Notes under the pieces: generated by a model | What the model was told of the DNA's origin: nothing | The model's input: the letters and a program-made list of their open reading frames with translations, nothing else | The model's database searches: none | DNA from: an uncultured Candidatus Saccharibacteria bacterium | GTDB taxonomy: Bacteria > Patescibacteriota > Doudnabacteria > UBA920 | NCBI GenBank assembly: GCA_964483665.1 | Contig: CAZACP010000008.1 | Location: 1-54,967 of the forward strand | Reading direction: 5' to 3' | Length of the DNA: 54,967 nt | In this document: positions 1 through 54,967 of the stretch, one piece after another | How positions within the stretch are numbered: position 1 is the first letter of the stretch | How the letters are laid out: each line of letters begins with the position of its first letter | Position numbers and translations under genes: made by a program

Positions 1-2187
1 AGCCTGTATATTTGCTACATGGCTTAAAATTCTGAGTTCTATTTGAGAATAATCGAGTGACAATAGCTTATAGCCTTTTTCCGCCACAAACGCTTTGCGT
101 ACTTGTGAGCCAAGCCCCTCGCCCCTAACAGGAATGTTTTGTAAATTTGGGTCGATTGACGATAAACGCCCCGTAGCCGCAATGGTTTGATTATAACTGG
201 TATGAAGCCTGCCGGTTTTTTTGTTCACCATTTCAGGCAGCGTGGTAAGGTAGGTACTGTAAAGCTTAGTTACTTCGCGATATTCTAATATTTTGGGAAT
301 TATGTCATGCTGGCCAAGCATTTTTTCTAAATTATCTGCCGAGGTAGAAACTCCGGTTTTGGTTCGTTTGTTGTTGGTGGCTTCCAGCTTAAGTTCGTCG
401 AACAAAACCTCCTTAAGCTGCTTTGGGGAATTTATATTAAATTCGCGTCCTGCTAGCTTGTGAATTTTGTTTTCTAAATCTTTAATGTCTATTTCCGCTT
501 CCCCGGCTAGCCTGTTTAAAAGTTTTACGTCCAGTTTAATGCCGTTTAATTCCACATCTGCCAAAACTTCCACCAAAGGCATTTCTATGTCTTCAAATAC
601 TTTTTTAAGCCCATTCTTTTTAAGTTCAGGCTCAAAAATTTCTTTAAGTCTTAGCGTCATATCTACATCTTCGCAGCAATACCAAGAAACTTTAGCAGGT
701 TCCACCTTGTCCATGGTAATTTGCTCTTTACCTTTGCCTATTAAGTCTGTAATAGGCTGCATCTGATAACCCAGTTCGTTAAAAGCAAGCGCGTCTAGTC
801 CATGTTGGCGAGTACCGGCGTTTAGTAGGTACGATGCGATCATGGTGTCAAAACTAGCAGTAAGTTGTAAGTTGTAAGTTGTAAGTACTTGCTTGTCGTA
901 CTTTATGTTGTGGCCTATTAACTTAACTTTACCCGATGTAAGCAGAGTTTTTAGTTCAGACGATGAAGTAAAAAGCTTTGTGGAAATATAAAAAGCCTTA
1001 CCTGGTTTTGCGCACAACCCTACACCCACTAATTCCGCAATAATTGGGTCAAGGCCTGTGGTTTCCGTGTCTACGCTTATTTCACTCGCGTTTGATAATT
1101 CTTTAATTGCCTCTTCTAATTTCTTTTCGTCATCAACAAAAATATAATTCTGCTTAGAAACAACCTCTCCCCTGCCCCTCTCCTCAGAAGGAGAGGGGTT
1201 TTCTAAATTTGTAACTTGCGGTCCTCTCCCCCCCTGCTTGTCCGCCGAAGCTTTAGCGAAGGAGGATAACTCGTCACCCGTCACCGTCTTAGGCAACTTA
1301 GAAAGCAAATTCCTAAACTCCAAACTCTGAAACAATTTAACTGTCTGAGCTAAATGCTCCTGGTCTAATTCATAAGCTTTAATTTCCGGGTCTATACCCG
1401 GCACGTCGCACACAATAGTAGAAAGCTCATACGACATTCTGGCCTGTGCTTCTTGTTCTAATAGAAGATTTAAAATTCTCTCCTTAATTTTTTTTCGTGC
1501 TTCGGATTTTGGATTTCGAATTTCTTTATACAATTCCTCAAAAGAATGAAATTTTTGAATAAGCTCGCTAGCAGTTTTCTCCCCAATTCCTTTCACGCCC
1601 GGAATGTTGTCCGAAGGGTCACCACGAAGAGCTTTGTAGTCCACCATCTGATCCGGGTTAAGTCCATAGCGCTCTCTGACAGCACGAGAATCATAAATTA
1701 CTGTGTCAGTAAGTCCTTTACGTGGAGTATAAATTTTTACTTTACCGTTAACCAGCTGCAAAGTGTCCATATCGCCGGTTAAAATAAATATCTCGGCCTT
1801 TTCGTGGCTTTTGTCATGAAAGTGTTTGGAAAGCGTGCCAAGTACGTCGTCCGCCTCATAGCCCTGCTTTTCGTATATCGGCACGTTCATTGCCCCTAAA
1901 ACTTCTTTTATAACCGGAATTTGGTCATATAAAGCCTGGTCTGCCTTTACCCTGGTTGCCTTATATTCCTTATATTTTTCATGCCTAAAAGTCGGGCCGG
2001 AAAGGTCAAAAGCCGCGGCTATATGCGTAGCTTTTATATCTTTTATGGCCTTCAAAAAAATGCTTAAAAACCCAAAAACCGCGCCGGTTGGCCTGCCATC
2101 TTTGGTAGTTAAAGTAGGCAAAGCGTGATAAGCCCTATGTACAAGCGCGTTACCATCTATTAACATGTAGCGTTCTTTTTGTTGCAT
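1..2187 (-). CDS. polA: DNA polymerase I (C-terminus runs off the left window edge)
   Basis: Manual translation from ATG at 2187: MQQKERYMLIDGNALVHRAYHALP...YEADD...GDPSDNIPGVKGIGEKTA (5'-3' exonuclease), SVDTETTGLD (3'-5' exonuclease), TGRLSSIDPNLQNIP and DYSQIELR (polymerase). Missing from the ORF track because no stop lies inside the window. Confidence 0.97.
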   Translation of the reverse strand, partial: MQQKERYMLIDGNALVHRAYHALPTLTTKDGRPTGAVFGFLSIFLKAIKDIKATHIAAAFDLSGPTFRHEKYKEYKATRVKADQALYDQIPVIKEVLGAMNVPIYEKQGYEADDVLGTLSKHFHDKSHEKAEIFILTGDMDTLQLVNGKVKIYTPRKGLTDTVIYDSRAVRERYGLNPDQMVDYKALRGDPSDNIPGVKGIGEKTASELIQKFHSFEELYKEIRNPKSEARKKIKERILNLLLEQEAQARMSYELSTIVCDVPGIDPEIKAYELDQEHLAQTVKLFQSLEFRNLLSKLPKTVTGDELSSFAKASADKQGGRGPQVTNLENPSPSEERGRGEVVSKQNYIFVDDEKKLEEAIKELSNASEISVDTETTGLDPIIAELVGVGLCAKPGKAFYISTKLFTSSSELKTLLTSGKVKLIGHNIKYDKQVLTTYNLQLTASFDTMIASYLLNAGTRQHGLDALAFNELGYQMQPITDLIGKGKEQITMDKVEPAKVSWYCCEDVDMTLRLKEIFEPELKKNGLKKVFEDIEMPLVEVLADVELNGIKLDVKLLNRLAGEAEIDIKDLENKIHKLAGREFNINSPKQLKEVLFDELKLEATNNKRTKTGVSTSADNLEKMLGQHDIIPKILEYREVTKLYSTYLTTLPEMVNKKTGRLHTSYNQTIAATGRLSSIDPNLQNIPVRGEGLGSQVRKAFVAEKGYKLLSLDYSQIELRILSHVANIQA
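860..886. repeat. (GTAAGTT)x~4 heptamer tandem repeat inside polA
   Basis: gtaagttgtaagttgtaagttgtaagt; encodes TYNLQLT in frame. Confidence 0.85.
1162..1198. repeat. CCCCTCTCC...GGAGAGGGG palindromic element inside polA
   Basis: cccctctcct-caga-aggagagggg hairpin (1175-1198); encodes NPSPSEERGRGEV; same family as 40343-40375. Confidence 0.8.
1240..1266. repeat. GTCCGCCGAAGCTTTAGCGAAGGAGGA palindromic repeat inside polA
   Basis: Near-identical to 49470-49496 and related to the core of 43915-43970; encodes SSFAKASADK. Confidence 0.85.
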
Positions 2188-2211
2188 AGTGACATTATAC
2201 CTAATAACAAA

Positions 2212-2247
2212 AAGATGGTCATCTTCTAGAAAGAAGATGGCCATCTT
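2212..2247 (-). terminator. Intrinsic terminator
   Basis: aagatggtcatcttct-agaa-agaagatggccatctt stem, followed by a T-run on the minus strand. Confidence 0.7.
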
Positions 2248-2258
2248 AAATTAGATTT

Positions 2259-2375
2259 TTAAGGATTCACTGTAATGATTGGACTTTTTGCCGCAGAAGT
2301 ATATCCGTCGTTAAGCAAGTACCTAAACTCATACTGACCAGCAACCGAGGGAGCCCAGGTGGCAAATGTTCCGCA
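2259..2375 (-). pseudogene. C-terminal fragment of a secreted Ig-like-domain protein
   Basis: Reads CGTFATWAPSVAGQYEFRYLLNDGYTSAAKSPIITVNP* with no start codon, then a terminator. Confidence 0.5.
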
Positions 2376-2381
2376 AGTAGC

Positions 2382-2648
2382 GGTTCAGAGTTTTCTCAGC
2401 ATTTTACCGAAAGAATTAAAATCACCCACAGACACAGCAGAGTTAGAAGACCAAATGATAACGCTCATTTAGAAAGGTTTAACAGGACTATCCAGCAGGA
2501 ACTAATCAGGGACTTACCGATTAATACAAGAGTCATTAACCGATTTATTCCCGCTTATCTGGACTACTACAACAATCAGCGATATCATCTAGGTATTAAC
2601 TTAAAAACACCGGCAGAAGTCATTAATTGTTTCCAAGGTATTGTTTAG
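2382..2648 (+). mobile_element. IS481/IS3-type DDE transposase C-terminal remnant
   Basis: Reads GSEFSQHFTERIKITHRHSRVRRPNDNAHLERFNRTIQQE...YLDYYNNQRYHLGINLKTPAEV...*, a typical rve integrase core end; N-terminus missing. Confidence 0.8.
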
Positions 2649-2687
2649 AAAACGTAGTAAACAATAAAAAACCGCATATTTGTACGG

Positions 2688-2724
2688 TTACAGATTACGA
2701 ATTTATTACAGATATACAGATTCG
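2688..2724. repeat. Downstream inverted arm of the GxxExxY element
   Basis: ttacagattacgaatttattacagatatacagattcg; complementary to 3114-3146. Confidence 0.8.
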
Positions 2725-2729
2725 AGCGA

Positions 2730-3113
2730 CTAACGAATGTTTACTATTCTTTTAAACCTTGCTCCATCTTTACCAAAATGTACTAGCACACCCAATTTTA
2801 AATTTAATGCTTTTAAATAGTTTAAGGTCTGATCAATATTGTCACGAGAAAAGTGTGTATCGCGCTTTATTTCTAAAACTAGCTTATCTTCAATTAAAAA
2901 ATCCAAAAAATACTTTCCTATTGAAATAGATTTATAATCTAAATTTACTGCATACTGCTCAACAAATTTTACCCCTCTCTGTTTAAACTCTTCAGCCAAA
3001 GCTTTTTGATAATGCTTCTCTAAAAGCCCTGAACCCAAATTATTATGCACCTCAAAAATCGCACCAATTACTTTTCTTGTTAAGTCTCCATAAATTAAAT
3101 CATTTTCATTCAT
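2730..3113 (-). CDS. GxxExxY protein (PD-(D/E)XK-like family)
   Basis: MNENDLIYGDLTRKVIGAIFEVHNNLGSGLLEKHY...DFLIEDKLVLEIK; start placed at ATG 3113, directly after the repeat arm. Confidence 0.9.
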   Translation of the reverse strand: MNENDLIYGDLTRKVIGAIFEVHNNLGSGLLEKHYQKALAEEFKQRGVKFVEQYAVNLDYKSISIGKYFLDFLIEDKLVLEIKRDTHFSRDNIDQTLNYLKALNLKLGVLVHFGKDGARFKRIVNIR

Positions 3114-3146
3114 AAGTATCCGTATATCCGTAACAAATCTGTAATC
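3114..3146. repeat. Upstream inverted arm of the GxxExxY element
   Basis: aagtatccgtatatccgtaacaaatctgtaatc; complementary to 2688-2724. Confidence 0.8.
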
Positions 3147-3154
3147 CTTAACCA

Positions 3155-4798
3155 TTACTCTCCAGCGACTCTAAACACCTCTTCCACATCTGTTATACCT
3201 TCTAAGGCTTTAAGTAGCCCATCTTGCGCCATAGTCAGCATACCCTGCTCAATGGCGGTTTTTTTAAAATCCGACATAGAGGCTTCTTTGTTTATTAAAT
3301 TTTGTATGGCCTCGGTAACTTCCAAAACTTCGTAAATGCCAATGCGGCCTTTATAGCCAAGGTTATTGCATTTTTCGCAGCCCGGGCTGCGAAAAAATTG
3401 CAAATCTTTTGGCTGGCTGTAATCTTTGGGCATTTGGCTAAAAATCAGCTTAATTCTTTCCATTAGCTGCGGGGAAATTTTTGTCGGAGTTTTACAATCC
3501 TGGCAAATTCTGCGCACTAAACGCTGCGCCATCACGCAGGACAAAGCCGGCGAAACAATAAACGGTTTTACGCCCATATTTATAAGCCGCGGGATTGCGC
3601 CTGCCGCGTCATTGGTATGAAGCGTGGAAAGCACCAAGTGTCCGGTTAATGCTGCCTGCATGGCCACTTCCGCTGTTTCCTGGTCGCGTATTTCTCCCAC
3701 CATTACTATGTCCGGATCTTGCCTTAAAATGGCTCTTAGGCCCTTGGCAAAATTAAAATCTACATTGTGGTCTATGGGCGTTTGCACAATGCCTTCTAAT
3801 TTATATTCCACCGGATCTTCCAAGGTAATAATTTTCACCCCCGGCTCGTTTAACTCGTTTAAAAATGCGTAAAGACTGGTGGTTTTTCCGCTGCCGGTCG
3901 GACCCGTAGTAATAACCATTCCATTGGGACGCTGGAGTATTTTTTCCACAATTTCTTTTTGTTCTTGTCTAAAACCCAAAGAGTCTAATTTTAACTCAGA
4001 GTTGTTGTTGCCAAGCAATCTCATAACCACTTCTTCGCCGTAAGCTGAAGGCAAAACCGAAACGCGCACGTCTATTGGCCCGCCTAAATAAGTAAAAGTA
4101 ATACGGCCGTCCTGCGCCTGGTTTTCTACATTTAGTTTTAATTTGGCTAAAATTTTTATGCGCGTAATTATTTGCCTTTGCAAACTTTTGTTTATATGCA
4201 GCATATCCTGCAAAACTCCGTCTATGCGGTAGCGCAGTTTTAGAAAATGCTCTTCCGGTTCTAAATGTATGTCCGAGGCTCTAAGCAAAACAGCTCCGCC
4301 AAAAAAGATTTCTAAAAATTGGCTGGCAGTGGTTGTAAGCTGCAAATTTTCTTCTGCTAAAGCCTTTAACTGCTTGGTAAAATCTTGCTCTTTTTTTACG
4401 TCTATAGCTTCGTCGTGGGTAGCTTTAGGTCTTAAAACTTTGCTATAAAATTTTAAAGTTTTTTCCAAACTCCTTTTAGAAATTATATACAAAGTAACCT
4501 TGTTGTCTTGCGACAACTCGCGAATTTTTTCTAAAAGCAACGGGTGCTTAGGGTTAACCGTGCCGATTCTTAAATCTTTAAGCTCTTTATAAAAAGGCAC
4601 AGCCAGCATTTCTTTAGCTTCTTCTTCCAAAAAAATTCCCAAAACATTTAAATCCACGGGAAAATTATGCAAATCTACGTAAGGCAAACCCAAAGCCGCG
4701 GCCGCGCTTTGGGCCTGCTGCTCTTCCATTTTGCGGTTAACTTCGTCCATGCTTCGAACCAAATCGGCCGGGGTTTGAGCGAGAAAATTTTTACTCAT
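3155..4798 (-). CDS. GspE/PilB-family type II secretion/type IV pilus ATPase
   Basis: ASDIHLEP, GPTGSGKTT Walker A, LRQDPDIVMVGEIRD, TGHLVLSTLH, Zn-binding CxxC pairs. Confidence 0.95.
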   Translation of the reverse strand: MSKNFLAQTPADLVRSMDEVNRKMEEQQAQSAAAALGLPYVDLHNFPVDLNVLGIFLEEEAKEMLAVPFYKELKDLRIGTVNPKHPLLLEKIRELSQDNKVTLYIISKRSLEKTLKFYSKVLRPKATHDEAIDVKKEQDFTKQLKALAEENLQLTTTASQFLEIFFGGAVLLRASDIHLEPEEHFLKLRYRIDGVLQDMLHINKSLQRQIITRIKILAKLKLNVENQAQDGRITFTYLGGPIDVRVSVLPSAYGEEVVMRLLGNNNSELKLDSLGFRQEQKEIVEKILQRPNGMVITTGPTGSGKTTSLYAFLNELNEPGVKIITLEDPVEYKLEGIVQTPIDHNVDFNFAKGLRAILRQDPDIVMVGEIRDQETAEVAMQAALTGHLVLSTLHTNDAAGAIPRLINMGVKPFIVSPALSCVMAQRLVRRICQDCKTPTKISPQLMERIKLIFSQMPKDYSQPKDLQFFRSPGCEKCNNLGYKGRIGIYEVLEVTEAIQNLINKEASMSDFKKTAIEQGMLTMAQDGLLKALEGITDVEEVFRVAGE

Positions 4799-4874
4799 AA
4801 TTTTTTTTCTTTGTTTCTGTGGTCGCTAATACCTACCTATTATAACATCATAACGTAACAAAAAAAAGAGCTTC

Positions 4875-6020
4875 TTACAGCCCTTTTAATATTTCAGAAA
4901 ATTTTGTTTCTGCCTCTGCTAAACTTATTTGCGGCAAACTAAAAACCAAAAGCTGGTAATTATGCGGGCTTAAAGCAGTAGTTTTTACAGGCTTGCCTAA
5001 ACCTAAAATAAACTTGTCTAAATTTAAACCGTTATAAGCGGCCAAAAAAATTTCTACCGGGCCGCCGTTCTCTTGGGCCAAAACCGCGGCGGCTTTTTTC
5101 CCGGACAGGTTGGCAATTAAATCTAAAATAGACTGCGGTATAAGCGCGCTGCTGGCTCCGGATTTTTCAAAGTCCTGGCCGCTTAACACCGAGTACACCG
5201 TGTCATTTTCGGTTTTAAGCTTGGCTAAAATCCGGCCCCAAAGTCTTAACAAATTTAAAGGCTTAGTTTTGTATAAAGCCTGCACAATTTCCTGCTGCCT
5301 GCCGCCGGCTTCTATTAACTGGGAAGCGGTAAGAAAACTTTTTGGCGTGGTTTTTATATGCTGGAATGAGTCGGTTTTAGAAATTATTCCTGCCAACAGG
5401 CAAGTGGCAATATTTTCGTCTATTAAATACTGCTCAAATTTTTCGAACAAGGAACACAAAATTTCCCCAACTGAAGTCGCGCTTAAGTCGACTAAATTAA
5501 TTGCCCCATAAAATTCGTTTTCTGCTTTGTGGTCAATATTAATTTTGGGGGTTTCATAAAACAAGTCGGCGTTTTGTTCAAACAATCCGCCCAACAAAGA
5601 CAAAACAGGGGCGTCCAAAATAAAAATTAAGTCATAAGGGGCTTTTTCTTTGGCAAAACTTATATCTTGCGGCAAAAAAACCTGGCCGTCCTTTGCTTTT
5701 AAAAAAATACTGGCCTTGTTTTCAGTCGTCTCGTAAGAAAGTTCTTCCAGCTTCTTTTCTGAAGTATCAACCACCACCACCAGGCTTTTGCCTGAAGAAA
5801 GGGAGCTAATGACGGTTTCAGAACCGGGCAAAAATTTTAACTGCTCCGGCACTTCTCCGGAACTTGCCAGGCTGACATCTTTTTTTTGCTTTTCTAAAAA
5901 AGCCTTTAGTGCAAGGCCTGAGGCCAGGGCATCTATGCTTAAAGACTCGGGAAGGGCAACAAGCAGCCTGTTTGCCTTTTTTATTTGCTCAAATATTTGT
6001 TCGTGCGGGGTTAATTCCAT
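4875..6020 (-). CDS. DHH-family phosphoesterase (NrnA-like)
   Basis: SIDALASGLAL, INIDH, ATCLLAGIISKTDSF motifs; some catalytic positions look degenerate. Confidence 0.75.
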   Translation of the reverse strand: MELTPHEQIFEQIKKANRLLVALPESLSIDALASGLALKAFLEKQKKDVSLASSGEVPEQLKFLPGSETVISSLSSGKSLVVVVDTSEKKLEELSYETTENKASIFLKAKDGQVFLPQDISFAKEKAPYDLIFILDAPVLSLLGGLFEQNADLFYETPKINIDHKAENEFYGAINLVDLSATSVGEILCSLFEKFEQYLIDENIATCLLAGIISKTDSFQHIKTTPKSFLTASQLIEAGGRQQEIVQALYKTKPLNLLRLWGRILAKLKTENDTVYSVLSGQDFEKSGASSALIPQSILDLIANLSGKKAAAVLAQENGGPVEIFLAAYNGLNLDKFILGLGKPVKTTALSPHNYQLLVFSLPQISLAEAETKFSEILKGL

Positions 6021-6247
6021 AAAACTTTGATTTGGATGATTAACAAGTATATAACATTTTACTTAGTTGGTCAACCCGGTACATCTACATATAAGTGTTA
6101 TTCCTATAATAAACAAAGCCGCATAACTAACAAAGTTGATTAAAAAAACTTAAATCATCTCATTTTATATTAAATGTTGTATTACCGGGTCAATGTAGGG
6201 TAAAATAGAGTAATGGGCGACCTTATGCTCTTATTTTAGACTTACTT

Positions 6248-6631
6248 ATGCACACAAGCTTAGACCAAATCCCCGCTTTGGCAAAAAAAATTGCCTCAGG
6301 CATAAAAGGCGGAGAAATATTCGCACTTGTTGGAACCTTAGGTAGCGGTAAAACGACTTTTACTCAGGCTTTAGGCAAACAGCTGAAAATAAAACACCAC
6401 ATTACCAGCCCAACCTTCGTTATAATGAATAGGTACCCCTTTAAGCAAAAAACGCCAATGCATTTGTATCACCTAGACCTTTACAGAATAAAAAGTTTTA
6501 AGGACGTAAAAGCTTTGGGCTTAACGGAAATCTGGAACCAAAAAAATAACGTTATAATTATAGAGTGGGCGGACAAAATAAAAAAGCATTTGCCCAAAAA
6601 AACTAAAAAAATTTATTTTAACCAGCCATAA
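6248..6631 (+). CDS. tsaE: t6A biosynthesis ATPase TsaE
   Basis: GTLGSGKTTF, ITSPTF, YHLDLYR, IIEWAD. Confidence 0.95.
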   Translation: MHTSLDQIPALAKKIASGIKGGEIFALVGTLGSGKTTFTQALGKQLKIKHHITSPTFVIMNRYPFKQKTPMHLYHLDLYRIKSFKDVKALGLTEIWNQKNNVIIIEWADKIKKHLPKKTKKIYFNQP

Positions 6632-6695
6632 TTAAAATTCCGTTGCCCAGACAAAATCTAAAACCCTGCTTTTTAGTTCTCTGAATAACCATAAA

Positions 6696-7922
6696 ATGAA
6701 ATATAAATTAATATTAACAATTATTTTACTTGGTCTGCCTTTAACCGGGCGCGCGGCTAACACGCCGGCGGGTCTTTCCGCTGGCCAAGATTTTGTAATT
6801 AATTTTAACGAACAAACTTTTAAATTGCCGGCTGATCAGCTTAGCAAACTAAAAGGCTCCTACCAAATACCTAAAAACAGCAATTTAATTTACAAAACCT
6901 CTACCCAGGAAGAACTGGCGTCGGGATTTTTAAGCGGCCAACTACCAAGCCCAAAAATTGAGACAGTAGTTTTTAGTTTTGATCCGGCCGGTATTTATAA
7001 ATTTGTAACGCAAACAGCCAATGCAGTTGCTAAAAATCCGGTAGAGCCCAGGTTAACAATCCAAAACAATTTTGCAATAGACTTCGCTCCCCCGTCTGAC
7101 GGCATTTTTGTCGACGCTTCGGCCAATACTTTAAAAATTTTAACCGCGCTACAAAACAAGCAAACTTCGCTGGATTTAATTTTTTCCACCTCCAGCCCCA
7201 AAACCCGCCTTTCGGGTACGAATAATTTAGGCATAAACGAACTTATTGCAACAGGTGTTAGCAATTTTAAAGGAAGCCCCTCAAACCGGCGCCACAACAT
7301 AAAAGTTGGCGTGCAAAAATTTAAAGGCCTAATTATAAAAAAGGGAGAAGAATTTAGTTTTAACAAATATTTGGGTCCGGTAGAAGAAGAGCAGGGTTTT
7401 TTGCCGGAATTGGTTATTAAAAAAACAGGCACAGTACCGGAACTTGGCGGCGGGCTATGCCAAGTTTCCTCCACCACTTTTAGAGCCGCAATGGAAGCAG
7501 GATTGCCCATAACCCAAAGAAAAAATCACGCTTACGCCGTGCAATACTACTCTCCTCAAGGCACAGACGCGACCATTTACCCCGGAATTGTGGATTTAAA
7601 ATTTAAAAACGACACTCCGGGAGCAATTTTAGTCTGGCCGCATTTTGAGGCCGGCGACACTTTAATTTTTGACTTCTACGGCAGTAAAGACAATCGGGTT
7701 GTAACTTTGGAAAAGCCCAGGCAATACGACAGAAAACCTGACGGCAGTTTAAAGGCAGAGTGGACACGGATTGTCGAAAAAGACGGAGTAATTTCTTCCT
7801 CCACTTTTAAATCTATTTACCAGCCCCCGGCACTGTTCCATAAAGAAGAAACTTTTGTTACCGCTCCGCCCACTGGCGGACCCACCCCAACACCCGCTCC
7901 TAGCCCAACGCCAACTTTGTAA
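6696..7922 (+). CDS. VanW-family protein with signal peptide and Pro/Thr-rich tail
   Basis: GEEFSFNKYLG, GGGLCQVSSTTFRAA, GTDATIY, DLKFKNDT. Confidence 0.9.
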   Translation: MKYKLILTIILLGLPLTGRAANTPAGLSAGQDFVINFNEQTFKLPADQLSKLKGSYQIPKNSNLIYKTSTQEELASGFLSGQLPSPKIETVVFSFDPAGIYKFVTQTANAVAKNPVEPRLTIQNNFAIDFAPPSDGIFVDASANTLKILTALQNKQTSLDLIFSTSSPKTRLSGTNNLGINELIATGVSNFKGSPSNRRHNIKVGVQKFKGLIIKKGEEFSFNKYLGPVEEEQGFLPELVIKKTGTVPELGGGLCQVSSTTFRAAMEAGLPITQRKNHAYAVQYYSPQGTDATIYPGIVDLKFKNDTPGAILVWPHFEAGDTLIFDFYGSKDNRVVTLEKPRQYDRKPDGSLKAEWTRIVEKDGVISSSTFKSIYQPPALFHKEETFVTAPPTGGPTPTPAPSPTPTL

Positions 7923-7928
7923 TAAATC

Positions 7929-7960
7929 AAACGCGGAAACGAACAAACGTTTCCGCGTTT
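7929..7960. terminator. Bidirectional terminator between vanW and the convergent cargo genes
   Basis: aaacgcggaaacg-aacaaa-cgtttccgcgttt. Confidence 0.8.
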
Positions 7961-7974
7961 TTTAGTTTTCTTTC

Positions 7975-8322
7975 CTATTTCGGATGAAGTCGGTGATGTT
8001 TCTGCCCCTGACAATACCAATGCCCAGGACCGTAAACCACTCTATGAGCGAGCACCCACCCCCCGTCGGCCAAGACAGCTAAAACAAAGACGGGCACCAA
8101 AACAAGCAAAAACTTCCTGCTTAAAGCAACGCCAATATATTCCCTGTGGCCAACCCAGGGGTTTATAGAAAACAGGAACAACCACAAAGCGATTATTCCA
8201 ATAAAACCCAATACCACCTGAGTCCTAGGCATTGTGTCAATGGAAAAAGTTCTCCACCACACACGATAAAACGACACCGAAGCCGTAAGAGCCAAAGCAA
8301 GCATCAAGGTAATACTTTTCAT
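7975..8322 (-). CDS. Hypothetical membrane protein (cargo of trmB-1)
   Basis: 115-aa ORF with about 3 hydrophobic segments; SD GGGGAGG upstream. Confidence 0.7.
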   Translation of the reverse strand: MKSITLMLALALTASVSFYRVWWRTFSIDTMPRTQVVLGFIGIIALWLFLFSINPWVGHREYIGVALSRKFLLVLVPVFVLAVLADGGWVLAHRVVYGPGHWYCQGQKHHRLHPK

Positions 8323-8342
8323 TCTGCCTCCCCTTTTAAATA

Positions 8343-8714
8343 CTACTTCATTCTTCCTTCGCTAAAGTATCCGCCCTCGAGCAGTTCGAGGTACTCTTCG
8401 GGCGCAAAACAACCGATCGCGTATGGCACACATTTCCTCCGCTCGCTTTTCCGTACGGCTAAAATAAAACGGCCCTTGCCCCGAAACCTACTGCGCGTTG
8501 CCTGAATTTTGTAATCCTTATCTTCCAGGCGACTCTCCAAGTCAGCTTTCGCTTCGGCATAGTTCGAAAAAAGGCTAAGTTGAGTGGCAAGCGCCCGAAG
8601 GTTTGGAAATTGACTCCGCGAAGTATTCGGGCACATAAGCACAAACACCTCCGGCCCAAAAATCTCTGTAATTGCTGAAAGCATTGCGGCTTTTAGCTGT
8701 TTAGTCTTGTCCAT
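8343..8714 (-). CDS. Hypothetical protein (cargo of trmB-1)
   Basis: 123-aa ORF; SD AGGAGG upstream; divergent from trmB-1. Confidence 0.7.
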   Translation of the reverse strand: MDKTKQLKAAMLSAITEIFGPEVFVLMCPNTSRSQFPNLRALATQLSLFSNYAEAKADLESRLEDKDYKIQATRSRFRGKGRFILAVRKSERRKCVPYAIGCFAPEEYLELLEGGYFSEGRMK

Positions 8715-8837
8715 ATTTTCCCTCCTGTTTGGGAACTAACAATTTTTTCAAAATTTAAGTAAAATGTCAATTTTGTTGATTTATTTTATAGCATTTAATA
8801 AATTTGACTTAATTTTAAAGCTATTTTATAATTATTT

Positions 8838-8857
8838 TGTTGTCGAAATTTACAACA
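8838..8857. promoter_or_regulatory. Candidate operator TGTTGT-N8-ACAACA between the trmB-1 promoter and its start codon
   Basis: tgttgtcgaaatttacaaca lies just downstream of TTGACT-17-TATAAT. Confidence 0.6.
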
Positions 8858-8861
8858 TTAT

Positions 8862-9608
8862 ATGCATAATTTAAGCCTTATACCCCTGCTTAAACAGTCA
8901 GGGCTTAGTGAAAAAGAAGCCAAAATCTATCTGTCAGGCATAGAAATCGGCGCTGCCAGCATCCAAGACTTAGCCGAGCAAGCCAATATAAAAAGACCAA
9001 CCGCCTACGAAATTGTTGAAACCCTTGAAAAAAAGGGGTTATTTTCCGTAGTGCTTGAAGGAAAAAAGAGAAAATTTTTAGCTGAACAGCCGGAAAGAGT
9101 TTTGGCTTTATTTAAAATCCGTGAACAGGCGTTCGTGAAATCCTTACCTGAGCTAAATCTGTTATTTCAAACTGGCGGCAATAAACCAAAAGTCAAATTC
9201 TATGAGGGCACGGAAGGGTTGGAAGCTATGTATTTAGATACCTTAGAAAGCAAGCAAACAATATTAGTCTACGGCAATATAACGGAAATGTGGGGTGCTA
9301 TATCCCGCGACTTTAAGAAGGAATATATAAAAGCCCGGGTTAAAAAAAATCTTTGGTCAAAATGTATTGTGCCAAACACTCCCGAAACTATGGAATATAG
9401 CAAAAAAGACAAGGAAGAGTGTAGGCAAATGATATTCGTGCCAAAAGAAAATTTTAGCTTCCAAAACGAAATAGATATTTACAATGACAAAGTCGCCATT
9501 TTTTCATTTCCCGAAAAAATCGGCGTTATTATAGAAAGCAAAAAAATCGCGGAAACGCAAAAAATGATTTTTAACCTGGCCTGGCTAGGAGCCTTACAAG
9601 CAATTTAG
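8862..9608 (+). CDS. TrmB-family transcriptional regulator (paralog 1)
   Basis: N-terminal wHTH ([11 protein letters not shown]...[18 protein letters not shown]); C-terminal PKVKFYEG...EIDIYNDKV effector domain. Confidence 0.88.
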
Positions 9609-9627
9609 AAACTGTTATAATACCCCT

Positions 9628-10668
9628 ATGATAACGTCTTCCAACAACGAAATAGAAATAAGCGATATACCGGAAATTTCCCCAGCCGAAGAAGTTTTAA
9701 TCGAGCAAAATTTGCGTCCGCAAAGCTTTGACGAATATATTGGCCAAAAGGAAGTTAAGGACACTTTGTCCATTTTACTTACCGCGGCCAAACAGCGAAA
9801 AGAAAAAGTAGAACACTTGCTGTTTTACGGTCCGCCTGGCCTGGGCAAAACTACGCTGGCCAACATTGTGGCCAAAGAAATGGGCAGCAATATAAAAACC
9901 ACTTCCGGTCCGGCCATTGAGCGCGCCGGCGACTTGGCCTCTATTTTAACCAACCTGTCTGAAGGCGATGTTTTGTTTATAGACGAAATTCACCGCTTAA
10001 ATAAAGTTGTCGAGGAAGTTTTGTATCCGGCTATGGAAGATTTTGTTTTAGATATTGTCTTAGGCAAAGGACCGGGCGCCAGAAGCATAAGAATGGAGCT
10101 ACCTAAATTTACTTTAATTGGCGCTACCACCCGCATCGGGCTTTTGTCGAGTCCTTTACGAGACCGTTTTGGCGCAATTTTTCGCTTAGAATACTATTCG
10201 GAGGAAGACTTAATAAAAATAATAGACCGAAGCAGTAAAATTCTTAACTCCGAACTGGAAGCCGAGGCCTTGGCCGAACTAGCCAGGCGCTGCCGTTTTA
10301 CCCCGCGTATTGCCAACCGGCTTTTAAAGCGCGTAAGGGATTTTGCGCAAGTAAACGGCCATGTTAAAATAACCAAAGAAGTTGCTCTGCAGGCTTTAGA
10401 ATTGCTTAGAGTAAACGCGCTTGGCCTAGACAAAAACGACATTCGAATACTCGAAGCGCTCATTCAAAAGTTTAAAGGCCAGCCCGTAGGGCTTTCCACG
10501 CTCTCTGCCTCAACCGGCGAAGAAGAAGACACAGTCACCGACTTACACGAGCCATTCCTTTTACGCCTTGGGCTTATAACCAAAACCCCGCGCGGAAGAA
10601 TGGCAACAGAAGCCGCCTATAAACATTTGGGAATTAGCCTTCCCCCAGGCCAGCAAAAAATTTTGTGA
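9628..10668 (+). CDS. ruvB: Holliday junction branch migration helicase RuvB
   Basis: [39 protein letters not shown]. Confidence 0.98.
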
Positions 10669-10669
10669 A

Positions 10670-10760
10670 AAATCCAAAATATTAATTACGAAATCCGAAG
10701 CAAATTAGAATTTATAATTTCAAAATTTAAAACTTTTCGAATTTCGATATTCGAATTTTG
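10670..10760. repeat. Imperfect inverted heptamer-arm hairpin after ruvB
   Basis: aaatccaaaa..cgaaatccgaa arms versus ttcgaatttcgatattcgaatttt. Confidence 0.55.
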
Positions 10761-10773
10761 TGCTTATTACCCC

Positions 10774-10986
10774 ATGGACTTTACCACCGTATCTAACTTA
10801 ATAATTCAGGCCTTTTACTACATACTCGTGTTGCTGGTTTTATTTTGCAGTATTTTTGGAATATACGCGCTCGTTCGCTATGGCCGGTCTCGAACTTTTT
10901 CACTGGTATTAAGCCTTGTCTATATATTCTTTTTTTTAACCGCCCTGTCCCAGTCCTACTCCGCTTTGCAAAAAATCCTTTCTTAG
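10774..10986 (+). CDS. Small two-helix membrane protein
   Basis: 70-aa hydrophobic ORF collinear with ruvB. Confidence 0.7.
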   Translation: MDFTTVSNLIIQAFYYILVLLVLFCSIFGIYALVRYGRSRTFSLVLSLVYIFFFLTALSQSYSALQKILS

Positions 10987-10993
10987 CTTTACC

Positions 10994-11068
10994 AAATACT
11001 AATCTGTACAAATATACTAATAGGGTACAAAAAAATTAGTATATTAGTATTAATTCGTATTTAGTAAA
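10994..11068. repeat. 75-bp TACTAAT/ATTAGTA quasi-palindromic element, copy 1
   Basis: Last 34 nt are 32/34 identical to 35062-35095; same length as copy 2. Confidence 0.8.
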
Positions 11069-11070
11069 AC

Positions 11071-11622
11071 GTGCCAAAACTCTTTCCTTCGCAGCTTGAA
11101 ACTGAAAAAATTTATCTGGTTATTCGGGAACACTGGTTTCGCCTGCTTTTAAAGCTTGTTGTGTGGGCATTTTTAGCGGCGGTATTAGCCAGCTTTCAAT
11201 ACTATGGTCCGCAAATAATCCCCTCGCTCTTTGAAGGCCGCGCGGGAGCTATTACCCATCTGTTTGAACAGGTTTACTTTTTAATTATTTTGCTAGGACT
11301 ATTTTTAATAATTGTTTTTTATTATTTAAACACCCACATAATAACCGACATTCGCGTGGTGGATATTGACCAAGTTGGTCTTTTCTCCCATGTTGTTTCA
11401 GAACTTCACATAGATAAAATAGAAGACGTTACCAGTGAAACCGAAGGAATTTTTGGCACAATTTTTAACTACGGCCAAGTTTTTGTACAAACCGCGGCCA
11501 CCATTGAACGTTTTGAATTCGACAATGTCCCTAATCCGGCCGGTATAGAAAAACTTATTTTAGACCTATACGAACAAAATTCAAATTTTGCCAAAGAAGG
11601 GAAAGAGGCGGATAATAATTGA
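11071..11622 (+). CDS. Membrane protein with bacterial PH (bPH_2-like) domain
   Basis: Two TM helices, then HIITDIRVVDIDQVGLF...IEDVTSE..GIFGTIFNYGQVFVQTA. Confidence 0.75.
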   Translation: MPKLFPSQLETEKIYLVIREHWFRLLLKLVVWAFLAAVLASFQYYGPQIIPSLFEGRAGAITHLFEQVYFLIILLGLFLIIVFYYLNTHIITDIRVVDIDQVGLFSHVVSELHIDKIEDVTSETEGIFGTIFNYGQVFVQTAATIERFEFDNVPNPAGIEKLILDLYEQNSNFAKEGKEADNN

Positions 11623-11648
11623 TTATTAATAATTGTTAATTGATAACT

Positions 11649-12089
11649 ATGCCTACTACCGTTGTTGTTTCCGGAGGGTTTGACCCAATTCACATTGGCC
11701 ACATAGAAATGATGCAGGAAGCCAAAGCATTGGGCGATAAGCTAATTGTCATTGTAAACAATGACAATTGGTTAGTTGCAAAAAAAGGTTTTGCTTTTAT
11801 GCCCGAACAAGAGCGTTTGGCTATAGTAAAATCTATTAAACACGTAGACGAAGCGGTCTTAACCGGCCACGAAAAAAATCCAACCGACATGTCGGTTTGC
11901 AAAGAGCTGGAAGAATTAAAGCCGGACATATTTGCCAATGGCGGCGACCGAAAACCCGACGGCGACCCAGTTCCGGAAGTAGAATTATGCAACCGCCTAG
12001 GAATTAAATTAGTTTACAATATAGGTAAAAGTGGAAAAATCCAAAGCTCAAGCGACTTGGTAAAAAAAGCAGTACAAAACAAGGCCTAA
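11649..12089 (+). CDS. Cytidylyltransferase-family (HIGH motif) nucleotidyltransferase
   Basis: VVSGGFDPIHIGHI, FANGGDR, KIQSSS. Confidence 0.9.
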   Translation: MPTTVVVSGGFDPIHIGHIEMMQEAKALGDKLIVIVNNDNWLVAKKGFAFMPEQERLAIVKSIKHVDEAVLTGHEKNPTDMSVCKELEELKPDIFANGGDRKPDGDPVPEVELCNRLGIKLVYNIGKSGKIQSSSDLVKKAVQNKA

Positions 12090-12103
12090 CCGGCCTTGTT
12101 TTT
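12077..12103 (+). terminator. Terminator T1, overlapping the stop codon; duplicated at 13673-13699
   Basis: aaaacaaggcctaaccggccttgtttt. Confidence 0.85.
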
Positions 12104-12151
12104 AGTTGCCCTATCTGCCCCATAAGTCCTATCAATACTTATGCCAAATTT

Positions 12152-12189
12152 AAACCACGCTCGCAAGTTTTTCACTCGCGGCGTGGTTT
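12152..12189 (-). terminator. Terminator of the beta-barrel-like cargo gene
   Basis: aaaccacgc...gcgtggttt. Confidence 0.6.
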
Positions 12190-12205
12190 TGTAATGCATA
12201 ATGGA

Positions 12206-12739
12206 TCATTTCTTGACCCACCTAATTGCGAAAATTACATTGATACGATTACGTTCAAACATCGGCGCCCCCCATAAAAACAATGGCGTGTAGGGAATTT
12301 TGTATTCTACCCTTGGACCAGTGCCCTTGTAGCGTTCGGTAAGAATACCGACTCTGAGCGATTTTGACACTTTTCTATTCAACTCGGTCTTCAACCAAAA
12401 CCCGCTGCCACCATATTCGGGAATAAATAAGACCGATGTTTTAGCATTACCCATCCAAACAAATCCTCCTGCCCGAGCCGGGTTCTTGGCCTCCTCTATC
12501 CCAACACCGCCTGCGAGCTGTAGCCAAGGCTTTGGGTCGTAGGTTAGTCCGCCGTAGCTTTCACTGTAGCCTTCTTGGGTTTGGAACCAAACAAACGCTC
12601 CGAGCTTCCCCGAAAGCCTTCCAGTAATCAACCCGTCGATCCTCGGTGTAACGCTGCCCGATGATACGAAAGTTCGTTGCTCAACCCACGTTTGCGCGAT
12701 TGCGGCGCAAGAAACTAACATCGCAAATAATAGCTTCAT
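12206..12739 (-). CDS. Secreted protein with amphipathic beta-strand pattern, possibly a beta-barrel (cargo of trmB-2)
   Basis: Start MKLLFAMLVSCAAIAQ at 12739 after SD GGAGG; about 10 alternating-pattern strands. Confidence 0.7.
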   Translation of the reverse strand: MKLLFAMLVSCAAIAQTWVEQRTFVSSGSVTPRIDGLITGRLSGKLGAFVWFQTQEGYSESYGGLTYDPKPWLQLAGGVGIEEAKNPARAGGFVWMGNAKTSVLFIPEYGGSGFWLKTELNRKVSKSLRVGILTERYKGTGPRVEYKIPYTPLFLWGAPMFERNRINVIFAIRWVKK

Positions 12740-12878
12740 AGATCCTCCGAACGAGATTCTTGTTAGCCAGCATCCTAGCGTAACCAGCAATAATGCCAAA
12801 AAAATGCATTAGTGTCAATAATTTATAGTCAAAAATAAATAAAATTGCTAAAATTAATCACAAATAAAGCAATAAAAC

Positions 12879-12897
12879 TGTTGATAGTTTTTCAACA
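12879..12897. promoter_or_regulatory. Candidate operator TGTTGA-N7-TCAACA over the trmB-2 -35 box
   Basis: tgttga tagtttt tcaaca; promoter TTGATA-17-TATTAT ends 6 nt before the ATG. Confidence 0.7.
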
Positions 12898-12915
12898 ACA
12901 TGTTATTATTTTGCC

Positions 12916-13686
12916 ATGATACCAGAACTCCTAAAACAACTTGGTTTTGGCGACAAGGAAATTGTGGTTTACACCACATTGCTTCAGCATGGCAAACTTA
13001 CTCCCGCGGCTTTGGGCAGGATTGCCAAAATAAATCGAACCACCGTTTACAGCACGGCTAAAGAGCTGGTGCAAAAAGGCGTAATTGCCGAAGACTTAGG
13101 CGGAGCTAATTTGTATTTGGTGGCAAAACCACCGTCAGATTTAGACAACTTATTAAAAAAAGAGGAAAAGCAGTTGCAAGAAAAAAAAGTCATAATAAAA
13201 AACGCCATAGAAGAACTCCAAGGCATTACAAAAGCCACACAGTACACTATCCCTAAAATTATTTTTAAAGCTCAGGAAGAAGTCGAAGCTCACCTTTATG
13301 AACAAACTCCTAAATGGGACGAGAGTATTTTAAAATACGATGGTATTTGGTGGGGCTTTCAGGATCACACTTTTGTCCAGCATTACGAAAAATGGATAGA
13401 TTGGTACTGGCAAACCGGTTCGAATCCGGCAACGAAGTTAAAACTTTTAAGTAACGAGGTTGCAGAAAAAATTAAAAAGACCAAATATGAAAGAAGGCAA
13501 ATTTCTTTTTGGAAAGAAAGCCATAACTTTAAAACCACCACCTGGATACTGGGCGACTACGTTGTTATGATAGTCACAAATCAGCGCCCGCACTATTTAG
13601 TGGAAATTCACGACGCAACGCTTGCCCACGACCAACGAGAAGTCTTTAAAGGTATTTGGAAAACACAAATAGAAAACAAGGCCTAA
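12916..13686 (+). CDS. TrmB-family transcriptional regulator (paralog 2)
   Basis: wHTH LGFGDKEIVVY...INRTTVY; C-terminal domain clearly paralogous to 16320-17090. Confidence 0.88.
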   Translation: MIPELLKQLGFGDKEIVVYTTLLQHGKLTPAALGRIAKINRTTVYSTAKELVQKGVIAEDLGGANLYLVAKPPSDLDNLLKKEEKQLQEKKVIIKNAIEELQGITKATQYTIPKIIFKAQEEVEAHLYEQTPKWDESILKYDGIWWGFQDHTFVQHYEKWIDWYWQTGSNPATKLKLLSNEVAEKIKKTKYERRQISFWKESHNFKTTTWILGDYVVMIVTNQRPHYLVEIHDATLAHDQREVFKGIWKTQIENKA

Positions 13687-13699
13687 CCAGCCTTGTTTT
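13673..13699 (+). terminator. Terminator T1', copy of 12077-12103
   Basis: aaaacaaggcctaaccagccttgtttt, 26/27 identical. Confidence 0.85.
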
Positions 13700-13710
13700 G
13701 TTTTTTTGTG

Positions 13711-13736
13711 AGTAACTATTCGCGCGAATAGTTACT
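13711..13736. repeat. Perfect loop-less 26-bp palindrome
   Basis: agtaactattcgc|gcgaatagttact. Confidence 0.9.
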
Positions 13737-13762
13737 AGAATAAGTGTTTTTATTTTTCTTCT

Positions 13763-13864
13763 TTAACTTTTCCAAACAGGTTTAAACCTACTTAGAAAAA
13801 TTCCCGAGTAGTGACAGAGCCACTTTATAGCCTCTCGGGATAGGCGGTTTGGGGAGCGATTCAT
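13763..13864 (-). pseudogene. Short SD-led ORF after the ABC ATPase, possibly a truncated next gene of the donor operon
   Basis: GGGGAG SD, then MNRSPNRLSREAIKWLCHYSGIFLSRFKPVWKS*. Confidence 0.35.
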
Positions 13865-13880
13865 TGTTCTACTCCCCTTG

Positions 13881-14624
13881 TTAAAGCTTTCCGGGCATAA
13901 CGCGTCGGAGGAATTCTTGTGTTCGCGGGTGCTGAGGACTGCCCAGCACCGCATTCGCCGCACCGCTCTCAACAACGTGGCCGTGGTCAAGAAAAATTGC
14001 CTGGTTAGCAATCTCTTTGGCAAACCCAATATGGTGAGTTGCCATTACCACGGTCGTACCGGTTGATACTACGTCTTTGACCACATCAAGCAATTCCCAG
14101 ACAAGTTCCGGGTCAAGCGCGGAGGTGATTTCGTCGAGAAGCAGAACTTTGGGCTGTATTGCCATAGCCCGCGCGATTGCTACTCGCTGAGCTTGACCGC
14201 CGGAAAGAGTTGCTGGATAAGCATTTTCTTTTTCCGACAGCTTGACCTTGATAAGCAGTTCGCGCGCGCGGCCTTCGGCTTCAGAACGCCTCATTTTCAG
14301 AATCTGTGTGGGCCCTAGCGTGAGGTTTTCCAAAACCGTTAGGTGTGGCCAGAGGTTTAATCCTTGGAACACCATGCCTACGCGCTGACGCAGTAGTCCA
14401 TTGACCTTAGAGCCAGGCGTGATCTGGAATTCTCCGTCTAGAAGACGAATTGCCCCGGAGTCAATCGGCGTAAGGCCGTTTAAGCAACGAAGAAGTGTTG
14501 TTTTGCCGGAGCCACTGGGTCCAACCAGGGCGAGAACCTGACTCCTCTCGAGTCCGAACGATATTTTGTTCAGTACCTGGAGCTGACTAAAGCTCTTTGA
14601 CACCGAACTTACTTCAACTAACAC
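13881..14624 (-). CDS. Polar amino acid ABC transporter ATP-binding protein (GlnQ-like)
   Basis: GPSGSGKTT, LSGGQAQR, LLLDE; GTG start at 14624. Confidence 0.93.
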   Translation of the reverse strand: MLVEVSSVSKSFSQLQVLNKISFGLERSQVLALVGPSGSGKTTLLRCLNGLTPIDSGAIRLLDGEFQITPGSKVNGLLRQRVGMVFQGLNLWPHLTVLENLTLGPTQILKMRRSEAEGRARELLIKVKLSEKENAYPATLSGGQAQRVAIARAMAIQPKVLLLDEITSALDPELVWELLDVVKDVVSTGTTVVMATHHIGFAKEIANQAIFLDHGHVVESGAANAVLGSPQHPRTQEFLRRVMPGKL

Positions 14625-15255
14625 GAAAAACCTTCCTTTCCAGCCGCCTAACTGAATATTCAAGCGGCAGAATGATTGCTAAATAGAGAATCGCAAGAGT
14701 TGTGTAAACCTCAAACGACTGTTGCGTTAGGGCAATTATACTTCCGCCCCTGTTCAGCAATTCTGCAACACCAATAGTCGACGCCAAAGACGTCAGCTTA
14801 ATGGTTGTGACATACTCGCCAAACAGGTTAGGCAGCATATTTCGTAAGGCCTGTGGTAAAACTATATACCACAAAACCTGCCGAGAATTCATGCCCATTG
14901 AAAGTGCGGATTCACGCTGAGAAACTGAAACCGATTCCAGCCCCGCGCGAATGTTCTCCGCGTAAAAAGCCGCGCCGTTTAAAGCAAGGCCTACAGCAGA
15001 AGAAAAAAACGCCGAGAAAGCAACTCCGGTCAGCATCGGCAAGCTGTAGTAAATCCAGAGCAATACCACCAGTGGCGGTACTGCGCGAAAAGCCACAACA
15101 TACCCGACGACAAGAGCCCGCAATACCACAAACCGATAACTCTGAACCCAAACTAGCGTGACACCAAGAATCGTGCCAAACATAACCGCTAGGCACGACA
15201 GCCCCACGGTAGTGAGCAGGCCATAGAGCCAGGCCTGCCAAAACTGAAACAACAT
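14614..15255 (-). CDS. Polar amino acid ABC transporter permease
   Basis: AENIRAGLESVSVSQRESALSMGM (EAA loop), IVLPQALR. Confidence 0.93.
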   Translation of the reverse strand: MLFQFWQAWLYGLLTTVGLSCLAVMFGTILGVTLVWVQSYRFVVLRALVVGYVVAFRAVPPLVVLLWIYYSLPMLTGVAFSAFFSSAVGLALNGAAFYAENIRAGLESVSVSQRESALSMGMNSRQVLWYIVLPQALRNMLPNLFGEYVTTIKLTSLASTIGVAELLNRGGSIIALTQQSFEVYTTLAILYLAIILPLEYSVRRLERKVFRVS

Positions 15256-15266
15256 ATCTTTTCCTT

Positions 15267-16082
15267 TCAACGAATGTCCGATTGCCAGTTAGCGCCGTAC
15301 TTCTCTTCTAACTGTTTAAGTACGCCGCGAGTCTTAAGAAAGTGAAGCGAGGTGTCTAAAAACCGCAGCCAGTCCGGGTCACCGTAACGAACCGCGAACG
15401 AAGCCGGATTTAAGGCGAACTGCTTTTTTGCAAACAAATCCACCAAGTCGCTGCGGGTGGCTGCAAACTTTGCGATTTGATTGCTGTCAGCAATTGCCAC
15501 ATCGGCGTTGCCCGTAACCACATCGAGCATAAATCGCGAAATCTCTGCGGCCTCAACATTGGTACGGTTGAGCGTAGCCTTCTTGAACTCGGCGGTGGCA
15601 AACAAGTCGCCCGCTTCGCCTGTTGCCAAAACCACCCTTACCCCTGGCTGGTCAAAATCGGAAATCAGACCGAATTTCTCAAATCTGCTTCCGCGCCTAA
15701 CCAAAGCACTAAGTCCCATGTACAACACCGGTTGAGTAAACGCGATTGATTGAGCTCTCTCGATATTAGCAAACATAGGAGCCACAATTACATCCGCGCG
15801 TGCCGACTGCAAGGTTGCGGCCGCATTGCCATAGGTGGTTTCCGTCCACTCGATGCGTGCATTCATGCGCTCGGCGATAATTTCCATCGCCTCGACCAAA
15901 TGCCCGCTATATTCTCCGGTAGTCGCGTTCTTAATGACCATAGGAGAATCTATGACCGTAGCCGCACGGATAACGCGTGTGCGCCGCACTTGGTCGAAAA
16001 TTGACTCCCCCTGCTGCCCCGTTCTGGCGCAACCAGAAAGAATCAAAAATGACACCAAAACTAACAAAAGAATTCTATTCAT
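15267..16082 (-). CDS. Polar amino acid ABC transporter substrate-binding lipoprotein (SBP family 3)
   Basis: Lipobox LSGC; IERAQSIAFTQP; SD GGGAGG before the ATG at 16082. Confidence 0.9.
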   Translation of the reverse strand: MNRILLLVLVSFLILSGCARTGQQGESIFDQVRRTRVIRAATVIDSPMVIKNATTGEYSGHLVEAMEIIAERMNARIEWTETTYGNAAATLQSARADVIVAPMFANIERAQSIAFTQPVLYMGLSALVRRGSRFEKFGLISDFDQPGVRVVLATGEAGDLFATAEFKKATLNRTNVEAAEISRFMLDVVTGNADVAIADSNQIAKFAATRSDLVDLFAKKQFALNPASFAVRYGDPDWLRFLDTSLHFLKTRGVLKQLEEKYGANWQSDIR

Positions 16083-16193
16083 TGTGCCCTCCCTTGGGCT
16101 TGTCAAAGTTCTCTGTTCCGCAAAATAACGGAAAGGTTATTGTTATATTTAACTGTCACAATAACCAAGTATAATACCATATTTTCAACAATA

Positions 16194-16300
16194 TGTCAAT
16201 AATAATTCAACAATTTCCTTAATTTTGCTTTAAACAAAAGTAAAAATATTGTTGATTAAACTTCAACAAATATAAATTTGTTGTTGACAATTAATCAACA
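16194..16300. promoter_or_regulatory. Divergent promoters with three TGTTGA-N7-TCAACA-type operators
   Basis: Perfect sites at 16250-16268 and 16282-16300, a variant at 16194-16212. trmB-3 promoter TTGACA(16284)-17-TATAAT(16307); cargo promoter TTGACA(16199-16194)-17-TATTAT on the minus strand. Confidence 0.75.
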
Positions 16301-16319
16301 TTTTGCTATAATATGAAAT

Positions 16320-17090
16320 ATGATAGCAAACTTACTTAAAAATTTTGGTCTAAACGAAAAAGAGGCTCAAATTTACTTGGCAGTTTTAAAACAAGGTAGG
16401 GCTGCGCCTGCCCATATTGCACAAGTTACTAAAATAAACCGCACCACGGTTTACAGCGTGGCTAAAGAGCTTATAAAAAAAGGCTTTTTGCTTGAAGACC
16501 TGGCAGGGGGGAGCACTTCGCTAGTTGCGGTTCCACCTCAGGAATTAAAATTCTTGGTTCAAAAAGAAGAAAAGGAGCTGGAAAATAAAAAGCAGCTCAT
16601 AAGCCAAATGGTTAAGGAGCTGGAAAATTTTACCAAAGATTCCAAATACGCCATTCCTAAAATTACTTTTATACAAGAACAGGACTTAATGGATTACTTA
16701 TATAAACGCGGTGATGAGTGGCATAAAAGCATTATGAAGTACGACGGCATACTGTGGGGTTTTCAGGACCATACCTTTGCCGAACATTATGAAAAGTGGA
16801 TAGAGTGGGAGTGGAAAATTGGAGGGCCGAAAGATTTACGCCTGAGACTTTTTTCCAACGAGTCCGAAATCGAAGAAAAGAACAAACAAAAAGGCAAAGA
16901 GTTTGAAAGGCGTATAATAAAATACTGGAAAAAACCAAACCAATTTACTGCTTCTGTTTGGGTGCACGGGGATTATTTAGTTTTTGTCCAAACTCAAAGC
17001 CGGCCTCATTATTTAGTGGAAATTTATGATGTCTTGTTAGCCGAAAATATGAGGCAATTTTTTGCTGGCGTGTGGGATGAAATAAAATAA
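16320..17090 (+). CDS. TrmB-family transcriptional regulator (paralog 3)
   Basis: FGLNEKEAQIY...INRTTVY; shares MKYDGILWGFQDHTF-type motif with paralog 2. Confidence 0.88.
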   Translation: MIANLLKNFGLNEKEAQIYLAVLKQGRAAPAHIAQVTKINRTTVYSVAKELIKKGFLLEDLAGGSTSLVAVPPQELKFLVQKEEKELENKKQLISQMVKELENFTKDSKYAIPKITFIQEQDLMDYLYKRGDEWHKSIMKYDGILWGFQDHTFAEHYEKWIEWEWKIGGPKDLRLRLFSNESEIEEKNKQKGKEFERRIIKYWKKPNQFTASVWVHGDYLVFVQTQSRPHYLVEIYDVLLAENMRQFFAGVWDEIK

Positions 17091-17099
17091 CTTTTCAAT

Positions 17100-17153
17100 C
17101 ATGACCAACGAGAAGTCTTTAAAGGCATTTGGAAAACACAAATAGAAAAATAA
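17100..17153 (+). repeat. Orphan copy of the trmB-2 3' end (HDQREVFKGIWKTQIEK*)
   Basis: 48/50 identical to 13627-13676; both differences synonymous. Confidence 0.9.
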
Positions 17154-17188
17154 AAAGACCGGCGGACACACATTTCCGCCGGTCTTTT
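17153..17188. terminator. Bidirectional terminator
   Basis: aaaagaccggcgga-cacacatt-tccgccggtctttt. Confidence 0.85.
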
Positions 17189-17192
17189 TATT

Positions 17193-18338
17193 TTATGCTT
17201 TTAGTTCCACCTCGCTTGGGGAAACGGGCATTATTACCACGTCAAAACCTTCTTCTCTTAAGCTGGTATAAATTCTATTAAATTCAACTTCTTGCATACG
17301 TTCTTCTGGCGCTTCGGTTAGTAGCGGACGAAGCTGTATTACTGTATTTTCTGGTCCAAACCCCTTTTGTTTAAAAACCTCGGGTCTTATTTCCGTTTCA
17401 TTATTGCACACAAAAGTTAAGGTTGGTTTTCTAACTGTTTTATAGCCTTTATTTATTTGCGCATCCACAATTTGTTGGAACTGCTCAGCTATTTCATTCA
17501 GTGGCAACAATAATTTTTCCATCCTATTTCCTTTATGCTCCTCAGTCTCACCTGGCTTATCCGGTCGTTGATTATACACATGCAAAGCGCGCTTTTCTTC
17601 GTTAGTGCTCTGAGCAGAAACCTGGACACTTATTACCGGCTCCCCATTATAATCTGGACTGCTATAAATATCAGCAACAACCTGCATAGGGGTCTTTCTG
17701 TCTTTATTGACTTTTCCCGCAACAGTAGAAATTCTCACCCTTGAAATTGTGTTGCTAAAATCTTTACAAACCATTTCCAAAATATCTTTTAAATGAGGAT
17801 TAGGAGTCGCGTCACCACTCCCAACAAAAGCAATGCCAAATTTCTTTCCCTCTAGCAAAGGACTAACCTTTTTAGCTTCCCTCAAGCTTTCTTCTATTAA
17901 AAGCCTTATTTCTTTTGGACTTAACTCCTTGGTCTTTTTACCTTCATGTCCTTCTGCGTGAGCCGCAAAAGGACACCCCTTGCAATCATATGGGCATATC
18001 CCCCCCTGCAGGGGTAAAAGCAATGTTGGAGAGTTTTTATCTATATAAGCTTCTATGACAGCCCTTCCGTTTTCGGGATCATTTTTATAATTAAATAGTT
18101 CCCAAGCTGCCTTGGACTTTAAGCTCCTTACCCCTGTATAACCGGCCATAACCGCGGTTGAATAATGCAAATGCTGAACATCCCCTGAGCCAGACCTGGT
18201 TTCTTTTTCGTGCCAGCGCATCAAAACACTGTCATCGATAGAAAATTTTTCTATGGCCTCTTCCCCGTCTTTTAGCTGTATTGTCTCAGAATGCGCTGGG
18301 CTATCGCTAATAATTTTAAATTCTGGATGTTCCTTCAT
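17193..18338 (-). CDS. Radical SAM protein, RlmN/Cfr-like scaffold lacking the catalytic cysteines
   Basis: CPYDCKGC (CxxxCxxC); motif order matches RlmN by eye; start overlaps the rsmE stop. Confidence 0.75.
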   Translation of the reverse strand: MKEHPEFKIISDSPAHSETIQLKDGEEAIEKFSIDDSVLMRWHEKETRSGSGDVQHLHYSTAVMAGYTGVRSLKSKAAWELFNYKNDPENGRAVIEAYIDKNSPTLLLPLQGGICPYDCKGCPFAAHAEGHEGKKTKELSPKEIRLLIEESLREAKKVSPLLEGKKFGIAFVGSGDATPNPHLKDILEMVCKDFSNTISRVRISTVAGKVNKDRKTPMQVVADIYSSPDYNGEPVISVQVSAQSTNEEKRALHVYNQRPDKPGETEEHKGNRMEKLLLPLNEIAEQFQQIVDAQINKGYKTVRKPTLTFVCNNETEIRPEVFKQKGFGPENTVIQLRPLLTEAPEERMQEVEFNRIYTSLREEGFDVVIMPVSPSEVELKA

Positions 18339-19057
18339 TGGTTTAAAAAATTACTTATAATGCTTAAGCTCGACAACGCGGCGGTTTCGGCTCTTAAAAG
18401 TATAGGACCTAAAGTTATTGGCGTGCAGTTAGGAAGCTTTTTAAAACCACCCACCTCCTCTACTGTAAAGCCACCTTCCGGACCCACAGCGATTGAACAA
18501 GATTTAAATGATTGATCAAGATTTTTTGGTGACTGTCCGGCAATGTCACAAAGAAACAATTGACCGTATTCTTTTGAAGATTTTATTACATCATCGACGC
18601 TCTTTAGATACTCCAATTCTGGTGGATGAACACGGTCGCTTTGTTTGGCTGCTTCCCAAAGAATTTTTTGCCAGCGGTCGTTCTTTTTTTTAAAAAGTTC
18701 TTCGGTTAATTTAGTAGCTGTGTTTTGAGAGTTAAACAAAATTATTTTATGTGCGCCAAGCTCGGTAGATTTTTGGAATATAAAGTCCAAGGCTTTTTCA
18801 TTAACATAGCCTTGAAACAGAGTAATTTTAACCTTTGGTTCCGGCGGCGTTTTTATTTCGCTAAAGGCTTTTAATTTCAAAGAATATCTATCTATATCTA
18901 TAATTTCTACCAAATATCTTTTCTCGTCTTTCCCCTGCAAATTAAATTTTTCGCCCTTCTTCATTCTGCGGGCAAGCAAAATATGCCTGGCCTCATCGCC
19001 AGACAATTCAACACTTGCTCCTTCTGCTAGCTTTTGATCTGTTAAAAAATAAGACAC
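18335..19057 (-). CDS. rsmE: 16S rRNA m3U1498 methyltransferase RsmE
   Basis: EARHILLARR, QKSTELG, EAAKQS, VGPEGGF, LGPILLRAETA. Confidence 0.95.
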   Translation of the reverse strand: MSYFLTDQKLAEGASVELSGDEARHILLARRMKKGEKFNLQGKDEKRYLVEIIDIDRYSLKLKAFSEIKTPPEPKVKITLFQGYVNEKALDFIFQKSTELGAHKIILFNSQNTATKLTEELFKKKNDRWQKILWEAAKQSDRVHPPELEYLKSVDDVIKSSKEYGQLFLCDIAGQSPKNLDQSFKSCSIAVGPEGGFTVEEVGGFKKLPNCTPITLGPILLRAETAALSSLSIISNFLNQ

Positions 19058-19127
19058 GAGAATTATGAATTAGCAAATATATAAGAATGACAAGAATATA
19101 ACTGCGTTTTTATTTTTGATCATTTCT

Positions 19128-19433
19128 TTAATATTCAACTTGTATTGCAAACACCGCGGTCGAGCCTAAAAATTGATTTAGGGCGTAAATTATTCGCTGT
19201 GACAAGACTTTTATTTGGTACGCGACCTCTTTGCTTAAACAGGCCACCAAAAGCACGCCTTTTTCAAAATGTATAGCTTTGCTAGTTTCGGCCGCCTCAG
19301 ATACAAAAGCCCTAACAATGTCTTGCCAGGCTTTTAAAAGCTGGTGTTTTCTAACTGCGGCATCAAGCTTATAATTTTTTGAAGTGGTTTTTAAAACCTT
19401 TTCGATTTTTGTAAATTTGTGGTAGGAAGACAT
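19128..19433 (-). CDS. dciA: DUF721/DciA-family protein
   Basis: WQDIV...KGVLLVACLS..AYQIK pattern; position next to recF. Confidence 0.75.
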   Translation of the reverse strand: MSSYHKFTKIEKVLKTTSKNYKLDAAVRKHQLLKAWQDIVRAFVSEAAETSKAIHFEKGVLLVACLSKEVAYQIKVLSQRIIYALNQFLGSTAVFAIQVEY

Positions 19434-19459
19434 ATTTTTATTTTTGGCGGGTAATTTTT

Positions 19460-20551
19460 TTAAGCCACCTCTTCGCTTTCTAATGCAGGGCTTAGCGTAA
19501 CATGCTGGGCCGGCATTTCAAGCGGGTGGGTAGTGGTAATAAATGTTTGAAATTTATTTTGTAAAAACTTTAACAAAAAGGTTCTTCTCGTATCGTCTAA
19601 CTCGGAAAGCACATCGTCTAAAAGCAAAATCGGTTTTTCGTCCCCTTGGCTTAAATATTCTAGTTCTAAAACTTTCATGGCTAACACTTGGCTTCTTAGT
19701 TCCCCCCGGGAGGAAAATGGCGACAAATAAAGTCCCTCGCTCTGTAAATAAAAATCATCCCTATGAGGCCCCACCAGACATGTGGCGGCAAGTCGTTCTT
19801 TTGGCAAAGCTTTTTCCAATTTTAATTTAAAAGCAGTAGAAATTTCCTCCAAGGTCTCTCCCGGCAAAGACTGGTACACAACTTCAACCGGCCTATGAAA
19901 ACCGGAAATTAAAGAATAAATTTCTGCTATGCGGTTGTTTAAATAATCACAAAATGTTTTTCTTTCTTTTATTATCCTGCTGCCCAAAACCACCATTTGT
20001 TCGTTCCAGGACAAAAGCTCCTGCTCACTTCCACCTATCCCGGACCGCAAATTTTGCAAAATTTTGTTCTTATAAAACATGGCTTTTTTGTACTCGCCCA
20101 AATCTTCCAAGTACTGCGGATTCTTTTGTGACAAAACCATGTTCAAATATTTTCGCCTGCCCTCGGGTTGCTTGGTAAACATATCCACGTCGGTAGGTTC
20201 AAAAATCACCACCCTAACAAACCCTTGGGCTTCGGCTTTTCGTTTTTTTACTCCGTCTACCAAAAAATTCGCGTAAATTTTTTCCCGTTTTTCCAAAAAA
20301 ACTTTTATAATATGGCTTTCCCCGCCTTTTTCCACCTCAAACTCCACTTCGGAATTTTGGGTTTCTTTTAGAAAAATAAATTCATTATCATCCCTAAAAG
20401 ATTTAAACAAAGAGGCAAAATAAACAGATTCTAAAAGATTAGTCTTCCCAACAGCGTTAGGCCCGGAAAGCACCACAGTAGTGCTGTTAATTTCCAGATC
20501 CAAATCCGGATAATTGCGAAAGTTTTTTAATTTTATTCTTGTTATTTTCAT
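19460..20551 (-). CDS. recF: DNA replication/repair protein RecF
   Basis: KNFRNY, GPNAVGKTNLLES, GPHRDD, SRGELRS, LLLDDVLSELD; start moved to MKIT. Confidence 0.95.
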   Translation of the reverse strand: MKITRIKLKNFRNYPDLDLEINSTTVVLSGPNAVGKTNLLESVYFASLFKSFRDDNEFIFLKETQNSEVEFEVEKGGESHIIKVFLEKREKIYANFLVDGVKKRKAEAQGFVRVVIFEPTDVDMFTKQPEGRRKYLNMVLSQKNPQYLEDLGEYKKAMFYKNKILQNLRSGIGGSEQELLSWNEQMVVLGSRIIKERKTFCDYLNNRIAEIYSLISGFHRPVEVVYQSLPGETLEEISTAFKLKLEKALPKERLAATCLVGPHRDDFYLQSEGLYLSPFSSRGELRSQVLAMKVLELEYLSQGDEKPILLLDDVLSELDDTRRTFLLKFLQNKFQTFITTTHPLEMPAQHVTLSPALESEEVA

Positions 20552-20640
20552 AAAATCACAGAGCGCCACGGAAGCAATAACTGATATCACGGAACATACT
20601 AATTGCGATCCGTGTAATCTGTAAATATCCGTGCTTTTCT
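20552..20640. repeat. CACGGA/TCCGTG arm hairpin between dnaN and recF
   Basis: cacagag..cacggaa..cacggaa versus atccgtg..atctgta..atccgtg. Confidence 0.7.
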
Positions 20641-20646
20641 GTATTA

Positions 20647-21744
20647 TTAATTTTTTATCGGCATTACCAAATATACATAATCCTGCTGGCCTTCGGGCAA
20701 AATTAAAGCAGGTGAATTATCGTCTATTATTTTAATATTAATCTTATCTACATCCAGGGCATTTAAGCAATCAAGTACATAATGGAAGTTTAAAAGCAGT
20801 TGCCCCGGTTCCCCACCCACTTCCGCGGGGATTACCACCTGACTACTGCCGACATCTGCGGACTCTGACGACAATTGTATTTTTCCGCCCTCATAACCAA
20901 ACACCACACTGCTTCCGGCCTGGCTGAAAATTCCACCGGCTTTAAGCGCGCTAACCAAGGGCTTTTTCTCTACTTGTATGTTAACCTTAAAATCTGTGGG
21001 GATAATTTGCTGATAGTCGGGGTATTGGCCGTCTACCAATCTGCTTATGATTTGGGTTTGATTTATATCAAAGCTAATTTGGTTCTGGTTTACAATTATT
21101 TCCACATTCGCTTCAGGTGTTAGGTTACCAACTATTCTAGACAGTTCCTGAGCGGTTTTTTGGGGAACAATCACTATTTGTTCCTGCTCGGATTTTTTTT
21201 CTAAAACAACTTTCTTTTCAGCCAGCCTGTACCGGTCAGTAGCCGCAATCTTTAGTTCCTTTCCAAAGTAAAACATAATACCGGATATTTCCGGCTGGGT
21301 TTGATTATTAGAAGCCGCAAAAATAACCTGGTCCAGCGCTTTTTTTAATTCTTTTCCCGAAACTACAATGGTGTTATTTTTTTCTATTTGTGGAATTAAT
21401 GGAAAATCTTCCGCGGGAAGGGTTTTTATCGAAGTGTGATAACTTTCAGTTTCAATTTTTAGTTCTCCCGGCTTGGTTTCTAAACTTAGGTTGGTATTAG
21501 GAAGATTACTAACTAAATCGCTAAAAGTTTTTGCATAGACAGTTACCTCACCTTCTTCTTCAATCTTACACCTTATTTGAGTGGTTATTGCTATTTCTAA
21601 GTTAGTTGAAGAAATTTTGAGTTGACCATGTTCGGTTTTTAATAAAAAGTTATTTAGTACAGGTAATGTATTACTAGGAGATATTATTCTTCCTGTAGTC
21701 AGTAGTCCGTTTTTTAAGTTTTCTTGCGTGCAAATTACCTTCAT
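20647..21744 (-). CDS. dnaN: DNA polymerase III beta sliding clamp
   Basis: STNLEIAI, ATDRYRL, LVDGQYPDYQQIIP, YLVMPIK. Confidence 0.97.
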   Translation of the reverse strand: MKVICTQENLKNGLLTTGRIISPSNTLPVLNNFLLKTEHGQLKISSTNLEIAITTQIRCKIEEEGEVTVYAKTFSDLVSNLPNTNLSLETKPGELKIETESYHTSIKTLPAEDFPLIPQIEKNNTIVVSGKELKKALDQVIFAASNNQTQPEISGIMFYFGKELKIAATDRYRLAEKKVVLEKKSEQEQIVIVPQKTAQELSRIVGNLTPEANVEIIVNQNQISFDINQTQIISRLVDGQYPDYQQIIPTDFKVNIQVEKKPLVSALKAGGIFSQAGSSVVFGYEGGKIQLSSESADVGSSQVVIPAEVGGEPGQLLLNFHYVLDCLNALDVDKINIKIIDDNSPALILPEGQQDYVYLVMPIKN

Positions 21745-21958
21745 ATAAGTAATATAAATTATAAAAAATTAATAACAGTAATAAAGCTTGTGAAAAAGGG
21801 GATAAAGTTTAAAAGGGTTAACTATAAAGCGCTGAATAAGATTTTTATTATTGTCTTGTTGTGGAAAAGGCTAGGGAAAAGTATGGGTAAGTTACTTGTT
21901 GTGTACCTTAAAGAAAATTTGTTGTGAACACAAGAAGTAAAAATTACTTTTTCCAACA
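21745..21958. promoter_or_regulatory. Probable oriC (dnaA-dnaN spacer) with DnaA boxes
   Basis: TGTGAAAAA 21789-21797 and TGTGGAAAA 21860-21868 fit TTWTNCACA; several degenerate boxes; AT-rich. Confidence 0.7.
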
Positions 21959-23317
21959 CTACATAAACACCTTATCCATAATTAAATTTATTTCCTGCTT
22001 AAAATTATCCTTATCTTTTGTTAATAATGATATTTTTTCCACAGCGTGCATAACTGTTGTGTGGTCTCTGCCGCCAAAGAAATCCCCAATAGAAGGGAAA
22101 GAGCTATCTAGTTCTTTTCGTATTAAATACATGGCAATCTGCCTCGGTTTAACATATTCTTTTTTTCTCGACTGTTTTATTAGGTCGTCCATACTAATGT
22201 TGTAAAATTCTGCCACAGCTTCGGCAATTTTTCGCGCTGATGTCACTCTTTTTTTGGTGCCAATAATGCTGCCAAGAATGTTTTTTGCCTGTTCTAATAA
22301 AAGCCCTCTGTTTTGCATTTGTTGGTAAACAGCCAGCTTATTTAAGGCTCCCTCAAGCTCTCTTACGTTGCTTTGTATGTTTTCGGCAATATAAAAAAGA
22401 ATGGGTTCTTCTAAAGAAGTGCCGCGTTTTTCCATTTTTGTCCGAAGTATTGCCATGCGGGTTTCAAGGTCCGGCACCTGAATGTCTACCAACATGCCCC
22501 ATTCAAAGCGGCTGACCAAGCGTTGCTCAATAGAGGGTATGTCCTTTGGGGGTCTGTCAGAAGTAATAATAATTTGCTTGCCTTTGTCCCTAAGTTCGTT
22601 AAAAGTATGGAAAAATTCTTCCTGGGTCTGTTCTTTTCCGGCAATAAATTGTACATCGTCAATTAAAAGAGCGTCTAGGTTTCTATAGAACTTTTTAAAT
22701 TCTTCAATCCGCTTTTCTTTGAGCGCGTCTATGTAGTCATTCGTAAACTTTTCACTCGACGCGTAGAAAATTTTTGCCTTTGGGTTAGCTTTTAAAAGTT
22801 CGTGGCCAACCCCGTGCATTAAATGGGTTTTTCCCAAACCCACTCCCCCATATATAAACAGCGGGTTGTATTGGCCGCCCGGACTTTTTGCTACCGCTTG
22901 GCTTGCGGCATGGGCGAGTTCGCTATTTTTCCCGACAATAAAGGTTTCAAACGTGTATTTTGGATTAAGCCCGTTTGGGTTTTGGGTATTTTCGGTGTAA
23001 TTCTGCGCGTTTGTTTCTTGTGGTTTCGTGGCAGATTTTGTATTTTGGCCTTGGTTTGTGGGCAAATGGCCTAATTGTCCCACCTGGTATTTTACTTCTT
23101 TGATTTCCGGGGCAAGCGACTTAAGCGCCTTGAGCATTTCTTGGTGATATTTGTTATGAATCCAGTTTTTATGGAATAGGTCGGGAACATTTACTGTTAT
23201 GTGGTAGTCCCCTTTTTCTATTATGCTGGTATTTTTAAACCAAGTATTAAAATTGGCTTTACTAAGCGAAATTTCTAGATGGCCTAAAATTGCTTGCCAG
23301 AGTTGTTGATTTGTCAT
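21959..23317 (-). CDS. dnaA: Chromosomal replication initiator DnaA
   Basis: YNPLFIYGGVGLGKTHL, LLIDDVQF, RLVSRFEWG, GGRDHTTVMHA. Confidence 0.99.
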   Translation of the reverse strand: MTNQQLWQAILGHLEISLSKANFNTWFKNTSIIEKGDYHITVNVPDLFHKNWIHNKYHQEMLKALKSLAPEIKEVKYQVGQLGHLPTNQGQNTKSATKPQETNAQNYTENTQNPNGLNPKYTFETFIVGKNSELAHAASQAVAKSPGGQYNPLFIYGGVGLGKTHLMHGVGHELLKANPKAKIFYASSEKFTNDYIDALKEKRIEEFKKFYRNLDALLIDDVQFIAGKEQTQEEFFHTFNELRDKGKQIIITSDRPPKDIPSIEQRLVSRFEWGMLVDIQVPDLETRMAILRTKMEKRGTSLEEPILFYIAENIQSNVRELEGALNKLAVYQQMQNRGLLLEQAKNILGSIIGTKKRVTSARKIAEAVAEFYNISMDDLIKQSRKKEYVKPRQIAMYLIRKELDSSFPSIGDFFGGRDHTTVMHAVEKISLLTKDKDNFKQEINLIMDKVFM

Positions 23318-23560
23318 TTGTAAAAAAAGAAGTTAGTAGTTTTTATTTCGTTAGCAGGATTAAGGTCAAATGTATGCAACTATTATTTTAATAGTTTAGC
23401 AGTGAGTTATCAACATGTAAAATTGCCATTTTTCCTCATAAATAAGCAGGCAAATAATTTTTATGTTAATAAGGTGTGGAAAACGTGTGCCTTTAGACCA
23501 AACCCGACTTCCCAAGGGTACAAAATTGACTAAAATGCTTAATTTCTGTAAAATAAGGAA
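23318..23560. promoter_or_regulatory. dnaA upstream region with DnaA box
   Basis: TGTGGAAAA 23475-23483; GTTATCAACA near 23406. Confidence 0.5.
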
Positions 23561-23574
23561 AGTTAAAAATTAAT

Positions 23575-23690
23575 ATCGCTGACAACACAGACTATTACCG
23601 AAGTACACGGACTTGTTTTATAAAGACTTACGATAATTTTAAAGTAAGCTTATATTATTATCGATCCGTGCCACTCGGTGAATATCAGTG
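23575..23690 (+). repeat. Long imperfect hairpin (CACGGA/TCCGTG family) in the rpmH leader
   Basis: cgctga/tcagtg, accgaagt/actcggt, cacgga/tccgtg and cttac/gtaag nested pairings. Confidence 0.55.
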
Positions 23691-23708
23691 TTTCTCTGTT
23701 TTCTTAAT

Positions 23709-23843
23709 ATGAAAAGAACCTATCAGCCAAAAAAATTACGTCGCCTACGCAGGCATGGTTTTAGGGCAAAAATGAAGACTAACGCAGGGCGGAATGTTAT
23801 AAAAAGCCGCAGAAGCAAGGGTCGAAAAAAACTGGCTTTATAA
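23709..23843 (+). CDS. rpmH: 50S ribosomal protein L34
   Basis: [44 protein letters not shown]; below the ORF-track size cutoff. Confidence 0.97.
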
Positions 23844-23946
23844 GTTTGGTGTTTAGAGAAAAAAGCCAGTAAGGATTAGGCAGATTTTATTTCAATTAAT
23901 GTTCAATCCGGCAATTTAAAGTTAGGATTGAAAATCAATTACGGGT

Positions 23947-24285
23947 ATGTTAAAAAAGACTAACCGCCTAGCAAAAACCACCGCAGTTCAAGCGGTGTTA
24001 AAAGCAGGGCGGGGTTTTTTTAACCAGGAATTTAACCTCAGATTTCAAAGAAAAGACCAGGGAGAAACCAGAATTACTGTGGTGATATCAACAAAGGTAG
24101 ACAAGCGGGCGGTTAAACGCAATAGGCTAAAAAGAATAATTCGGGAATTTGTTCGCCAGAATTTAAATGTTTTGGCTTTGGGCGATTATGTAATAATGTT
24201 AAAACCCTCGGCTGTTAAAATTTCTGAAGACAGGTTAATGGAAAATATAGAAACCGCTTTTAAAAAATGGAAGTTACTTAAATAA
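23947..24285 (+). CDS. rnpA: RNase P protein component
   Basis: KVDKRAVKRNRLKRIIRE (RNR motif); synteny. Confidence 0.95.
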   Translation: MLKKTNRLAKTTAVQAVLKAGRGFFNQEFNLRFQRKDQGETRITVVISTKVDKRAVKRNRLKRIIREFVRQNLNVLALGDYVIMLKPSAVKISEDRLMENIETAFKKWKLLK

Positions 24286-24286
24286 T

Positions 24287-24565
24287 ATGGGAAAAATAAT
24301 AAAATTTGTAGCAAAAATCCCCAGCCGGGTAGCGGTGGAATTTATTAATCTGTACCAAAAAACATTATCCCCTGACCACGGCTGGTTAAAACTCAGATTT
24401 CCTCATGGCTATTGCAAATTTTATCCTTCCTGCAGCGAATATAGTAAGCAGGCCATAACAAAGCACGGGCTTATAAAGGGGGGTTTTATGGGGTTATTAA
24501 GAATTGTAAAATGCAACCCGTTTAGCGAACCAAAAATCGACTCGGTCCCTAAGTACAATCACTAA
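24287..24565 (+). CDS. yidD: Membrane protein insertion efficiency factor YidD
   Basis: CKFYPSCSEY, RIVKCNPF. Confidence 0.95.
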   Translation: MGKIIKFVAKIPSRVAVEFINLYQKTLSPDHGWLKLRFPHGYCKFYPSCSEYSKQAITKHGLIKGGFMGLLRIVKCNPFSEPKIDSVPKYNH

Positions 24566-24591
24566 TTAGTTTTGCATCAAAAAATTTATTT

Positions 24592-25314
24592 ATGTTTTCT
24601 AATCTTTACCATACAATAATTTACTACCCTCTCTTAAACCTTTTGGTATTTTTTTACAATATCCTGCCCGGACACGATATGGGTATTGTAATTATTGTTG
24701 TGACTGTGGTTATAAGGCTGTTGCTTGCGCCTTCCTTTCATAAGTCTTTAAAAAGCCAAAAGGCCATGAACGACTTGCAACCCAAGCTTGCCCAACTCAG
24801 GCAGCAGCATAAAGGCAATAAAGAGGCTGAGGCTAAAGCCATGATGGAGCTTTACAAAGAGCATAAAATAAACCCATTTTCTTCCTGCTTGCCCCTGCTT
24901 TTACAATTGCCTATATTAATTGGTTTGTACCAGGTTTTTAACGCTGCCTTGGGACACAATGAAATTACCGGGCTATACAATTTTGTTAAGGCGCCAGAGA
25001 ACATTAGCCCGTATTTTTTGGGGTTAGTTGATCTTTCTAAGCCTTCTTGGATTTTCGGAGTTATTGCCGGTGCTTCCCAGTTTTGGCAGTCAAAAATGAT
25101 GCTGGCAAAAGCCTCTCCTTCCGACGACCCGACAGCAAAAATGATGCAGGCGCAAACTACATATATTTTGCCGCTTTTAAGCGTATTTATTGCTCTTAAG
25201 CTTCCTGCCGGGTTGCCGCTTTACTGGATAGTAACCACCCTCTTTGCAATTGGTCAGCAATATTATATAATCCGTAAACAGAAGACAGAAGTAATAGTAG
25301 TAGATAGTAAGTAG
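24592..25314 (+). CDS. yidC: Membrane protein insertase YidC/Oxa1
   Basis: LQPKL, SCLPLLLQLPIL, GLPLYW. Confidence 0.95.
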   Translation: MFSNLYHTIIYYPLLNLLVFFYNILPGHDMGIVIIVVTVVIRLLLAPSFHKSLKSQKAMNDLQPKLAQLRQQHKGNKEAEAKAMMELYKEHKINPFSSCLPLLLQLPILIGLYQVFNAALGHNEITGLYNFVKAPENISPYFLGLVDLSKPSWIFGVIAGASQFWQSKMMLAKASPSDDPTAKMMQAQTTYILPLLSVFIALKLPAGLPLYWIVTTLFAIGQQYYIIRKQKTEVIVVDSK

Positions 25315-25382
25315 CGTTTAGCCAAACAAGCGGGGTTATTCCTGCCGGCTACTTACTACCAACCACTCACTACCAACTAGCA
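25305..25382 (+). repeat. TAGT/ACTA arm hairpin between yidC and jag
   Basis: tagtaagtagc (25305-15) pairs perfectly with gctacttacta (25348-58). Confidence 0.75.
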
Positions 25383-25383
25383 A

Positions 25384-25857
25384 ATGACCGACTATTCCCA
25401 CATAGAACAGATAAAAGAACTTATTGAGGGCTTTTTAAGAGCCGCGGGTTTTGAGTCCGCGGTTTCTTATGAAGAAAGCGTGACTAAGGGTTTGGTTTTT
25501 AATATAGCTGCTTCGCGCGACTCCTATTTGCTTATAGGCAGGCAAGGTTTAACTTTGCATGCCATGCAGACCCTGCTTCAGGCAATGGCTTCAAAAAAGT
25601 TTGCGGGTTCTGCCCCGGTCTATTTTACTTTGGACGTGGACGACTACAAAATGAAGAGCGAATGGTTCTTAAAAGAAACCGCCCGCGGCGCGGTGGAGCA
25701 GTTAAAAAAGACCGGCAGGGCCCAGGCCTTAGAGCCTATGCCAAACTACGAGCGAAGAATTGTACATGCTTACCTGCAGGAGCATGCGCCCGAAGTTTTT
25801 TCCGAAAGCGTAGACGAAGAGCCTTACAGACGAATAGTTATTAGGCTAAAAAAATAG
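25384..25857 (+). CDS. jag: Jag/KhpB-like KH-R3H RNA-binding protein
   Basis: LIGRQGLTLHAMQ, LDVDDYK, PMPNYERRIVH (R3H). Confidence 0.88.
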   Translation: MTDYSHIEQIKELIEGFLRAAGFESAVSYEESVTKGLVFNIAASRDSYLLIGRQGLTLHAMQTLLQAMASKKFAGSAPVYFTLDVDDYKMKSEWFLKETARGAVEQLKKTGRAQALEPMPNYERRIVHAYLQEHAPEVFSESVDEEPYRRIVIRLKK

Positions 25858-25899
25858 AAAAAAACACAAGAACACTATCGATAGTTAGCAGTTTTTTGC

Positions 25900-27084
25900 T
25901 TATACTAATGCTAGTACTATCCAAAACACGGCCGCGAGGTCGTTTTTTAAATATGGGTTGTCTAATTGTCCTTGGGTTAAAAGGGCAATTAAAAAAAGTG
26001 CTACAGAAAGTTTTAAAATATTTTTACGTTCACTTAAACCACGGTATATTAGCAGGCTTATTATCCCTATTAATCCTACAAGACCCAATATTCCTGTTTC
26101 AACCCAAAAATTTAAAAATATATTGTGGGGAAAATTGTGGTCAGGCAAAGTTTGGTCGGTTATAAGCAGGCGGTAGTTTTCAGAATAGCCGCCAAGCCCC
26201 AAGCCAAAAACCGGCGACTGCTTAACGGCAGTTATGCCGCTTTGCCAAAGCGTTAGGCGCGAGGAAGCAGACTTTTCTCCGCGCAAAGGCGAAGTCAGCC
26301 TGTGCCTGGTGCTGGGTATAAAAAGCACAATTATTGCAAACAGCAGCCCGGCATAAAAAAAGGCTTGTTTGGCTTTTTTATCTGCCGCCAGAAAAACAAA
26401 TACCAAAGCCGCCATTAATAAACCGAGCCACCCCGCGCGCGAGAGCGACAGCAGTAAGCCAAAACAGCCGAGTAGCCAAGCGGAAATTTTTAAATACTTT
26501 ATACTAAATACTTTATTTTTAATACTTTCCCACAAATCCCCAATTAAAAACGCCAATATTGGCGCTGACCAAAGGGCGTAAAAATTTGAATGTGCAAAAA
26601 AACTTACAGCGCGGCGCGGTTCAAAGTCGTTGCCTTGGAATAAAAGCGGAAGGCCTAAGCCTGTAAAATACTGAACAATGGCGTAGAGACCAAAAAGGCC
26701 GAGTAGCAAGTAGCAGGTAGTAATTAGCAAGTTACGAGACTTAGGAAATTCTTGAAATAAATATTTGCCTATAAAATACAAGCTAATGGGCTGAACAAAT
26801 AATACTAAAAGTTCCCCCAAAGTTTTTTGATTAATGCCCGAGACAAAAAGCGAAATTAGCGAGCCAAGTAAAAATAAAGAAATGAAGTATAAAATTTTTA
26901 CTTCGCATTTTTTTATTGACGCAAAAAGATTAGTTAGATGATTTTTGCTTAGTAAGAATATTCCGAAAACTACCCAAACAAAAAATACCCACAACATGAA
27001 AAAATTGGCAGGTAAGCCTAAAATGTTTATCTTTATTGCGTAAAGGGGGGTGAATAAAAATGTAAGCGGCAACAAATATTGCAT
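25900..27084 (-). CDS. O-antigen ligase (Wzy_C)-family membrane protein
   Basis: Polytopic; SLSRAGW, PVFGLGLGGY, FPHNIFLNFWVETGILG. Confidence 0.88.
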   Translation of the reverse strand: MQYLLPLTFLFTPLYAIKINILGLPANFFMLWVFFVWVVFGIFLLSKNHLTNLFASIKKCEVKILYFISLFLLGSLISLFVSGINQKTLGELLVLFVQPISLYFIGKYLFQEFPKSRNLLITTCYLLLGLFGLYAIVQYFTGLGLPLLFQGNDFEPRRAVSFFAHSNFYALWSAPILAFLIGDLWESIKNKVFSIKYLKISAWLLGCFGLLLSLSRAGWLGLLMAALVFVFLAADKKAKQAFFYAGLLFAIIVLFIPSTRHRLTSPLRGEKSASSRLTLWQSGITAVKQSPVFGLGLGGYSENYRLLITDQTLPDHNFPHNIFLNFWVETGILGLVGLIGIISLLIYRGLSERKNILKLSVALFLIALLTQGQLDNPYLKNDLAAVFWIVLALV

Positions 27085-27085
27085 A

Positions 27086-29692
27086 TTATGGAGTTGGCGT
27101 AGGCACCTGAAGTCCGCCGTTAATTTCAAAATTTACAGAAATACTGGTGTCGGCAGACTTGCCGTTTACGTCTACTGCCTTTGCCGCAATGGTATGAATT
27201 CCTTTTCCATAGTCTTTGTTTATGTTAAAGCTGTACGGGGCGGAGTTTAAGCTTTGTACGAAAATTCCGTCTACCGAAATATCTACTCTGGCAATCGGGC
27301 TTGGGCCTGTTGCCGCGGCTTCAATATGCAGCGGCAAATTTAATACGGTAAAATCGTCTTCGGGTTGGTTAATGCTAACCGCCGGAGGGTCTCCGCTTAA
27401 AATTGGCGTGGTGCTGGCGCTAAGTCCCGCCGGGTAGCCATAGCCGTTTTTTAAGGCCCAGTTTACAACCGGGTCTTCCCAGTAAGAATTTTGCGGTCTT
27501 TCGCTATGAAGCACTACATATGTTCTAAAAGATATTTGATTGGGCGGAGTTTCGGGCGTGGCAGGGAGGCCTGTTATGGAATCAATCTGAACAGCTTGGT
27601 GCACGTTGTCGTACTCGGTGGGAACCGAATAGTCGGCAAAAACTTCTTTCTTTGTGGTAGGAGTTAGCTGGGTCGGCAGTTTTCCTGAAATACTGTCTAC
27701 ATCTATTTCTCTTATGCCGTTTGGCCTTGTGAATTCTTCTGCAGGCGTGTCCTTAAGCGCGTTTAACATAAATTCCCTCCAAATAGGCGCAGCCACAACT
27801 ACCCCGTCAGCTCCCCGCTTCATAAGACATTTGGGGTCTTTGCCCCCGCAGCTATTACCCGCCCAAACTCCGGCGGCTAAAGAAGGAGTAAAGCCCATGG
27901 TCCAGCCGTCGTTCCAGTCATTGGTGGTGCCGGTTTTAGCCGCTACTGTTCGTCCGGGCAATGTGAGCGGCGAGTTTGGGCCAAAAACATAAGCTCTGGC
28001 ATTGTTGTCGCTCATAATGCTGGTTAACAGGTAGACTGCCTGAGGATCTAAAATTTCTTGCGGGCGCGGCTGAAATTCCTCCACTGTCTGACCTGATTTG
28101 TCTTTTATTTGCAAAATAAAAGTTTTTTCATTTTTAACTCCGTTGTTGGCTAAAACAGAATAAGCAGCCACATGGTCAACTAATTTAACAGTGCATCCGC
28201 CTAACACTAAAGACAGTCCGCAGTTAGCAAGCGGGCTGGTAATACCAAGCTTTCGGGCGGTTTGAGTTGCGTTGTCTACGCCGACTAAGGCCAGGGTTTT
28301 TACAGCCGGAATGTTTAAGGAGCCTGCCAAAGCTTGCCTCATGGAAACAATACCGTGCTCGCTGCCGTCGTAATTATTGGGAATGTAGTCTTTGTTATTG
28401 AATTTGCCGAAATTCGTTACCACGTCCATTAGCATGGTAGCCGGGGCGTATTTGTTTTCTTTGCTAAAAGCGGTTACGTAAACATAGGGTTTAAAACTGC
28501 TGCCAGGCTGGCGCGGAGAAATAGCTACGTTGACCTGCGGGTCAAACAGGCACTTGCCCGGTCCGCAGCCTTCCGGTTCGCTTTTTCCAAAATAATTTTT
28601 ACTGCCCACCATAGCTAAAACCTGCCCGGTTTTAGGGTCAATGGCGACCAAAGCTTCGTTATTTGCGTTATATTTTTTTACGTTGGTTTCCGCATATTTG
28701 TTTATGGCTTCTTCGGCGATTTTTTGTAAGCGCGGATCTAATGTTGTGTAAACTTTAAGCCCGCCTTCCTGTAAAGTTTTTTCGCCAAATTTTTGTGCCA
28801 AATAATCTTCCACCATAAACACAAAATGGGGTGCGGTAATTCCGGTTTTTATTTCGCTAAAGGCAACTTTTTCTTCCTTAGCCTGTTTTTCTTGTTCTGC
28901 AGAAATATAGCCGTCTTCCCGCATTCTGGTTAGCACGTAGTCTTTTCTGCCGTCGAGCAAAGCCCTGTTTGGCCCAAAGGGGTTGTAGCGGCTGGGCGAC
29001 TGCGGCAGTGCGGCTAGGTAAGCGCTTTCCGCCAAGCTTAGGTCTTTGGCGCTTTTTCCAAAATAGCTTTGGCTGGCGGCCTCCGCCCCGTAGGTGTTTT
29101 TACCATAAGGAATTTCGTTAAGGTAAAATTCTAAGATCTGGTCTTTGGAATAGCGCGTTTCCATGGCAAGGCTTAAAATTAACTCGCGCGGTTTTCTGTC
29201 CCAGGCGCTATAGTTTCGTAAAATTGCGTTTTTAACCAGCTGCTGGGTTATGGTGCTTCCGCCTCCCCCGCTTCGGTCCAAGTTAATGGCTAAGCGCAAA
29301 ACCGCTCTGGCAATTCCCCTGAAGGAAATTCCGTGATGTTTGTAAAAGTCTTTGTCTTCTATGGCAATGGTGGCCTTTTTTAAATTTTCTGAAATTTGAT
29401 CATACGGCACCAAAGTTCTTTTTACTTCTCCGTGAATTTCATACAATAGTGAATTGTCGCGCGCGTAAATTTTTGTACTCTCCGCCACTTCTCTGCTAAT
29501 TAGCTTGCCCGGGTCGGGCAAGTCTTTGCTGTAATACAAAAATAAAATCGCGAGCAAAAAAACGCCCACCGCCGCAAACCTAAAAGCCCATAAAGCAATT
29601 GTTCGCAAATCCCATTTGCCGCCTTTGCTTCTTACTTTTTTTACTCTAATTTTTTTGTCCTTGTCTTTGCTTTCAAAACTGTAAATATGCAT
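27086..29692 (-). CDS. Class A penicillin-binding protein (transglycosylase/transpeptidase) with C-terminal Ig-like domain
   Basis: AIEDKDFYKH, GGSTITQQLVKN, RQPGSSFKP, AKTGT; real start MHIYS at 29692 after TATAAT. Confidence 0.93.
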   Translation of the reverse strand: MHIYSFESKDKDKKIRVKKVRSKGGKWDLRTIALWAFRFAAVGVFLLAILFLYYSKDLPDPGKLISREVAESTKIYARDNSLLYEIHGEVKRTLVPYDQISENLKKATIAIEDKDFYKHHGISFRGIARAVLRLAINLDRSGGGGSTITQQLVKNAILRNYSAWDRKPRELILSLAMETRYSKDQILEFYLNEIPYGKNTYGAEAASQSYFGKSAKDLSLAESAYLAALPQSPSRYNPFGPNRALLDGRKDYVLTRMREDGYISAEQEKQAKEEKVAFSEIKTGITAPHFVFMVEDYLAQKFGEKTLQEGGLKVYTTLDPRLQKIAEEAINKYAETNVKKYNANNEALVAIDPKTGQVLAMVGSKNYFGKSEPEGCGPGKCLFDPQVNVAISPRQPGSSFKPYVYVTAFSKENKYAPATMLMDVVTNFGKFNNKDYIPNNYDGSEHGIVSMRQALAGSLNIPAVKTLALVGVDNATQTARKLGITSPLANCGLSLVLGGCTVKLVDHVAAYSVLANNGVKNEKTFILQIKDKSGQTVEEFQPRPQEILDPQAVYLLTSIMSDNNARAYVFGPNSPLTLPGRTVAAKTGTTNDWNDGWTMGFTPSLAAGVWAGNSCGGKDPKCLMKRGADGVVVAAPIWREFMLNALKDTPAEEFTRPNGIREIDVDSISGKLPTQLTPTTKKEVFADYSVPTEYDNVHQAVQIDSITGLPATPETPPNQISFRTYVVLHSERPQNSYWEDPVVNWALKNGYGYPAGLSASTTPILSGDPPAVSINQPEDDFTVLNLPLHIEAAATGPSPIARVDISVDGIFVQSLNSAPYSFNINKDYGKGIHTIAAKAVDVNGKSADTSISVNFEINGGLQVPTPTP

Positions 29693-29809
29693 AGGGGTAT
29701 TATAATTGTTTTTTTTGGGTTTTGAAAGGCTATAAATAAGCTTGCTAAAAATAAATTTTGGGTATAAAATATGCGGACAATCCGTAGTAGGGATTAGATT
29801 AGGAGGTAT

Positions 29810-30604
29810 ATGAATTTTGCAAAGGAAAGGCTCCGTAAGGGCGAATTTTTGAATGTGATGTGGAGTGCGACAGGCTCTCCTCATATGATTGCGGCCGGAT
29901 GGAAGCACGGGTATCATGTCTGTTTGGCTGACGCTGAGCACAATCCTGGAATGAGCGTGGAGCGTCTTTTGAATCTGCGTAATGGTTTCATGGCGCTTCA
30001 GGCTGAACAACAGAAAGAATGCGAGTTCGGCGTCAGGGTGCCCGTGGCGAACCGTGACTGGTTGCAGCATCTTGCTGATGGTGGGGTGCGCTTGTTCGTT
30101 ATTCCCATGATCGACACAGCAGAGCAAGCAGCCGAAGTAGTAAGCATGCTCTTGTATCCGCCTTTAGGTAAACGGGGCGGTGCGGGGCATATGCCTTGCA
30201 ACTTGTATGGGGGCAACCCGCAGTATTACCAACAAGCGAACGAAAATATGTGCGTTGTTGTTCAGGCCGAGACGCCTAAAGCGCTCGGAAATCTGCCCGC
30301 AATTTCTGCGGTTGCCGGGGTTGATATGGTGTTTTTTGGTCCATTCGACCTGCACATTACTAGCGACAAAGGGTTCCGCACCGGGGATTTGGGTGTCGAG
30401 CAAACGATAAAGAATGCGGTTGCCGGGGTTCAGAACAAGCTTCGTTCGGCGCGGTTCGGGATTATGGAACCTCGGGAAGATATGCTCTGGACATGGTTTC
30501 GGTCCGGCATCCAATTTGTGGCCACTCCTGATACTGTGTTGGTCGATCGAGTATTTGCCAAGCGAGCGCAAGATGTGGTCAGTGCTTTCAACCCTGCGAC
30601 TTGA
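29810..30604 (+). CDS. HpcH/HpaI aldolase family protein
   Basis: LADAEH, IPMIDT, YPPLGKRG, VVQAET, FFGPFDL; SD AGGAGG; visibly GC-richer than neighbours. Confidence 0.88.
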   Translation: MNFAKERLRKGEFLNVMWSATGSPHMIAAGWKHGYHVCLADAEHNPGMSVERLLNLRNGFMALQAEQQKECEFGVRVPVANRDWLQHLADGGVRLFVIPMIDTAEQAAEVVSMLLYPPLGKRGGAGHMPCNLYGGNPQYYQQANENMCVVVQAETPKALGNLPAISAVAGVDMVFFGPFDLHITSDKGFRTGDLGVEQTIKNAVAGVQNKLRSARFGIMEPREDMLWTWFRSGIQFVATPDTVLVDRVFAKRAQDVVSAFNPAT

Positions 30605-30624
30605 TCTGTCTTTTCGTTGAGTGC

Positions 30625-30670
30625 AAAACCCCCTATACCCAGCCGCAACGGCCTTGGGTGTAGGGGTTTT
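30625..30670 (+). terminator. Intrinsic terminator
   Basis: aaaaccccctataccc...gggtgtaggggtttt. Confidence 0.75.
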
Positions 30671-30722
30671 CTTTTTAAATATTTAAAAAAATGGTATTAT
30701 TTATATACTTAATTCAAACTTT

Positions 30723-31886
30723 ATGAATCAAATCGAAGAAATTTTAACCAGAGGTGTGGAGGAAGTTATAGACAAGGCGCATTTAGAAAGCCTTTTAAAG
30801 AGCAAAAAAAAGTTGAGAGTTAAATTGGGCATAGACCCAACCTCCCCCAATATTCATATTGGCCGAGCAGTAGTTTTGTGGAAGCTAAGGGCTTTTCAGG
30901 AATTGGGACATAAGGTGGTTTTTATAGTCGGCGATTTTACCGGCCTTATTGGCGACACTTCGGACAAAGAGTCAGAACGTCCCATGCTTTCTGAAAAAGA
31001 AATAAAGGCCAACCTAAAAAGCTATTTTGCCCAGGCGGGAAAAATTATAGACCCCAAAAAAGCTGAAATGCATTACAACTCCAAGTGGCTAAAAAAACTG
31101 GGGTTTGCAGAAATTGGCAAGTTGGCTAATTTGTTTGGCTTGCACGAAATGTCTTCGCGGGAAAATATTGCCTTGCGGCTTAAAGCCGGCAAACCTGTTT
31201 CGCTCAGGGAGCTTCTTTACCCTCTTATGCAGGGCTACGATTCAGTTGCTGTGAAGGCCGATGTGGAGCTTGGCGGTACAGACCAGAGGTTTAATTTGCT
31301 GGCCGGACGCACAATACAAAAAGCCTACGGGCAAGAGCCGCAGGATATTTTAACCACACAAATTATGGAAGGTACAGACGGAAGGAAAATGTCTTCTTCT
31401 TGGGGCAACACGGTAAACATTACCGAAGAGCCTAACAATATGTTTGGAAAAATAATGTCTATTCCCGATGGTTTAATAAAAAAGTATTTTGTTTTGGCTA
31501 CAAGAGTGGAAATTAGGGAAATAGATGAAATAATGAAATTGCCGAATCCTAGGGATCAGAAATTAAAACTAGCCGAAGAAATTACCAAGCTTTACCATGG
31601 CGAAAAAAAAGCTTTGGTTGCTAAAGAAGCCTTTATTAATCAATTCAGTAAAGGTGAGTTGCCTGAAGAAATTGAAACAAAAAAGTTTAAAAGCGGTAGT
31701 TACAAATTATCAGAGTTGATTGTTTTAACCGGGCAGGCAGCAAGCAAGTCAGAGGCCAGAAGGCTTATTGAGCAAAAGGGTGTTAAGGTGGATCAGCAAA
31801 CCAGCGGCGATATGGAGCTTATGCTAGACGGACAAAAAGAATATTTGCTCCAGGTTGGCAAAAGAAAATTTGTGAAAATAAAATAA
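30723..31886 (+). CDS. tyrS: Tyrosyl-tRNA synthetase
   Basis: GIDPTSPNIHIG (HIGH), YPLMQGYDS, GGTDQRFN, KMSSS, S4 domain. Confidence 0.97.
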   Translation: MNQIEEILTRGVEEVIDKAHLESLLKSKKKLRVKLGIDPTSPNIHIGRAVVLWKLRAFQELGHKVVFIVGDFTGLIGDTSDKESERPMLSEKEIKANLKSYFAQAGKIIDPKKAEMHYNSKWLKKLGFAEIGKLANLFGLHEMSSRENIALRLKAGKPVSLRELLYPLMQGYDSVAVKADVELGGTDQRFNLLAGRTIQKAYGQEPQDILTTQIMEGTDGRKMSSSWGNTVNITEEPNNMFGKIMSIPDGLIKKYFVLATRVEIREIDEIMKLPNPRDQKLKLAEEITKLYHGEKKALVAKEAFINQFSKGELPEEIETKKFKSGSYKLSELIVLTGQAASKSEARRLIEQKGVKVDQQTSGDMELMLDGQKEYLLQVGKRKFVKIK

Positions 31887-31889
31887 GTC

Positions 31890-32018
31890 CGTCATCCCGG
31901 AATTTTTTCGTCTCAGTATAAAGTTAGTCGAAAAAATATCCGGGATCCAGAATAGAGCAATAAAATAGATTCCGGATATTCTGCCCATATAAATAGTTGT
32001 ACAGAATTCCGGAATGAC
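31890..32018. repeat. GTCATYCCGG...CCGGAATGAC REP/MITE-like composite palindrome
   Basis: cgtcatcccgga...atccgggatcca...tagattccgga...ttccggaatgac. Confidence 0.75.
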
Positions 32019-32107
32019 AAAGCTTGTATATATAAACTTAAAACCCCCTCAAAGCGAGGGGGTTTTAAAATCTGTGCAATCTGTATTTATCCGTGTATCT
32101 GTGAACG

Positions 32108-32236
32108 TTACATAGCGGCAGTTTCGCCGCCTTCTTCTTTTTCTTCGGTGTCGGTGGCGGTGTCGTCAGCCGGCATGCTGCCGTCGTTCATTCCGCCGTC
32201 TGTTGGGGTTCCCATTGCTTCGTCGTCAAAAAACAT
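32108..32236 (-). CDS. 42-aa highly acidic microprotein
   Basis: MFFDDEAMGTPTDGGMNDGSMPADDTATDTEEKEEGGETAAM*; AGGAAAGGAAAG upstream; coding-like codon usage. Confidence 0.65.
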   Translation of the reverse strand: MFFDDEAMGTPTDGGMNDGSMPADDTATDTEEKEEGGETAAM

Positions 32237-32346
32237 TTTACTTTCCTTTCCTTCCTCCTCCCCTCCGAATAATAGGAGAATAGGGGAAGTTATTATTTAA
32301 ACTTAAACAATTCTTAAAAAGAATTGTACAAAAAGTATACCAGCGC

Positions 32347-32838
32347 CTATTTAATATGTCTAGTCTTAGAGTGAAAAAAACCCGCACACATAGCAACCGC
32401 AAGTGCGTCTGCGGCGTCGTCTGGCTTAGGCACTTTTTTTAAGTTAAAAGTTTTTTGCACCATATATTGAACTTGTTTTTTTTCTGCTTTGCCATAACCG
32501 CAAATAAAGTTTTTTACTTGTAAGGGTGTGTATTCGTAAATAGGAATTTTATTTTTTTCGCAAATGTATAACGTAAGCCCTCGGGCTTGTGTGACTGTAA
32601 TAATAGTTTTTTGGTTGGTAGTAAAAAATATTTTTTCAATACCTACTGCTGCTGGTTTATGCTTCTCGATGATGTTAGATAGGTCATCTGCCAAAATTTT
32701 TAACCGTTCTGCATCGGAAAGTTTTTTATCGGTAGCAATCACTCCAAAATCAACCAGCTTGGGCTGGTTTGATTTAGCTATTTCGATAATACCATAGCCG
32801 GTTGTAGCGGTACCGGGGTCAATTCCGAGGATGATCAT
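32347..32838 (-). CDS. ruvC: Holliday junction resolvase RuvC
   Basis: ILGIDPG, IEKIFF, EYTPLQVK, DDAADALAVA. Confidence 0.97.
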   Translation of the reverse strand: MIILGIDPGTATTGYGIIEIAKSNQPKLVDFGVIATDKKLSDAERLKILADDLSNIIEKHKPAAVGIEKIFFTTNQKTIITVTQARGLTLYICEKNKIPIYEYTPLQVKNFICGYGKAEKKQVQYMVQKTFNLKKVPKPDDAADALAVAMCAGFFHSKTRHIK

Positions 32839-33181
32839 TTATTTTGAAATTTATAACAATAATATCGCCGCCTTTATAATTAGGATAAAGTCTTTTCCAA
32901 ATGCCCTTAGCGTTATCTTTTGTAATGTTGCTGCCAAACCTACGTGTATCATTCACTTGTAATAGGTAATCAAGGCTTTTATAGGTTTCGATAGATGTGG
33001 TAATAACCATGACTGAGTCTTGAGAAGATTTAAAAATAATTTTTTCTCCTATTATGGGCTTTATTGGAATGCTAAAGCCAGGTCTTGCTTCTGCTGTTTT
33101 TGACCCTTTTTTTATTTGATCCAAAAATTCTTGCTTAACAAAAATTGTCTGAATTCCTTTTTCTTGCTCACTACGTTCCAT
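32819..33181 (-). CDS. ASCH/PUA-like domain protein
   Basis: IFVKQEFLDQIKKGSKTAEAR motif. Confidence 0.75.
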   Translation of the reverse strand: MERSEQEKGIQTIFVKQEFLDQIKKGSKTAEARPGFSIPIKPIIGEKIIFKSSQDSVMVITTSIETYKSLDYLLQVNDTRRFGSNITKDNAKGIWKRLYPNYKGGDIIVINFKINDHPRN

Positions 33182-33185
33182 AGGA

Positions 33186-33905
33186 TTATAGGTTAGCTGA
33201 TGTATGAACCGAGATCACGTCTTCATCATTTTCTAATTCCGCAAACAGACTGTCGACTTTGGGCTTTTGGTCTTCGGTTAAGTCCACGCCTTGGGAAGAT
33301 TCTTTTATAATGTCTGCCCGGGCTATTTTCGCTCCGGCTTGTGCTAAGACTTGTTTTATTTTATTTAGTTCAAGTGGTTTGGTATAAATTTCTAAACCTT
33401 CGGTTGATTCTCTTACGTCATCGGCACCCGCGTCTATGGCCGCTAACTCAATGGCGGAAAGATTATAATCCCGCTCAACTAATATTTGTCCTTTGGTAGA
33501 AAATTGCCAGGCAACACTGTTTTGTGCACCTATACTGCCGTTGTGTTTAGAAAATATATGGCGGATATTTTGAAAAGTTCTATTAGAGTTGTCAGTCGCG
33601 CATTCTACTAAAAAGGCTGTGCCAAAAGGCCCGTAGCCTTCGTAAACAACTTCTTGTATTTGCCCAGCTCCTCCGCCGGTTGCGGCTTTTATGGCCCGTT
33701 CTATGTTGTCATTCGGCATGCCTTGGTCTTTGGCGTAGTCCACCGCGCTTTTAAGCTTAAAATTAACGCTTGGGTCACCACTGCCCCCGCCTTCTTTAAC
33801 CGCTATAGATATTTTTTTTCCGAGCTTGGAATATAAAAGCCCGCGCTTTTGATCAAGTACGCCTTTGGTACGTTTAATTTGGCTCCATTTGCTGTGTCCG
33901 GACAT
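33186..33905 (-). CDS. yebC: YebC/PmpR-family protein
   Basis: MSGHSKWSQIKR, YEGYGP, TDNSNRT. Confidence 0.97.
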   Translation of the reverse strand: MSGHSKWSQIKRTKGVLDQKRGLLYSKLGKKISIAVKEGGGSGDPSVNFKLKSAVDYAKDQGMPNDNIERAIKAATGGGAGQIQEVVYEGYGPFGTAFLVECATDNSNRTFQNIRHIFSKHNGSIGAQNSVAWQFSTKGQILVERDYNLSAIELAAIDAGADDVRESTEGLEIYTKPLELNKIKQVLAQAGAKIARADIIKESSQGVDLTEDQKPKVDSLFAELENDEDVISVHTSANL

Positions 33906-33909
33906 GATG

Positions 33910-33940
33910 ATTAAATAAAATTTTGAAATTAAATAAAATT
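33910..33940. repeat. Downstream inverted arms of the four-helix-bundle element
   Basis: attaaataaaatt (33910-22) and aaattaaataaaatt (33926-40). Confidence 0.75.
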
Positions 33941-33949
33941 AAGTAAAAT

Positions 33950-34315
33950 TTATTTATTCCTAAGATTTTTCGTGGCTGAATATTTTGACGCTGTCATAAT
34001 GGCTGTTATTTCCGAGGCCTCTTTTAACAAATCTTGGATTTCCGCTTCATTCATTAATTTTGATTCAATTATTAATTCAAGCCAAAATTGAGTTTCATCT
34101 GCTTCTTCTGCAACCACCCCAAGTTTGTTAATGAAATCTTTTGCGGACTTAGCTCAACAAACAGCGCGGTAGTTGGCAGCGACAGATGTGCCTGATCTTA
34201 AAATTTGTTTAGCAATTACAATTCCTACCGTTCCTAATTTTTCTAAATGTTGTGAAAGTTTAATAATTCTTATGGCAAATTGTTTAGTTCTTTTTTGAAG
34301 GTCGATTTTGTCCAT
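33950..34315 (-). pseudogene. Four-helix-bundle (23S rRNA IVP-like) protein with an in-frame TGA at codon 54
   Basis: MDKIDLQKRTKQFAIRII...QILRSGTSVAANYRAVC*AKSAKDFINKLGVVAEEADETQFWLEL...NK*; TGA at 34154-34156. Confidence 0.88.
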
Positions 34316-34316
34316 A

Positions 34317-34349
34317 AATTTTATTTAATTTGCTAATTTTATTTAATTT
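34317..34349. repeat. Upstream inverted arms of the four-helix-bundle element
   Basis: aattttatttaattt twice (34317-31, 34335-49), reverse complement of the downstream arm. Confidence 0.75.
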
Positions 34350-35011
34350 TTAAATGACACAAGCACGGTCATTTCCCCTTTAATAGCCGCGCGGTCTTTA
34401 AGTTGGTGTATTACGTCGTCCGGAGTGCCTCGAATGAATTCTTCATGCATTTTGGTAAGCTCGCGCGCTATTACAACTTGGGAATTTGGAAAGGCGTTGG
34501 AAATATAGGAAAGAGTTTTAAGTATTCGTTCAGGACTTTCGTAAAAAATGGCAGTAGCTTCTGCGTCCGCGGCAGACTGCAAAGCCGAAACCGCCTTTGC
34601 CGCGGTTTTTTGCAAAAAACCTAAAAACATAAATTTGTCCGTAGGAAGACCGGAGGCGGACAGCGCCACAATGGCCGCACTTGCTCCGGGGATGGGAACT
34701 ACGGCTACGTTTTGCGCTACGCATTCACGAACTAGCCTAAAGCCTGGGTCACTAATTCCGGGAGTTCCTGCGTCGGTTATTAAACAACCGTCTTGTTTTT
34801 GTAAGCGCCGGGTTAATTCTTTTACCACCTGCTGTTCGTTAAATTCCGCAAACTGTACGACCTCTTTTGGCCAGGCGTCTATATGCTGAAGCAGTCTGTT
34901 GCTATAACCTGGGTTTTCGGCAATTACAAAATTGCATGACTTAAGGCTTTTTATAGCTCTTAAAGTAATGTCTTCTAAGTTTCCTATTGGAGTTGCGACA
35001 ACGTACAACAT
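34343..35011 (-). CDS. rsmI: 16S rRNA C1402 2'-O-methyltransferase RsmI
   Basis: LYVVATPIGNLEDIT, TDAGTPGISDPG, YESPER, ARELTKMHEE. Confidence 0.96.
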   Translation of the reverse strand: MLYVVATPIGNLEDITLRAIKSLKSCNFVIAENPGYSNRLLQHIDAWPKEVVQFAEFNEQQVVKELTRRLQKQDGCLITDAGTPGISDPGFRLVRECVAQNVAVVPIPGASAAIVALSASGLPTDKFMFLGFLQKTAAKAVSALQSAADAEATAIFYESPERILKTLSYISNAFPNSQVVIARELTKMHEEFIRGTPDDVIHQLKDRAAIKGEMTVLVSFKN

Positions 35012-35020
35012 ATATTTATT

Positions 35021-35095
35021 AAATACTAATAATTACTAATATACCAATCCTTTTGTTTGATATTAGTATATTAGTATAGATTCGTATTTAGTAAA
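35021..35095. repeat. 75-bp TACTAAT/ATTAGTA element, copy 2
   Basis: Homologous to 10994-11068. Confidence 0.8.
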
Positions 35096-35096
35096 T

Positions 35097-35369
35097 CTAT
35101 TCATCTGTAGATTCTAAACCAAACATTTCTTCTATGAGCTGATATTTATTATGCAGCATTTCCCGGTATTCTCCTAATTCCCATTTAGCGTCGCCACTTG
35201 CCTGCTCATATTCTTCTTGGGTGTCTTTAAGTTCTTTGTCTATGTCCTCCAAAATTTCGTAAGCCTGGTCTTCGGTTTGCGGAGCCTGGTCCATCCACTC
35301 GTCAAAATCCATAGTTAAAAGTTTCTGATATTTTTCTTCGTATATTTCTTTTAATTTTGCCAAATCCAT
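35097..35369 (-). CDS. Acidic helical hypothetical protein
   Basis: 90-aa ORF, host-like codon usage, collinear with rsmI. Confidence 0.75.
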   Translation of the reverse strand: MDLAKLKEIYEEKYQKLLTMDFDEWMDQAPQTEDQAYEILEDIDKELKDTQEEYEQASGDAKWELGEYREMLHNKYQLIEEMFGLESTDE

Positions 35370-35386
35370 AAGCTCGTTTTAAGCAC

Positions 35387-35467
35387 CACAGAAAACTACA
35401 AAATTTAAGCAACTTTTGTAATTCAGGTTCTGCAGTTTTCTGTAGATTAATTATTAGTTTCTGTAAT
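35387..35467 (-). repeat. CAGAAAAC arm hairpin upstream of the 90-aa gene
   Basis: cacagaaaactacaaaat versus gttctgcagttttctgta; mismatches become G-U pairs on the minus strand. Confidence 0.6.
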
Positions 35468-35493
35468 TTATTTTACAATAATTTTGATATTTT

Positions 35494-35715
35494 AAAAACC
35501 CCTAATTCCACCAACTCCTTCAGGGAGTATTTTGGTAGCAGGGGTTTTTTGGATGAAAAGCCAAAAAGAAGAGTCTTTTAGCCTATGGATTAACCCGTAG
35601 GCTAACCGCCCAATAAATTGAGGCGATAATGCCGCTAAAGCGGGTTACAATTTTTTTTATTTAATTGTGTTTTATTTTTGTTTCGTTCTCCAAATGGAGA
35701 AGAATTAGCTTTTCT
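35494..35715 (-). ncRNA. Candidate structured RNA with its own promoter and terminator
   Basis: TTGCAA(35750-45)-17-TATAAT(35727-22); 10-bp closing stem 35705-14/35555-64; several internal hairpins; terminator 35494-35549; no SD-led ORF. Confidence 0.5.
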
Positions 35716-35759
35716 ATATACATTATAGCAGATCCAAAGAATTTTTGCAAGAGTAAAAA

Positions 35760-36542
35760 TTATTTATTTGAATTTCTATCAAGTCTTTTTGCTTCCGCCC
35801 ACGCAAGGTTATAAATTGTTTTCATAGCGGCACTTATTTCTTTGCTTTCTATAATTATGCCAAGTTTTTCTTTCCAAGAAGCTATCATTACTTTGTTATC
35901 ATAAATATTTATTTCGGGTGAAAAGTAAACTTTGTCAGCCGGTACGAGCGCGGATTCCCTAGCTTCCTCCGCGTCTTTGCCCGCTCTTTCTACCCCAGCT
36001 TCGTTGGAAGGAACTATGGCTTTTATATGAATGCCTTTATTGGTTCTTCTTTTGTAATATTTAGGAAAATAATCAGGCAAGGCTTTGTGCATTTCGTTTA
36101 CGTTAGCATAAGCTAAAATGGTTTCGTGCGATGCTAGTGTGTCCTCATAAACTTGCTCAACACCCTTCATGCCCTCATAGAACATAACTTTCGGCCTATC
36201 TGTAATATTGTGTAGAGATTTAAGCTGTGGCACCAAATTTTGTGCTTGTAAAAGCTCTTGTTGTTTTGTTTCTATTTCATCTTGAATTTTTTTTAATATT
36301 TTGTCCGGGCTTTCAGCGACGTATTCCTGAAGCGGTTCTTTGCCTGAAATACTAACCAAGCCTTTTGAAATTAAAGACTCTAAGATGTCATAAACCGTAG
36401 TTCTGTTTATACCCGACTTTCTGGCAATTGGCGAAACAGTTCTTTTGCCTAATTCCAATAAAGCCAAATAGACCAAGGCTTCTTTTTCAGAAAAACCAAT
36501 CGAAATTAGACTTTTATATAGAGGAGAGTTAATGTCTAGCAT
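35760..36542 (-). CDS. TrmB-family transcriptional regulator (paralog 4)
   Basis: Start MLDINS at 36542, 6 nt after TATACT; GFSEKEALVY...INRTTVY; PKVMFYEG; EINIYDNKV. Confidence 0.88.
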   Translation of the reverse strand: MLDINSPLYKSLISIGFSEKEALVYLALLELGKRTVSPIARKSGINRTTVYDILESLISKGLVSISGKEPLQEYVAESPDKILKKIQDEIETKQQELLQAQNLVPQLKSLHNITDRPKVMFYEGMKGVEQVYEDTLASHETILAYANVNEMHKALPDYFPKYYKRRTNKGIHIKAIVPSNEAGVERAGKDAEEARESALVPADKVYFSPEINIYDNKVMIASWKEKLGIIIESKEISAAMKTIYNLAWAEAKRLDRNSNK

Positions 36543-36653
36543 ATATAAAGTATATGCTATTTCTTGAATTGTGTCAATAGCTTTCCACAAAAAATATAAA
36601 ATATAGAAATTTAGCCTAAATAAAACCTTTTTACACAATGAAAATGACGCTTA

Positions 36654-36685
36654 ATATTGACAATATATTAAATATACTGTATTAT
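36654..36685 (+). promoter_or_regulatory. Cargo promoter TTGACA-17-TATTAT with palindrome ATATTG-A-CAATAT over the -35
   Basis: Read directly at 36654-36666 (palindrome), 36657-62 (-35) and 36680-85 (-10). Confidence 0.6.
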
Positions 36686-36775
36686 TACACGTTAAAACAA
36701 AAATCACCCGGCGGGGTTTAAACGTATAAGAAAATTAGTTTAGTTTTTTTGAAAGAGTGAGTTATAAGGAGGTTT

Positions 36776-37186
36776 ATGAAGTTAACCATGAATACGGCTT
36801 TGGTTATTGCGATCCCTTGCCCCCACTGCGGGAGGATTCAGGGCCCGCACAAACCTGGATGTTTACAAACCCAACTTTTAGAGCTGTGCACAAAGAGAAG
36901 GCATCTTTCATGCCCCCTCTGCGACAAGAACGCCGTGGATGTTAACAATAACGATTATTGGGAATGCCGCGAGTGTTGCGCCCAGTTCAGGAACGGAAAA
37001 TTGGATGTTTCGCGTTTGTCTTCGAAGGACGGCAAACAGCATATGATAATTGATTTTAATGAGGACTGCGTCTATCCCGTGCTTCTTTTGTCCAGAAAAG
37101 GGCGCGGCAATTTTCCTATCGATCGAGCGATTCGTAAAATCGAATGCAAGATCGAAAGAAAGGCGAACAAACAAGAAGGCAAATAA
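36776..37186 (+). CDS. Cys-rich, probably Zn-binding hypothetical protein (cargo of trmB-4)
   Basis: CPHC..HKPGC and CPLC...CREC motifs; SD AAGGAGG. Confidence 0.75.
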   Translation: MKLTMNTALVIAIPCPHCGRIQGPHKPGCLQTQLLELCTKRRHLSCPLCDKNAVDVNNNDYWECRECCAQFRNGKLDVSRLSSKDGKQHMIIDFNEDCVYPVLLLSRKGRGNFPIDRAIRKIECKIERKANKQEGK

Positions 37187-37268
37187 GAGCCTTGTCCCCC
37201 ACAAATTTAAACCCCGCTGCTTGCAAGCGGCGAAGCAAAAGATAGGTGATCCGTACGGATTCCTGTCT

Positions 37269-38045
37269 TTATTTTTTACCGTCCTGTCTTTTCGCCTCAA
37301 GCCACGCCAGTTCAAATATCTTTTTCATCGCCTCGGCAATTTCGGCACTTTCTATGGTGATACCAAGTTCTTCGCGCCAAGAGGCTATCATAATTTTGTT
37401 GTTGTAAATATTAATTTCTGGAGTAAAGGAATATTTGTCGGCAGGGACCAGCGCGGTTTGCCTTATTTGAATTTTGTCGTCTTTTCTAAGTTCCCTTGCG
37501 GCTGGGGTGTCCGGAAAAATTGCGCGAATAGGAATTTTCTTTTTTGCACGTCTAAAGTAATAGTCCGGAAAATATTCAGGCAAAGCCACGTTGTTGTCTT
37601 CAACATGGGCAAAAGCCCGAATAGGCTCCTTGGAAGTTAAGGTGTCTTCGTATACTTCTTTTATGCCTTCCATTCCTTCATAAAATCTAACCTTTGGCCT
37701 GTCTTTTACATTATGAATACTTTTAAGTTGCGGGATTATGTTTTTTGCTTGTTCTATAAACGCTTGGTTTTTTTCTATGTAGTGGTTAAACATAGCAATT
37801 ATTTTGTCTGGGTTTTCCGCCGCGTATTCTTGTTTTGGCTCTTTGCCGGAAATATTTACTACCCCCCTGGTAAGTAACGAATTTAAAATATGGTAACAAG
37901 TAGTTCTGTTTATAGCTGCTCTTTGTGCTATTTGTGATACAGTACCCTTGCCAAGTTCGAGTAAAGACAGATAAATGTCTGCTTCTTTGCTCGAGAAACC
38001 TAAAGTGATAAGCGAATTTTGAAGTATAAAATGTTGTTCTTGCAT
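37269..38045 (-). CDS. TrmB-family transcriptional regulator (paralog 5)
   Basis: GFSSKEADIY...INRTTCY; close paralog of 35760-36542. Confidence 0.88.
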   Translation of the reverse strand: MQEQHFILQNSLITLGFSSKEADIYLSLLELGKGTVSQIAQRAAINRTTCYHILNSLLTRGVVNISGKEPKQEYAAENPDKIIAMFNHYIEKNQAFIEQAKNIIPQLKSIHNVKDRPKVRFYEGMEGIKEVYEDTLTSKEPIRAFAHVEDNNVALPEYFPDYYFRRAKKKIPIRAIFPDTPAARELRKDDKIQIRQTALVPADKYSFTPEINIYNNKIMIASWREELGITIESAEIAEAMKKIFELAWLEAKRQDGKK

Positions 38046-38050
38046 ATAAG

Positions 38051-38063
38051 GTCTAATTTAGAC
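38051..38063. promoter_or_regulatory. Candidate operator GTCTAA-T-TTAGAC between the trmB-5 promoter and its start codon
   Basis: Perfect palindrome downstream of TTGACA-17-TATACT on the minus strand. Confidence 0.55.
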
Positions 38064-38232
38064 TTAACTAGTATAGTTATGTTTTAATTTTGTGTCAATT
38101 TTTTTGCACAAAAATTTATTATTTTAAATATATCTTATAAACAAAAGCAAAAATGAATTTATTTTGACCATAAATCTTGACAGTATATGAAATATATGTT
38201 AAATTAACGGGTCTCAAAAGGAGGAGACTAGT

Positions 38233-38817
38233 GTGGAGACCCTGCTTCAAATTTGGGGAGGGTTGTTCTACACCCTCAACAAGATTTTCTTTGCTTTCTC
38301 TGAACAAGCCAAAGCACGGGGTAAGCTGGTTTTGTACAAACAATGGCGCGTTGGTTCTTGGGTCTTGTACCTGCTTGGTCTGCCGGCTTGGGTGATTCTT
38401 CTGGCGGGCAAGCATGCGTGGATAGCTGCGGCTTTGGAGGCCGGCGGCGGTCCGGCGATGCTGCTTGGTCTGGTAACCGCTTTGCGAGGTACTGCCAAAG
38501 ACCCGCCTAAGTGGTTAGACCGTCTTGCCTTTTACTGCATTGTATTGGGTCTTGGGTATAGCGTGTATGACTTTGGGGGAATTAACACTCTTGCTCAATG
38601 GTTGGAGCTTGGCCTTGCTTCAGGCTATTTGGTCGGAACCTACAAGCTGGCGCGGGAACACAGTAGCGGGTATCTTTGGTACTTGTTAATGCACATATCT
38701 TGCGGCTGGCTAATGCTGGTTTCTGGCTACTACGGCTTGGCTTTCCAGCAAGGCCTGTCATTGGTGTTTATTACGGACGCTTATCGAATCTCAAGGAGAG
38801 GGAACAATGAAAAGTAG
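38233..38817 (+). CDS. Polytopic membrane protein (cargo of trmB-5)
   Basis: About 6-7 TM segments; SD AGGAGG; GTG start; GC-richer than neighbours. Confidence 0.75.
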   Translation: METLLQIWGGLFYTLNKIFFAFSEQAKARGKLVLYKQWRVGSWVLYLLGLPAWVILLAGKHAWIAAALEAGGGPAMLLGLVTALRGTAKDPPKWLDRLAFYCIVLGLGYSVYDFGGINTLAQWLELGLASGYLVGTYKLAREHSSGYLWYLLMHISCGWLMLVSGYYGLAFQQGLSLVFITDAYRISRRGNNEK

Positions 38818-39271
38818 AATTGTCGCGGGACAGCATAGCTTGTCTCTATGTGAGGAGAAAAAACTATACAAACTAGCTGATACGCAACTCGAAGATAAAA
38901 TTCGAGAGACGCTTCCTGTGCTTGTTTCTGCTCATCTATCGCAGTTTAGCGAGCTGCAATCGGAAATCAAACTGTTCAACTCCTTGCTCTGGATTTACAT
39001 TCAGCGGAAAGGGGTTCTGGAAAGGGTAGCCGACAATGTTCGTTTGTTGCTTTGGGTCCAATACCGAATTTCAAGCATTAACGCATTTGCTGCAAAACTT
39101 GGATTAAACCCGTCCTTTGTTGGCGGACTCCTTGGAGGGGAAGAAGCTAAATTGGGTGGTTGGAACTTGGCGAATTTGATGAGGATATGCGGGGTGTTGA
39201 AGGTAAGTCCGGAGGTTTTGTTGTTTGCGGATTTGGCAGCAGCGGTTCGTGCGGTGTCGGGGACGAAATAG
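38807..39271 (+). CDS. Protein with C-terminal XRE-type helix-turn-helix
   Basis: SINAFAAKLGLNPSFVGGLLGG...NLANLMRICGVLKVSPEVLL. Confidence 0.65.
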   Translation: MKSRIVAGQHSLSLCEEKKLYKLADTQLEDKIRETLPVLVSAHLSQFSELQSEIKLFNSLLWIYIQRKGVLERVADNVRLLLWVQYRISSINAFAAKLGLNPSFVGGLLGGEEAKLGGWNLANLMRICGVLKVSPEVLLFADLAAAVRAVSGTK

Positions 39272-39345
39272 ATGGGATGGCTAATAATTTAACGAAACAC
39301 CACAACTTCGGTATTGGTCTGTGAGAGCCTCATCCTTACAAATTA

Positions 39346-39386
39346 AAAAGGCAGGTTTCGCGTCCGCGATCCTGCCTTTCTTTTTT
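39346..39386. terminator. Bidirectional terminator
   Basis: aaaggcagg...cctgccttt plus T-run. Confidence 0.75.
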
Positions 39387-39392
39387 ATTTTT

Positions 39393-39665
39393 TTATGAAA
39401 CCGAAATTTTCAGTTTGGCATCTAAGGCCTCAGTTAACCTATATAGAAACTGCAAAGAAGGACTGAAGTCGCCCCGTTCGAGGCGGGATATTACAGGTTG
39501 TTTGGTATTGGCTTTTATTGCGAGTTGTTTTTGGGTTAAGCCTTCTTTTAGGCGTTTTTCTATTATCATTTCAACCACGGCAAATTCCGGACCTAGGTCT
39601 TTATAGGCTTTTTTTATTTTTTTATTTTTTAGTAGCTGTCTTTTTAAATTTTTATAGCTATTCAT
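39393..39665 (-). CDS. HigA-type XRE HTH antitoxin
   Basis: RLKEGLTQKQLAIKANTKQPVISRLERG. Confidence 0.85.
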   Translation of the reverse strand: MNSYKNLKRQLLKNKKIKKAYKDLGPEFAVVEMIIEKRLKEGLTQKQLAIKANTKQPVISRLERGDFSPSLQFLYRLTEALDAKLKISVS

Positions 39666-39723
39666 AAATATTAGATAGGTTAGTGTACTTGCACATGTAA
39701 TATACTCTATAGGTTATATTGTG

Positions 39724-40032
39724 TCAAGCTGTCAAAATCCTATATTTGTTTAATGCTTTTTCTATTTCTTTTTGAGGTGCTTTTTCGGATTTTTTTATAT
39801 ACCCTGATAGCAGATAGATTTGATTTTTGTGAAAACAATAAAATATCCGCACTTCCTGTTGCCCTCTTGCTCTTAGTTCAAAAAGACTATCTATTATTTT
39901 TTTACTGTGAGGCGTGCTAAGATAAGAACCAAATTTTTCAAGTAAATCAATCGTCCTTAACACTTTTGCGACTGTTTGTGTTTCCAAAGAGTAAATAAAT
40001 TTTTCCACAGATGAATCTATATGAATTTGCAT
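39724..40032 (-). CDS. RelE/HigB-type (Gp49-like) toxin
   Basis: PHSKKIIDSLFELRARGQQEVRIFYCF...GYIKKSEKAP; toxin lies upstream of antitoxin. Confidence 0.85.
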   Translation of the reverse strand: MQIHIDSSVEKFIYSLETQTVAKVLRTIDLLEKFGSYLSTPHSKKIIDSLFELRARGQQEVRIFYCFHKNQIYLLSGYIKKSEKAPQKEIEKALNKYRILTA

Positions 40033-40038
40033 ATAAAT

Positions 40039-40596
40039 TTATCTTATTTGGCTTTTTACATATTTCAACAACACACTGCCTTTGTTGTTAAGTTTTTTTA
40101 TTGAAGCAAGTTTGAATTTGTTATTTAAAACAGTGTCTCCAAACAAACTAATTCCTTGGCCAAAAACAAGCGGTTCGATGGTTAAATATAGTTCATCTAA
40201 CAAATTATTTTTTAAACAATATGCGTAGGTTTGCGCTCCGCCTAAAATGGCAACTTTTTTATATTTAAGTTTAGCAATTAATTTTTTAACATCGATTTTA
40301 CTTGGATTACAATATAAAAGTTTGTCTGATTTTTTTACCGCACCCTCACCCCGACCCTCTCCCACAGGGAGAGGGGGAAGAGAACGGCTAAAAACAAGAC
40401 AATTTCTTTTGCTCAAAGGCTTTATGGCAGTTTGGTAGGTGTTGTTGCCGACTATTACCAAATCGCAAGTATCAAGTAGCGCACGCATAAAAACTTTGTC
40501 TTCTTTGCTAGTCCAGGAAGAGTTGTGCTTGGGGCCTTTGGCAATGCGCCCGTCCAAGGTAATTGCAGCTATGGCTATGAATTTAGGATTGACCAT
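40039..40596 (-). CDS. Dihydrofolate reductase / RibD C-terminal-like protein
   Basis: AAITLDGRIA, VIVGNNTY, ILGGAQTY, LDELYLTIEPLVFGQG. Confidence 0.85.
   Translation of the reverse strand: MVNPKFIAIAAITLDGRIAKGPKHNSSWTSKEDKVFMRALLDTCDLVIVGNNTYQTAIKPLSKRNCLVFSRSLPPLPVGEGRGEGAVKKSDKLLYCNPSKIDVKKLIAKLKYKKVAILGGAQTYAYCLKNNLLDELYLTIEPLVFGQGISLFGDTVLNNKFKLASIKKLNNKGSVLLKYVKSQIR
40343..40375. repeat. CCCTCTCCC...GGGAGAGGG palindrome inside the DHFR-like gene
   Basis: ccctcaccccgaccctctcccacagggagaggg; encodes PLPVGEGRGEG. Confidence 0.85.
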
Positions 40597-40694
40597 AATT
40601 GACCAAAATTAAATAAAATTGAGCATAATTGTAAAAATTCAAAACAATGCTATAATTCAGTATCTTTAATAATTATCTTACATTAAGTAACAAA

Positions 40695-41426
40695 ATGCCA
40701 GAGCAAACGCAGGATAAATTTTTAGGCAAAGAGCCTAAATACTACGACCTTTTTATGGCCATGTTTGTAGCCATATTAATAGTTTCGGAAATTACTTCTA
40801 CTAAACTAATTCATATTGGCCCCTTTAGGACAGCCGGAGCAATTATACTTTTTCCTTTGGCTTACATAGTTAGCGACGTCTTAACTGAAGTTTACGGCTA
40901 TGCCAGGGCTAGAAGAGTTATGTGGGTTGGATTTATGTCTTTAATTTTAATGTCCCTAGTTTTAACTATTGTGCAGTATTTGCCGGCTGCGCCTATTTGG
41001 AATAATCAGGAAGCTTACGAAAAAGTTTTAGGCTTTGTACCCAGAATTTCTATAGCCAGCATAATTGCCTATTGGGCCGGCGGGTTTGCCAACGATTTTA
41101 CTTTGGCTAAAATGAAACTTATAACAAAAGGCAAAATGCTTTGGGCTCGCACCATAGGTTCTACCGCGGTTGGTCAGGCTGTAGACTCCGTTTTGTTTAT
41201 AGGTATTGCGTATTATGCAATTTTGCCAATCCAGGTTATTTTGCAAATTGCGTTGACCCAGTATTTACTAAAGCTGACCTATGAGACTGTGGCAACTCCC
41301 CTTACTTATTTTGTGGTAAACAAACTTAAGAAAGCCGAAGGCTTAGATGTCTACGACACCAACACCAATTTTACGCCGTTTAAATTTAAGCTAGACAGAG
41401 AAGCTAGACTTTCCGAAAATGTTTAA
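40695..41426 (+). CDS. yhhQ: Queuosine precursor transporter (YhhQ/VUT family)
   Basis: FPLAYIVSDVLTEVYG, RISIASIIAY, STAVGQAVDS. Confidence 0.88.
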   Translation: MPEQTQDKFLGKEPKYYDLFMAMFVAILIVSEITSTKLIHIGPFRTAGAIILFPLAYIVSDVLTEVYGYARARRVMWVGFMSLILMSLVLTIVQYLPAAPIWNNQEAYEKVLGFVPRISIASIIAYWAGGFANDFTLAKMKLITKGKMLWARTIGSTAVGQAVDSVLFIGIAYYAILPIQVILQIALTQYLLKLTYETVATPLTYFVVNKLKKAEGLDVYDTNTNFTPFKFKLDREARLSENV

Positions 41427-42138
41427 GCAAGGGCTTGTAAATATCTAAATTTGGACTTATTACCAAATTTTTAAACTCGTCTTTATTTGTGAATTGAACT
41501 AACCCCCTTTGTCTTAAAATCACAATCGGGGTTTTTTCATTGCCTTCGCCCATAAGTAATACGGCCATAGCTGAAAGCGTGTCTACAATATTGCTTTGGG
41601 TAACTTTTAATTTTTGGTTAAAGATATCTTTTTTCCCTCTGTAATCTTTAAGTGGTTTAATGCCGTAAAAGCCGGTGCTAATGCCCGTGGTTCCCCACCT
41701 AAGCGGCGCAGTGTGGCTGTCTGTAGCTACAACGCCTAAATTTTTTAATTTATATTTCTTTTTTAAAAATATCCAAATTTCTTTTAAAAGTTTTTGCGTA
41801 TTTTTTGGCCAAAGTATAAAATAGCCATTGCCGTTGCTTTCGTCTATGCCGGCATTTGGAATTAAAGTATGGTCTTTTATGCTAAGAGTAAATTTGTGCC
41901 CTGAAATTTTATGCGCAGGTAAAATATAATCCGCTTCCTTTTGAATTAGTTTAGATTTTAGCCCGCCAGCTGGAGGATTAGATATTTTTATACAGCGGCC
42001 TTGGTGAATGGCTAAAATTTTACTGGTTATAAATACCACATCACCCTCTTTTAACTTAGGCAGATGTTCGGTGAATATTTTATAAATATTGTCCTTGGGC
42101 GGCAATAATTTTCTAGTTTTAACTTTTATAAATTGCAT
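41404..42138 (-). CDS. CofE-family gamma-glutamyl ligase, possibly folate-related
   Basis: ITSKILAIHQG, PNAGIDESN, VVATDS, DIFNQKL, MGEGNEKTP. Confidence 0.82.
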   Translation of the reverse strand: MQFIKVKTRKLLPPKDNIYKIFTEHLPKLKEGDVVFITSKILAIHQGRCIKISNPPAGGLKSKLIQKEADYILPAHKISGHKFTLSIKDHTLIPNAGIDESNGNGYFILWPKNTQKLLKEIWIFLKKKYKLKNLGVVATDSHTAPLRWGTTGISTGFYGIKPLKDYRGKKDIFNQKLKVTQSNIVDTLSAMAVLLMGEGNEKTPIVILRQRGLVQFTNKDEFKNLVISPNLDIYKPLLKHFRKV

Positions 42139-42218
42139 TTGGGCATTATAAAGAACTTGGGTTTTTTAGGCAAAAGGAAAAGCCGGCACCACGAAGTGGG
42201 TGCCGGCCTGGCAAGATT

Positions 42219-42842
42219 CTACCCTGCCATGTCGATGACGTGGAGTTCGAATCTTTCCGGGGGGAGAGACGAAACGGGATCGGGATTGCGGCTCGCCCAC
42301 GCCTTAAAGGTGGAGCTAGCCACAGTCTCGTTTAGGTAGAACAGAAACTGGTTGGAGAAACAGGAAATCGGCGGCGGTTGGCGAAAGGTCAAGCGCAATC
42401 CCACGGCGCGTTTCATATCTACGCCACCAGTTTCGACAGATTTGTCCTGCAGAAGCTGGACGAAGCTGCACCTTCCGGCGTGCGGCCATACATCCGGTCG
42501 TAGCAGCGGCCGAAGGGCTGGGTGCAGCTCAAAGGTGGTTTCGCATTGACGAATCCATTCGAGAATGTCATTCCCCCATCGCCAATGCAGGAGCAGCACC
42601 TTGTATTGCTCGACTAGGTTAATGGCCAGGTCGAAGCGACGTTGTTGTAAGAACATTGGTTCTTCCGGGAAGGGGGCAGGAGGAACCAAATTTTCCGATT
42701 CGACTATGCGTTCCGCCATCCCCACGACTTTGTCGGCGCGGTCTAACTCAATACGGCCATGGACTAGCAGCGGCGGCAGCTCGTGCAGCCTAGTGCCCGG
42801 GATCTCTACGAATTTCCGTTCGCCGATGATGTCGACGCTCAT
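42219..42842 (-). CDS. Hypothetical protein, GC-rich
   Basis: 207-aa ORF, SD AAGGAGG, downstream hairpin. Confidence 0.75.
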   Translation of the reverse strand: MSVDIIGERKFVEIPGTRLHELPPLLVHGRIELDRADKVVGMAERIVESENLVPPAPFPEEPMFLQQRRFDLAINLVEQYKVLLLHWRWGNDILEWIRQCETTFELHPALRPLLRPDVWPHAGRCSFVQLLQDKSVETGGVDMKRAVGLRLTFRQPPPISCFSNQFLFYLNETVASSTFKAWASRNPDPVSSLPPERFELHVIDMAG

Positions 42843-43134
42843 TGTAGCAACCTCCTTAAAGAAATAAGAACATTTAAAGCCAGTATAAACCCATAATTTA
42901 TTTTTTGCAAAGTTTTTTATAAATTTATTTTGTATTGACTGATGTATTAAAAACTGAGATAATATCTCGTTATAATTTTTTGTTATTATTTGCCTGCTGT
43001 GGCCAGTAATAACAGATTATAATCCTAAATTAGGGAAGCTGTGGTTCTTTAACAATTGGTTGTTTTTGGACACAACGGTTAGTGGTAATTAACCTTTGAC
43101 TGTTGTGTCCAAATTCTGTTCGTAGGGAGCTTTT

Positions 43135-43746
43135 GTGAAAACGATTCATTACTTCAACCATTCCATTGTCGATGGTGAACGTGGAATGCTGGCAGCAAAT
43201 GGTACCAGACTAGCCTCTTTTCTGGGAAAGAGGTACGCGGAAGATGACAGGACTAAATTTTGTGAAAAGACTTTCGTTGCGCCACAACACCTTGCTGCTC
43301 AGACTGCTCTGTCTTTTTTGTTGACTTATGTGGAGGTTCAAATGTCAGCCCCGCAGATTATGCCGACAATCTTCGAGCTGGGTACTGAGGCGTTGATGAA
43401 AAAAATCACATCTCATTCTCAGTTTGAAGTCTTGGCTTCAGCTGGTGGAAAATACCAAGCTGTTCTTGACTGCTACGGCAGTAGCAGTAATGTCGTGCTT
43501 TCGTTGAGAGCGCAGGCTGTTGCCGGGGTAAATCTGGTGTTTAATCTCATGGAAGATGACGAGCTTGCTTTAGTCTTTGGCGCTGATCCCATGATCTCAT
43601 TGGCGGTGTCAGGCGTTCATCAAGGGCTTATTTTGCCCGAGAAGTACGAACAACTTGCAGACATGGAGGGGGTTATATTGGAGAGGTCTGGCGACAGACC
43701 TTTATTTACAGTTGTAGACAGGATTAGTATACCAGGCTCTCCTTGA
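43135..43746 (+). CDS. Hypothetical protein
   Basis: 203-aa ORF, GTG start after AGGGAG, terminator 43777-43824. Confidence 0.7.
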   Translation: MKTIHYFNHSIVDGERGMLAANGTRLASFLGKRYAEDDRTKFCEKTFVAPQHLAAQTALSFLLTYVEVQMSAPQIMPTIFELGTEALMKKITSHSQFEVLASAGGKYQAVLDCYGSSSNVVLSLRAQAVAGVNLVFNLMEDDELALVFGADPMISLAVSGVHQGLILPEKYEQLADMEGVILERSGDRPLFTVVDRISIPGSP

Positions 43747-43776
43747 TTAAAAACAACCATCCCACCGCAGTTTCCG

Positions 43777-43824
43777 CGGGCGAAAAGACGTTCATCCTGA
43801 ACGTTTTCACTTTTCGCCCGTTTT
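43777..43824 (+). terminator. Intrinsic terminator
   Basis: cgggcgaaaag...cttttcgcccg-tttt. Confidence 0.75.
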
Positions 43825-43914
43825 ATTTTTGATCAAAATAAAGACTTGGATTATTTTGAAGCCTATTGCTCAGTTTAGTTAAAATAGAATATAATATATG
43901 AGGTTTTTGGTTTA

Positions 43915-43970
43915 CCCTACGAAACTTCTTGACCTCAGAAGCTTTAGCGTAGGAGTTTAGTGAAGTAGGG
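43915..43970. repeat. Nested palindromic repeat abutting tRNA-Ile
   Basis: ccctacgaaact...agtgaagtaggg enclosing ctcagaagctttagcgtaggag. Confidence 0.65.
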
Positions 43971-44045
43971 GCGTGTAGCTCAGCTGGTTAGAGCATCTTG
44001 CTTATACCAAGAGGGTCCTAGGTTCGAATCCTAGCACGCCCACCA
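43969..44045 (+). tRNA. tRNA-Ile(UAU)
   Basis: GGGCGTG/CACGCCC acceptor stem; TCTTG-CT TAT AC-CAAGA anticodon arm; GGTTCGAATCC; encoded CCA. Confidence 0.93.
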
Positions 44046-44054
44046 AAATACAGT

Positions 44055-44630
44055 ATGAGTATTAATAAAAGTAATTTATGGAGTTTTTTAAATAGTCAAT
44101 TTTTTAATACTATTATTGGATTTTTAGCAATAGTAGCCGCCTTGTCGGTTGCATTAAGGCAAAATACTTTAATTTCTCAGCAGACTCAGATTTCAGAGAA
44201 AGCATTTGAATTCCAATATAAACCTAATATTAGCTTAACTTTTGACAAAGTTCTAAAAAATTTATATTTAAACAATCTTGGGGAACATCCAATAACATTA
44301 ACCAGAATTGAATCTGAAGAAGAATTTAAGGATTTATCGCAAAAACAAAATAACGATAAATTAATTTCTTATCTAATTAAGCCTTACTGGTCAACTTTTG
44401 AGTCAAGAGTTTTAGATCCTCGCTCCTCATTAAATTTAAATTTAAATCTTGTTCCGACAAAAGACCTTTCGTCTACATTGTATAAAATTATTTTACATAT
44501 AGAGGATGTAACAGGTGAAAAATATAATGGAATTTCGCAACTCAGATTTTATTATAAAGATGGTGATATACTAGATTTTTCAGTCGAAAAAGTTTTTGTT
44601 TATCGGGTATTAAATAATGTTCAAAAGTAA
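44055..44630 (+). CDS. AT-rich membrane-anchored hypothetical protein
   Basis: 191-aa ORF starting 10 nt after the tRNA; one N-terminal TM helix. Confidence 0.7.
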   Translation: MSINKSNLWSFLNSQFFNTIIGFLAIVAALSVALRQNTLISQQTQISEKAFEFQYKPNISLTFDKVLKNLYLNNLGEHPITLTRIESEEEFKDLSQKQNNDKLISYLIKPYWSTFESRVLDPRSSLNLNLNLVPTKDLSSTLYKIILHIEDVTGEKYNGISQLRFYYKDGDILDFSVEKVFVYRVLNNVQK

Positions 44631-44672
44631 ATTAAAACCGCTTTTAAAGCGGTTTTAATAAATCTCTGATCT

Positions 44673-47138
44673 CTATATCACTGTCGCGCTGGCTACCTTA
44701 TCCCCTTCTTCTAGCCGCATTACCCTAACTCCTTGCGTAGCTCTGCCTAGGGTGGAAATAGAATTCAGTGGCGTACGAATGGTTTGGCCTTGTTTAGAAA
44801 TTATAACCAAGTCGTGCTCTTCGGAGGTGTTTAATATATACATAGCCACAATTTTACCTGTCTTGGGAGTAACTTTTAAGGTTTTTATACCGCTGCCGGC
44901 GCGTTTTTGGACTTTGTAGTAAGTCGCTTCAGTCTTTTTGCCCAAACCATTTTCTGTAACCACCAGGACTTCTAAGTCCTTAACGTTAACTTCTTTTCTT
45001 ATAATATCCATAGAAATTATAACGTCGTCTTTCTTGGTGCGCATACCGGTTACGCCGCTGGCGGTTCTGCCCATGGGGCGAACATCTTTCTCGCTAAAAC
45101 GAATAGCTTGGCCGTTTTCGGTTGAAAGCATAACCTGGTCTTCGCCCGTCGAGCTTTCTACCCACTTTAATTCGTCCCCGTCCTTAAGGTTAATGGCTAT
45201 CATGCCGCTCTTTCTGACTTTGCTAAATTCGTCGCGCGCCACTTTTTTTATAAGGCCTTTTTTGGTAGCCATAATTAAGAATTTTACCGTATCTTTCTTT
45301 TTTAAAGTTAAGACCGCGGTGGCAATTTCGTTTTGCCCGAGCTGTAAAAAGTTAACCAATGCCTGGCCTTTGCTTGTTCTGGAGCCTTCCGGCAGTTCAT
45401 AGACTTTGGTTTGGAAAACCCTGCCTTTGTTAGTAAAGAACAGAATGTCGTCGTGGGTATGGGAAGAAATTAGTTTTTCCACTACGTCCTCTTCTTTTAA
45501 GCTTTGGCCAATAACTCCTTTGCCGCCGCGCGCTTGGCTTTTGTAGGTGTCGGGCGCCAGGCGTTTTACGTAGCCGGACTTGGTAATAGTAATAATTACA
45601 TTTTCTTCCGGAATTAAGTCTTCGGCCGAAAAAGTTCCCACCGCGTGTTTAACCACCTGGGTTCTTCTTTCGTCGCCAAATTTTTCTTTAAGTTCCGCGA
45701 CTTCTTTTTTTATAATGCCTAAAATTTTGGCTTTAGATTTTAAAATGCCTTCCAGTTCCGCAATTAGCGCGCGTTTCTCTTTTAATTCGTCGTCAATTTT
45801 TTTTCTTTCGAGGCCGGCTAAAGTTTGCAGCCTCATGTCCAAAATAGCGTTAGACTGAATCTCCGTCAGTTTAAACTTTTTCATTAAGTTTTCATGCGCT
45901 TCGGGCCGGTCGGTGGACTTTTTGATAGTATTTATAATCGCGTCTATATTGTCCAGGGCTTTTTTCAAGCCTTCCAAAATATGTTCGCGCTCTTTGGCTT
46001 TTTTAAGTTCGAATTCCGTGCGGCGTTTTATGACTATTTGGCGGTGTTCCAAATATTTTTCCAATATTGTTTTTAAATTTAAAACATGCGGCTCAATTCC
46101 GTCTACCAAAGCCAGCGTGTTCATATGGAAAGTTTCCTGCAGCTGGGTATAGGAAAAAAGCTGGTTTAAAATTTTATTGGCCAGCGCGTCTTTTTTTAGG
46201 TCAATAACCACTCTCACGCCGTCTTTGTCGCTTTCGTCCCTTACGTCTCTTATACCTTCTAATTTTTTGTCTCTAACTAGGTCGGCAATTTTTTCTAAGA
46301 GCGTGGCTTTGTTTACGCGATAAGGAATTTCATGAATTAAAATTTGGAATGCGCCGGTCTTGGTTTCTACGATTTCGGTTTTTGCGCGCATAACTATGCT
46401 GCCCTTGCCCGTGGCATAGGCATTTTTTATAGCCGCTACGTCGTAAATAATTCCGCCTGTTGGAAAGTCGGGACCTTTTATAAATTCTAACAAGTCTTCC
46501 ACGGTTGAATCCGGTTCTTCTATTAGCTTTATAATCGCGTCAGCCAGCTCGGTTAAGTTATGCGGCGGGATGTCTGTTGCCATACCCACAGCAATGCCCA
46601 AAGTGCCGTTTAAAAGCAGGTTAGGCAGTTTTCCGGGCAAAACCATTGGTTCTTTTCTGGTTGCGTCGTAGTTGTCGCGCCAGTTGACGGTTTCTTTGTC
46701 TAAATCTACCAAAAGTTCTTCGGCTAAAGCGGACATGCGAGCCTCGGTGTAACGCATAGCCGCAGCTCGGTCGCCGTCCATACTGCCAAAGTTACCTTGG
46801 CCGTCTATAAGCGGGTAGCGCATGGCAAATTCTTGCGCCATATGCACCATAGCGTCGTATACAGCCATGTCGCCGTGAGGGTGGTATTTACCAAGCACGT
46901 CACCTACTACCGCGGCGCTTTTGCGGAATTTTACGCTGTGGCGAAGCCCTAGTTCGTGCATAACGTACAAAATACGCCTGTGCACGGGCTTAAGGCCGTC
47001 ACGCACGTCCGGCAGGGCGCGGCTGACAATTACGCTCATAGCGTAGTCTAAATATGACTCCTGCATTTCCTTTTCCAAATGCCGGGTTTTTATTTCGCCA
47101 ATGTCATGGCTTAGTTCTTCTTTTGAATCTTTAGGCAT
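44673..47138 (-). CDS. gyrA: DNA gyrase subunit A
   Basis: YHPHGD, AAMRYTE (catalytic Tyr), GyrA-box QARGGKG, beta-pinwheel repeats. Confidence 0.97.
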
Positions 47139-47152
47139 AAATGTTTATTACG

Positions 47153-47731
47153 TTATTCCAAAGGTTCTTCAGTTATTGGTGGGGTTTTGTCAGGTCTGGT
47201 TTGAGTGTTTAAATCGATATCGACCTGCCCTAGTCTTAAGTAGCTGTTGTCACCTCGTTTACGTTGTTTGGTATACAAAACAAAATTTTTTAAAAATTCA
47301 CTTAGTTTTTCCGCTCTAACTAGGTAGTCTTGAATATTAACAGGGTGATACTTGTCGGGGTTGGTTATTTGCAATGATTTAATTATTTTTGCAATATCTA
47401 CTTTTTTTTCTGCTGAGAAAATTTTTAAATGATTCGGTATTGACGATGCTGGCAGTTCTTTGATTGGTGATAGCTCAGTAAGTTTGTCAGCTAGTCTTTT
47501 TCTATTTTTTAGTACAGTAGGGAAATAATTAATATTTTGGCTTTCTTCAAAGTAATTTTGTGATCTTTGTAATTCCTCATAAATTGGCAGGACTTGCTGT
47601 TTTACAAAACTAATAATTTGAGCAACATCACTAATTAATTTTTCCACTGTTTTAATAGCCTCTTTTTCTGCCAAAGTAAATTCATGGTCTTCCTTGTAGC
47701 CCCTTGGTCTATTTGGTTCAAAATTTCCCAT
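47153..47731 (-). CDS. Hypothetical protein
   Basis: 192-aa ORF collinear with and upstream of gyrA. Confidence 0.7.
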   Translation of the reverse strand: MGNFEPNRPRGYKEDHEFTLAEKEAIKTVEKLISDVAQIISFVKQQVLPIYEELQRSQNYFEESQNINYFPTVLKNRKRLADKLTELSPIKELPASSIPNHLKIFSAEKKVDIAKIIKSLQITNPDKYHPVNIQDYLVRAEKLSEFLKNFVLYTKQRKRGDNSYLRLGQVDIDLNTQTRPDKTPPITEEPLE

Positions 47732-47943
47732 TATTTGTTCTCCTCAAAAAGCTGTTTGCCGGTATTTTTAATTTCTTTAACCTGCTCTTTAAAGAAAAAC
47801 GAAGCTATGTTTACATTGTTGCCAATTCTGTTTACTAGTATCCAAATAGCTATTAACACCACAACCACGCAACCAATTATAATCCACATTAGGCGAATTT
47901 TGTAACTGTGGGGTTTGTTGCGAATACGTTCGATAAGATTCAT
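47731..47943 (-). CDS. Small single-TM membrane protein
   Basis: 70-aa ORF; stop overlaps the next start. Confidence 0.7.
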   Translation of the reverse strand: MNLIERIRNKPHSYKIRLMWIIIGCVVVVLIAIWILVNRIGNNVNIASFFFKEQVKEIKNTGKQLFEENK

Positions 47944-48010
47944 AACTGAAAGATGCTTGATGAAATTTTAAATTTTGTCAGTTTTGATCAATTATGGTCA
48001 ATCTTGTCAA

Positions 48011-48637
48011 TTACCTAAGGGGTTCTAAAACCACAACTTTTGTCCCCTCTTCCTGAAGTTCCTTCTTCTTAACAGTTAATTTTTCCATTTCTTCTTTTTT
48101 TCCGCCCATTTCTTTTATAAACTTTTCAATGCCGTCTAAGTCAAAAATTATATCTTTCATTTTGTAGTGGGAGGGGATGACTATTTTTGGCTCTAACTCG
48201 TTAACTATTTTTGCGGCAGCAGAAGCGCTTAAGACTGTATTGCCCCCCACCGGCAGAATTAATATGTCTATTTCACCTAAAGCTTCTATTTCGTCTTCTT
48301 TCATATTCCATTCGTGAATATGAGTCAGGTTTAGTATGCGAATGTCTTCGCTTTCTATTATGTATATGGTTATGTATTTGTCTTCCTGTTTTAAAGGAAA
48401 GCCGGAAACCGAAACGCCTTTTAAGTCGTAGTCACCCGGGTCGGTTATGTCAAAATGCTGCCCGGAAATCCCGCTTACCGCGTTGTAAATTTTGTTATTT
48501 TTTTGTGCCAACATTAAAATATCGGCCGCTCCCCTAGGAGGCGTCAGGCCGGTATCTTTATGAAACGGGTCGGTTATTATGGCGGCTTCTTTAGTGGTTA
48601 TTTTAAAGGAAGAAAGGCCAAAATATTGTATTTGCAT
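48011..48637 (-). CDS. Metallo-beta-lactamase-fold protein with degenerate metal ligands
   Basis: MQIQYFGLSSFKI..IITDPF, IDILILPVGG, IVIPSHY; HxHxDH absent. Confidence 0.8.
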   Translation of the reverse strand: MQIQYFGLSSFKITTKEAAIITDPFHKDTGLTPPRGAADILMLAQKNNKIYNAVSGISGQHFDITDPGDYDLKGVSVSGFPLKQEDKYITIYIIESEDIRILNLTHIHEWNMKEDEIEALGEIDILILPVGGNTVLSASAAAKIVNELEPKIVIPSHYKMKDIIFDLDGIEKFIKEMGGKKEEMEKLTVKKKELQEEGTKVVVLEPLR

Positions 48638-48811
48638 AATTAATCGCGGATTACTCGCGGAACAAAGAAACACTGATAAAACGCTGAATGTAGTGCAGGC
48701 CCGTGGCCTGCTTTTTGTAGGCGATTTATCGATTTTTTGTAAATTTAAACCTAACTTATTATATACTTTTTTAGGCAAAAAGAAAAGGGTAAAAAGCTAT
48801 AATTTTAGCCA

Positions 48812-48945
48812 TTGACAAGATGAAGTATTTAGCTTATATTAATTAGCTTAATTGAATATTTAAGGACTTCTGGTGCCGGTCAAATACCGACTCGTCTAGC
48901 CCTTTAACAACAACCCCCTAAGCCTAACCGCCAGGGGGTTTTGTA
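48812..48945 (+). promoter_or_regulatory. Promoter and leader with boxA-like motif and terminator-like hairpin
   Basis: TTGACA(48812)-17-TATATT(48835); GCCCTTTAACA 48899-48909; aaccccc...gggggtt-tt. Confidence 0.55.
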
Positions 48946-48966
48946 ATTCAAATAAAAGGAGACAAA

Positions 48967-49233
48967 ATGAAGCGTCTTGATGAATGGTGGCTAAAACGTA
49001 ATTTTGATGATATACACATCTCATTGCAGGCCTGGCAAGAGAGTCCGTATGCCGAAGAGTTTGAAAGACTTGGTTTTTTTGAGCAGATTCAATTGGCCTG
49101 TAGGATCTACGACATGAAGCGTTCGAGGGTGAATGAGATTCGTTTGATTATAGATGGTGTGAGTCGATTGGCGGCCGTAATAGCGGCTGCCATAGGCGCT
49201 CTTATGGCGCTGTCAAAGTTTTTGGGCCGCTAA
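48967..49233 (+). CDS. Small protein with C-terminal TM helix
   Basis: 88 aa; SD AAAGGAG. Confidence 0.7.
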   Translation: MKRLDEWWLKRNFDDIHISLQAWQESPYAEEFERLGFFEQIQLACRIYDMKRSRVNEIRLIIDGVSRLAAVIAAAIGALMALSKFLGR

Positions 49234-49304
49234 TATTTAAGAGTTTGGGGTGATGTGATAAACATTTACCCCTTGCTTTTTTTTAGAAAATCGGTATAAT
49301 ATTA

Positions 49305-49368
49305 AGGCTTTTGAGTGTACGCGCTAAACTAATAATTAACCATTCAAAAGCCTATGTAATTAGCGCGT
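49305..49368 (+). promoter_or_regulatory. H-type pseudoknot upstream of rpsA
   Basis: S1 49305-17/49341-53 (13 bp) and S2 49319-27/49360-68 (9 bp), just after TATAAT at 49295-300. Confidence 0.6.
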
Positions 49369-49469
49369 TTAACAATTAATCAAATTAATATAGGTTTATA
49401 ATCATTTTTTGACAACGATTAGCCGTTGTTTTTTTGTCCTCAACTATTATAAAATTTTTATAGCGGACA

Positions 49470-49496
49470 GTCCGCCGAAGCCTTGGCGAAGGCGGA
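49470..49496. repeat. GTCCGCCGAAGCCTTGGCGAAGGCGGA repeat in the rpsA leader
   Basis: Near-identical to 1240-1266. Confidence 0.85.
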
Positions 49497-49541
49497 TAGA
49501 ATGAATTTCCGATATATTTGGTTTAAAAAAATAATTTTTTT

Positions 49542-50753
49542 ATGTCAGAAGAAACAACAGTAACAGCTCCCTCCCCGCTTGCCCCGGTGACTTACCCGGA
49601 AGGAGCAAAGTCCGCGCAAACTATGCAGGACTTAATTAGCAGCGGGATTGAAATTAAAGTTTTAAAAGCCGGCGACATGGTGGAAGGTACTCTTATTTCG
49701 GCCGGTAAAAACGAAGTCTACGTGGACTTAGAAGGTTATGGTATTGGCGTGGTTAGAGGCCGCGAACTTTATGATGACCAGGCTTCTATAGCCAGTCTTG
49801 TGCCCGGCGACAAGCTTTTAGTAAGCGTGGTTGAAACTGAAAATAAAGAAGGCGTGGTAGAATTGTCTTTGCGCCAGGCAGGCCAGAGCAAAGTTTGGCA
49901 GACCTTGAAAGAAAAAATGGAAAACAAAGAAATCATGCGGGTAAAAATTCTTGAAGCCAACAAAGGCGGCCTTATGATAGAGCTTAACAATGTTATGGGT
50001 TTCTTGCCGGTTTCTCAGCTTTCTATAGAACATTACCCGCGCGTGGAAGACGGCGACAAGAGCAAAATTCTTGGAATTTTGCGCTCCTATGTCGGACAAA
50101 TGTTTGACGTGCAGGTTATAACCGCGGATCCGGAAGAAGAAAAGTTAATTGTGAGCGAAAAAGCGGTTATGGAAAAAGAAATGGAAGGCCGTTTATCCAA
50201 ATTAAAAATCGGTGACATTGTTGAAGGCACGGTTACCGGCGTAGTAGACTTTGGCGCATTCGTAAAATTTGGCGAACTGGAAGGCTTGGTACACATTAGC
50301 GAACTTGCCTGGCAGCGCATAGAAAACCCGAAAGACATTATAAAAGTGGGCGACAGCGTCCGCTGCAAGGTTATTTCTATAGACAAGGGCCGCGTAAGTT
50401 TGTCTATAAAGCAGTTGGCTCAAGATCCCTGGCTGGAAGCGGTTAAAAAGTACCAAATCGGCCAAGTAGTAAAAGGCAAAGTTTCTAAAATTATGCCGTT
50501 TGGCGTATTTGTAGAATTAGACAAGGACATTCAGGGACTTGCGCATATAATGGAATTGTCCCACGAAGCTGTTAAATCCGCTGACGGAATTTTAAAGCCG
50601 GGCGAAGAAAAAGAATTTAAAATAATTTCCATTGAACCGGGCGAACACCGCTTGGGGCTTTCCTTAAAAGCTATGACCGAAGCTCCTAAGAAATCTGACG
50701 ATGTTAAGTCTGAAGAGAAGGTAGAAGAAAAAAGCGAAGTTAAGGCTGAATAA
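49542..50753 (+). CDS. rpsA: 30S ribosomal protein S1 (four S1 domains)
   Basis: NKGGL, GFLPVSQLS, DFGAFV...GLVHISEL, MPFGVFV...GLAHIMEL. Confidence 0.93.
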   Translation: MSEETTVTAPSPLAPVTYPEGAKSAQTMQDLISSGIEIKVLKAGDMVEGTLISAGKNEVYVDLEGYGIGVVRGRELYDDQASIASLVPGDKLLVSVVETENKEGVVELSLRQAGQSKVWQTLKEKMENKEIMRVKILEANKGGLMIELNNVMGFLPVSQLSIEHYPRVEDGDKSKILGILRSYVGQMFDVQVITADPEEEKLIVSEKAVMEKEMEGRLSKLKIGDIVEGTVTGVVDFGAFVKFGELEGLVHISELAWQRIENPKDIIKVGDSVRCKVISIDKGRVSLSIKQLAQDPWLEAVKKYQIGQVVKGKVSKIMPFGVFVELDKDIQGLAHIMELSHEAVKSADGILKPGEEKEFKIISIEPGEHRLGLSLKAMTEAPKKSDDVKSEEKVEEKSEVKAE

Positions 50754-50762
50754 AAAATAAAT

Positions 50763-50800
50763 AAAAAACACGGATATCAATTTAGATAGCCGTGTTTTTT
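50763..50800. terminator. Bidirectional terminator after rpsA
   Basis: aaaaaacacgg...ccgtgtttttt. Confidence 0.8.
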
Positions 50801-50842
50801 ATTTCTGTGTTTATCAGTTTTTATTCTGTGGAGTTCTGTGTC

Positions 50843-51073
50843 TTACATCATGGGTTTAGCAGAGCCCATTTCCCCACTGCACATTTTGCAAGTTTTTTTG
50901 TGAGTAGCGAGTTCGTAAACCGCCGAAAGGCCGACTAAAATATAAACAACTTTGGCTAAGGTGCCGGTGCCTAAGATTTTCATAACTAAGTTAAAATCAA
51001 AAGCGCCTACCAAGCCCCAGTTAAGAGCGCCAACAATAACCAATATCCAAGCTAACATATGTAATGCTTTCAT
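50843..51073 (-). CDS. DUF378-family small membrane protein
   Basis: LVIVGALNWGLVG...VYILVGLSAVY. Confidence 0.88.
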   Translation of the reverse strand: MKALHMLAWILVIVGALNWGLVGAFDFNLVMKILGTGTLAKVVYILVGLSAVYELATHKKTCKMCSGEMGSAKPMM

Positions 51074-51187
51074 TTTTTTCACCGCCTTTCGTTTTTGTTT
51101 CAAAATTTAATTATTTTATAATATTATTATAGCATAAATAAATGGTTTTTAAAAAAAGAGCCCTATTTTAGGGCTCTTTTTAAATTT

Positions 51188-52573
51188 TTACCAACCAAAT
51201 AATTTACCTACATCTTCCGAAGTTTCGCGTCTTCTGGCAACTTTTATTTCCCCGTTTTGCGCAATAAGTTTAGCAGGGCTTGAAAGCAGGCAGTGGTGGG
51301 AGGCAAGGGCGTCCTGGTAGGCGCCGGTATCAAATACCGCAATATATAACTCTTCGCAGTCTTGTAGGCGCGGCAACATTATATATTCGCCGCCCGCTGT
51401 GTAGCGGTCATCTGAATCGCAAGAACTGCCGGCTAACCAGACCGGTTGCAGCTTATGGGTGTTCATATAGTTTACCGGGACTATATGCCATTTTTGGTGT
51501 ATGGCCCAGGTGTCTAAAAGGTCGTTCATAAAACTGCCGTCTATAACGTACCACTTTTTGTTGTTTTTTTCACTGACATTTTTTTCCGCCAAAACTTTAT
51601 AAATAGTAATCTGCGCCGGAGCCGCTACGTAACTTCCCCATTCGACAATCAAGTTAGGATGTTTAAGCTTAATTCGGTCGCATTCTTTTTTAGCAGTTTT
51701 AACAATTTGCTGGATTAAGCTTTTGCCGCTGTAAAAATGTTTTTTCTTTTCAAAAGGCACGCCCGCTCCCCCGCCAATATCCAAAGTATCAAGCCCCGGG
51801 TTTTTTTCTTTCATTTGCGCAAACAAAGTCAAAGCCCGTTTCATGGGTTTTACAAAACCTTCAATGGTTTCGATTTGTTTGGAAATATGGTAATGCAAAG
51901 TGGAAAGGTTTCTTACCTTGCCGATTTTTAGTAATTCTTCTTCGGTAAAACCAAAGCGGTTAAATTTTTTGTCCCAGTGGGCCTGAACTTTTATGTCTAA
52001 ATTTACCCTTATGCCAACTTCGCCCTTAAATTTCTTTAAGCGCTCTAATTCAACATAGTCTTCAATAATCGGCACCACAATTAAACCTTTGCCTCTTAAT
52101 TCTTCAATTAAGCTAATGTACTTTTCTGTTTTTGGACCGTTACAAATAACGCGGATTTTTGCGTTAAATTTGTCCTGTTCTATCATTCGTTTTACCAAGA
52201 AAAGTTCATTGGCAGAAGCTACGTCTAAGTTAGCTCCCTCAGCCACGGCCGGTAACACAAACTCTTTGGTTTGGTTAGCCTTCATGGCGTAATGGTAGTA
52301 AAATTTTCCTTTGTAGCCCAAAACTTTTATGTAGGCGTTAAAGGTTTCTATTAAGTCGCGTACCCTGTCTTCAATAATTGTGGGGAAAACAATTTCCGTG
52401 GCAGTACCGTATTTTTTTACAATATCAAAAATATTGTATTGGTAATTACCTTCGCGAAAAATTAATTCGCCATCCGGACCAATGTCAAAATTTTGGGTGT
52501 TGACTTCGTCTAGACCCATTCGCCAAAATTTTTTAAAACCGTTTTTCTTTTTTGCTACAGATTTAGTGGTCAT
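51188..52573 (-). CDS. PLP-dependent Orn/DAP/Arg decarboxylase (arginine decarboxylase-like)
   Basis: YAMKANQ (PLP Lys), CNGPK, LDIGGG, SCDSDD, FDTGAYQD. Confidence 0.85.
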   Translation of the reverse strand: MTTKSVAKKKNGFKKFWRMGLDEVNTQNFDIGPDGELIFREGNYQYNIFDIVKKYGTATEIVFPTIIEDRVRDLIETFNAYIKVLGYKGKFYYHYAMKANQTKEFVLPAVAEGANLDVASANELFLVKRMIEQDKFNAKIRVICNGPKTEKYISLIEELRGKGLIVVPIIEDYVELERLKKFKGEVGIRVNLDIKVQAHWDKKFNRFGFTEEELLKIGKVRNLSTLHYHISKQIETIEGFVKPMKRALTLFAQMKEKNPGLDTLDIGGGAGVPFEKKKHFYSGKSLIQQIVKTAKKECDRIKLKHPNLIVEWGSYVAAPAQITIYKVLAEKNVSEKNNKKWYVIDGSFMNDLLDTWAIHQKWHIVPVNYMNTHKLQPVWLAGSSCDSDDRYTAGGEYIMLPRLQDCEELYIAVFDTGAYQDALASHHCLLSSPAKLIAQNGEIKVARRRETSEDVGKLFGW

Positions 52574-52848
52574 GAAAATGTTTAATGTATGCTAGTTTAG
52601 CATTTAGACTAACCGAGAATAGTACTATATTTTGACTATTTTGTCAAGACTCTGGCGGAGGAGCCTAAAAAAACAAAAACACGCTTTTCAAGGAATTTGC
52701 GTGCGTCTAACTAAGCCATTGAATTGACTTGCGAAGGTTTTGTTGTAAAACTAAGGTGCTATTTTGTCTGTTCAACTCCTAAATTATTAAGTAATAAAAA
52801 TAATTTAACACTATAGAATTTTGTTGTCAATTATTTTTGTTGATAAAG

Positions 52849-52935
52849 TGGTGCCCGAGGAGGGAGTCGAACCCTCAATCCCTTGCGGGCGACAGATCTT
52901 AAGTCTGTAGTGTATTCCAGTTCCACCACTCGGGC
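52849..52935 (-). tRNA. tRNA-Leu(UAA)
   Basis: GCCCGAG acceptor; ACAGA-CT TAA GA-TCTGT; long variable arm; CCA. Confidence 0.95.
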
Positions 52936-52982
52936 ATATTTAGTTTGTTTGTACTTCGTAGCCCCTTTATGGGACGAAGAAG

Positions 52983-53058
52983 TGGAGGCGCGGGCGGGAA
53001 TCGAACCCGCGCAATCGCGGTTTTGCAGACCGCAGCGTTACCACTTCGCCACCGCGCC
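52983..53058 (-). tRNA. tRNA-Cys(GCA)
   Basis: GGCGCGG acceptor; GCGGT-CT GCA AA-ACCGC; CCA. Confidence 0.95.
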
Positions 53059-53109
53059 AAAAGCATAAGACCACATAATTTTAGCGAAAAATATTAAAAC
53101 AGGCAATAG

Positions 53110-53137
53110 AAAACCCCTCTTTAAACAGAGGGGTTTT
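53110..53137. terminator. Intrinsic terminator
   Basis: aaaacccctct-ttaaac-agaggggtttt. Confidence 0.8.
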
Positions 53138-53142
53138 CGTAT

Positions 53143-53838
53143 TTAGTCGGCTAAAGCTAGTGTCGGAAAAGTGTGCAAACTGGCAATCTGGGTAGATTTA
53201 TTCGCAAGGGCAACGGAATCTTCCAAAGCTTGGCTGGTTAAGGACATCAACTCGCCATACTTTTGTTTAGAACCATTTACCCAGGAAGGGCTGCCAGGAT
53301 ACACATATATACCTTTCATTTTTTCAAAGCTGGTATATTTTTCCTTGTAGCGCGGGGTTTCCATAAGCTTGCTCATATCCTTAAACCATTCAAGAACAGT
53401 AGGATATTTGCGCCAAGACGGATGTCCCGGAGCTACGCCAATGCCGCTACAATTGTTGTCTACTCTATGAATACAGAAATTGCTTTCTACCCAAGAGATA
53501 GCCAACGCACGTTGCCATTGGGGCTGCTTAACCATTTCGCTCGCATAAGGCGCCAAAGGCGACTTGTGAGCGACTAAATAGTCGTGTAATCGAATTGTTA
53601 AAGGATCGTTGCTTACTATCTCGTCAAAACTGAGAGTTTTTTGATTTTCGTCAGAGCTGTTATTTTTAAACAGAACTGAGGGGTCTTTGATTTCAAAAAT
53701 TAACGCTGTTTCCGAAGAAGTCTGGCTGGCTAACGCTACGGCGTGCGGGTAAACCGCAGGCATAAGCACCAGCATTGAAACCAAAGAGTTTAAAATACTC
53801 TGGTTAAAAGCAGACTTTAAGGTAAAAAGAGTTTTCAT
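53143..53838 (-). CDS. Secreted lysozyme-like/glucosaminidase-type cell wall hydrolase
   Basis: Signal/TM segment; YLVAHKSPLAPYA...ALAISWVESNF...NNCSGIG. Confidence 0.6.
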   Translation of the reverse strand: MKTLFTLKSAFNQSILNSLVSMLVLMPAVYPHAVALASQTSSETALIFEIKDPSVLFKNNSSDENQKTLSFDEIVSNDPLTIRLHDYLVAHKSPLAPYASEMVKQPQWQRALAISWVESNFCIHRVDNNCSGIGVAPGHPSWRKYPTVLEWFKDMSKLMETPRYKEKYTSFEKMKGIYVYPGSPSWVNGSKQKYGELMSLTSQALEDSVALANKSTQIASLHTFPTLALAD

Positions 53839-54387
53839 CTTTGATATCAGACTCCTTTCTCCCTGTGCTCATTTAAACCCACGAGGGGCTTATTTAAGCA
53901 AGTAATAGAATTAAAGAACTAACAGCCAGGCAGTCGACCTTAATGAATTAAATAGAAAGCCTGGGCTTATTAACAACCAATTTAGCTTTTTTAGGGCTTT
54001 ATTAGCGGTTAATAAAAAAGTGCCATGTAGCACTTTCTTAATATTATTATACTCCTTTTTAACAGCTTTTTCAAGCCTTTTTTGCCAGTTTTTGTCCTAT
54101 TTAAGCCAAAAAACATTTCTTTACCCTTACTTTTGGCAAAATTCAGCCCTTTTAAATAAGCGGAAATTTGTAAATAATTTAGGTGCTTAGGGGTTACAAT
54201 CAAAAAATAAAATAGTTTAAATAAAAGAGAATTTTTTTGATTCCTTAAGTATTTTTTAAGGTGTCAAGGCTTTTGGTTAAACATAAATTCATAAGCTTAT
54301 ACGGGATTCGCTATGGTTCGATTGTGTTTACATATCAATTTGCATGCTGTAATATATAATGCTGTGATTATTACAAAAGGAGGAAGG

Positions 54388-54684
54388 ATGTCAAAGGAGA
54401 CTGATAGGGAAGCAGCGTTCGGGATTTGTTTTATGCAAATGCCTAAACATTTGGAGCGCTTAAAAAAAGGCCTGAGCGCCCAAGAGTGGGGGCCCCGCGT
54501 TATTGAGAGAGTGGAGCAGGATTATAACGACTTCATGAATGAACTCAAGCGGCTGCACGAAAGCGGTCAGGGCCTTCCAGATGATGTTTTTGCAAGACTT
54601 TCTGCTCGGAATTACTGGGTTGAGTATCTGAAGATGGCTATGGAAGACGTGATACGCCAGCAGGAGAAGCACAAAAGTGGGTAA
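54388..54684 (+). CDS. Hypothetical helical protein
   Basis: Start MSKETDRE after SD AGGAGG. Confidence 0.7.
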   Translation: MSKETDREAAFGICFMQMPKHLERLKKGLSAQEWGPRVIERVEQDYNDFMNELKRLHESGQGLPDDVFARLSARNYWVEYLKMAMEDVIRQQEKHKSG

Positions 54685-54796
54685 TCCAGGAAGGACGTAG
54701 CAAAAAAAGCCGGTTGTTGCCGGTTACAAAACTCGAGCACGGACTCGAGTTTTTATTATCCAAGAAAAAAATCCCACGTAAAGTGGGACTTTTTTC

Positions 54797-54810
54797 TTGG
54801 AGCGGGTAAC
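54797..54810. repeat. Duplicate of the tRNA-Gly 3' end (att-like)
   Basis: ttggagcgggtaac, identical to 54913-54926. Confidence 0.8.
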
Positions 54811-54913
54811 CCCGCAGTAGAGCCTAGCGGCTCACTACGGGGCGCGCGGGACAGGCCGCGTTATTCACAAACCAAAAGAAAATGCCCGACCTTTTAGGTC
54901 AGGCATATTCTTT

Positions 54914-54967
54914 TGGAGCGGGTAACGGGAATTGAACCCGTTTCTCCACCATGGCAAGGTGGCATAA
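54914..54967 (-). tRNA. tRNA-Gly(GCC), 5' part cut by the window edge
   Basis: CCACC-TT GCC AT-GGTGG; GGTTCAATTCC; TACCCGC-T-CCA. Confidence 0.9.

Follow-up and report, generated by a model that had tools for sequence, protein, structure and literature searches.

A radical SAM protein with a predicted RlmN/Cfr-like fold and without the two cysteines of the methyl synthases, encoded behind rsmE in an uncultured bacterium

RlmN, Cfr and the radical SAM gene of the window

RlmN and Cfr are the textbook example of radical SAM catalysis relying on two cysteines of the protein, and the ping-pong course of their methyl-synthase reaction is established knowledge. RlmN, the C2 methyl synthase of A2503 in 23S rRNA and of A37 in tRNA, uses Cys118 as the resolving and Cys355 as the methyl-carrying residue, and Cfr has C105 and C338. 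The exchanges C105A and C338A in Cfr abolish resistance (PMC2836569), and RlmN C355 and Cfr C338 are given as essential in a Cfr structure paper, which also describes the protein of PDB entry 6FZ6 as a class A methyltransferase sharing 37% identity with Cfr (PMC12887959). The gene described here belongs to a clade that keeps the scaffold of these enzymes and has lost both cysteines.

This gene occupies positions 17193-18338 on the minus strand of the window, by which is meant the whole stretch of 54,967 nucleotides analysed, and its translation yields a radical SAM protein of 381 amino acids, whose AlphaFold2 model has an RlmN/Cfr-like fold. All features within the gene are on the minus strand. 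The CxxxCxxC motif predicted to bind a [4Fe-4S] cluster (17973-17996, with the codons TGC, TGC and TGT) has the spacing C115-x3-C119-x2-C122 in the translation, and the GSGD stretch at residues 173-176 (17811-17822) is, by conservation and by alignment to RlmN, the counterpart of the GMGE SAM-binding motif. The earlier note had listed the cluster motif together with further motifs in the order known from RlmN, and this was indeed confirmed by hhalign, which aligns the same pairs to E. coli RlmN: SPTLLLPLQGGIC with RATLCVSSQVG-C, VGSGDATPN with MGMGEPLLN, RVRISTVAG with RVTLSTSG, and VSAQSTNEEKR with ISLHAPNDEIR, so that GSGD, STVAG and QVSxH of the family face RlmN motifs. On sequence grounds, the window protein is shown to be a radical SAM protein with the cluster motif and with counterparts of the RlmN SAM motifs (GSGD, S204/T205, S241 and R250).

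Database models recognise the protein poorly. The Pfam Radical_SAM model (PF04055) scores 28.1 bits in hmmscan against a cut-off of 29.5; searching the genome gave 28.9 bits, which rises to 30.3 on in-frame combination. Searches of NCBIfam, PHROGs and PDB sequences returned no match, the best PDB entry being BioB at E=1, and the NCBIfam models of RlmN and Cfr gave no match at E<=1. TIGR00048 (RlmN) finds nothing in the genome, and RlmN_N (PF21016), the HhH-like RNA-binding domain, has no Pfam match in the protein.

Several observations concern the genomes in which such searches were made. In the 1.1-Mb genome, no radical SAM protein other than that of the window was detected; a second match to PF04055, considered as a paralog, is FtsZ. 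Among the relatives G001-G048, radical SAM proteins are sporadic in the order, with PF04055 above its cut-off in 15 of 31 genomes, and the recurrent sub-threshold matches (profile positions 22-155, ORFs of about 400 amino acids) resemble the FtsZ of the window genome, so that FtsZ probably accounts for them as false positives. The window genome further encodes only one stand-alone class-V aminotransferase similar to cysteine desulfurases (C1:47449-48585), with no scaffold gene beside it, and searches of the genome for the SufB/D core and for NifU_N/IscU-type scaffolds revealed none.

Both mechanistic cysteines are missing from the window protein. With C115, C119 and C122 aligned to RlmN C125, C129 and C132, the position of the resolving Cys118 is taken by Leu107 (18018-18020) in hhalign and MAFFT alignments alike, as the earlier note had read it; close homologs all have this leucine, and in the wider set it is almost invariant. 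At the other end, the chain closes with EVELKA and a stop codon (17193-17210) where RlmN has IDAAC355GQL. MAFFT sets RlmN residues 350-357 (IDAAC355GQ) against a gap, the window protein ending at VELKA381; in an ungapped reading, the final residue Ala381 falls on Cys355. The last cysteine of the protein is C311, hence neither alignment offers a counterpart, and the reported absence of an AACGQL segment stands. Since neither cysteine is present, the class A methyl-synthase mechanism is not usable by the window protein and methyl transfer of the RlmN/Cfr type is excluded for it, which supports the earlier proposal of a different radical chemistry.

A graded loss is seen among the relatives. RlmN has both cysteines, and phage-type proteins keep the C-terminal cysteine of a CG[QNM] motif, mostly without the Cys118 equivalent. 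At the far end of the series, a sister group (A3) retains the C-terminal loop without its cysteine, in TGQL or AGIL-type sequences with Thr, Ala or Gly in its place, and the subfamily of the window protein stops at the loop.

Predicted fold, conservation and descent

The AlphaFold2 model of the window protein, built from 14 homologs, reached a pLDDT of 82.2 and a pTM of 0.85. When VIA-align was run over the top 1000 Foldseek matches, the model aligned with 6FZ6 at Z 19.0 (rmsd 3.8, 270 residues aligned) and with RlmN 5HR7 at Z 18.6 (rmsd 3.6, 266 residues aligned), the E. coli RlmN chains covering Z 16.9-18.6, and the best family outside class A was TYW1 with Z 12.3. An exhaustive structure search of 48,161 representatives, independent of Foldseek, returned the same order, with 6FZ6 at Z 18.6, Cfr (9P0P) at Z 16.2 and the next family at 11.6. 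Many radical SAM structures align at Z 8-12, as against about Z 19 for class A, and the resemblance of the predicted fold to RlmN exceeds chance when Z 19.0 and 18.6 are set against 12.3. By HMM and structure comparison, the protein is closest to the class A methyl synthases; the earlier note had left room for a place in a characterised radical SAM family other than RlmN, and no such clustering was found, with all other families at Z 12.3 or below.

The protein shares with RlmN (TIGR00048; PDB 3RFA, 5HR7) the partial-barrel core, the N-terminal beta extension and the C-terminal strands, matching at Z 17-19 over about 260-270 residues at only 13-17% identity, together with the order of motifs and a common arginine (R250, RlmN R242). 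However, the structural alignments begin at RlmN residue 74-79, so the HhH-like N-domain of RlmN has no counterpart, and the Cys355 loop and the C-terminal tail of RlmN are likewise absent, while the window family carries extra insertions at residues 68-100 and 255-276. The best structural matches are Cfr (9P0P, Z 16.2) and the Sphaerobacter class A methyltransferase (6FZ6, Z 19.0). Like Cfr, the window gene is a stand-alone accessory gene moving between genomes; equivalents of the two Cfr cysteines are lacking.

Direct hhalign comparison with a single RlmN sequence is weak (probability 9.7%). A bridge is provided by short RlmN-like proteins of phages and CPR bacteria (profile A7): the profile of the family (A2) matches theirs with a probability of 99.3% (E 1.2e-20), and theirs matches E. 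coli RlmN with 99.0% (E 8.6e-18), the CGQ cysteine motif included. Through this bridge between profiles, the predicted homology of the family to RlmN becomes firm. These short proteins (phrog_24834; P0036, Bacteroides phage Versailles, Stenotrophomonas phage ANB28 and L020 of genome G266) are the nearest sequence relatives outside the clade. In them, too, the RlmN N-domain is missing, as is in most cases the Cys118 equivalent, and they have a QxS motif in common with the window family; they give weak scores with the NCBIfam RlmN/Cfr models and keep the C-terminal CG[QNM] cysteine, whereas the window family has lost it.

The sister group (P0020-P0034, P0038-P0043) has the same fold and the same loss of both cysteines at 23-29% identity. 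Q239, S241, R250, R337, P371 and a nearly invariant E378 are common to both groups; the sister group differs by a shorter N-terminus, by keeping the C-terminal loop without its cysteine, and by the lack of Cys311 and of the YATAIMPGY and AWxLFNYKN motifs of the CPR subfamily. The model of one sister-group member (pLDDT 88.8) aligns with RlmN and 6FZ6 at Z 24.0, as compared with 13.9 for the next family, and extends through RlmN residue 362-363, and the entire cysteine-less clade accordingly has the predicted RlmN fold.

Conservation is high where binding of the cluster and of SAM is predicted. The 14 homologs, with 47-91% identity and lengths of 375-386 amino acids, share 82 invariant columns, which include the cluster motif, GSGDAT, RxxxST, QVS, R250 and C311 as well as RKP, QxRP and the C-terminal MPV-PS-VEL. 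The cluster motif is invariant in these 14 close and in 21 wider homologs, and invariance in the wider set covers C115, C119, C122, G175, S204, Q239, S241, R250, F309, R337 and P371, with D176 nearly invariant. Among these residues, G175/D176, S204, S241 and R250 align with RlmN G179/E180, S213, S233 and R242. Such strong constraint on the cluster and SAM motifs suggests that the 5'-deoxyadenosyl radical is most likely still made. One deviation is found in the window copy itself, in which residue 243 is Gln, as opposed to the histidine of RlmN (H235) and of most family members; this exchange could weaken the binding of SAM.

Cys311 (17406-17408) lies at the end of the predicted core strand beta5, which spans residues 306-311 in the model, and aligns to RlmN M281. 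Apart from those of the cluster motif it is the sole conserved cysteine; it is invariant in the close CPR subfamily (A1) only and is replaced by V, L, T or H in the sister group. Being limited to one subfamily, it is not a general catalytic residue of the clade; within the CPR subfamily it may be a candidate donor of a hydrogen atom.

Genomic setting and distribution

The upstream neighbour of the radical SAM gene is rsmE (18335-19057, minus strand), a member of the 16S rRNA U1498 N3-methyltransferase family with matches to PF04452 (1.5e-41), PUA_4 and TIGR00046 (179 bits), and the order on the minus strand is dnaA, dnaN, recF, dciA, rsmE and the radical SAM gene. The reported overlap of the start codon with the rsmE stop is present: the ATG (18338-18336) and the TGA (18337-18335) share the ATGA at 18335-18338 on the minus strand. 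Terminator prediction gave no site at the junction of the two genes, and a bidirectional intrinsic terminator, with a stem of 20 pairs on both strands (17147-17194), is common to the radical SAM gene and a convergent trmB-like gene. In the window genome, the gene is probably co-transcribed with rsmE and translationally coupled to it.

This arrangement was seen neither in the relatives nor at the other loci read. Against the nearest genome, G002 of the same genus, blastn and junction alignment delimit an inserted block at 17150-18378: window positions 16102-17150 correspond to 6257-7303 and positions 18378-19009 to 7349-7980 of the G002 locus L014, leaving about 1.2 kb unique to the window between collinear flanks. 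In G002, the stops of the convergent trmB-like gene and of rsmE are 64 bp apart; its RsmE is 78% identical by protein alignment, and differences at the last three or four codons set the 3' end of the window rsmE apart. The radical SAM gene was not found in 60 relatives, of which three belong to the same genus and a further 33 to the same family, and the relatives without it, including the three same-genus genomes, keep rsmE. Thus, the partnership with rsmE is not conserved, an outcome that the earlier note had named as refuting its reading; the gene is a recent, clean insertion behind rsmE, and the coupling there is probably an accident of insertion.

A further difference from G002 is observed nearby, where window positions 12102-16102 have no full counterpart. 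An amino-acid ABC transporter is encoded here on the minus strand (ATPase 13881-14663, permease 14614-15270, binding protein 15267-16106) in a cassette (13750-16100) of about 50% GC, as compared with about 38% around it, situated between two trmB-like paralogs (12916-13686 and 16320-17090). Within the region, a 55-bp element (13791-13845) is 100% identical to G002 (5983-6037 of L014), in flanking synteny of about 79%; it contains a CCCGAG...CTCGGG stem, and gave neither a tRNA with ARAGORN nor a credible Rfam match.

Homologous loci have quite different surroundings. In a Saccharibacteria MAG (L001), a divergent small ORF lies upstream, followed by malic enzyme, aspartate ammonia-lyase and asparaginase; in a Nomurabacteria MAG (L002), argH and a cytosine-deaminase-like amidohydrolase precede the gene on the same strand; and on a metagenome contig (L003/L004), PAP2 lies upstream and a chromate transporter downstream. 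Genes of amino-acid and nitrogen metabolism occur in two of the four gene contexts. An all-against-all comparison of ORFs of at least 40 amino acids around the four loci revealed no conserved neighbour and no RiPP precursor, its matches being the radical SAM gene itself and two Lyase_1 paralogs; the latter were rejected as a common neighbour, since aspA and argH are different paralogs, 26% identical. With unrelated upstream genes at the three other loci, an RNA substrate deduced from the coupling to rsmE is not borne out, and the suggested tie to rsmE and ribosome modification is not supported.

The family is very rare. The close family matched 16 clusters among 5.8 billion and the sister-group profile 14 clusters, while a search of 1.84 billion matched 23 representatives, most of them from the distant sister group; the wider profile searches (A2, A3) returned no named or characterised member and no cluster with a meaningful name. 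Close homologs occur in only two other GTDB species representatives, and 400 sampled genomes of the phylum gave two distant matches, one phage-type with the CG motif (L020) and one a SPASM-type enzyme, which was set aside as unrelated to the family. No match to the protein was found by tblastn in 50,697 phage records, and a scan of viral contigs with the sister-group profile found no relatives. As far as the loci read show, the gene travels by itself among distant CPR lineages, and no partner was seen.

Possible chemistry, substrate and alternatives

The favoured reading, which we regard as probable, is that of an enzyme of the radical SAM type, stand-alone and with one [4Fe-4S] cluster, derived from RlmN/Cfr and performing a non-methylating chemistry. 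An RlmN/Cfr ancestor would have lost the resolving cysteine, the methyl-carrier cysteine with its ACGQL loop and the N-terminal RNA-binding domain, and the motifs suggest that reductive cleavage of SAM would have been retained. The 5'-deoxyadenosyl radical would then act directly on the substrate by abstraction of a hydrogen atom; the substrate would sit where RlmN has its Cys355 loop, and because this loop is gone, the radical could reach it directly. The outcome would be a non-methylating transformation, and Cys311, placed at the top of strand beta5, is a candidate for quenching the radical of the product. Movement of the gene alone and without a partner points to a target present in any cell, which is probably a common metabolite, a nucleotide or RNA. 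As to the class of substrate, a small molecule or nucleotide is tentatively preferred, RNA is possible though somewhat unlikely, and a protein is doubtful.

The main competing explanation is a non-methylating enzyme that modifies rRNA or tRNA, its operon with rsmE reflecting a common role in ribosome maturation. It is consistent with descent from RNA methyl synthases and with the occurrence of genes for related phage proteins within phage tRNA clusters, as in Stenotrophomonas phage ANB28; a stand-alone gene without partner would also fit a universal target such as the ribosome, and the ATGA overlap, with no terminator between the genes, is present in the window. However, adjacency to rsmE is missing in all three other loci and in the relatives, the gene being an insertion, and the RlmN N-terminal domain is absent both as a match to RlmN_N and from the structural alignments. 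The mostly acidic character of the family (pI 5.3-7.7) points the same way, though weakly, as E. coli RlmN has 6.56. Such an enzyme is accordingly rated as rather unlikely, and decidedly unlikely is the fuller version in which the whole cysteine-less clade would be an RlmN-derived class whose radical directly modifies an RNA nucleotide of rRNA or tRNA by a non-methyl reaction and which was recruited into the rsmE operon for ribosome maturation.

The remaining explanations are considerably weaker. That an RlmN-like gene is here decaying into a relic or has lost its catalytic function might be suspected from the loss of both catalytic cysteines and of two domains, the sub-threshold Pfam score and the H243Q change in the window copy, but is very unlikely given an intact frame, a conserved length, the 82 columns invariant in 14 homologs down to 47% identity, the recurrence of the same pattern in the sister group at 23-29% identity and two confident models. 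Retention of methyl-synthase chemistry with cysteines supplied in trans by a separate small peptide is highly improbable, even though the window protein ends almost exactly where such a peptide would begin. Neither the surroundings of the gene in the window nor four homolog loci (L001, L002, L003 and L005) yielded a CG[QNM] ORF or any separate cysteine peptide; the sole AACGQLL of the 1.1-Mb genome (C5:24387), tried as a split-cysteine peptide, is a chance match out of frame inside a 792-aa ORF for a secreted protein; in the sister group the loop belongs to the same chain, where Thr, Ala or Gly replaces Cys; and the Cys118 position is lost as well. Scarcely credible is a salvage enzyme similar to queuine lyase (QueL), to which a structural neighbour in the Atlas fused to QueT and a nucleoside phosphorylase, a QueF-like gene 1.6 kb downstream in L003 and a Tgt encoded in the genome might point: the gene has no queuosine gene in its vicinity in the window, L001 or L002, and the solved queuine lyase 6P78 ranks only 47th, at Z 7.4 (rmsd 5.4, 211 residues aligned), as compared with 16-19 for RlmN and Cfr.

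A non-methylating radical SAM enzyme of RlmN/Cfr descent would give enzymology a defined target in the cysteine-less clade. With the phage relatives added, this clade completes a natural series from two cysteines to one to none, in which the scaffold would be reused for another chemistry. The practical weight is limited by the great rarity of the family, whose few dozen sequence clusters all stem from uncultured organisms, and evidence of a link to antibiotics was not found for the window family.

Two of the phage-type relatives have gene surroundings of their own. In Stenotrophomonas phage ANB28 (L023, 3621-8939), the gene annotated as RlmN has Cys118-like and CGQL cysteines and lies inside a phage tRNA cluster (tRNA-Ile, Pro, Leu, Thr and Ser). 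In L020 (G266:C1:732254-735808, at 1429-3552), a phage-type RlmN-like protein of 297 amino acids, which keeps the C-terminal NCG cysteine and has no Cys118 equivalent, appears to be encoded in one operon with a thioredoxin-reductase-like flavoprotein and a hydrolase of the isochorismatase family, an arrangement that matches an Atlas cluster of isochorismatase-radical SAM fusions.

Follow-up and report, generated by a model that had tools for sequence, protein, structure and literature searches.

Between the housekeeping genes rsmI and yebC in the genome of an uncultured Patescibacteria (CPR) bacterium from wastewater lies a minus-strand ORF of 121 codons, which runs from an ATG at 34315-34313 to a TAA at 33952-33950. 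The gene (34315..33950) is interrupted by one in-frame TGA and enclosed by two complementary arms. Positions refer to the window, that is, the whole 54,967-nt stretch of DNA that was analyzed, and the features are as follows:

34343..35011, minus strand: rsmI (16S rRNA C1402 2'-O-methyltransferase), the upstream gene; TIGR00096, E 2e-65; its stop codon lies inside the 5' arm of the cassette
34317..34350, minus strand: 5' (upstream) arm, two direct units AAATTAAATAAAATT on the mRNA strand; TRF period 10, 3.6 copies
34157..34315, minus strand: codons 1-53 of the four-helix-bundle gene, helices 1-2; from profile matches, with helix limits from the AF2 model of an 84% identical ortholog
34154-34156, minus strand: in-frame TGA as codon 54, in the loop that follows helix 2, where the family has a conserved Arg; fixed in the population sampled
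33950..34153, minus strand: codons 55-121 and the TAA (33950-33952), helices 3-4; untranslated now unless read through
33910..33950, minus strand: 3' (downstream) arm AATTTTACTTAATTTTATTTAATTTCAAAATTTTATTTAAT on the mRNA strand; TRF period 10, 4.3 copies; predicted to pair with the 5' arm in the MFE and centroid folds
33186..33905, minus strand: yebC, the downstream gene; NF001030, E 2e-76
2686..3153, minus strand: GxxExxY cassette (PD-(D/E)XK-like, TIGR04256/PF13366) elsewhere in the window; CDS 2730..3113; TIGR04256 E 5e-34

When translated through the TGA as X, the frame matches Pfam PF05635 (23S_rRNA_IVP; E 2.2e-17, 63.6 bits, cutoff 33.8) and NCBIfam TIGR02436 ("four helix bundle protein"; E 5e-24, 84.6 bits, cutoff 24). 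The window gene is a member of PF05635/TIGR02436 in the form of a pseudogene, the criterion of an intact frame failing at the TGA of codon 54. The AF2 model of the 84% identical ortholog P0001 (pLDDT 94.8) contains four helices, arranged in an up-down bundle like that of PDB 2RLD (BT_0352; Foldseek TM 0.83-0.90), which is also homologous to the gene product (phmmer E 6.5e-19, profile E 4e-37). The fold further resembles Avd of the diversity-generating retroelements (DGRs), with Foldseek TM of 0.65-0.80 to the Avd structures 4DWL/8UB7. A profile search of the PDB for Avd returned 2RLD only and detected no Avd sequence similarity; the relation to Avd is apparent at the fold level only. A first-pass annotation, made without database searches, had placed the gene in the family of ORFs found in 23S rRNA intervening sequences (IVSs) and related it structurally to DGR Avd; the former held (PF05635, PDB 2RLD; PMC4990558), and the latter held at the level of the fold (bioRxiv 10.1101/2023.10.23.563531). 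The family is very abundant, with more than 7,800 matches at E <= 1e-10 (a lower bound; 8,000 candidates were scored), and the CDS has a lower GC content than its flanks at all 11 four-helix-bundle loci compared, a foreign composition. An identification of the family with the HEPN family "LA2681" was dropped, LA2681 being a different family (PMC3710099).

The TGA is real rather than a sequencing error, derived, and fixed in the sampled population. A 501-nt region is 100% identical across nine loci from independent assemblies, drawn from three assembly sets, and the TGA is present in all nine, while the nearest diverged strain (run X12) differs in having T at 34156(+), which gives AGA (Arg). 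The codon-54 position is Arg in 21 of the 24 aligned relatives, and the ten relatives compared codon by codon are all intact, with AGA in five, CGA in two, CGC in two and AGG in one; intact same-site orthologs include P0009/L224, L016, L013 and P0001. One apparent variant, L007, was set aside as chimeric: a GC-rich, prepilin-peptidase-like segment makes up its first 206 nt and meets the rest near 34165. In the source genome, TGA serves as a normal stop, ending 10 of the 59 long ORFs, and genes are unfragmented under table 11. The earlier claims that a stem-enclosed four-helix-bundle gene with a nonsense codon lies between rsmI and yebC, and that this one TGA at a conserved Arg inactivates it, both held. 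The proposed CGA>TGA change did not, since the nearest strain has AGA, which is likely to be the ancestral codon in preference to CGA.

The arms (33910-33940 and 34317-34347) are 31 nt long, 90% complementary, 376 nt apart and 100% A/T. The 5' arm reaches to the ATG, and the rsmI stop codon (34343-34345) falls within its outer unit; the 3' arm begins at the cassette stop codon and is made up of two copies of AATTTTATTTAAT and one more, degenerate unit, leaving 4 nt up to the yebC ATG. This confirms the claim that an upstream arm overlaps the rsmI stop and has complementary counterparts downstream. The 13-mer of the arms occurs eight times in the window with at most one mismatch, against 1.4 expected, and five of these occurrences are in the element.

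To compare loci, we used the flank-complementarity (IR) score, which is 22 for the window gene. The scores of the 11 four-helix-bundle loci are 22, 16, 18, 8, 19, 22, 12, 15, 21, 17 and 21 (median 18), versus a mean of 6.2 (sd 1.2, maximum 11) for 59 other window genes and a maximum of 13 for 101 control genes of related loci (all 160 controls pooled: mean 6.2, maximum 13). The arms are strongly enriched around these genes (8-22 against a control maximum of 13), and a lack of enrichment, which would have refuted the first-pass reading, was not found. The arm duplex energy has z-scores of -2.5 to -7.2 in 10 of the 11 loci and is matched by only 0-1 of 200 shuffles in eight; for the ortholog L224, it is no better than that of shuffles. 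The window stem is weak, consisting of A-U pairs only (about -19 to -23 kcal/mol for the duplex of the two arms), and by energy alone the window element is unremarkable among the genes of the window. In a 461-nt RNA, the MFE and centroid folds are both predicted to pair the arms (dG -89.8, z -2.5), and the predicted stem takes in the AU of the AUG and the UAA stop. MAFFT and RNAalifold applied to the arm constructs gave no consensus structure, because the repetitive AT-rich arms with their register shifts defeat alignment; a matrix of cognate versus non-cognate arm pairing was used in place of RNAalifold. A metagenome scan for the double 13-mer arm pattern matched at least 120 AT-rich contigs, none with a four-helix-bundle gene.

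Whether the arms act as RNA (an RNase III stem) or as DNA is not distinguished by the available evidence. More G:U wobbles and a lower energy on the sense strand would favor an RNA-level stem. Among the 11 four-helix-bundle loci, the sense duplex of the arms is better than the antisense duplex in six, and the difference averages -0.6 kcal/mol; for the GxxExxY arms, the G:U pairs number 24 sense versus 11 antisense, which is only suggestive of an RNA-level stem. The "RNA stem" of the first-pass annotation stands as a prediction, action as RNA rather than DNA not having been demonstrated.

Related genomes show that the cassette is present or absent at the rsmI-yebC site, and that its close relatives sit in other operon spacers, always co-oriented. 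The spacer is empty (10-70 nt) and lacks these arms in L014, L015, L017, L019 and L020, so the absence of empty sites, the other outcome that would have refuted the first-pass reading, did not materialize either; besides these five empty sites, four are occupied and five more hold other cargo, a sporadic distribution. Proteins that are 73-84% identical and have the same ATTAAATAAAATT arms are found at three sites: rsmI/yebC (the window and L224), 100-aa ORF/TraG-like (L211) and GT5/GH57 (L217). The arm motif recurs in a fourth cassette, at smpB/PLD (L221), whose protein is only 65-69% identical to those of the other three sites. A second arm subfamily has GAATGACAAGA-type arms, and L013, at the rsmI-yebC site, carries a different arm family. 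The arms are built of tandem short units whose number and sequence vary between same-site orthologs while complementarity is kept. The arms belong to the cassette and not to the host site. Furthermore, contigs at equal depth (32-35x) carry the same arm, including one with an intact paralog, P0062, which points to several copies. No target-site duplication was apparent when occupied and empty junctions were compared, the AT-rich, diverged junctions precluding a clean call, and no transposase or recombinase was found in the element or in the examined flanks of any locus.

The same kind of arms encloses an unrelated gene in the window. The GxxExxY cassette directly follows a PilB/T2SSE-like ATPase gene, and its arms (2686-2721 and 3118-3153) are 36 nt long and 81% complementary, five of the seven mismatches being G:U on the sense strand. 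Complementary arms flank this gene and all five of its relatives, so that the claim of a second, unrelated family with the same design held. Elsewhere, the design recurs in four of seven four-helix-bundle loci on cyanobacterial plasmids and in 5 of 11 loci on viral contigs; two plasmid loci are flanked by direct instead of inverted repeats, and the other six viral-contig loci have no arms. The arms of these cyanobacterial and viral-contig relatives are inverted heptamer arrays, e.g., (AATTCGC)x4 upstream and (GCGAATT)x4 downstream, which end just before the start codons. The stem-enclosed design is therefore not obligatory for the four-helix-bundle family. Hairpins without an ORF, with related tandem-unit arms, were also observed, exactly filling two other operon spacers of the window (35013-35100 and 10988-11068).

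No promoter-like or terminator-like sites were found on either strand of 33700-35200, save one (+)-strand terminator-like match at 34774-34790, and a promoter or terminator role for the arms was rejected for want of consensus matches. The neighbors are all co-oriented with the cassette at the loci examined, and no Shine-Dalgarno-like sequence precedes any cassette gene of this set. Contigs from four metatranscriptomes (Logan) are colinear across the locus, in the unprocessed form; these data possibly contain DNA, and no RNA ends are resolvable in them. One low-depth (2.1x) X6 contig joins both arms via 26 unrelated nt and likely represents another, ORF-less locus rather than a spliced form. 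The window contains no rnc gene, and an Rfam search of it returned tRNAs only and no rRNA.

We interpret 33910-34350 as a decayed, promoterless, mobile stem-enclosed cassette that has the build of a 23S rRNA IVS but resides in an mRNA operon. This reading, which includes the inferred RNA-stem model, is in our judgment favored, if only by a modest margin. The cassette comprises the 5' arm, the four-helix-bundle gene and the complementary 3' arm, ~440 nt in all, placed in the spacer of the co-transcribed genes rsmI and yebC, and would be transcribed within the operon RNA. The arms would then pair into a ~30-bp stem closing the entire coding sequence in a loop, and RNase III would cut this stem, a step inferred by analogy with rRNA intervening sequences and without direct RNA evidence. 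Such a cut would free the cassette RNA and leave the host messages stem-capped, and we propose that insertion would therefore be cheap for the host. How the cassette moves is unknown; since its cargo is not a recombinase and the unrelated GxxExxY cargo has the same kind of arms, mobility is likely to depend on a trans factor that would recognize the arm structure or the tandem units. The first-pass annotation had suggested a common undescribed mechanism of mobility or regulation; the design itself is not wholly undescribed, being that of an ORF-bearing 23S rRNA IVS found in an mRNA operon.

Several alternatives concern the parts of this interpretation. The arms might be chance low-complexity matches in an AT-rich spacer around an ordinary decaying gene, as their pure A/T composition, the double 13-mer pattern in at least 120 unrelated metagenome contigs that do not encode a four-helix-bundle gene, and an energy that by itself is ordinary for genes of the window would allow. 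Against this, the score of 22 exceeds the control maximum of 11-13 (160 genes), at 8 of 11 loci no more than one of 200 shuffles attains the duplex energy, and differing arm sequences recur around relatives; we see next to no room for chance. There is equally little room for the view that the TGA is not a stop, through an alternative genetic code, selenocysteine or programmed read-through. TGA is reassigned in some CPR lineages, and the arms and the downstream half of the gene remain intact; however, TGA terminates 10 of 59 long ORFs without gene fragmentation under table 11, the family residue is Arg and not Gly, Trp or Sec, and the sister strain has an Arg codon. The arms could also be owned by the host, the gene having inserted into the loop of an intergenic hairpin that was already there, in the way that rRNA IVSs extend pre-existing helices. 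ORF-less hairpins do occupy other spacers of the source genome, and the empty rsmI-yebC spacer of L014 has a GC-rich hairpin, but four of the five empty sites lack a hairpin and all five lack these arms, related genes at four unrelated sites have one and the same arm sequence, and L013 has a different arm family at the same site, making this explanation very improbable.

A more serious competitor, which remains possible, is an element that works at the DNA level, the arms being terminal inverted repeats or hairpin/cruciform sites of a non-autonomous cassette (a MITE with cargo) that are recognized on DNA by a transposase or recombinase encoded elsewhere, with the RNA stem as a by-product. It would account for presence/absence at one site with close relatives at differing sites, for arm sequences conserved within subfamilies across genomes and sites, for several same-arm loci at equal depth, for the ORF-less hairpins with related tandem-unit arms in other spacers (35013-35100, 10988-11068), and for a sense/antisense test without RNA-strand bias in the four-helix-bundle arms. 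On the other hand, occupied and empty junctions reveal no visible target-site duplication, the tandem units vary between same-site orthologs yet stay complementary, no transposase lies near any examined locus, and a DNA transposon needs neither the strict co-orientation nor arms flush with start and stop codons. Alternatively, the stem may be purely regulatory, without excision: it would sequester the cassette start and crowd the yebC start, coupling translation of the cassette and the downstream gene to ribosomes terminating on the upstream frame, or it would shield the mRNA from exonucleases. The predicted stem covers the first two bases of the AUG as well as the UAA stop, the rsmI stop is in the outer 5' unit, the yebC AUG follows the 3' arm by 4 nt, and these genes lack a preceding Shine-Dalgarno-like sequence, all of which fit. 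We nevertheless consider a regulatory stem unlikely, as it leaves mobility and the common design with unrelated cargo unexplained, the premature stop is tolerated and fixed even though it bars ribosomes from opening the 3' arm, and experimental support is absent.

Among known systems, the mobile stem-enclosed cassette that we favor is closest to the 23S rRNA IVSs of Coxiella burnetii (S23p) and Leptospira. The Coxiella IVS is 428-444 nt long, with a 28-bp terminal stem, an S23p ORF and an RNase III cut in mid-stem (PMC4990558). The window element shares the protein family (PF05635, "S23 ribosomal protein family"), the length (441 nt, within the IVS criterion of ~430-750 nt), terminal inverted repeats that loop out the ORF (31 bp, versus 28 bp in Coxiella) with the start codon adjoining the 5' arm, a GC content below that of the host, sporadic occurrence, and an ORF that is often dispensable or decaying (PMC4990558). 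It differs in residing in an mRNA operon and not in helix 9, 25 or 45 of 23S rRNA, in arms that are tandem short-unit arrays of pure A/T, and in that RNase III processing has not been shown for it. Avd shares the four-helix-bundle fold, and it binds a stem-loop RNA located just 3' of its own gene, whose 3' codons pair with that RNA (bioRxiv 10.1101/2023.10.23.563531). Unlike Avd, the window gene has no reverse transcriptase among its neighbors (Pfam matches, 6 kb either side) and no template/variable repeat pair within ~7 kb either side; a search of 27000-41000 found no direct repeat longer than 30 nt, only two 30-nt families that are 73% identical. A DGR remnant was rejected on these grounds. 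The stand-alone four-helix-bundle proteins BT_0352 (2RLD) and Xcc0516 (PDB 2GSC) are homologous and of unknown function, but as structural-genomics targets they come with no analysis of function or genomic context.

The remaining comparisons are with elements of other kinds. MITEs and other non-autonomous TIR elements likewise have inverted terminal repeats, several copies, presence/absence polymorphism and ORF-less derivatives, whereas window-type cassettes carry a cargo gene, have no target-site duplication that we could find, and possess internally tandem arms that vary yet stay complementary; they are strictly co-oriented with the host operons, and their arms directly adjoin start and stop codons. 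Integron gene cassettes (attC) are similarly promoterless, with variable cargo, expression from a host promoter and an imperfect inverted repeat; however, attC lies wholly 3' of the ORF and such cassettes are stacked at one attI beside an integrase, whereas the repeat halves of window-type cassettes flank the ORF and the insertions are single, scattered among operon spacers and without an integrase among the neighbors. The tandem-heptamer arms of the cyanobacterial and viral-contig relatives end before start codons, like the TAACTGA arrays of Beggiatoaceae (PMC4679880), and cyanobacterial STRRs are reportedly heptamer repeats as well (Mazel et al. 1990). Those are reported as direct arrays upstream of genes and not as inverted pairs enclosing them, and the arms in the window have a period of 10 or 18 rather than 7.

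A bolder reading can be put forward as one joint claim, which we hold tentatively and would, on balance, rather doubt than accept at present. According to it, four-helix-bundle genes, GxxExxY genes and ORF-less hairpins would be cargo variants of one structure-defined, cross-phylum class of "stem cassettes," by which promoterless genes are put into transcribed but non-essential RNA positions, namely operon spacers, right up against stop and start codons, and rRNA helix loops. Removal of the paired arms from the transcript by processing would make the cassettes tolerable to the host. On this view, the classical 23S rRNA IVSs would be one special case, that of cassettes residing in rRNA, and all would share one trans-acting mobility mechanism that recognizes arm structure or tandem units.

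In the searchable literature, we found no description of stem-enclosed gene cassettes in mRNA operons. The IVSs of 23S rRNA have been known since ~1990, and their origin, their mobility and the role of their ORFs are still open (PMC4990558). The present locus and its relatives place an ORF-plus-stem unit in ordinary mRNA operons and offer alleles that are cleanly occupied or empty, several arm subfamilies, and cargo from no fewer than two unrelated families. They thereby provide a tractable comparative and experimental system for asking how such units move, whether or not the stem serves as an RNase III insulator, and what the four-helix-bundle proteins do. For annotation, the cassettes account for small "hypothetical" genes and odd AT-rich palindromes that break up conserved CPR operons.

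The element occupies the spacer between rsmI and yebC and consists of a four-helix-bundle (4HB) gene with two flanking arms.

Features of the rsmI-yebC locus
33186..33905, minus strand: yebC, downstream neighbor
33910-33940 and 34317-34347: arms of the element, 31 nt, 90% complementary, 376 nt apart (inverted-repeat search)
ATG at 34315 to TAA at 33950-33952, minus strand: 4HB ORF of 121 codons
34154-34156, minus strand: in-frame TGA, codon 54 of the 4HB ORF
34343..35011, minus strand: rsmI, upstream neighbor

With the TGA read as X, the 4HB ORF had matches in Pfam (PF05635, "23S rRNA-intervening sequence protein", E 2.2e-17), in NCBIfam (TIGR02436, "four helix bundle protein", E 5e-24) and in the PDB (2RLD, a Bacteroides protein assigned to the "S23 ribosomal protein family", E 6.5e-19). 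For P0001, the closest intact orthologue (84% identical), the AlphaFold model shows a four-helix bundle (pLDDT 94.8), which Foldseek aligned with 2RLD at a TM of 0.83-0.90 and with Avd, the accessory protein of diversity-generating retroelements (DGRs; 4DWL, 8UB7), at a TM of 0.65-0.80 with weak E-values (~0.5). Codon 54 is located in the loop following helix 2, so truncation there would leave only half of the bundle. The ORF track overlooks the gene because it is split into pieces of 53 aa and 55 aa, as they appear in the ORF list.

An exact-protein look-up of YebC led to contigs from numerous assemblies of wastewater and activated sludge (JGI plus two sets from ENA). Nine of these contigs were 100% identical over the 501 nt surrounding the element. 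A candidate tenth copy or variant (L007) was rejected as an assembly chimera, in which GC-rich prepilin-peptidase-like sequence (L007:1-206) is joined near window position 34165. The locus is also present in public DNA and metatranscriptome runs. In run X12, a contig of a diverged strain spanning 33865-34217 reads AGA (Arg) at this codon owing to a difference at 34156; within the 4HB gene, it also has one Ala/Val and two synonymous substitutions. All relatives examined are intact, and the codon-54 column is Arg in 21/24 aligned sequences, encoded among relatives by AGA, CGA, CGC or AGG. Since TGA terminates 10 of the 59 long ORFs of the window, it is an ordinary stop in this genome. The TGA at codon 54 is real, fixed and derived, and the window copy is dead. 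The first-pass annotation, made from sequence alone, held in its 121-codon intervening-sequence-protein-like gene absent from the ORF track (PF05635, TIGR02436), in its link of the family to 23S rRNA intervening sequences (IVSs) and to Avd, the latter likeness being structural, and in its in-frame TGA at a conserved Arg. In principle, the change could have been CGA>TGA, as it inferred, but the closest evidence (X12) points to AGA>TGA. As for the sequencing error or polymorphism it had raised at 34156, the nine assemblies agree, and the diverged strain differs.

Read along the mRNA, the 5' arm is AAATTAAATAAAATT-agc-AAATTAAATAAAATT, with T-ATG immediately after it; the rsmI stop codon falls inside the outer unit of this arm, while the 3' arm starts at the 4HB stop codon and ends 4 nt ahead of the yebC ATG. 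In the 461-nt RNA, the arms pair with each other around the complete CDS in both the MFE and the centroid fold (dG -89.8 kcal/mol, z -2.5; 0/100 shuffles as stable), and the AU of AUG and the UAA are part of the predicted stem. By energy alone, the element was unremarkable compared with other window genes. Energy is a poor statistic here because the arms are pure A/T; therefore, we scored the ungapped complementarity between the 50-nt flanks on each side of a gene. The window 4HB gene scored 22, against a mean of 6.2 (sd 1.2, max 11) for the 59 other window genes and of 6.1 (max 13) for 101 genes of related loci. Between 33700 and 35200, no promoter-like sites were found, nor terminator-like sites on the strand of the 4HB gene. 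The element is a promoterless cargo gene whose two flanking arms are complementary and built of tandem units, and it is inserted flush between the stop codon of one co-transcribed gene and the start codon of the next.

In the genome collection, relatives of YebC come from Patescibacteria/CPR MAGs that carry the label Candidatus Doudnabacteria or, loosely, "Saccharibacteria"; their rsmI-yebC junctions fall into three states.

State of the rsmI-yebC junction in related loci
Empty, 10-70 nt: L014, L015, L017, L019, L020
Intact 4HB gene: L013, L016, L224 (protein P0009), P0001 contig
Unrelated genes: L011, L012, L018, L021, L039

Arms of the window type were absent from the empty sites. In L011, L012 and L039, an intact 4HB gene lies instead upstream of rsmI. 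At L013:3768-4133 and L039:3756-4118, the yebC-ruvC spacer holds a second, divergent 4HB gene (motif IAEGSNR) bracketed by inverted arms of its own. With cassettes upstream of rsmI, between rsmI and yebC, and between yebC and ruvC, this small operon has thus been struck repeatedly.

The neighborhood shows other variation. An unrelated 120-aa ORF (32819-33181) without NCBIfam match occupies the yebC-ruvC position of the window, and the "empty" spacer at L014:2933-3000 holds a GC-rich hairpin of ~65 nt (GTAGCGTGCC ... GGCACGCTAC), possibly another ORF-less element. The window RsmI (34343-35011; 222 aa) matches only positions 1-219 of the 275-position TIGR00096, lacking the usual C-terminal part, and RsmI of several relatives (L012, L013, L015, L016, L020) carries 20-50-aa insertions mid-protein. 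The window, L001 and L005 carry a ~4.7-kb block (~35400-40030) with two TrmB-like regulators, an HTH_37/HTH_3-domain gene, a Gp49-domain gene and unknown ORFs. The block is missing from L002, L003 and L009, where RibD_C/Vut_1/F420-ligase genes come directly after the 90-aa ORF; we consider it a strain-variable island adjoining the locus.

Homologues at other sites have co-oriented neighbors 35-50 nt to either side.

Sites of 4HB homologues elsewhere
L211: between a 100-aa ORF and a TraG-like gene
L217: between a GT5 glycogen synthase and a GH57 enzyme
L218: between pilB and pilC
L221: between smpB and a PLD-like gene

Complementary flanks were found in every homologue examined (scores 12-22, one gapped case at 8), with duplex z-scores of -2.5 to -7.2 in 10/11 loci, and GC content was lower in the CDS than in the flanks in 11/11. 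The arm families emerged from an all-against-all matrix of upstream and downstream arm pairings.

Arm families
ATTAAATAAAATT: window, L224, L211, L217, L221; partly L016 and L218
GAATGACAAGA: L011, L012, L039, L013
Private inner arms: L016 and L218

The window, L224, L211 and L217, whose proteins are 73-84% identical, share ATTAAATAAAATT arms at three different sites in different genomes, while L013 occupies the same site as the window yet carries GAATGACAAGA arms. Furthermore, contigs of a metatranscriptome run (X6) at the depth of the main contig (32-35x) bear the window arm sequences elsewhere; one of them starts MNPKDLQQR, corresponding to P0062, an intact paralogue (64-65% identical) found between smpB and PLD in the same samples. 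Taken as a whole, these observations show that gene and arms form one unit, present in several copies, that comes and goes. A low-depth (2.1x) contig of X6 joins 33959 to 34315, linking the arm sequences via 26 unrelated nt (ACAAATTAACAAATTTTATACTACAG). This contig probably comes from a different locus where an ORF-less hairpin has the same arms, although the flanks of the hairpin are not visible.

The same design encloses an unrelated gene, the GxxExxY gene of the window (TIGR04256, E 5e-34; PF13366, PD-(D/E)XK-like fold), which most likely starts at ATG 3113, and ORF-less hairpins fill operon spacers from stop to start with units related to cassette arms.

Further stem-forming features of the window
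2686-2721 and 3118-3153: arms of the GxxExxY gene, 36 nt each
10988-11068, plus strand: ORF-less hairpin, z -4.0
35013-35100, minus strand: ORF-less hairpin between the 90-aa ORF and rsmI, z -4.9

All five homologous GxxExxY loci have arms of TACGGAT, TACAGAT or TACGAAT-like units (duplex energies -40 to -51 kcal/mol); in three loci the gene comes directly after pilB, and in the others it follows a different co-oriented gene. The 35013-35100 spacer is the one holding the 4HB cassette in L011, L012 and L039. The first-pass annotation had proposed this sharing of a design by two unrelated families, to be refuted if the AT-rich arms were unenriched chance matches or if relatives showed no empty site. 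The proposal held for the GxxExxY arms of the window and of the five homologous loci, and neither refutation was met (22 against control maxima of 11 and 13; five empty junctions).

The junction 3' of the pilB/T2SSE ATPase gene (window 3155-4798 / 2730-3113; L218, L227, L228) holds a GxxExxY cassette in three genomes and, at the pilB-pilC junction of another (L218), a 4HB cassette instead, and thus looks like a recurrent insertion point. The two ORF-less stem-loops (85-90 nt) have 34-39-nt arms of TACTAAT/TACGAAT/TACAAAT units, and 35062-35096 is matched by many other contigs of the same samples. A third hairpin, at ~10690-10760 and with TTCGAA-type units, seems to come after the gene ending at 10668. 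A 20-nt inverted repeat (48835-48854 / 49373-49392, 90% complementary) surrounds 518 nt of a divergent intergenic region with an 88-aa ORF (48967-49233), conceivably another enclosed small gene.

Beyond CPR, 4HB homologues lie co-oriented within operons on plasmids of cyanobacteria, Chloroflexota, Bacteroidota and a spirochaete. The arrangement DUF1156-4HB-Swt1/HEPN recurs in two phyla (L231 and L232, plasmids of Chlorohelix and Gloeocapsa), and other operons read csx2-4HB-cas1 (Pseudanabaena) and FabH-4HB-peptidase; the family is often inside defence-type operons. The plasmid genes are flanked by tandem heptamers, direct in 2/7 loci and inverted in 4/7. Examples of the inverted type are Nostoc, with (AATTCGC)x4 upstream paired with (GCGAATT)x4 downstream (score 33), and Planktothrix, which has CCCCAAT/CGTAAAT arrays (score 26). 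Viral contigs had inverted arms in 5/11 loci (scores 13-33). The design is therefore widespread yet not obligatory for the 4HB family.

Among documented systems, the ORF-bearing 23S rRNA IVS comes closest: it is 428-444 nt long, with a 28-bp terminal stem cut mid-stem by RNase III (PMC4990558), and its S23p ORF belongs to the same family as the window 4HB gene. By analogy, the window element would work alike, but it lies outside 23S rRNA and fails the defining location test. A DGR was rejected, as the neighboring genes include no reverse transcriptase and ~7 kb to either side hold no template/variable repeat pair, and an integron cassette was likewise rejected for the window element. The element is similar to a cargo-bearing MITE, except that no target duplication is visible and that it is bound to operon orientation. 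In the literature searched, we found no description of 4HB or GxxExxY genes as stem-enclosed operon cassettes.

We infer that the arms would pair within the operon transcript. By analogy with the IVS, the paired stem may serve as an RNase III site from which the cassette RNA is cut out, which would leave the host messages intact; we propose that insertion would therefore be nearly neutral. We lean slightly against the RNase III step, which rests on this analogy without RNA-end data. A strand test (G:U and energy) was flat for the A/T arms of 4HB genes and merely suggestive for GxxExxY, and the evidence is compatible with an RNA-level or a DNA-level role of the arms, favoring neither. Since the structurally related Avd binds a stem-loop adjacent to the gene that encodes it, the 4HB cargo might bind its own arms, a possibility by analogy only and without binding data; the analogous arms around unrelated cargo favor a trans-acting factor over such binding. 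The window element is best read as a mobile stem-enclosed cassette, now probably a pseudogene. Such cassettes are mobile on evolutionary time scales with variable cargo, and it is possible, and not excluded, that they form a single cargo-agnostic class that would include the rRNA IVSs.

Follow-up and report, generated by a model that had tools for sequence, protein, structure and literature searches.

The raiA and OLE RNAs are the precedent for ornate RNAs that are orphans: they come from stand-alone genes with their own promoters and terminators, they have multi-stem folds that covary, and they are limited to certain lineages. Other small RNAs act as decoys. For example, CsrB and RsmZ mimic the ribosome-binding sites that CsrA binds, and 6S RNA mimics an open promoter. 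Within mRNAs, 5' stabilisers and S1-dependent leaders (such as the STAB-SD of cry3A or the rpsA operator) combine a 5'-terminal hairpin with an A-rich single strand near the 5' end of the mRNA. To our knowledge, almost nothing is known about the regulatory RNAs of the CPR bacteria (Patescibacteria). These bacteria have tiny genomes, do not grow alone, and need surface structures to attach to their hosts.

Here we describe an RNA of about 160-220 nt in the Candidatus Doudnabacteria, from a new family that is absent from the catalogues. Like raiA and OLE, it is a lineage-limited orphan with a covarying multi-stem fold, and it appears to have a stand-alone gene with its own promoter and terminator. 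It differs from them in that it has no Rfam match to either at E < 10, is smaller than OLE, is found in Candidatus Doudnabacteria only, and has a long, conserved, single-stranded A-rich tract in common with mRNAs. The decoy principle that we infer for it is like that of CsrB/RsmZ and 6S RNA. But CsrB and RsmZ carry 8-20 copies of their element, while this RNA carries one, without GGA motifs or any link to CsrA; and unlike 6S RNA, it has no rod-with-bubble shape and no match to the 6S model. Its module has the same arrangement of hairpin and A-rich single strand as the 5' stabilisers and S1 leaders, but here the module sits within a closed five-helix fold that is followed by a terminator and not by a gene. 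Finally, the RNA resembles a transcription-attenuating riboswitch in having a structured domain of ~160 nt, an immediate intrinsic terminator, and constant downstream genes. (We consider the differences from attenuators below.)

The RNA lies on the minus strand of the window (the whole stretch of DNA that was analysed, 54,967 nt), which belongs to a genome of 1.1 Mb in 30 contigs (G000) that is 100% complete by markers. In the direction of transcription, the locus contains:

35745-35750, minus strand: -35 hexamer, TTGCAA
35722-35730, minus strand: extended -10 element, TGcTATAAT, with the TG at -14/-15
35554-35715, minus strand: core of the RNA, nt 1-162 (covariance-model match of 138 bits, E = 3e-27)
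35494-35550, minus strand: intrinsic terminator, a long GC-rich hairpin (AAAAAACCCCU...AGGGGUUUUU) and a U-run, within the minimum-energy fold

The initial annotation, which was made from the sequence alone, described a promoter with TTGCAA-17-TATAAT, and this is present as described at 35750-35722. With the additional TG, the predicted promoter is near-consensus and of the extended -10 type. At the -35 position, relatives have TAGACA, TTGCAA or TTGACC with identical spacing, and in 40 of 41 homologous loci the pattern TGnTAnnnT occurs 5-9 nt 5' of the first base of the RNA. Judging from the geometry of the promoter, the RNA should start with the A of AGAAAAG at 35715, which is 7 nt past the -10 element. 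The strong terminator that had been noted is also there. All 41 homologous loci have a hairpin and a U-run 3' of the core and its closing helix (P1), and the terminator begins 0-6 nt past P1.

The 222-nt stretch from the RNA's start through its terminator has a folding energy of -77.6 kcal/mol, as compared to -45.0 ± 4.5 kcal/mol for dinucleotide shuffles (z = -7.27), and none of the 200 shuffles was as good. In the overall plan, P1 pairs the ends of the core and encloses P2-P5, for a total of five helices and a closed multi-branch junction. The parts of the core, from 5' to 3', are:

35705-35714 (nt 2-11), minus strand: 5' strand of P1, GAAAAGCUAA, which pairs with 35555-35564 (96% of cells paired)
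35682-35704, minus strand: P2 hairpin, UUCUUCUCC-AUUU-GGAGAAcGAA, with a purine run as its 3' arm (93% paired)
35658-35684, minus strand: A-rich module, GAAACAAAAAUAAAACACAAUUAAAUA, single-stranded in most homologues and the best conserved primary sequence of the RNA
35632-35643, minus strand: P3 hairpin, CCGC-UUUA-GCGG
35605-35627, minus strand: P4 hairpin, AUCGCCU / GGGCGGU, with a U-rich conserved 9-nt loop (92.7% paired)
35580-35603, minus strand: P5 hairpin, AGCCUAcGG / CCaUAGGCU (96.6% paired; two-sided changes in 8 of 9 pairs)
35563-35573, minus strand: conserved pyrimidine tract, CUCUUCUUUUU (J5/1), just 5' of the 3' strand of P1
35555-35564 (nt 152-161), minus strand: 3' strand of P1, UUGGCUUUUC, which pairs with 35705-35714

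From a plain MAFFT alignment of 16 homologues, RNAalifold recovered P1, P4, and P5, with two-sided changes in 13 of 22 pairs. We also aligned 40 distinct homologues to a covariance model (R1) that was built from 12 sequences, includes stems P1, P2, P4, and P5, and gives one match per genome. In these four helices, 94.9% of cells are paired, as compared to 41-56% in slid registers, and compensatory changes are found at 19 of 30 pairs; no shuffle attains the observed values, and although an alignment that is fitted to the model leans towards structure, the model-free result with 16 sequences agrees. Within P1, the six inner pairs hardly vary and the two outer ones covary, and genus g16 keeps the pairing as AGGAAAG/CUUUCCU. 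All seven pairs of P4 have two-sided changes, and the UUU of its loop is invariant. The loop and upper stem of P2 vary in length among homologues, and family f2 lacks P5. P3 is present as a hairpin of 4-9 bp with unrelated sequence in 37 of the 40 distinct homologues; because its sequence is free, it aligns poorly. About 17 of the 40 sequences (mainly from genera g3 and g20) have an extra hairpin, AAAACC...GGUUUU, that places CAAUUAAAUA in its loop.

Most of this fold had been proposed in the initial annotation. The stem between the 5' and 3' ends (P1, GAAAAGCUAA/UUGGCUUUUC) is backed by covariation, and UUCUCC/GGAGAA (P2), CCGC-UUUA-GCGG (P3), CGCC.../...GGCG (P4), and UAGCCUA/UAGGCUA (P5) are all present. 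The comparison with homologues that had been suggested as a check shows that the fold is conserved among relatives and that pairs in P1, P2, P4, and P5 covary. One helix did not survive this comparison: UAACC/GGUUA, which was thought to form a three-way junction, is paired in 45.5% of cells, as compared to 39-51% for slid controls. It is also incompatible with the outer pairs of P4, which are conserved.

We found no sign that the RNA encodes a protein. The annotation had noted the lack of an ORF with a Shine-Dalgarno sequence, and the longest ORF within the window's RNA has 10 codons' worth of protein (10 aa). A gene for a small protein can be rejected, as the start, frame, and length of the ORFs vary among homologues and none of them is conserved. 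Another explanation is that the RNA is a functionless remnant, a leader of an mRNA that lost its gene, and indeed its promoter type, 5' hairpin, and A-rich module are common to real mRNA leaders (see below). But the compensation at 19 of 30 pairs and the retention of the RNA in ~20 genera from two families imply selection on the fold, and we find this explanation very hard to credit. The proposal of a novel structured non-coding RNA is supported, at the level of sequence, by conservation, covariation, and a promoter and terminator of its own. We are confident that this is a real, selected, non-coding RNA gene.

To place the RNA among known families, we used the 4,227 families of Rfam 15, and it matches none of them. 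At gathering scores, the only matches in the window were tRNAs. Within 35350-35850, the best match at E < 10 was to P26, with 19 bits as compared to a cut-off of 36, and there was none at E < 0.1. These scans and those of the genome bear out the annotators' view that the RNA is not 6S RNA, tmRNA, SRP RNA, RNase P, or a known riboswitch. The tmRNA and the RNase P RNA are both found elsewhere in the genome. The 6S model (RF00013) has no match in the genome or the region even at E < 10, and the fold has no rod or central bubble. The SRP RNA models (RF00169 and RF01854) have no match even at E ≤ 10, and Ffh and FtsY were not found either. More specifically, the families for the SRP GTPases (PF02978 and PF00448) are absent from G000; when E. 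coli Ffh was compared to G000 by tblastn, the best E value was 2.3; and there is no DT[AS]GR motif in the six frames. Nor was Ffh found in 61 relatives, or in any of 151 Patescibacteria at E ≤ 1e-10. Within the sample that we searched, the SRP pathway (the M domain of Ffh, the SRP54-type GTPase, and SRP RNA) appears to be absent across the phylum, and its loss has been published for the Parcubacteria (PMC4508563). A Y RNA (YrlA-like) was also rejected, as the Ro/Rsr (TROVE) family PF05731 is absent and there is no Rfam match. In the literature, we found no paper that links the Doudnabacteria or the Patescibacteria with such an RNA.

We searched for the RNA in other genomes with BLAST and with covariance models. 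BLAST with a 267-nt query matched 38 of 60 relatives, and the matches, which are centred on the A-rich module, mostly cover the -10 box, the 5' stem, the first hairpin, and the A-rich tract. The whole plan is common to all 19 homologues that we extracted. By a second covariance model (R2), built from 37 sequences with divergent forms included, ~52 of the 146 genomes from the order (Candidatus Doudnabacteria) have the RNA with a score of at least 44 bits, almost always in a single copy. (Matches below 44 bits are mostly something other than the RNA.) These genomes represent ~20 genera from family f1 and two from f2. About two thirds of the order lacks the RNA, which is thus lineage-restricted and dispensable. 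Among 143 Patescibacteria from outside the order, there was no convincing match; the one borderline match (G203, E = 5e-4) has neither the promoter nor the A-rich module, and we treat it as due to chance.

The genes downstream of the RNA are nearly constant. In the window, these are:

35450-35478, minus strand: promoter-like site, TTGTAA-17-AATAAT, which overlaps TTGTAAAAT and lies 3' of the terminator
35097-35369, minus strand: p90, 90 aa, very acidic (pI 4.1, net charge about -19), with no Pfam family matched
34343-35011, minus strand: rsmI (16S rRNA C1402 2'-O-methyltransferase family; Pfam TP_methylase), followed by yebC

In nearly all of the 41 loci, which are from two families, the RNA is followed on the same strand by rsmI-yebC, usually with p90 in front: most loci have p90 between the RNA and rsmI, and most of the order keeps it immediately upstream of rsmI. 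The p90 protein is unlikely to be the RNA's partner, as it is very acidic, is missing at several RNA loci, and is present in genus g21 without the RNA. In that genus (L123, in G023:C1), a promoter-driven tRNA gene lies ~300 nt upstream of p90, in the RNA's place, and its anticodon loop is CUUAUAC (UAU, tRNA-Ile-like), like that of the window's tRNA-Ile(UAU). The leader of p90 in the window includes a hairpin, CUACAGAAAACU...AGUUUUCUGUGG (35387-35446, minus strand), between the promoter-like site and the start of p90. In a near strain, which is known from metatranscriptome contigs, 81 other bases replace 35373-35490, so this is a variable spacer. On the other side of the RNA, the neighbouring gene varies, and about a quarter of the loci have a TrmB-type regulator. 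The window has two paralogous genes of this type (35760-36638 and 37269-38045, minus strand), which are 60% identical.

The initial annotation had suggested either a trans-acting RNA or an attenuator for the downstream genes; the first fits better and the second is unlikely. As a cis-acting leader of p90-rsmI-yebC, the RNA would sense a ligand or a protein with its fold and would set the read-through of the terminator. This would account for the near-constant synteny on the same strand in two families and for the placement of the terminator within 0-6 nt of P1. A relative from genus g17 might also fit: L116 (G089:C43:228-396) has P1-like ends, an identical A-rich module, and a P4-like hairpin with a UAUUUUUU loop, but instead of having a terminator, this related fold continues straight into another A-rich module and the beginning of a gene for a membrane protein. 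L116 may be a cis-acting form of the RNA family. Furthermore, in four wastewater metatranscriptome runs, all from one study, the region is present (from the near strain) on assembled contigs that span the RNA, p90, and rsmI. These contigs could represent read-through transcripts or DNA, and because they are assembled and are 3-5 kb long, they are silent on whether there is a discrete small RNA, on its ends, and on its level.

Other observations weigh against attenuation. The minimum-energy fold has both P1 and the terminator, and when we inspected the sequence by eye, we saw no antiterminator: only weak U/A pairing could compete with the terminator, and its CCCC/GGGG core would be untouched. 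The downstream genes also have an apparent -10 element of their own. The promoter-like site at 35450-35478 probably serves p90-rsmI-yebC, and the relatives that we examined have TAAAAT-type -10 hexamers 3' of the terminator, although just 12 of the 41 loci have the strict extended -10 pattern there. In four relatives (L066, L060, L062, and L070), the ATG of rsmI or p90 comes 7-9 nt after the TAAAAT hexamer, which suggests that those mRNAs are leaderless. Next, lineages that lack the RNA keep the genes: g21 has p90-rsmI (with the tRNA gene upstream of p90), and g17, f3, and f6 have rsmI, with gyrA or other genes upstream. Lastly, the single-stranded sequence of the RNA is conserved more than is usual for the linkers of aptamers. 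The promoter and terminator of the RNA, the apparent -10 element of the downstream genes, the lack of any visible competitor for the terminator's GC core, and the RNA-less lineages that keep p90-rsmI together favour a separate gene over an attenuator, short of proof. We consider a cis-acting attenuator to be improbable, and we think it likely that the RNA is a separate transcription unit that acts in trans.

What might the RNA do in trans? The best clue is that its most conserved part is found at the 5' ends of mRNAs. In the RNA, the single-stranded A-rich tract between P2 and P3 is 25-35 nt long. In mRNA leaders, the module is a 5' hairpin and GAAAC(A/C)AAAAYAAAA..CAAUUAAAUA, which is nearly identical to the 3' end of the RNA's P2 and its A-rich tract. 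The exact pattern of the module occurs in 19 of 61 genomes, once in each, while the reversed control gave no matches. These 19 matches comprise 14 copies of the RNA, four mRNA leaders (L126, L127, L131, and L132), and a divergent RNA from genus g23. In genomes that lack the RNA, the weak matches to the model are 5' leaders of protein-coding genes, with a similar promoter and a short 5' hairpin. Across the order, the module and its 5' hairpin head at least 15 protein-coding genes (the loci include G000:C6:40101 and its homologues L104, L131, and L132, as well as L109, L110, L111, L126, L127, L146, L148, and L149).

G000 itself has one clear copy in a leader, at C6:40043-40135 (locus L002; region to 40200), before the gene for a single-pass membrane protein of 249 aa. 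Homologues of this protein in three other genera have the identical type of leader, so that the ~250-aa family carries it in four genera in total. In leader L146, from genus g3, the arms of the P2 stem (GUUCUUC/GAAGAAAC) equal those of the RNA. The distance from the start of the module to the start codon is 21-115 nt, and as some mRNAs have 50-115 nt here, the module is not just a site where ribosomes bind. Nearly all of the proteins behind these leaders have an N-terminal signal peptide or a transmembrane segment, but most of the leaders were picked by the covariance model, which might favour the U-rich codons of transmembrane segments, so the link to the envelope is weakly tested. The five leaders that were found by motif or by BLAST alone (L126, L127, L131, L132, and the one in G000:C6) all precede proteins with signal peptides or transmembrane segments. 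When ten of the leader-linked proteins were compared to Pfam, only a CAP domain and DUF5648 were named. Within G000, a profile of the 28-nt motif contains too little information for a search: nhmmer found only the RNA (E = 0.028) and a single weak site. Scans of G000 with loose regular expressions gave mostly chance matches to A-rich sequence, and lysine-rich N-termini mimic the motif.

The RNA carries the motif of its possible target mRNAs, as a decoy would, with one copy per RNA. In our best explanation, transcription from the extended -10 promoter at 35715 to the terminator at 35550-35494 would give a separate small RNA, in which P1 would close off P2-P5 and the fold would display the A-rich tract between P2 and P3. 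P2 and the tract would mimic, in trans, the leader of mRNAs for secreted and membrane proteins, and the RNA would compete for the factor that recognizes those leaders. Given an A/U-rich 5'-proximal element, the most evident candidate for this factor is ribosomal protein S1 with the 30S subunit, but a dedicated RNA-binding protein is equally possible. This competition would tune the expression of mRNAs for envelope proteins, and a contact between the pyrimidine tract and the purine arm of P2 could fix or switch the presentation of the A-rich tract. We rate this explanation as a whole (an independent gene for a stable, compact small RNA of a new family that acts in trans as a leader mimic) at somewhat below an even chance, and mimicry as the mechanism is a shade more doubtful. 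Known protein sponges have many copies of their module, and this RNA has a single one. Hfq would be a candidate reader of an (AAN)n tract, and tblastn did not find it, though for so small a protein this test is weak. The module might instead be a common cassette for strong expression or for 5' stability, with no competition involved. Also, the constant synteny with rsmI-yebC would fit a role in cis.

If the RNA does act in trans, its function might have nothing to do with the leader module. It might be part of a ribonucleoprotein, might regulate RNA polymerase in the manner of 6S RNA, or might be a ribozyme or bind a ligand, and the A-rich tract would serve its own tertiary contacts or bind a protein. 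A compact multi-helix fold with paired ends is typical of stable RNP RNAs; the invariant sequence of P1 and the conserved U-rich loop of P4 suggest sequence-specific recognition; and no 6S RNA was detected in this genome, so the role of 6S is unfilled. But the RNA has no 6S-like rod or central bubble, and no match to 6S in Rfam at E < 10. There is no linked gene for a partner either, given that p90 is acidic and is missing from several loci. This explanation, which we see as rather unlikely, would also leave unexplained why a 27-nt module heads mRNAs.

The RNA could also bind the leaders instead of mimicking them. As an antisense regulator, its U-rich P4 loop (YUAUUUUUN), perhaps along with the pyrimidine tract, would pair with AAAAAUA in the mRNA module, and its own A-rich tract would compete with this pairing from within. 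The loop is conserved, and in many homologues it is complementary to the core of the module over 7 nt; for example, the loop UUAUUUUU in G027 matches AAAAAUAA in leader L132. But in AT-rich sequence, it is trivial for runs of A to be complementary to runs of U; where the module has a C, the loop has no G to match it; and in f2 the loop differs while the module is unchanged. We judge antisense pairing to be quite improbable.

A more speculative idea starts from the lack of a signal recognition particle in the Patescibacteria. Because of that lack, the 5' hairpin and A-rich module might serve the Doudnabacteria as an "address label" by which a dedicated factor recognizes mRNAs for envelope proteins, for example to translate them near the membrane or with some other privilege. 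The RNA, which would present this label on a rigid scaffold, might be a regulator or an RNA subunit of this SRP-independent system. This is a long shot. More broadly, the link to a leader of mRNAs for surface proteins gives a concrete, testable idea for how the envelope might be controlled in these symbiotic cells; on the ordinary reading alone, this is another orphan RNA from a single uncultured lineage. Either way, the new family is well supported, with a defined promoter, a terminator, and five covarying or conserved helices, so that probing its structure and pulling down its partners are feasible.

Three short sequences in the RNA are each conserved: UUCUUC (the 5' arm of P2), GAAGAA (the 3' arm of P2), and CUUCUU (before the 3' strand of P1). 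In pyrimidine-purine-pyrimidine triple helices, such as ENE/MALAT1, telomerase, and SAM-II pseudoknots, three such strands come together. In this RNA, the third strand would run alongside the purine arm, parallel to it, on its way into the stacked P1, and this fits the major-groove geometry of U.A-U and C+.G-C triples. Here the triple helix is a conjecture: an ordinary antiparallel helix would fit just as well, and no covariation is specific to a register. An antiparallel helix between the purine arm of P2 and J5/1 would have 76% of cells paired, as compared to 74-88% in slid registers, and it does not covary; the repeats are mirror-symmetric, so no register is preferred and no covariation arises. 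A pseudoknot between the P4 loop and the A-rich tract was rejected, as both are of low complexity and could always pair, and f2 changes the loop and not the tract.

The pyrimidine tract probably does contact the purine arm of P2, either as base triples or as an alternative helix, and this makes the RNA a candidate for structural work on a natural triple helix or switch. Between the tract and the purine arm, there are 6.1 consecutive matches in the parallel orientation and 6.7 in the antiparallel orientation, as compared to 3.4 and 4.7 in shuffles. The g23 variant lacks both the purine arm and the pyrimidine tract, and other variants keep the match: GAGAA-GAA occurs with CUCUUCUU in the window, and AGAAGAAA occurs with UCUUCUUU in G029.

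Follow-up and report, generated by a model that had tools for sequence, protein, structure and literature searches.

A conserved 5' pseudoknot leader of rpsA in Candidatus Doudnabacteria and its candidate role in autoregulation by ribosomal protein bS1

The 5' UTR of rpsA in E. coli and the Gammaproteobacteria is, reportedly from the work of Boni et al. in 2000-2001, a translational operator. For two other E. coli ribosomal proteins, S15 (rpsO) and S4 (alpha operon), the operator is a pseudoknot in the leader; both of these pseudoknots include the ribosome binding site (RBS) and mimic or replace the site on the rRNA, and that of S15, which involves the RBS region, traps the 30S subunit. The usual targets of riboswitch classes are metabolic or transport genes. 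The E. coli rpsA leader is the sole experimentally verified S1 autoregulatory RNA and is confined to the Gammaproteobacteria; its operator is built from three hairpins (H1-H3) that have AU-rich single strands between them, and a conserved GG occurs in loops L1 and L2; it is via the AU-rich single strands of this 5' UTR that S1 represses its own translation (PMC3616713). High-affinity targets of bS1 are pseudoknots and AU-rich single strands, and the protein unfolds pseudoknots (PMC10931766; PMC7038950). Known ribosomal-protein leaders (r-leaders) work either by a conditional terminator or by sequestering the RBS, and for a leader that precedes one r-protein gene only that protein is the conventional ligand (PMC7247131).

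The window considered here is the whole stretch of 54,967 nucleotides that was analysed. Its open reading frame at 49542-50753 encodes 403 amino acids with four S1 domains and is therefore identified as rpsA. The close relatives of this bS1, 75-96% identical, come from Candidatus Doudnabacteria / Patescibacteria MAGs, and the window belongs to the genome of a Candidatus Doudnabacteria (CPR/Patescibacteria) member. In nearly all relatives rpsA is monocistronic with its neighbours on the opposite strand, the upstream gene usually being divergent. The rpsA mRNA has its 5' leader at 49301-49541, and the features at the start of this leader, together with the promoter and the gene, are as follows.

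49273-49300, + strand: sigma-70-type promoter (sequence reading), -35 TTGCTT at 49273-78, 16-nt spacer, -10 TATAAT at 49295-300
49305-49317, + strand: stem S1 5' arm, AGGCTTTTGAGTG = AGGCUUUUGAGUG
49319-49327, + strand: stem S2 5' arm, ACGCGCTAA = ACGCGCUAA
49328-49340, + strand: loop L2, 13 nt in the window, 7-66 nt across the family
49334-49341, + strand: conserved motif AAUUAAC(C) at the 3' end of loop L2 (alignments)
49341-49353, + strand: stem S1 3' arm, CATTCAAAAGCCT = CAUUCAAAAGCCU
49360-49368, + strand: stem S2 3' arm, TTAGCGCGT = UUAGCGCGU
49542-50753, + strand: rpsA, 403-aa ribosomal protein bS1, four S1 domains, monocistronic

Stems S1 and S2, with the coordinates and the loops of 1, 13 and 6 nt that a preliminary description of this DNA had reported, were all re-found by sequence reading and with a repeat finder. 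In the window stem S1 comprises 13 bp including one G.U and stem S2 comprises 9 bp, all of them perfect, with energies of -16.3 kcal/mol for the stem S1 hairpin and -10.6 kcal/mol for stem S2 alone, and the loops measure 1 nt (49318), 13 nt (49328-49340) and 6 nt (49354-49359). The order of the arms, 49305-17, 49319-27, 49341-53 and 49360-68, is that of an H-type topology, and the identical order is found in 53/53 relatives. One single pair of interlocked helices of at least 12 bp and at least 9 bp occurs within the 55-kb window, and 40 dinucleotide shuffles of the window contain a mean of 0.1 interlocked pairs of that size, a uniqueness that is, taken alone, suggestive. Single-sequence folding of the window element is unremarkable (z -0.9 to -1.8), with stem S1 alone retained by a nested-structure folder; the weak z values arise in part because the folding program cannot form pseudoknots. 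The observation is nevertheless a solid one because the structure is conserved, and its stems covary, among more than 50 relatives. A strain variant seen in metatranscriptome contigs, A49349G, turns a U-A pair into U.G and so keeps the pair in stem S1.

Covariation across the rpsA leaders of relatives, which the preliminary description had named as the check on its fold, shows both stems to be conserved, with compensatory changes in both. Stem S1 is paired at 92% in the covariance-model (CM) alignment and at 97.6% in a protein-anchored MAFFT alignment, with double changes at 5-7 pairs, where it should be borne in mind that the stem S1 arm cores of the metagenome set are fixed by the search pattern; the MAFFT sample was found via the protein and aligned by sequence only, with no structure fitting. 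In this MAFFT alignment double-sided changes are found at 5/8 pairs, the first pair being G-C in 17 sequences and A-U in 7, and the window's own stem S1, CUUUUGAGUG/CAUUCAAAAG, differs from the consensus CUUAUUUGG/CCAAAUAAG by a set of compensatory changes. Because a MAFFT-only alignment misregisters stem S2 (51% paired there), this stem was judged alignment-free and on the CM alignment. Assessed without alignment it is formed in 53/53 unique sequences with many different cores, which differ as widely as GCGCU/AGCGC, GUGCC/GGCAC, CGCUC/GAGCG and GUGUUGC/GCAACAC; in the CM alignment 93% of cells are paired and 8/8 pairs have double-sided changes, the stem S2 columns of alignment A4 being fitted by the covariance model. 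As controls, 0/500 shuffles match the observed pairing values and slid partners are just 32-47% paired, and RNAalifold, run on the family alignment, picks stem S2 and the terminator described below unaided. These comparative data show the first ~65 nt of the predicted transcript to fold as an H-type pseudoknot.

Across the family loop L1 of 1-5 nt (median 3) would have to span a stem S2 of 5-13 bp (median 9), and loop L3 of 0-10 nt (median 6) a stem S1 of 9-15 bp (median 11). Loop L2, at 7-66 nt (median 23), is unusually long. It is A-rich with AUUAAYC at its 3' end, ATTAA being nearly invariant directly 5' of the stem S1 3' arm, and its 5' part accepts inserted GC hairpins (L004, L022).

The -10 hexamer lies at a fixed distance, 5 nt 5' of stem S1, in 53/53 sequences and reads exactly TATAAT in 38 of them, with a -35 element TTGnnn positioned 16-17 nt upstream of it in 52/53. 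With the promoter at a fixed distance from stem S1 the transcript is predicted to begin at the foot of this stem, at ~49305-49307 in the window, so that the pseudoknot would sit at the extreme 5' end of the rpsA transcript, where it had been placed previously. Downstream of the pseudoknot the leader contains three further parts.

49368-49410, + strand: AU-rich stretch UUUAACAAUUAAUCAA..., the family's best-conserved sequence block (alignments)
49411-49436, + strand: intrinsic terminator (terminator scan), hairpin GACAACGAUUAGCCGUUGUU (49411-49430) followed by a U-tract
49436-49499, + strand: spacer module (by eye), helix GUCC 49436-39/GGAC 49465-68 and hairpin UCCGCC 49471-76/GGCGGA 49491-96

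The best-conserved block, UUUAACAAUUAACCAAUG, opens a ~38-nt AU-rich stretch and repeats the loop L2 motif AUUAAYC exactly. RNAalifold finds no conserved helix between stem S2 and the terminator in the family alignment, and for the short transcript the AU-rich stretch is predicted to stay unpaired. The AUUAAYC repeat in L2, the AU-rich block, the terminator and the long-range helix considered below were absent from the preliminary description.

A terminator-like hairpin with a U-run was scored by script in 52/53 relatives; that of L019 has a longer loop and hence went unscored. The terminator stem is 90% paired with double changes at 5/6 pairs, and a G+C-containing hairpin stands directly before the U-tract, as in intrinsic (Rho-independent) terminators. 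Terminator and ATG lie 20-224 nt apart, with short distances in L123 (20 nt), L012 (26 nt) and L080 (28 nt), and in L080, L091 and L145 the U-tract passes straight into the 3' arm of the long-range helix. Since the terminator is at most 45 nt from the ATG in 15/51 sequences, rpsA must there be transcribed through the element, and an element through which rpsA is read is a leader, not a separate gene. The spacer of the window is 105-111 nt long and carries the extra structured module, which occurs in a subset of the family only and whose helix variants GTCCTC/GAGGAC, ATTCAC/GAGAAT and GTTCAC/GAGAAC covary by eye (window, L001, L017, L021, L023, L122, L152). A candidate second promoter in the spacer, TTCACT...TATAGAGAA, is better read as the covarying helix GTYCNC/GNGRAC; promoter-like sites are found in 4/51 spacers, for example TTGTCC-16-TATAAT in L001. 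Assembled contigs of the wastewater metatranscriptome runs X6-X9 cover 48900-51000 evenly, contigs as such carrying no information about transcript ends or attenuation, and we infer by analogy with the relatives that element and rpsA are co-transcribed in the window. On comparative sequence grounds the element is thus a 5' leader with an attenuator-like terminator, from which a short terminated RNA is probably made as well. The preliminary description had offered an independent small RNA as one option; with the terminator 20-45 nt from the ATG in many relatives this is unlikely as a sole role.

In transcripts that read through the terminator, part of the conserved AU-rich block probably pairs with a site that precedes the AUG by 14-25 nt; the family consensus is UUAACCAAUG with CAUUGGUUA. 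The arms in the window and the variants in relatives are listed here.

49378-49385, + strand: long-range helix 5' arm, AAUCAAAU, pairs with 49516-23
49516-49523, + strand: long-range helix 3' arm, AUUUGGUU, 19-26 nt upstream of the start codon
L013/L015: variant TTAATCGTGTG / TACGCGATTAA, 11 bp
L012: variant AATGCAAA / TTTGCATT, 8 bp
L024: variant ACAAAATTG / CAATTTTGT, 9 bp
L023: variant ATTAATG / CATTAAT, 7 bp
L006: variant TTAATTA / TGATTAA, 7 bp
L132: variant ACCAATTT / AAATTGGT, 8 bp

Changes in the 5' arm are matched in the 3' arm in each of these sequences and in L017. The complementarity has a mean z of -1.6 relative to shuffled partners and reaches p<0.05 in 42% of sequences, as compared with 0% when the initial 40 nt of the coding sequence are taken as a control. 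The pairing is weak or absent in ~20% of sequences (L030, L032, L089, L093, L106, L122, L125, L019) and, with about one-fifth of the sequences lacking convincing pairing, a long-range helix next to the RBS is rated probable, not proven. Pairing of the RBS-proximal site with AUUAACC of loop L2 was considered and rejected, the site covarying with the copy that follows stem S2 only (L012, L023, L024). In the window a Shine-Dalgarno sequence is weak or absent, with only A/U from 49524 to the AUG.

It had also been proposed that a segment of the pseudoknot could pair instead with downstream sequence, forming a switch. Such a pairing is present in the window (49350-62 with 49383-96), where the duplex has an energy of -8.8 to -9.7 kcal/mol, weaker than either the stem S1 hairpin or stem S2 alone, and z -4.1, but it is not conserved among relatives: for the equivalent segments of 53 relatives the median z is +0.17, and the pairing is not found in the closest relative, L001, whose S1 protein is 96% identical. 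The pairing is thus specific to the window and is rejected as a conserved switch, and these comparisons argue against a role for it in the mechanism. In the family alignment RNAalifold detects neither a conserved antiterminator nor any other conserved helix that would compete with the terminator or the pseudoknot; pairings by eye of L3 or stem S2 with the terminator 5' arm are limited to single lineages. A further pairing, in L123, would join the 5' arm of the long-range helix to the 3' arm of the terminator.

The element is tied exclusively to rpsA. Among Doudnabacteria-type loci fetched via the S1 protein it lies directly 5' of rpsA in 29/33. A scan of metagenome contigs that used DNA only, and not the protein, with the pattern CTTATTTG-N24-54-ARATRRG-N10-30-TTAAYWAKTAAY gave 80 loci, of which 28 are true copies (promoter, S2 pairing and terminator) and the other 52 are AT-rich chance matches; rpsA is directly downstream in 26/26 of the true copies with enough downstream DNA. 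The tie between pseudoknot and rpsA that had been drawn from the window alone therefore stands on both the protein-anchored and the DNA-anchored loci. With a covariance model made from 45 sequences, each locus yields one strong copy and no more, and the whole window a single one, at 49301-49437 with 95.3 bits and an E-value of about 6e-12, E-values here being rough because of a shortened calibration. The model has no matches in four more distant CPR rpsA loci (L026-28, L031) or in a further 98 loci, which together amount to 0.63 Mb.

Searches against Rfam 15 with gathering thresholds and at E<=10 returned only tRNAs and chance matches for the window and 18 relatives, and for 49200-49560 nothing meaningful at E<=10; a tRNA/tmRNA scan of the region likewise gave nothing. 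The match to cyano-S1 (RF03151), at 16.7 bits and E 1.3 as compared with a gathering threshold of 39.9, is on the minus strand at 49464-49547, outside the pseudoknot, and was discarded. A published description of the element was not found in the searchable literature, and neither there nor in Rfam 15 did we find a structured regulatory RNA for rpsA of the Candidate Phyla Radiation. The term "undescribed" that had been applied to this RNA is therefore appropriate as far as Rfam 15 and the searchable literature extend. It is near certain that the element is a conserved and previously undescribed RNA family, and close to certain that it is a functional cis-acting leader RNA of rpsA; as such it adds a new family to the structured ribosomal-protein leaders.

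The element has a constant 5' UTR position before an r-protein gene and a conserved structure with covariation, as r-leaders do, and a possible expression platform is provided by the terminator (52/53 scored, plus L019) and by the helix ending 14-25 nt 5' of the AUG in ~80% of members. Since the leader is found only before rpsA, bS1 is assigned as its default ligand by r-leader convention, and we infer that free bS1 is what the leader binds. That bS1 controls its own synthesis through this leader is the reading we favour, and we regard it as reasonably probable. In such a scheme bS1 in excess over S1-free 30S subunits would bind the pseudoknot and the AU-rich block, including both AUUAAYC repeats. 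Bound bS1 would lower rpsA expression mainly at translation initiation, by occupying a standby/enhancer site and holding the long-range helix; the site so blocked would be one needed by ribosome-bound S1, giving translational repression as for E. coli rpsA, and binding might promote termination as well. At low S1 levels the polymerase would pass the leaky terminator and S1-containing 30S subunits would open the leader. As a counterpoint to bS1 as ligand, its low sequence specificity contrasts with the strong conservation of UUUAACAAUUAACC and the L2 motif, which could point to a ligand more specific than bS1.

That conservation bears most directly on the possibility that the pseudoknot and its loops form an aptamer for a small molecule, an ion or an alarmone, with the terminator and RBS-proximal helix as the expression platform tuning S1 synthesis. 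The layout, an aptamer-like pseudoknot followed by an intrinsic terminator and then a gene, is that of a riboswitch, and the very strongly conserved unpaired AUUAAYC of L2 and UUUAACAAUUAACC look more like a ligand pocket than a bS1 site. However, every copy lies before rpsA and no other gene, so the usual association with metabolic or transport genes is missing; RNAalifold finds no conserved, mutually exclusive terminator/antiterminator pair overlapping the pseudoknot, and no Rfam riboswitch model matches, leaving a riboswitch an unlikely explanation. A leader bound by some other protein (an r-protein such as uS2, an initiation factor or an RNA chaperone), which would couple S1 synthesis to events elsewhere, accommodates the structural and contextual evidence equally well, and E. 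coli S1 and S2 do exist as a complex away from the ribosome and act jointly in the autoregulation of rpsB (PMC10931766). Yet rpsA alone is downstream, for which the encoded protein is by convention the default ligand (PMC7247131), and we consider another protein quite unlikely.

An independent small RNA of ~130 nt, extending from the promoter to 49436 and acting in trans, would titrate S1 or pair through AAUUAACCAAUG with the UUGGUUA site of an rpsA mRNA made from a second promoter. All members do have their own strong promoter and intrinsic terminator, many spacers are long, 4/51 contain a promoter-like site, and the complement of the RBS-proximal site of rpsA is located within the short RNA. 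Against it, in the 15/51 sequences with a short terminator-to-ATG distance rpsA is transcribed only through the element, and the upstream gene is mostly on the other strand; a small RNA of this kind is rather improbable, and we are just as doubtful when it is taken together with a dual role in cis and trans. A related scheme, in which the leader is a two-output device, would have an abundant ~130-nt RNA, consisting of the pseudoknot and AU-rich block, released at the terminator as an S1 sponge or trans-acting RNA, whose AAUUAACCAAUG block pairs with the UUGGUUA site of the full-length rpsA mRNA; this or, alternatively, a small-molecule aptamer pseudoknot has only a small chance of being correct. 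Finally, the inverted repeats might be due to chance or might be sites at the DNA level (protein operators), with no role as RNA structure. The weak single-sequence z of -0.9 to -1.8 and the ~0.1 comparable pseudoknots per shuffled window leave room for such a reading, but the compensatory changes seen among more than 50 sequences, which preserve G-C, A-U or G.U pairing in three to four helices, and G.U pairs that are tolerated on the + strand only, make it hardly credible. In practice the covariation data refute chance.

With autoregulation by bS1 as the favoured reading, the element would be an S1 leader structurally unrelated to that of E. coli, with more than 50 natural variants, and the occurrence of a pseudoknot and AU-rich strands in S1's own mRNA would supply a natural substrate for studies of S1 recognition and unfolding. 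The combination of a terminator with a long-range RBS-proximal helix is an unusual r-leader layout. The covariance model is a candidate entry for a new RNA family and is usable for annotating Doudnabacteria genomes. Were the two-output scheme to be true, S1 homeostasis in reduced-genome bacteria would be set by a cis-encoded small RNA from the same promoter; were the aptamer to be true, it would be the first riboswitch class devoted to ribosomal protein S1.

Among known systems the E. coli rpsA operator is alike in being the 5' UTR of a monocistronic rpsA, in its AU-rich single strands, which are S1 contacts in E. coli, and in its presumed logic, a competition between free and 30S-bound S1. 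It is, however, without a pseudoknot, an intrinsic terminator or a long-range helix and has no sequence or structure similarity to the Doudnabacteria element; an RNA of the E. coli S1-interacting type was considered for the latter and set aside, the architecture here being a pseudoknot plus terminator with no three-hairpin arrangement in the alignment. Cyano-S1 is similarly a candidate cyanobacterial leader from comparative genomics, found before rpsA in one phylum with a putative ligand, but its structure is unrelated. The S15 and S4 operators share with the element a pseudoknot in an r-protein leader, whereas the Doudnabacteria pseudoknot occupies the 5' end, with 170-190 nt between it and the AUG, and is tied to the RBS region only by a separate long-range helix, with the terminator in between. 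The terminator r-leaders of Firmicutes (Bacillus L20, L10) likewise place an intrinsic terminator between a protein-binding structure and an r-protein gene, but have a recognisable antiterminator alternative, none being conserved in the Doudnabacteria element. The element shares no homology with the S15, S4, L20 or L10 leaders. The preQ1 riboswitch pseudoknot and other bS1 targets resemble it in having an H-type pseudoknot beside A/U-rich single strands, and were studied with E. coli S1, for which they are non-cognate or selected ligands (PMC7038950; PMC10931766); in comparison with these, the stems of the Doudnabacteria RNA are much longer and its L2 is large, and it would be a natural cognate target.

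Expansion of the pseudoknot upstream of rpsA is seen in several relatives, whose rpsA loci are denoted by L-numbers, and it falls in the loops. In L004 (2700-2735) and L022 (2775-2825) GC-rich hairpins such as GCCCGCCGGAGGCGGGTCCGCCTCTGGCGG are inserted into the 5' part of loop L2 and the AUUAAYC motif at the 3' end of the same loop is retained despite these insertions, locating the site at which the pseudoknot tolerates expansion. A much larger insertion of ∼190 nt is found in loop L3 of L033 (2590-2780), between the 3' arms of stems S1 and S2. Its ends are inverted (GGGACTGTTACCAAATG ... CATTTGGCAACAGCCCC), the leader halves on either side are matched separately by the covariance model, and the insertion resembles a miniature transposable element splitting the leader. 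Variation at the strain level was also noted: over window positions 49019-49470 wastewater metatranscriptome and metagenome contigs contain a variant that lacks 3 nt at 49445 and differs by nine substitutions; among these changes only A49349G lies inside the pseudoknot, converting a U-A pair of S1 to U.G.

A putative second structured module is present in the spacer of a subset of leaders, namely those of the window (49436-49499), L001, L017, L021, L023, L089, L122, L146 and L152. Its helix, GUYCNC/GNGRAC, appears to covary, with pair variants GTCCTC/GAGGAC, ATTCAC/GAGAAT and GTTCAC/GAGAAC; downstream of it comes a hairpin, AAUCCGCC...GGCGGAU. In L123 (1351-1484, minus strand of the locus) the spacer is just 20 nt and the UUGGUUA site is absent; the 5' arm of the long-range helix, AAUCAAU, is complementary to GUUGAUU, comprising the terminator 3' arm and U-tract, and could act as an antiterminator in the L123 lineage alone.

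The sister clade L026, L027 and L028, with rpsA genes that are 61-65% identical, does not have the pseudoknot leader. A conserved leader of its own is located 100-200 nt upstream of rpsA, likewise starting with GGCUU directly after TATAAT and with the common motifs GUCGCAG ... UUCGAAC, and may be a second rpsA leader, different from the pseudoknot leader. At five loci (L002, L123, L124, L144 and L157) a palindrome, TTGTCAATAGACAA, lies ∼30 nt upstream of the -10 element of the leader promoter, over the -35 region, and may be a transcription-factor operator in this sub-lineage.

Rfam matches across the window are confined to four tRNA genes, listed here with an ORF near the leader.

Features of the window
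43969-44042, + strand: tRNA gene (Rfam match)
48967-49233, + strand: 88-aa ORF, flanked by the upstream minus-strand gene on one side and the leader promoter on the other
52852-52935, - strand: tRNA gene (Rfam match)
52986-53058, - strand: tRNA gene (Rfam match)
54917-54967, - strand: tRNA gene, cut off at the window end (Rfam match)

The ORF has no Pfam match, and an equivalent is missing at that place in most relatives.

Many relatives have AAGGA or GGAA at the position corresponding to window 49524-49541. In the window itself this segment (UAAAAAAAUAAUUUUUUU) is without a Shine-Dalgarno-like purine run 5' of the rpsA AUG, which suggests that initiation does not use a Shine-Dalgarno sequence and depends on S1, the mode known from E. 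coli rpsA.
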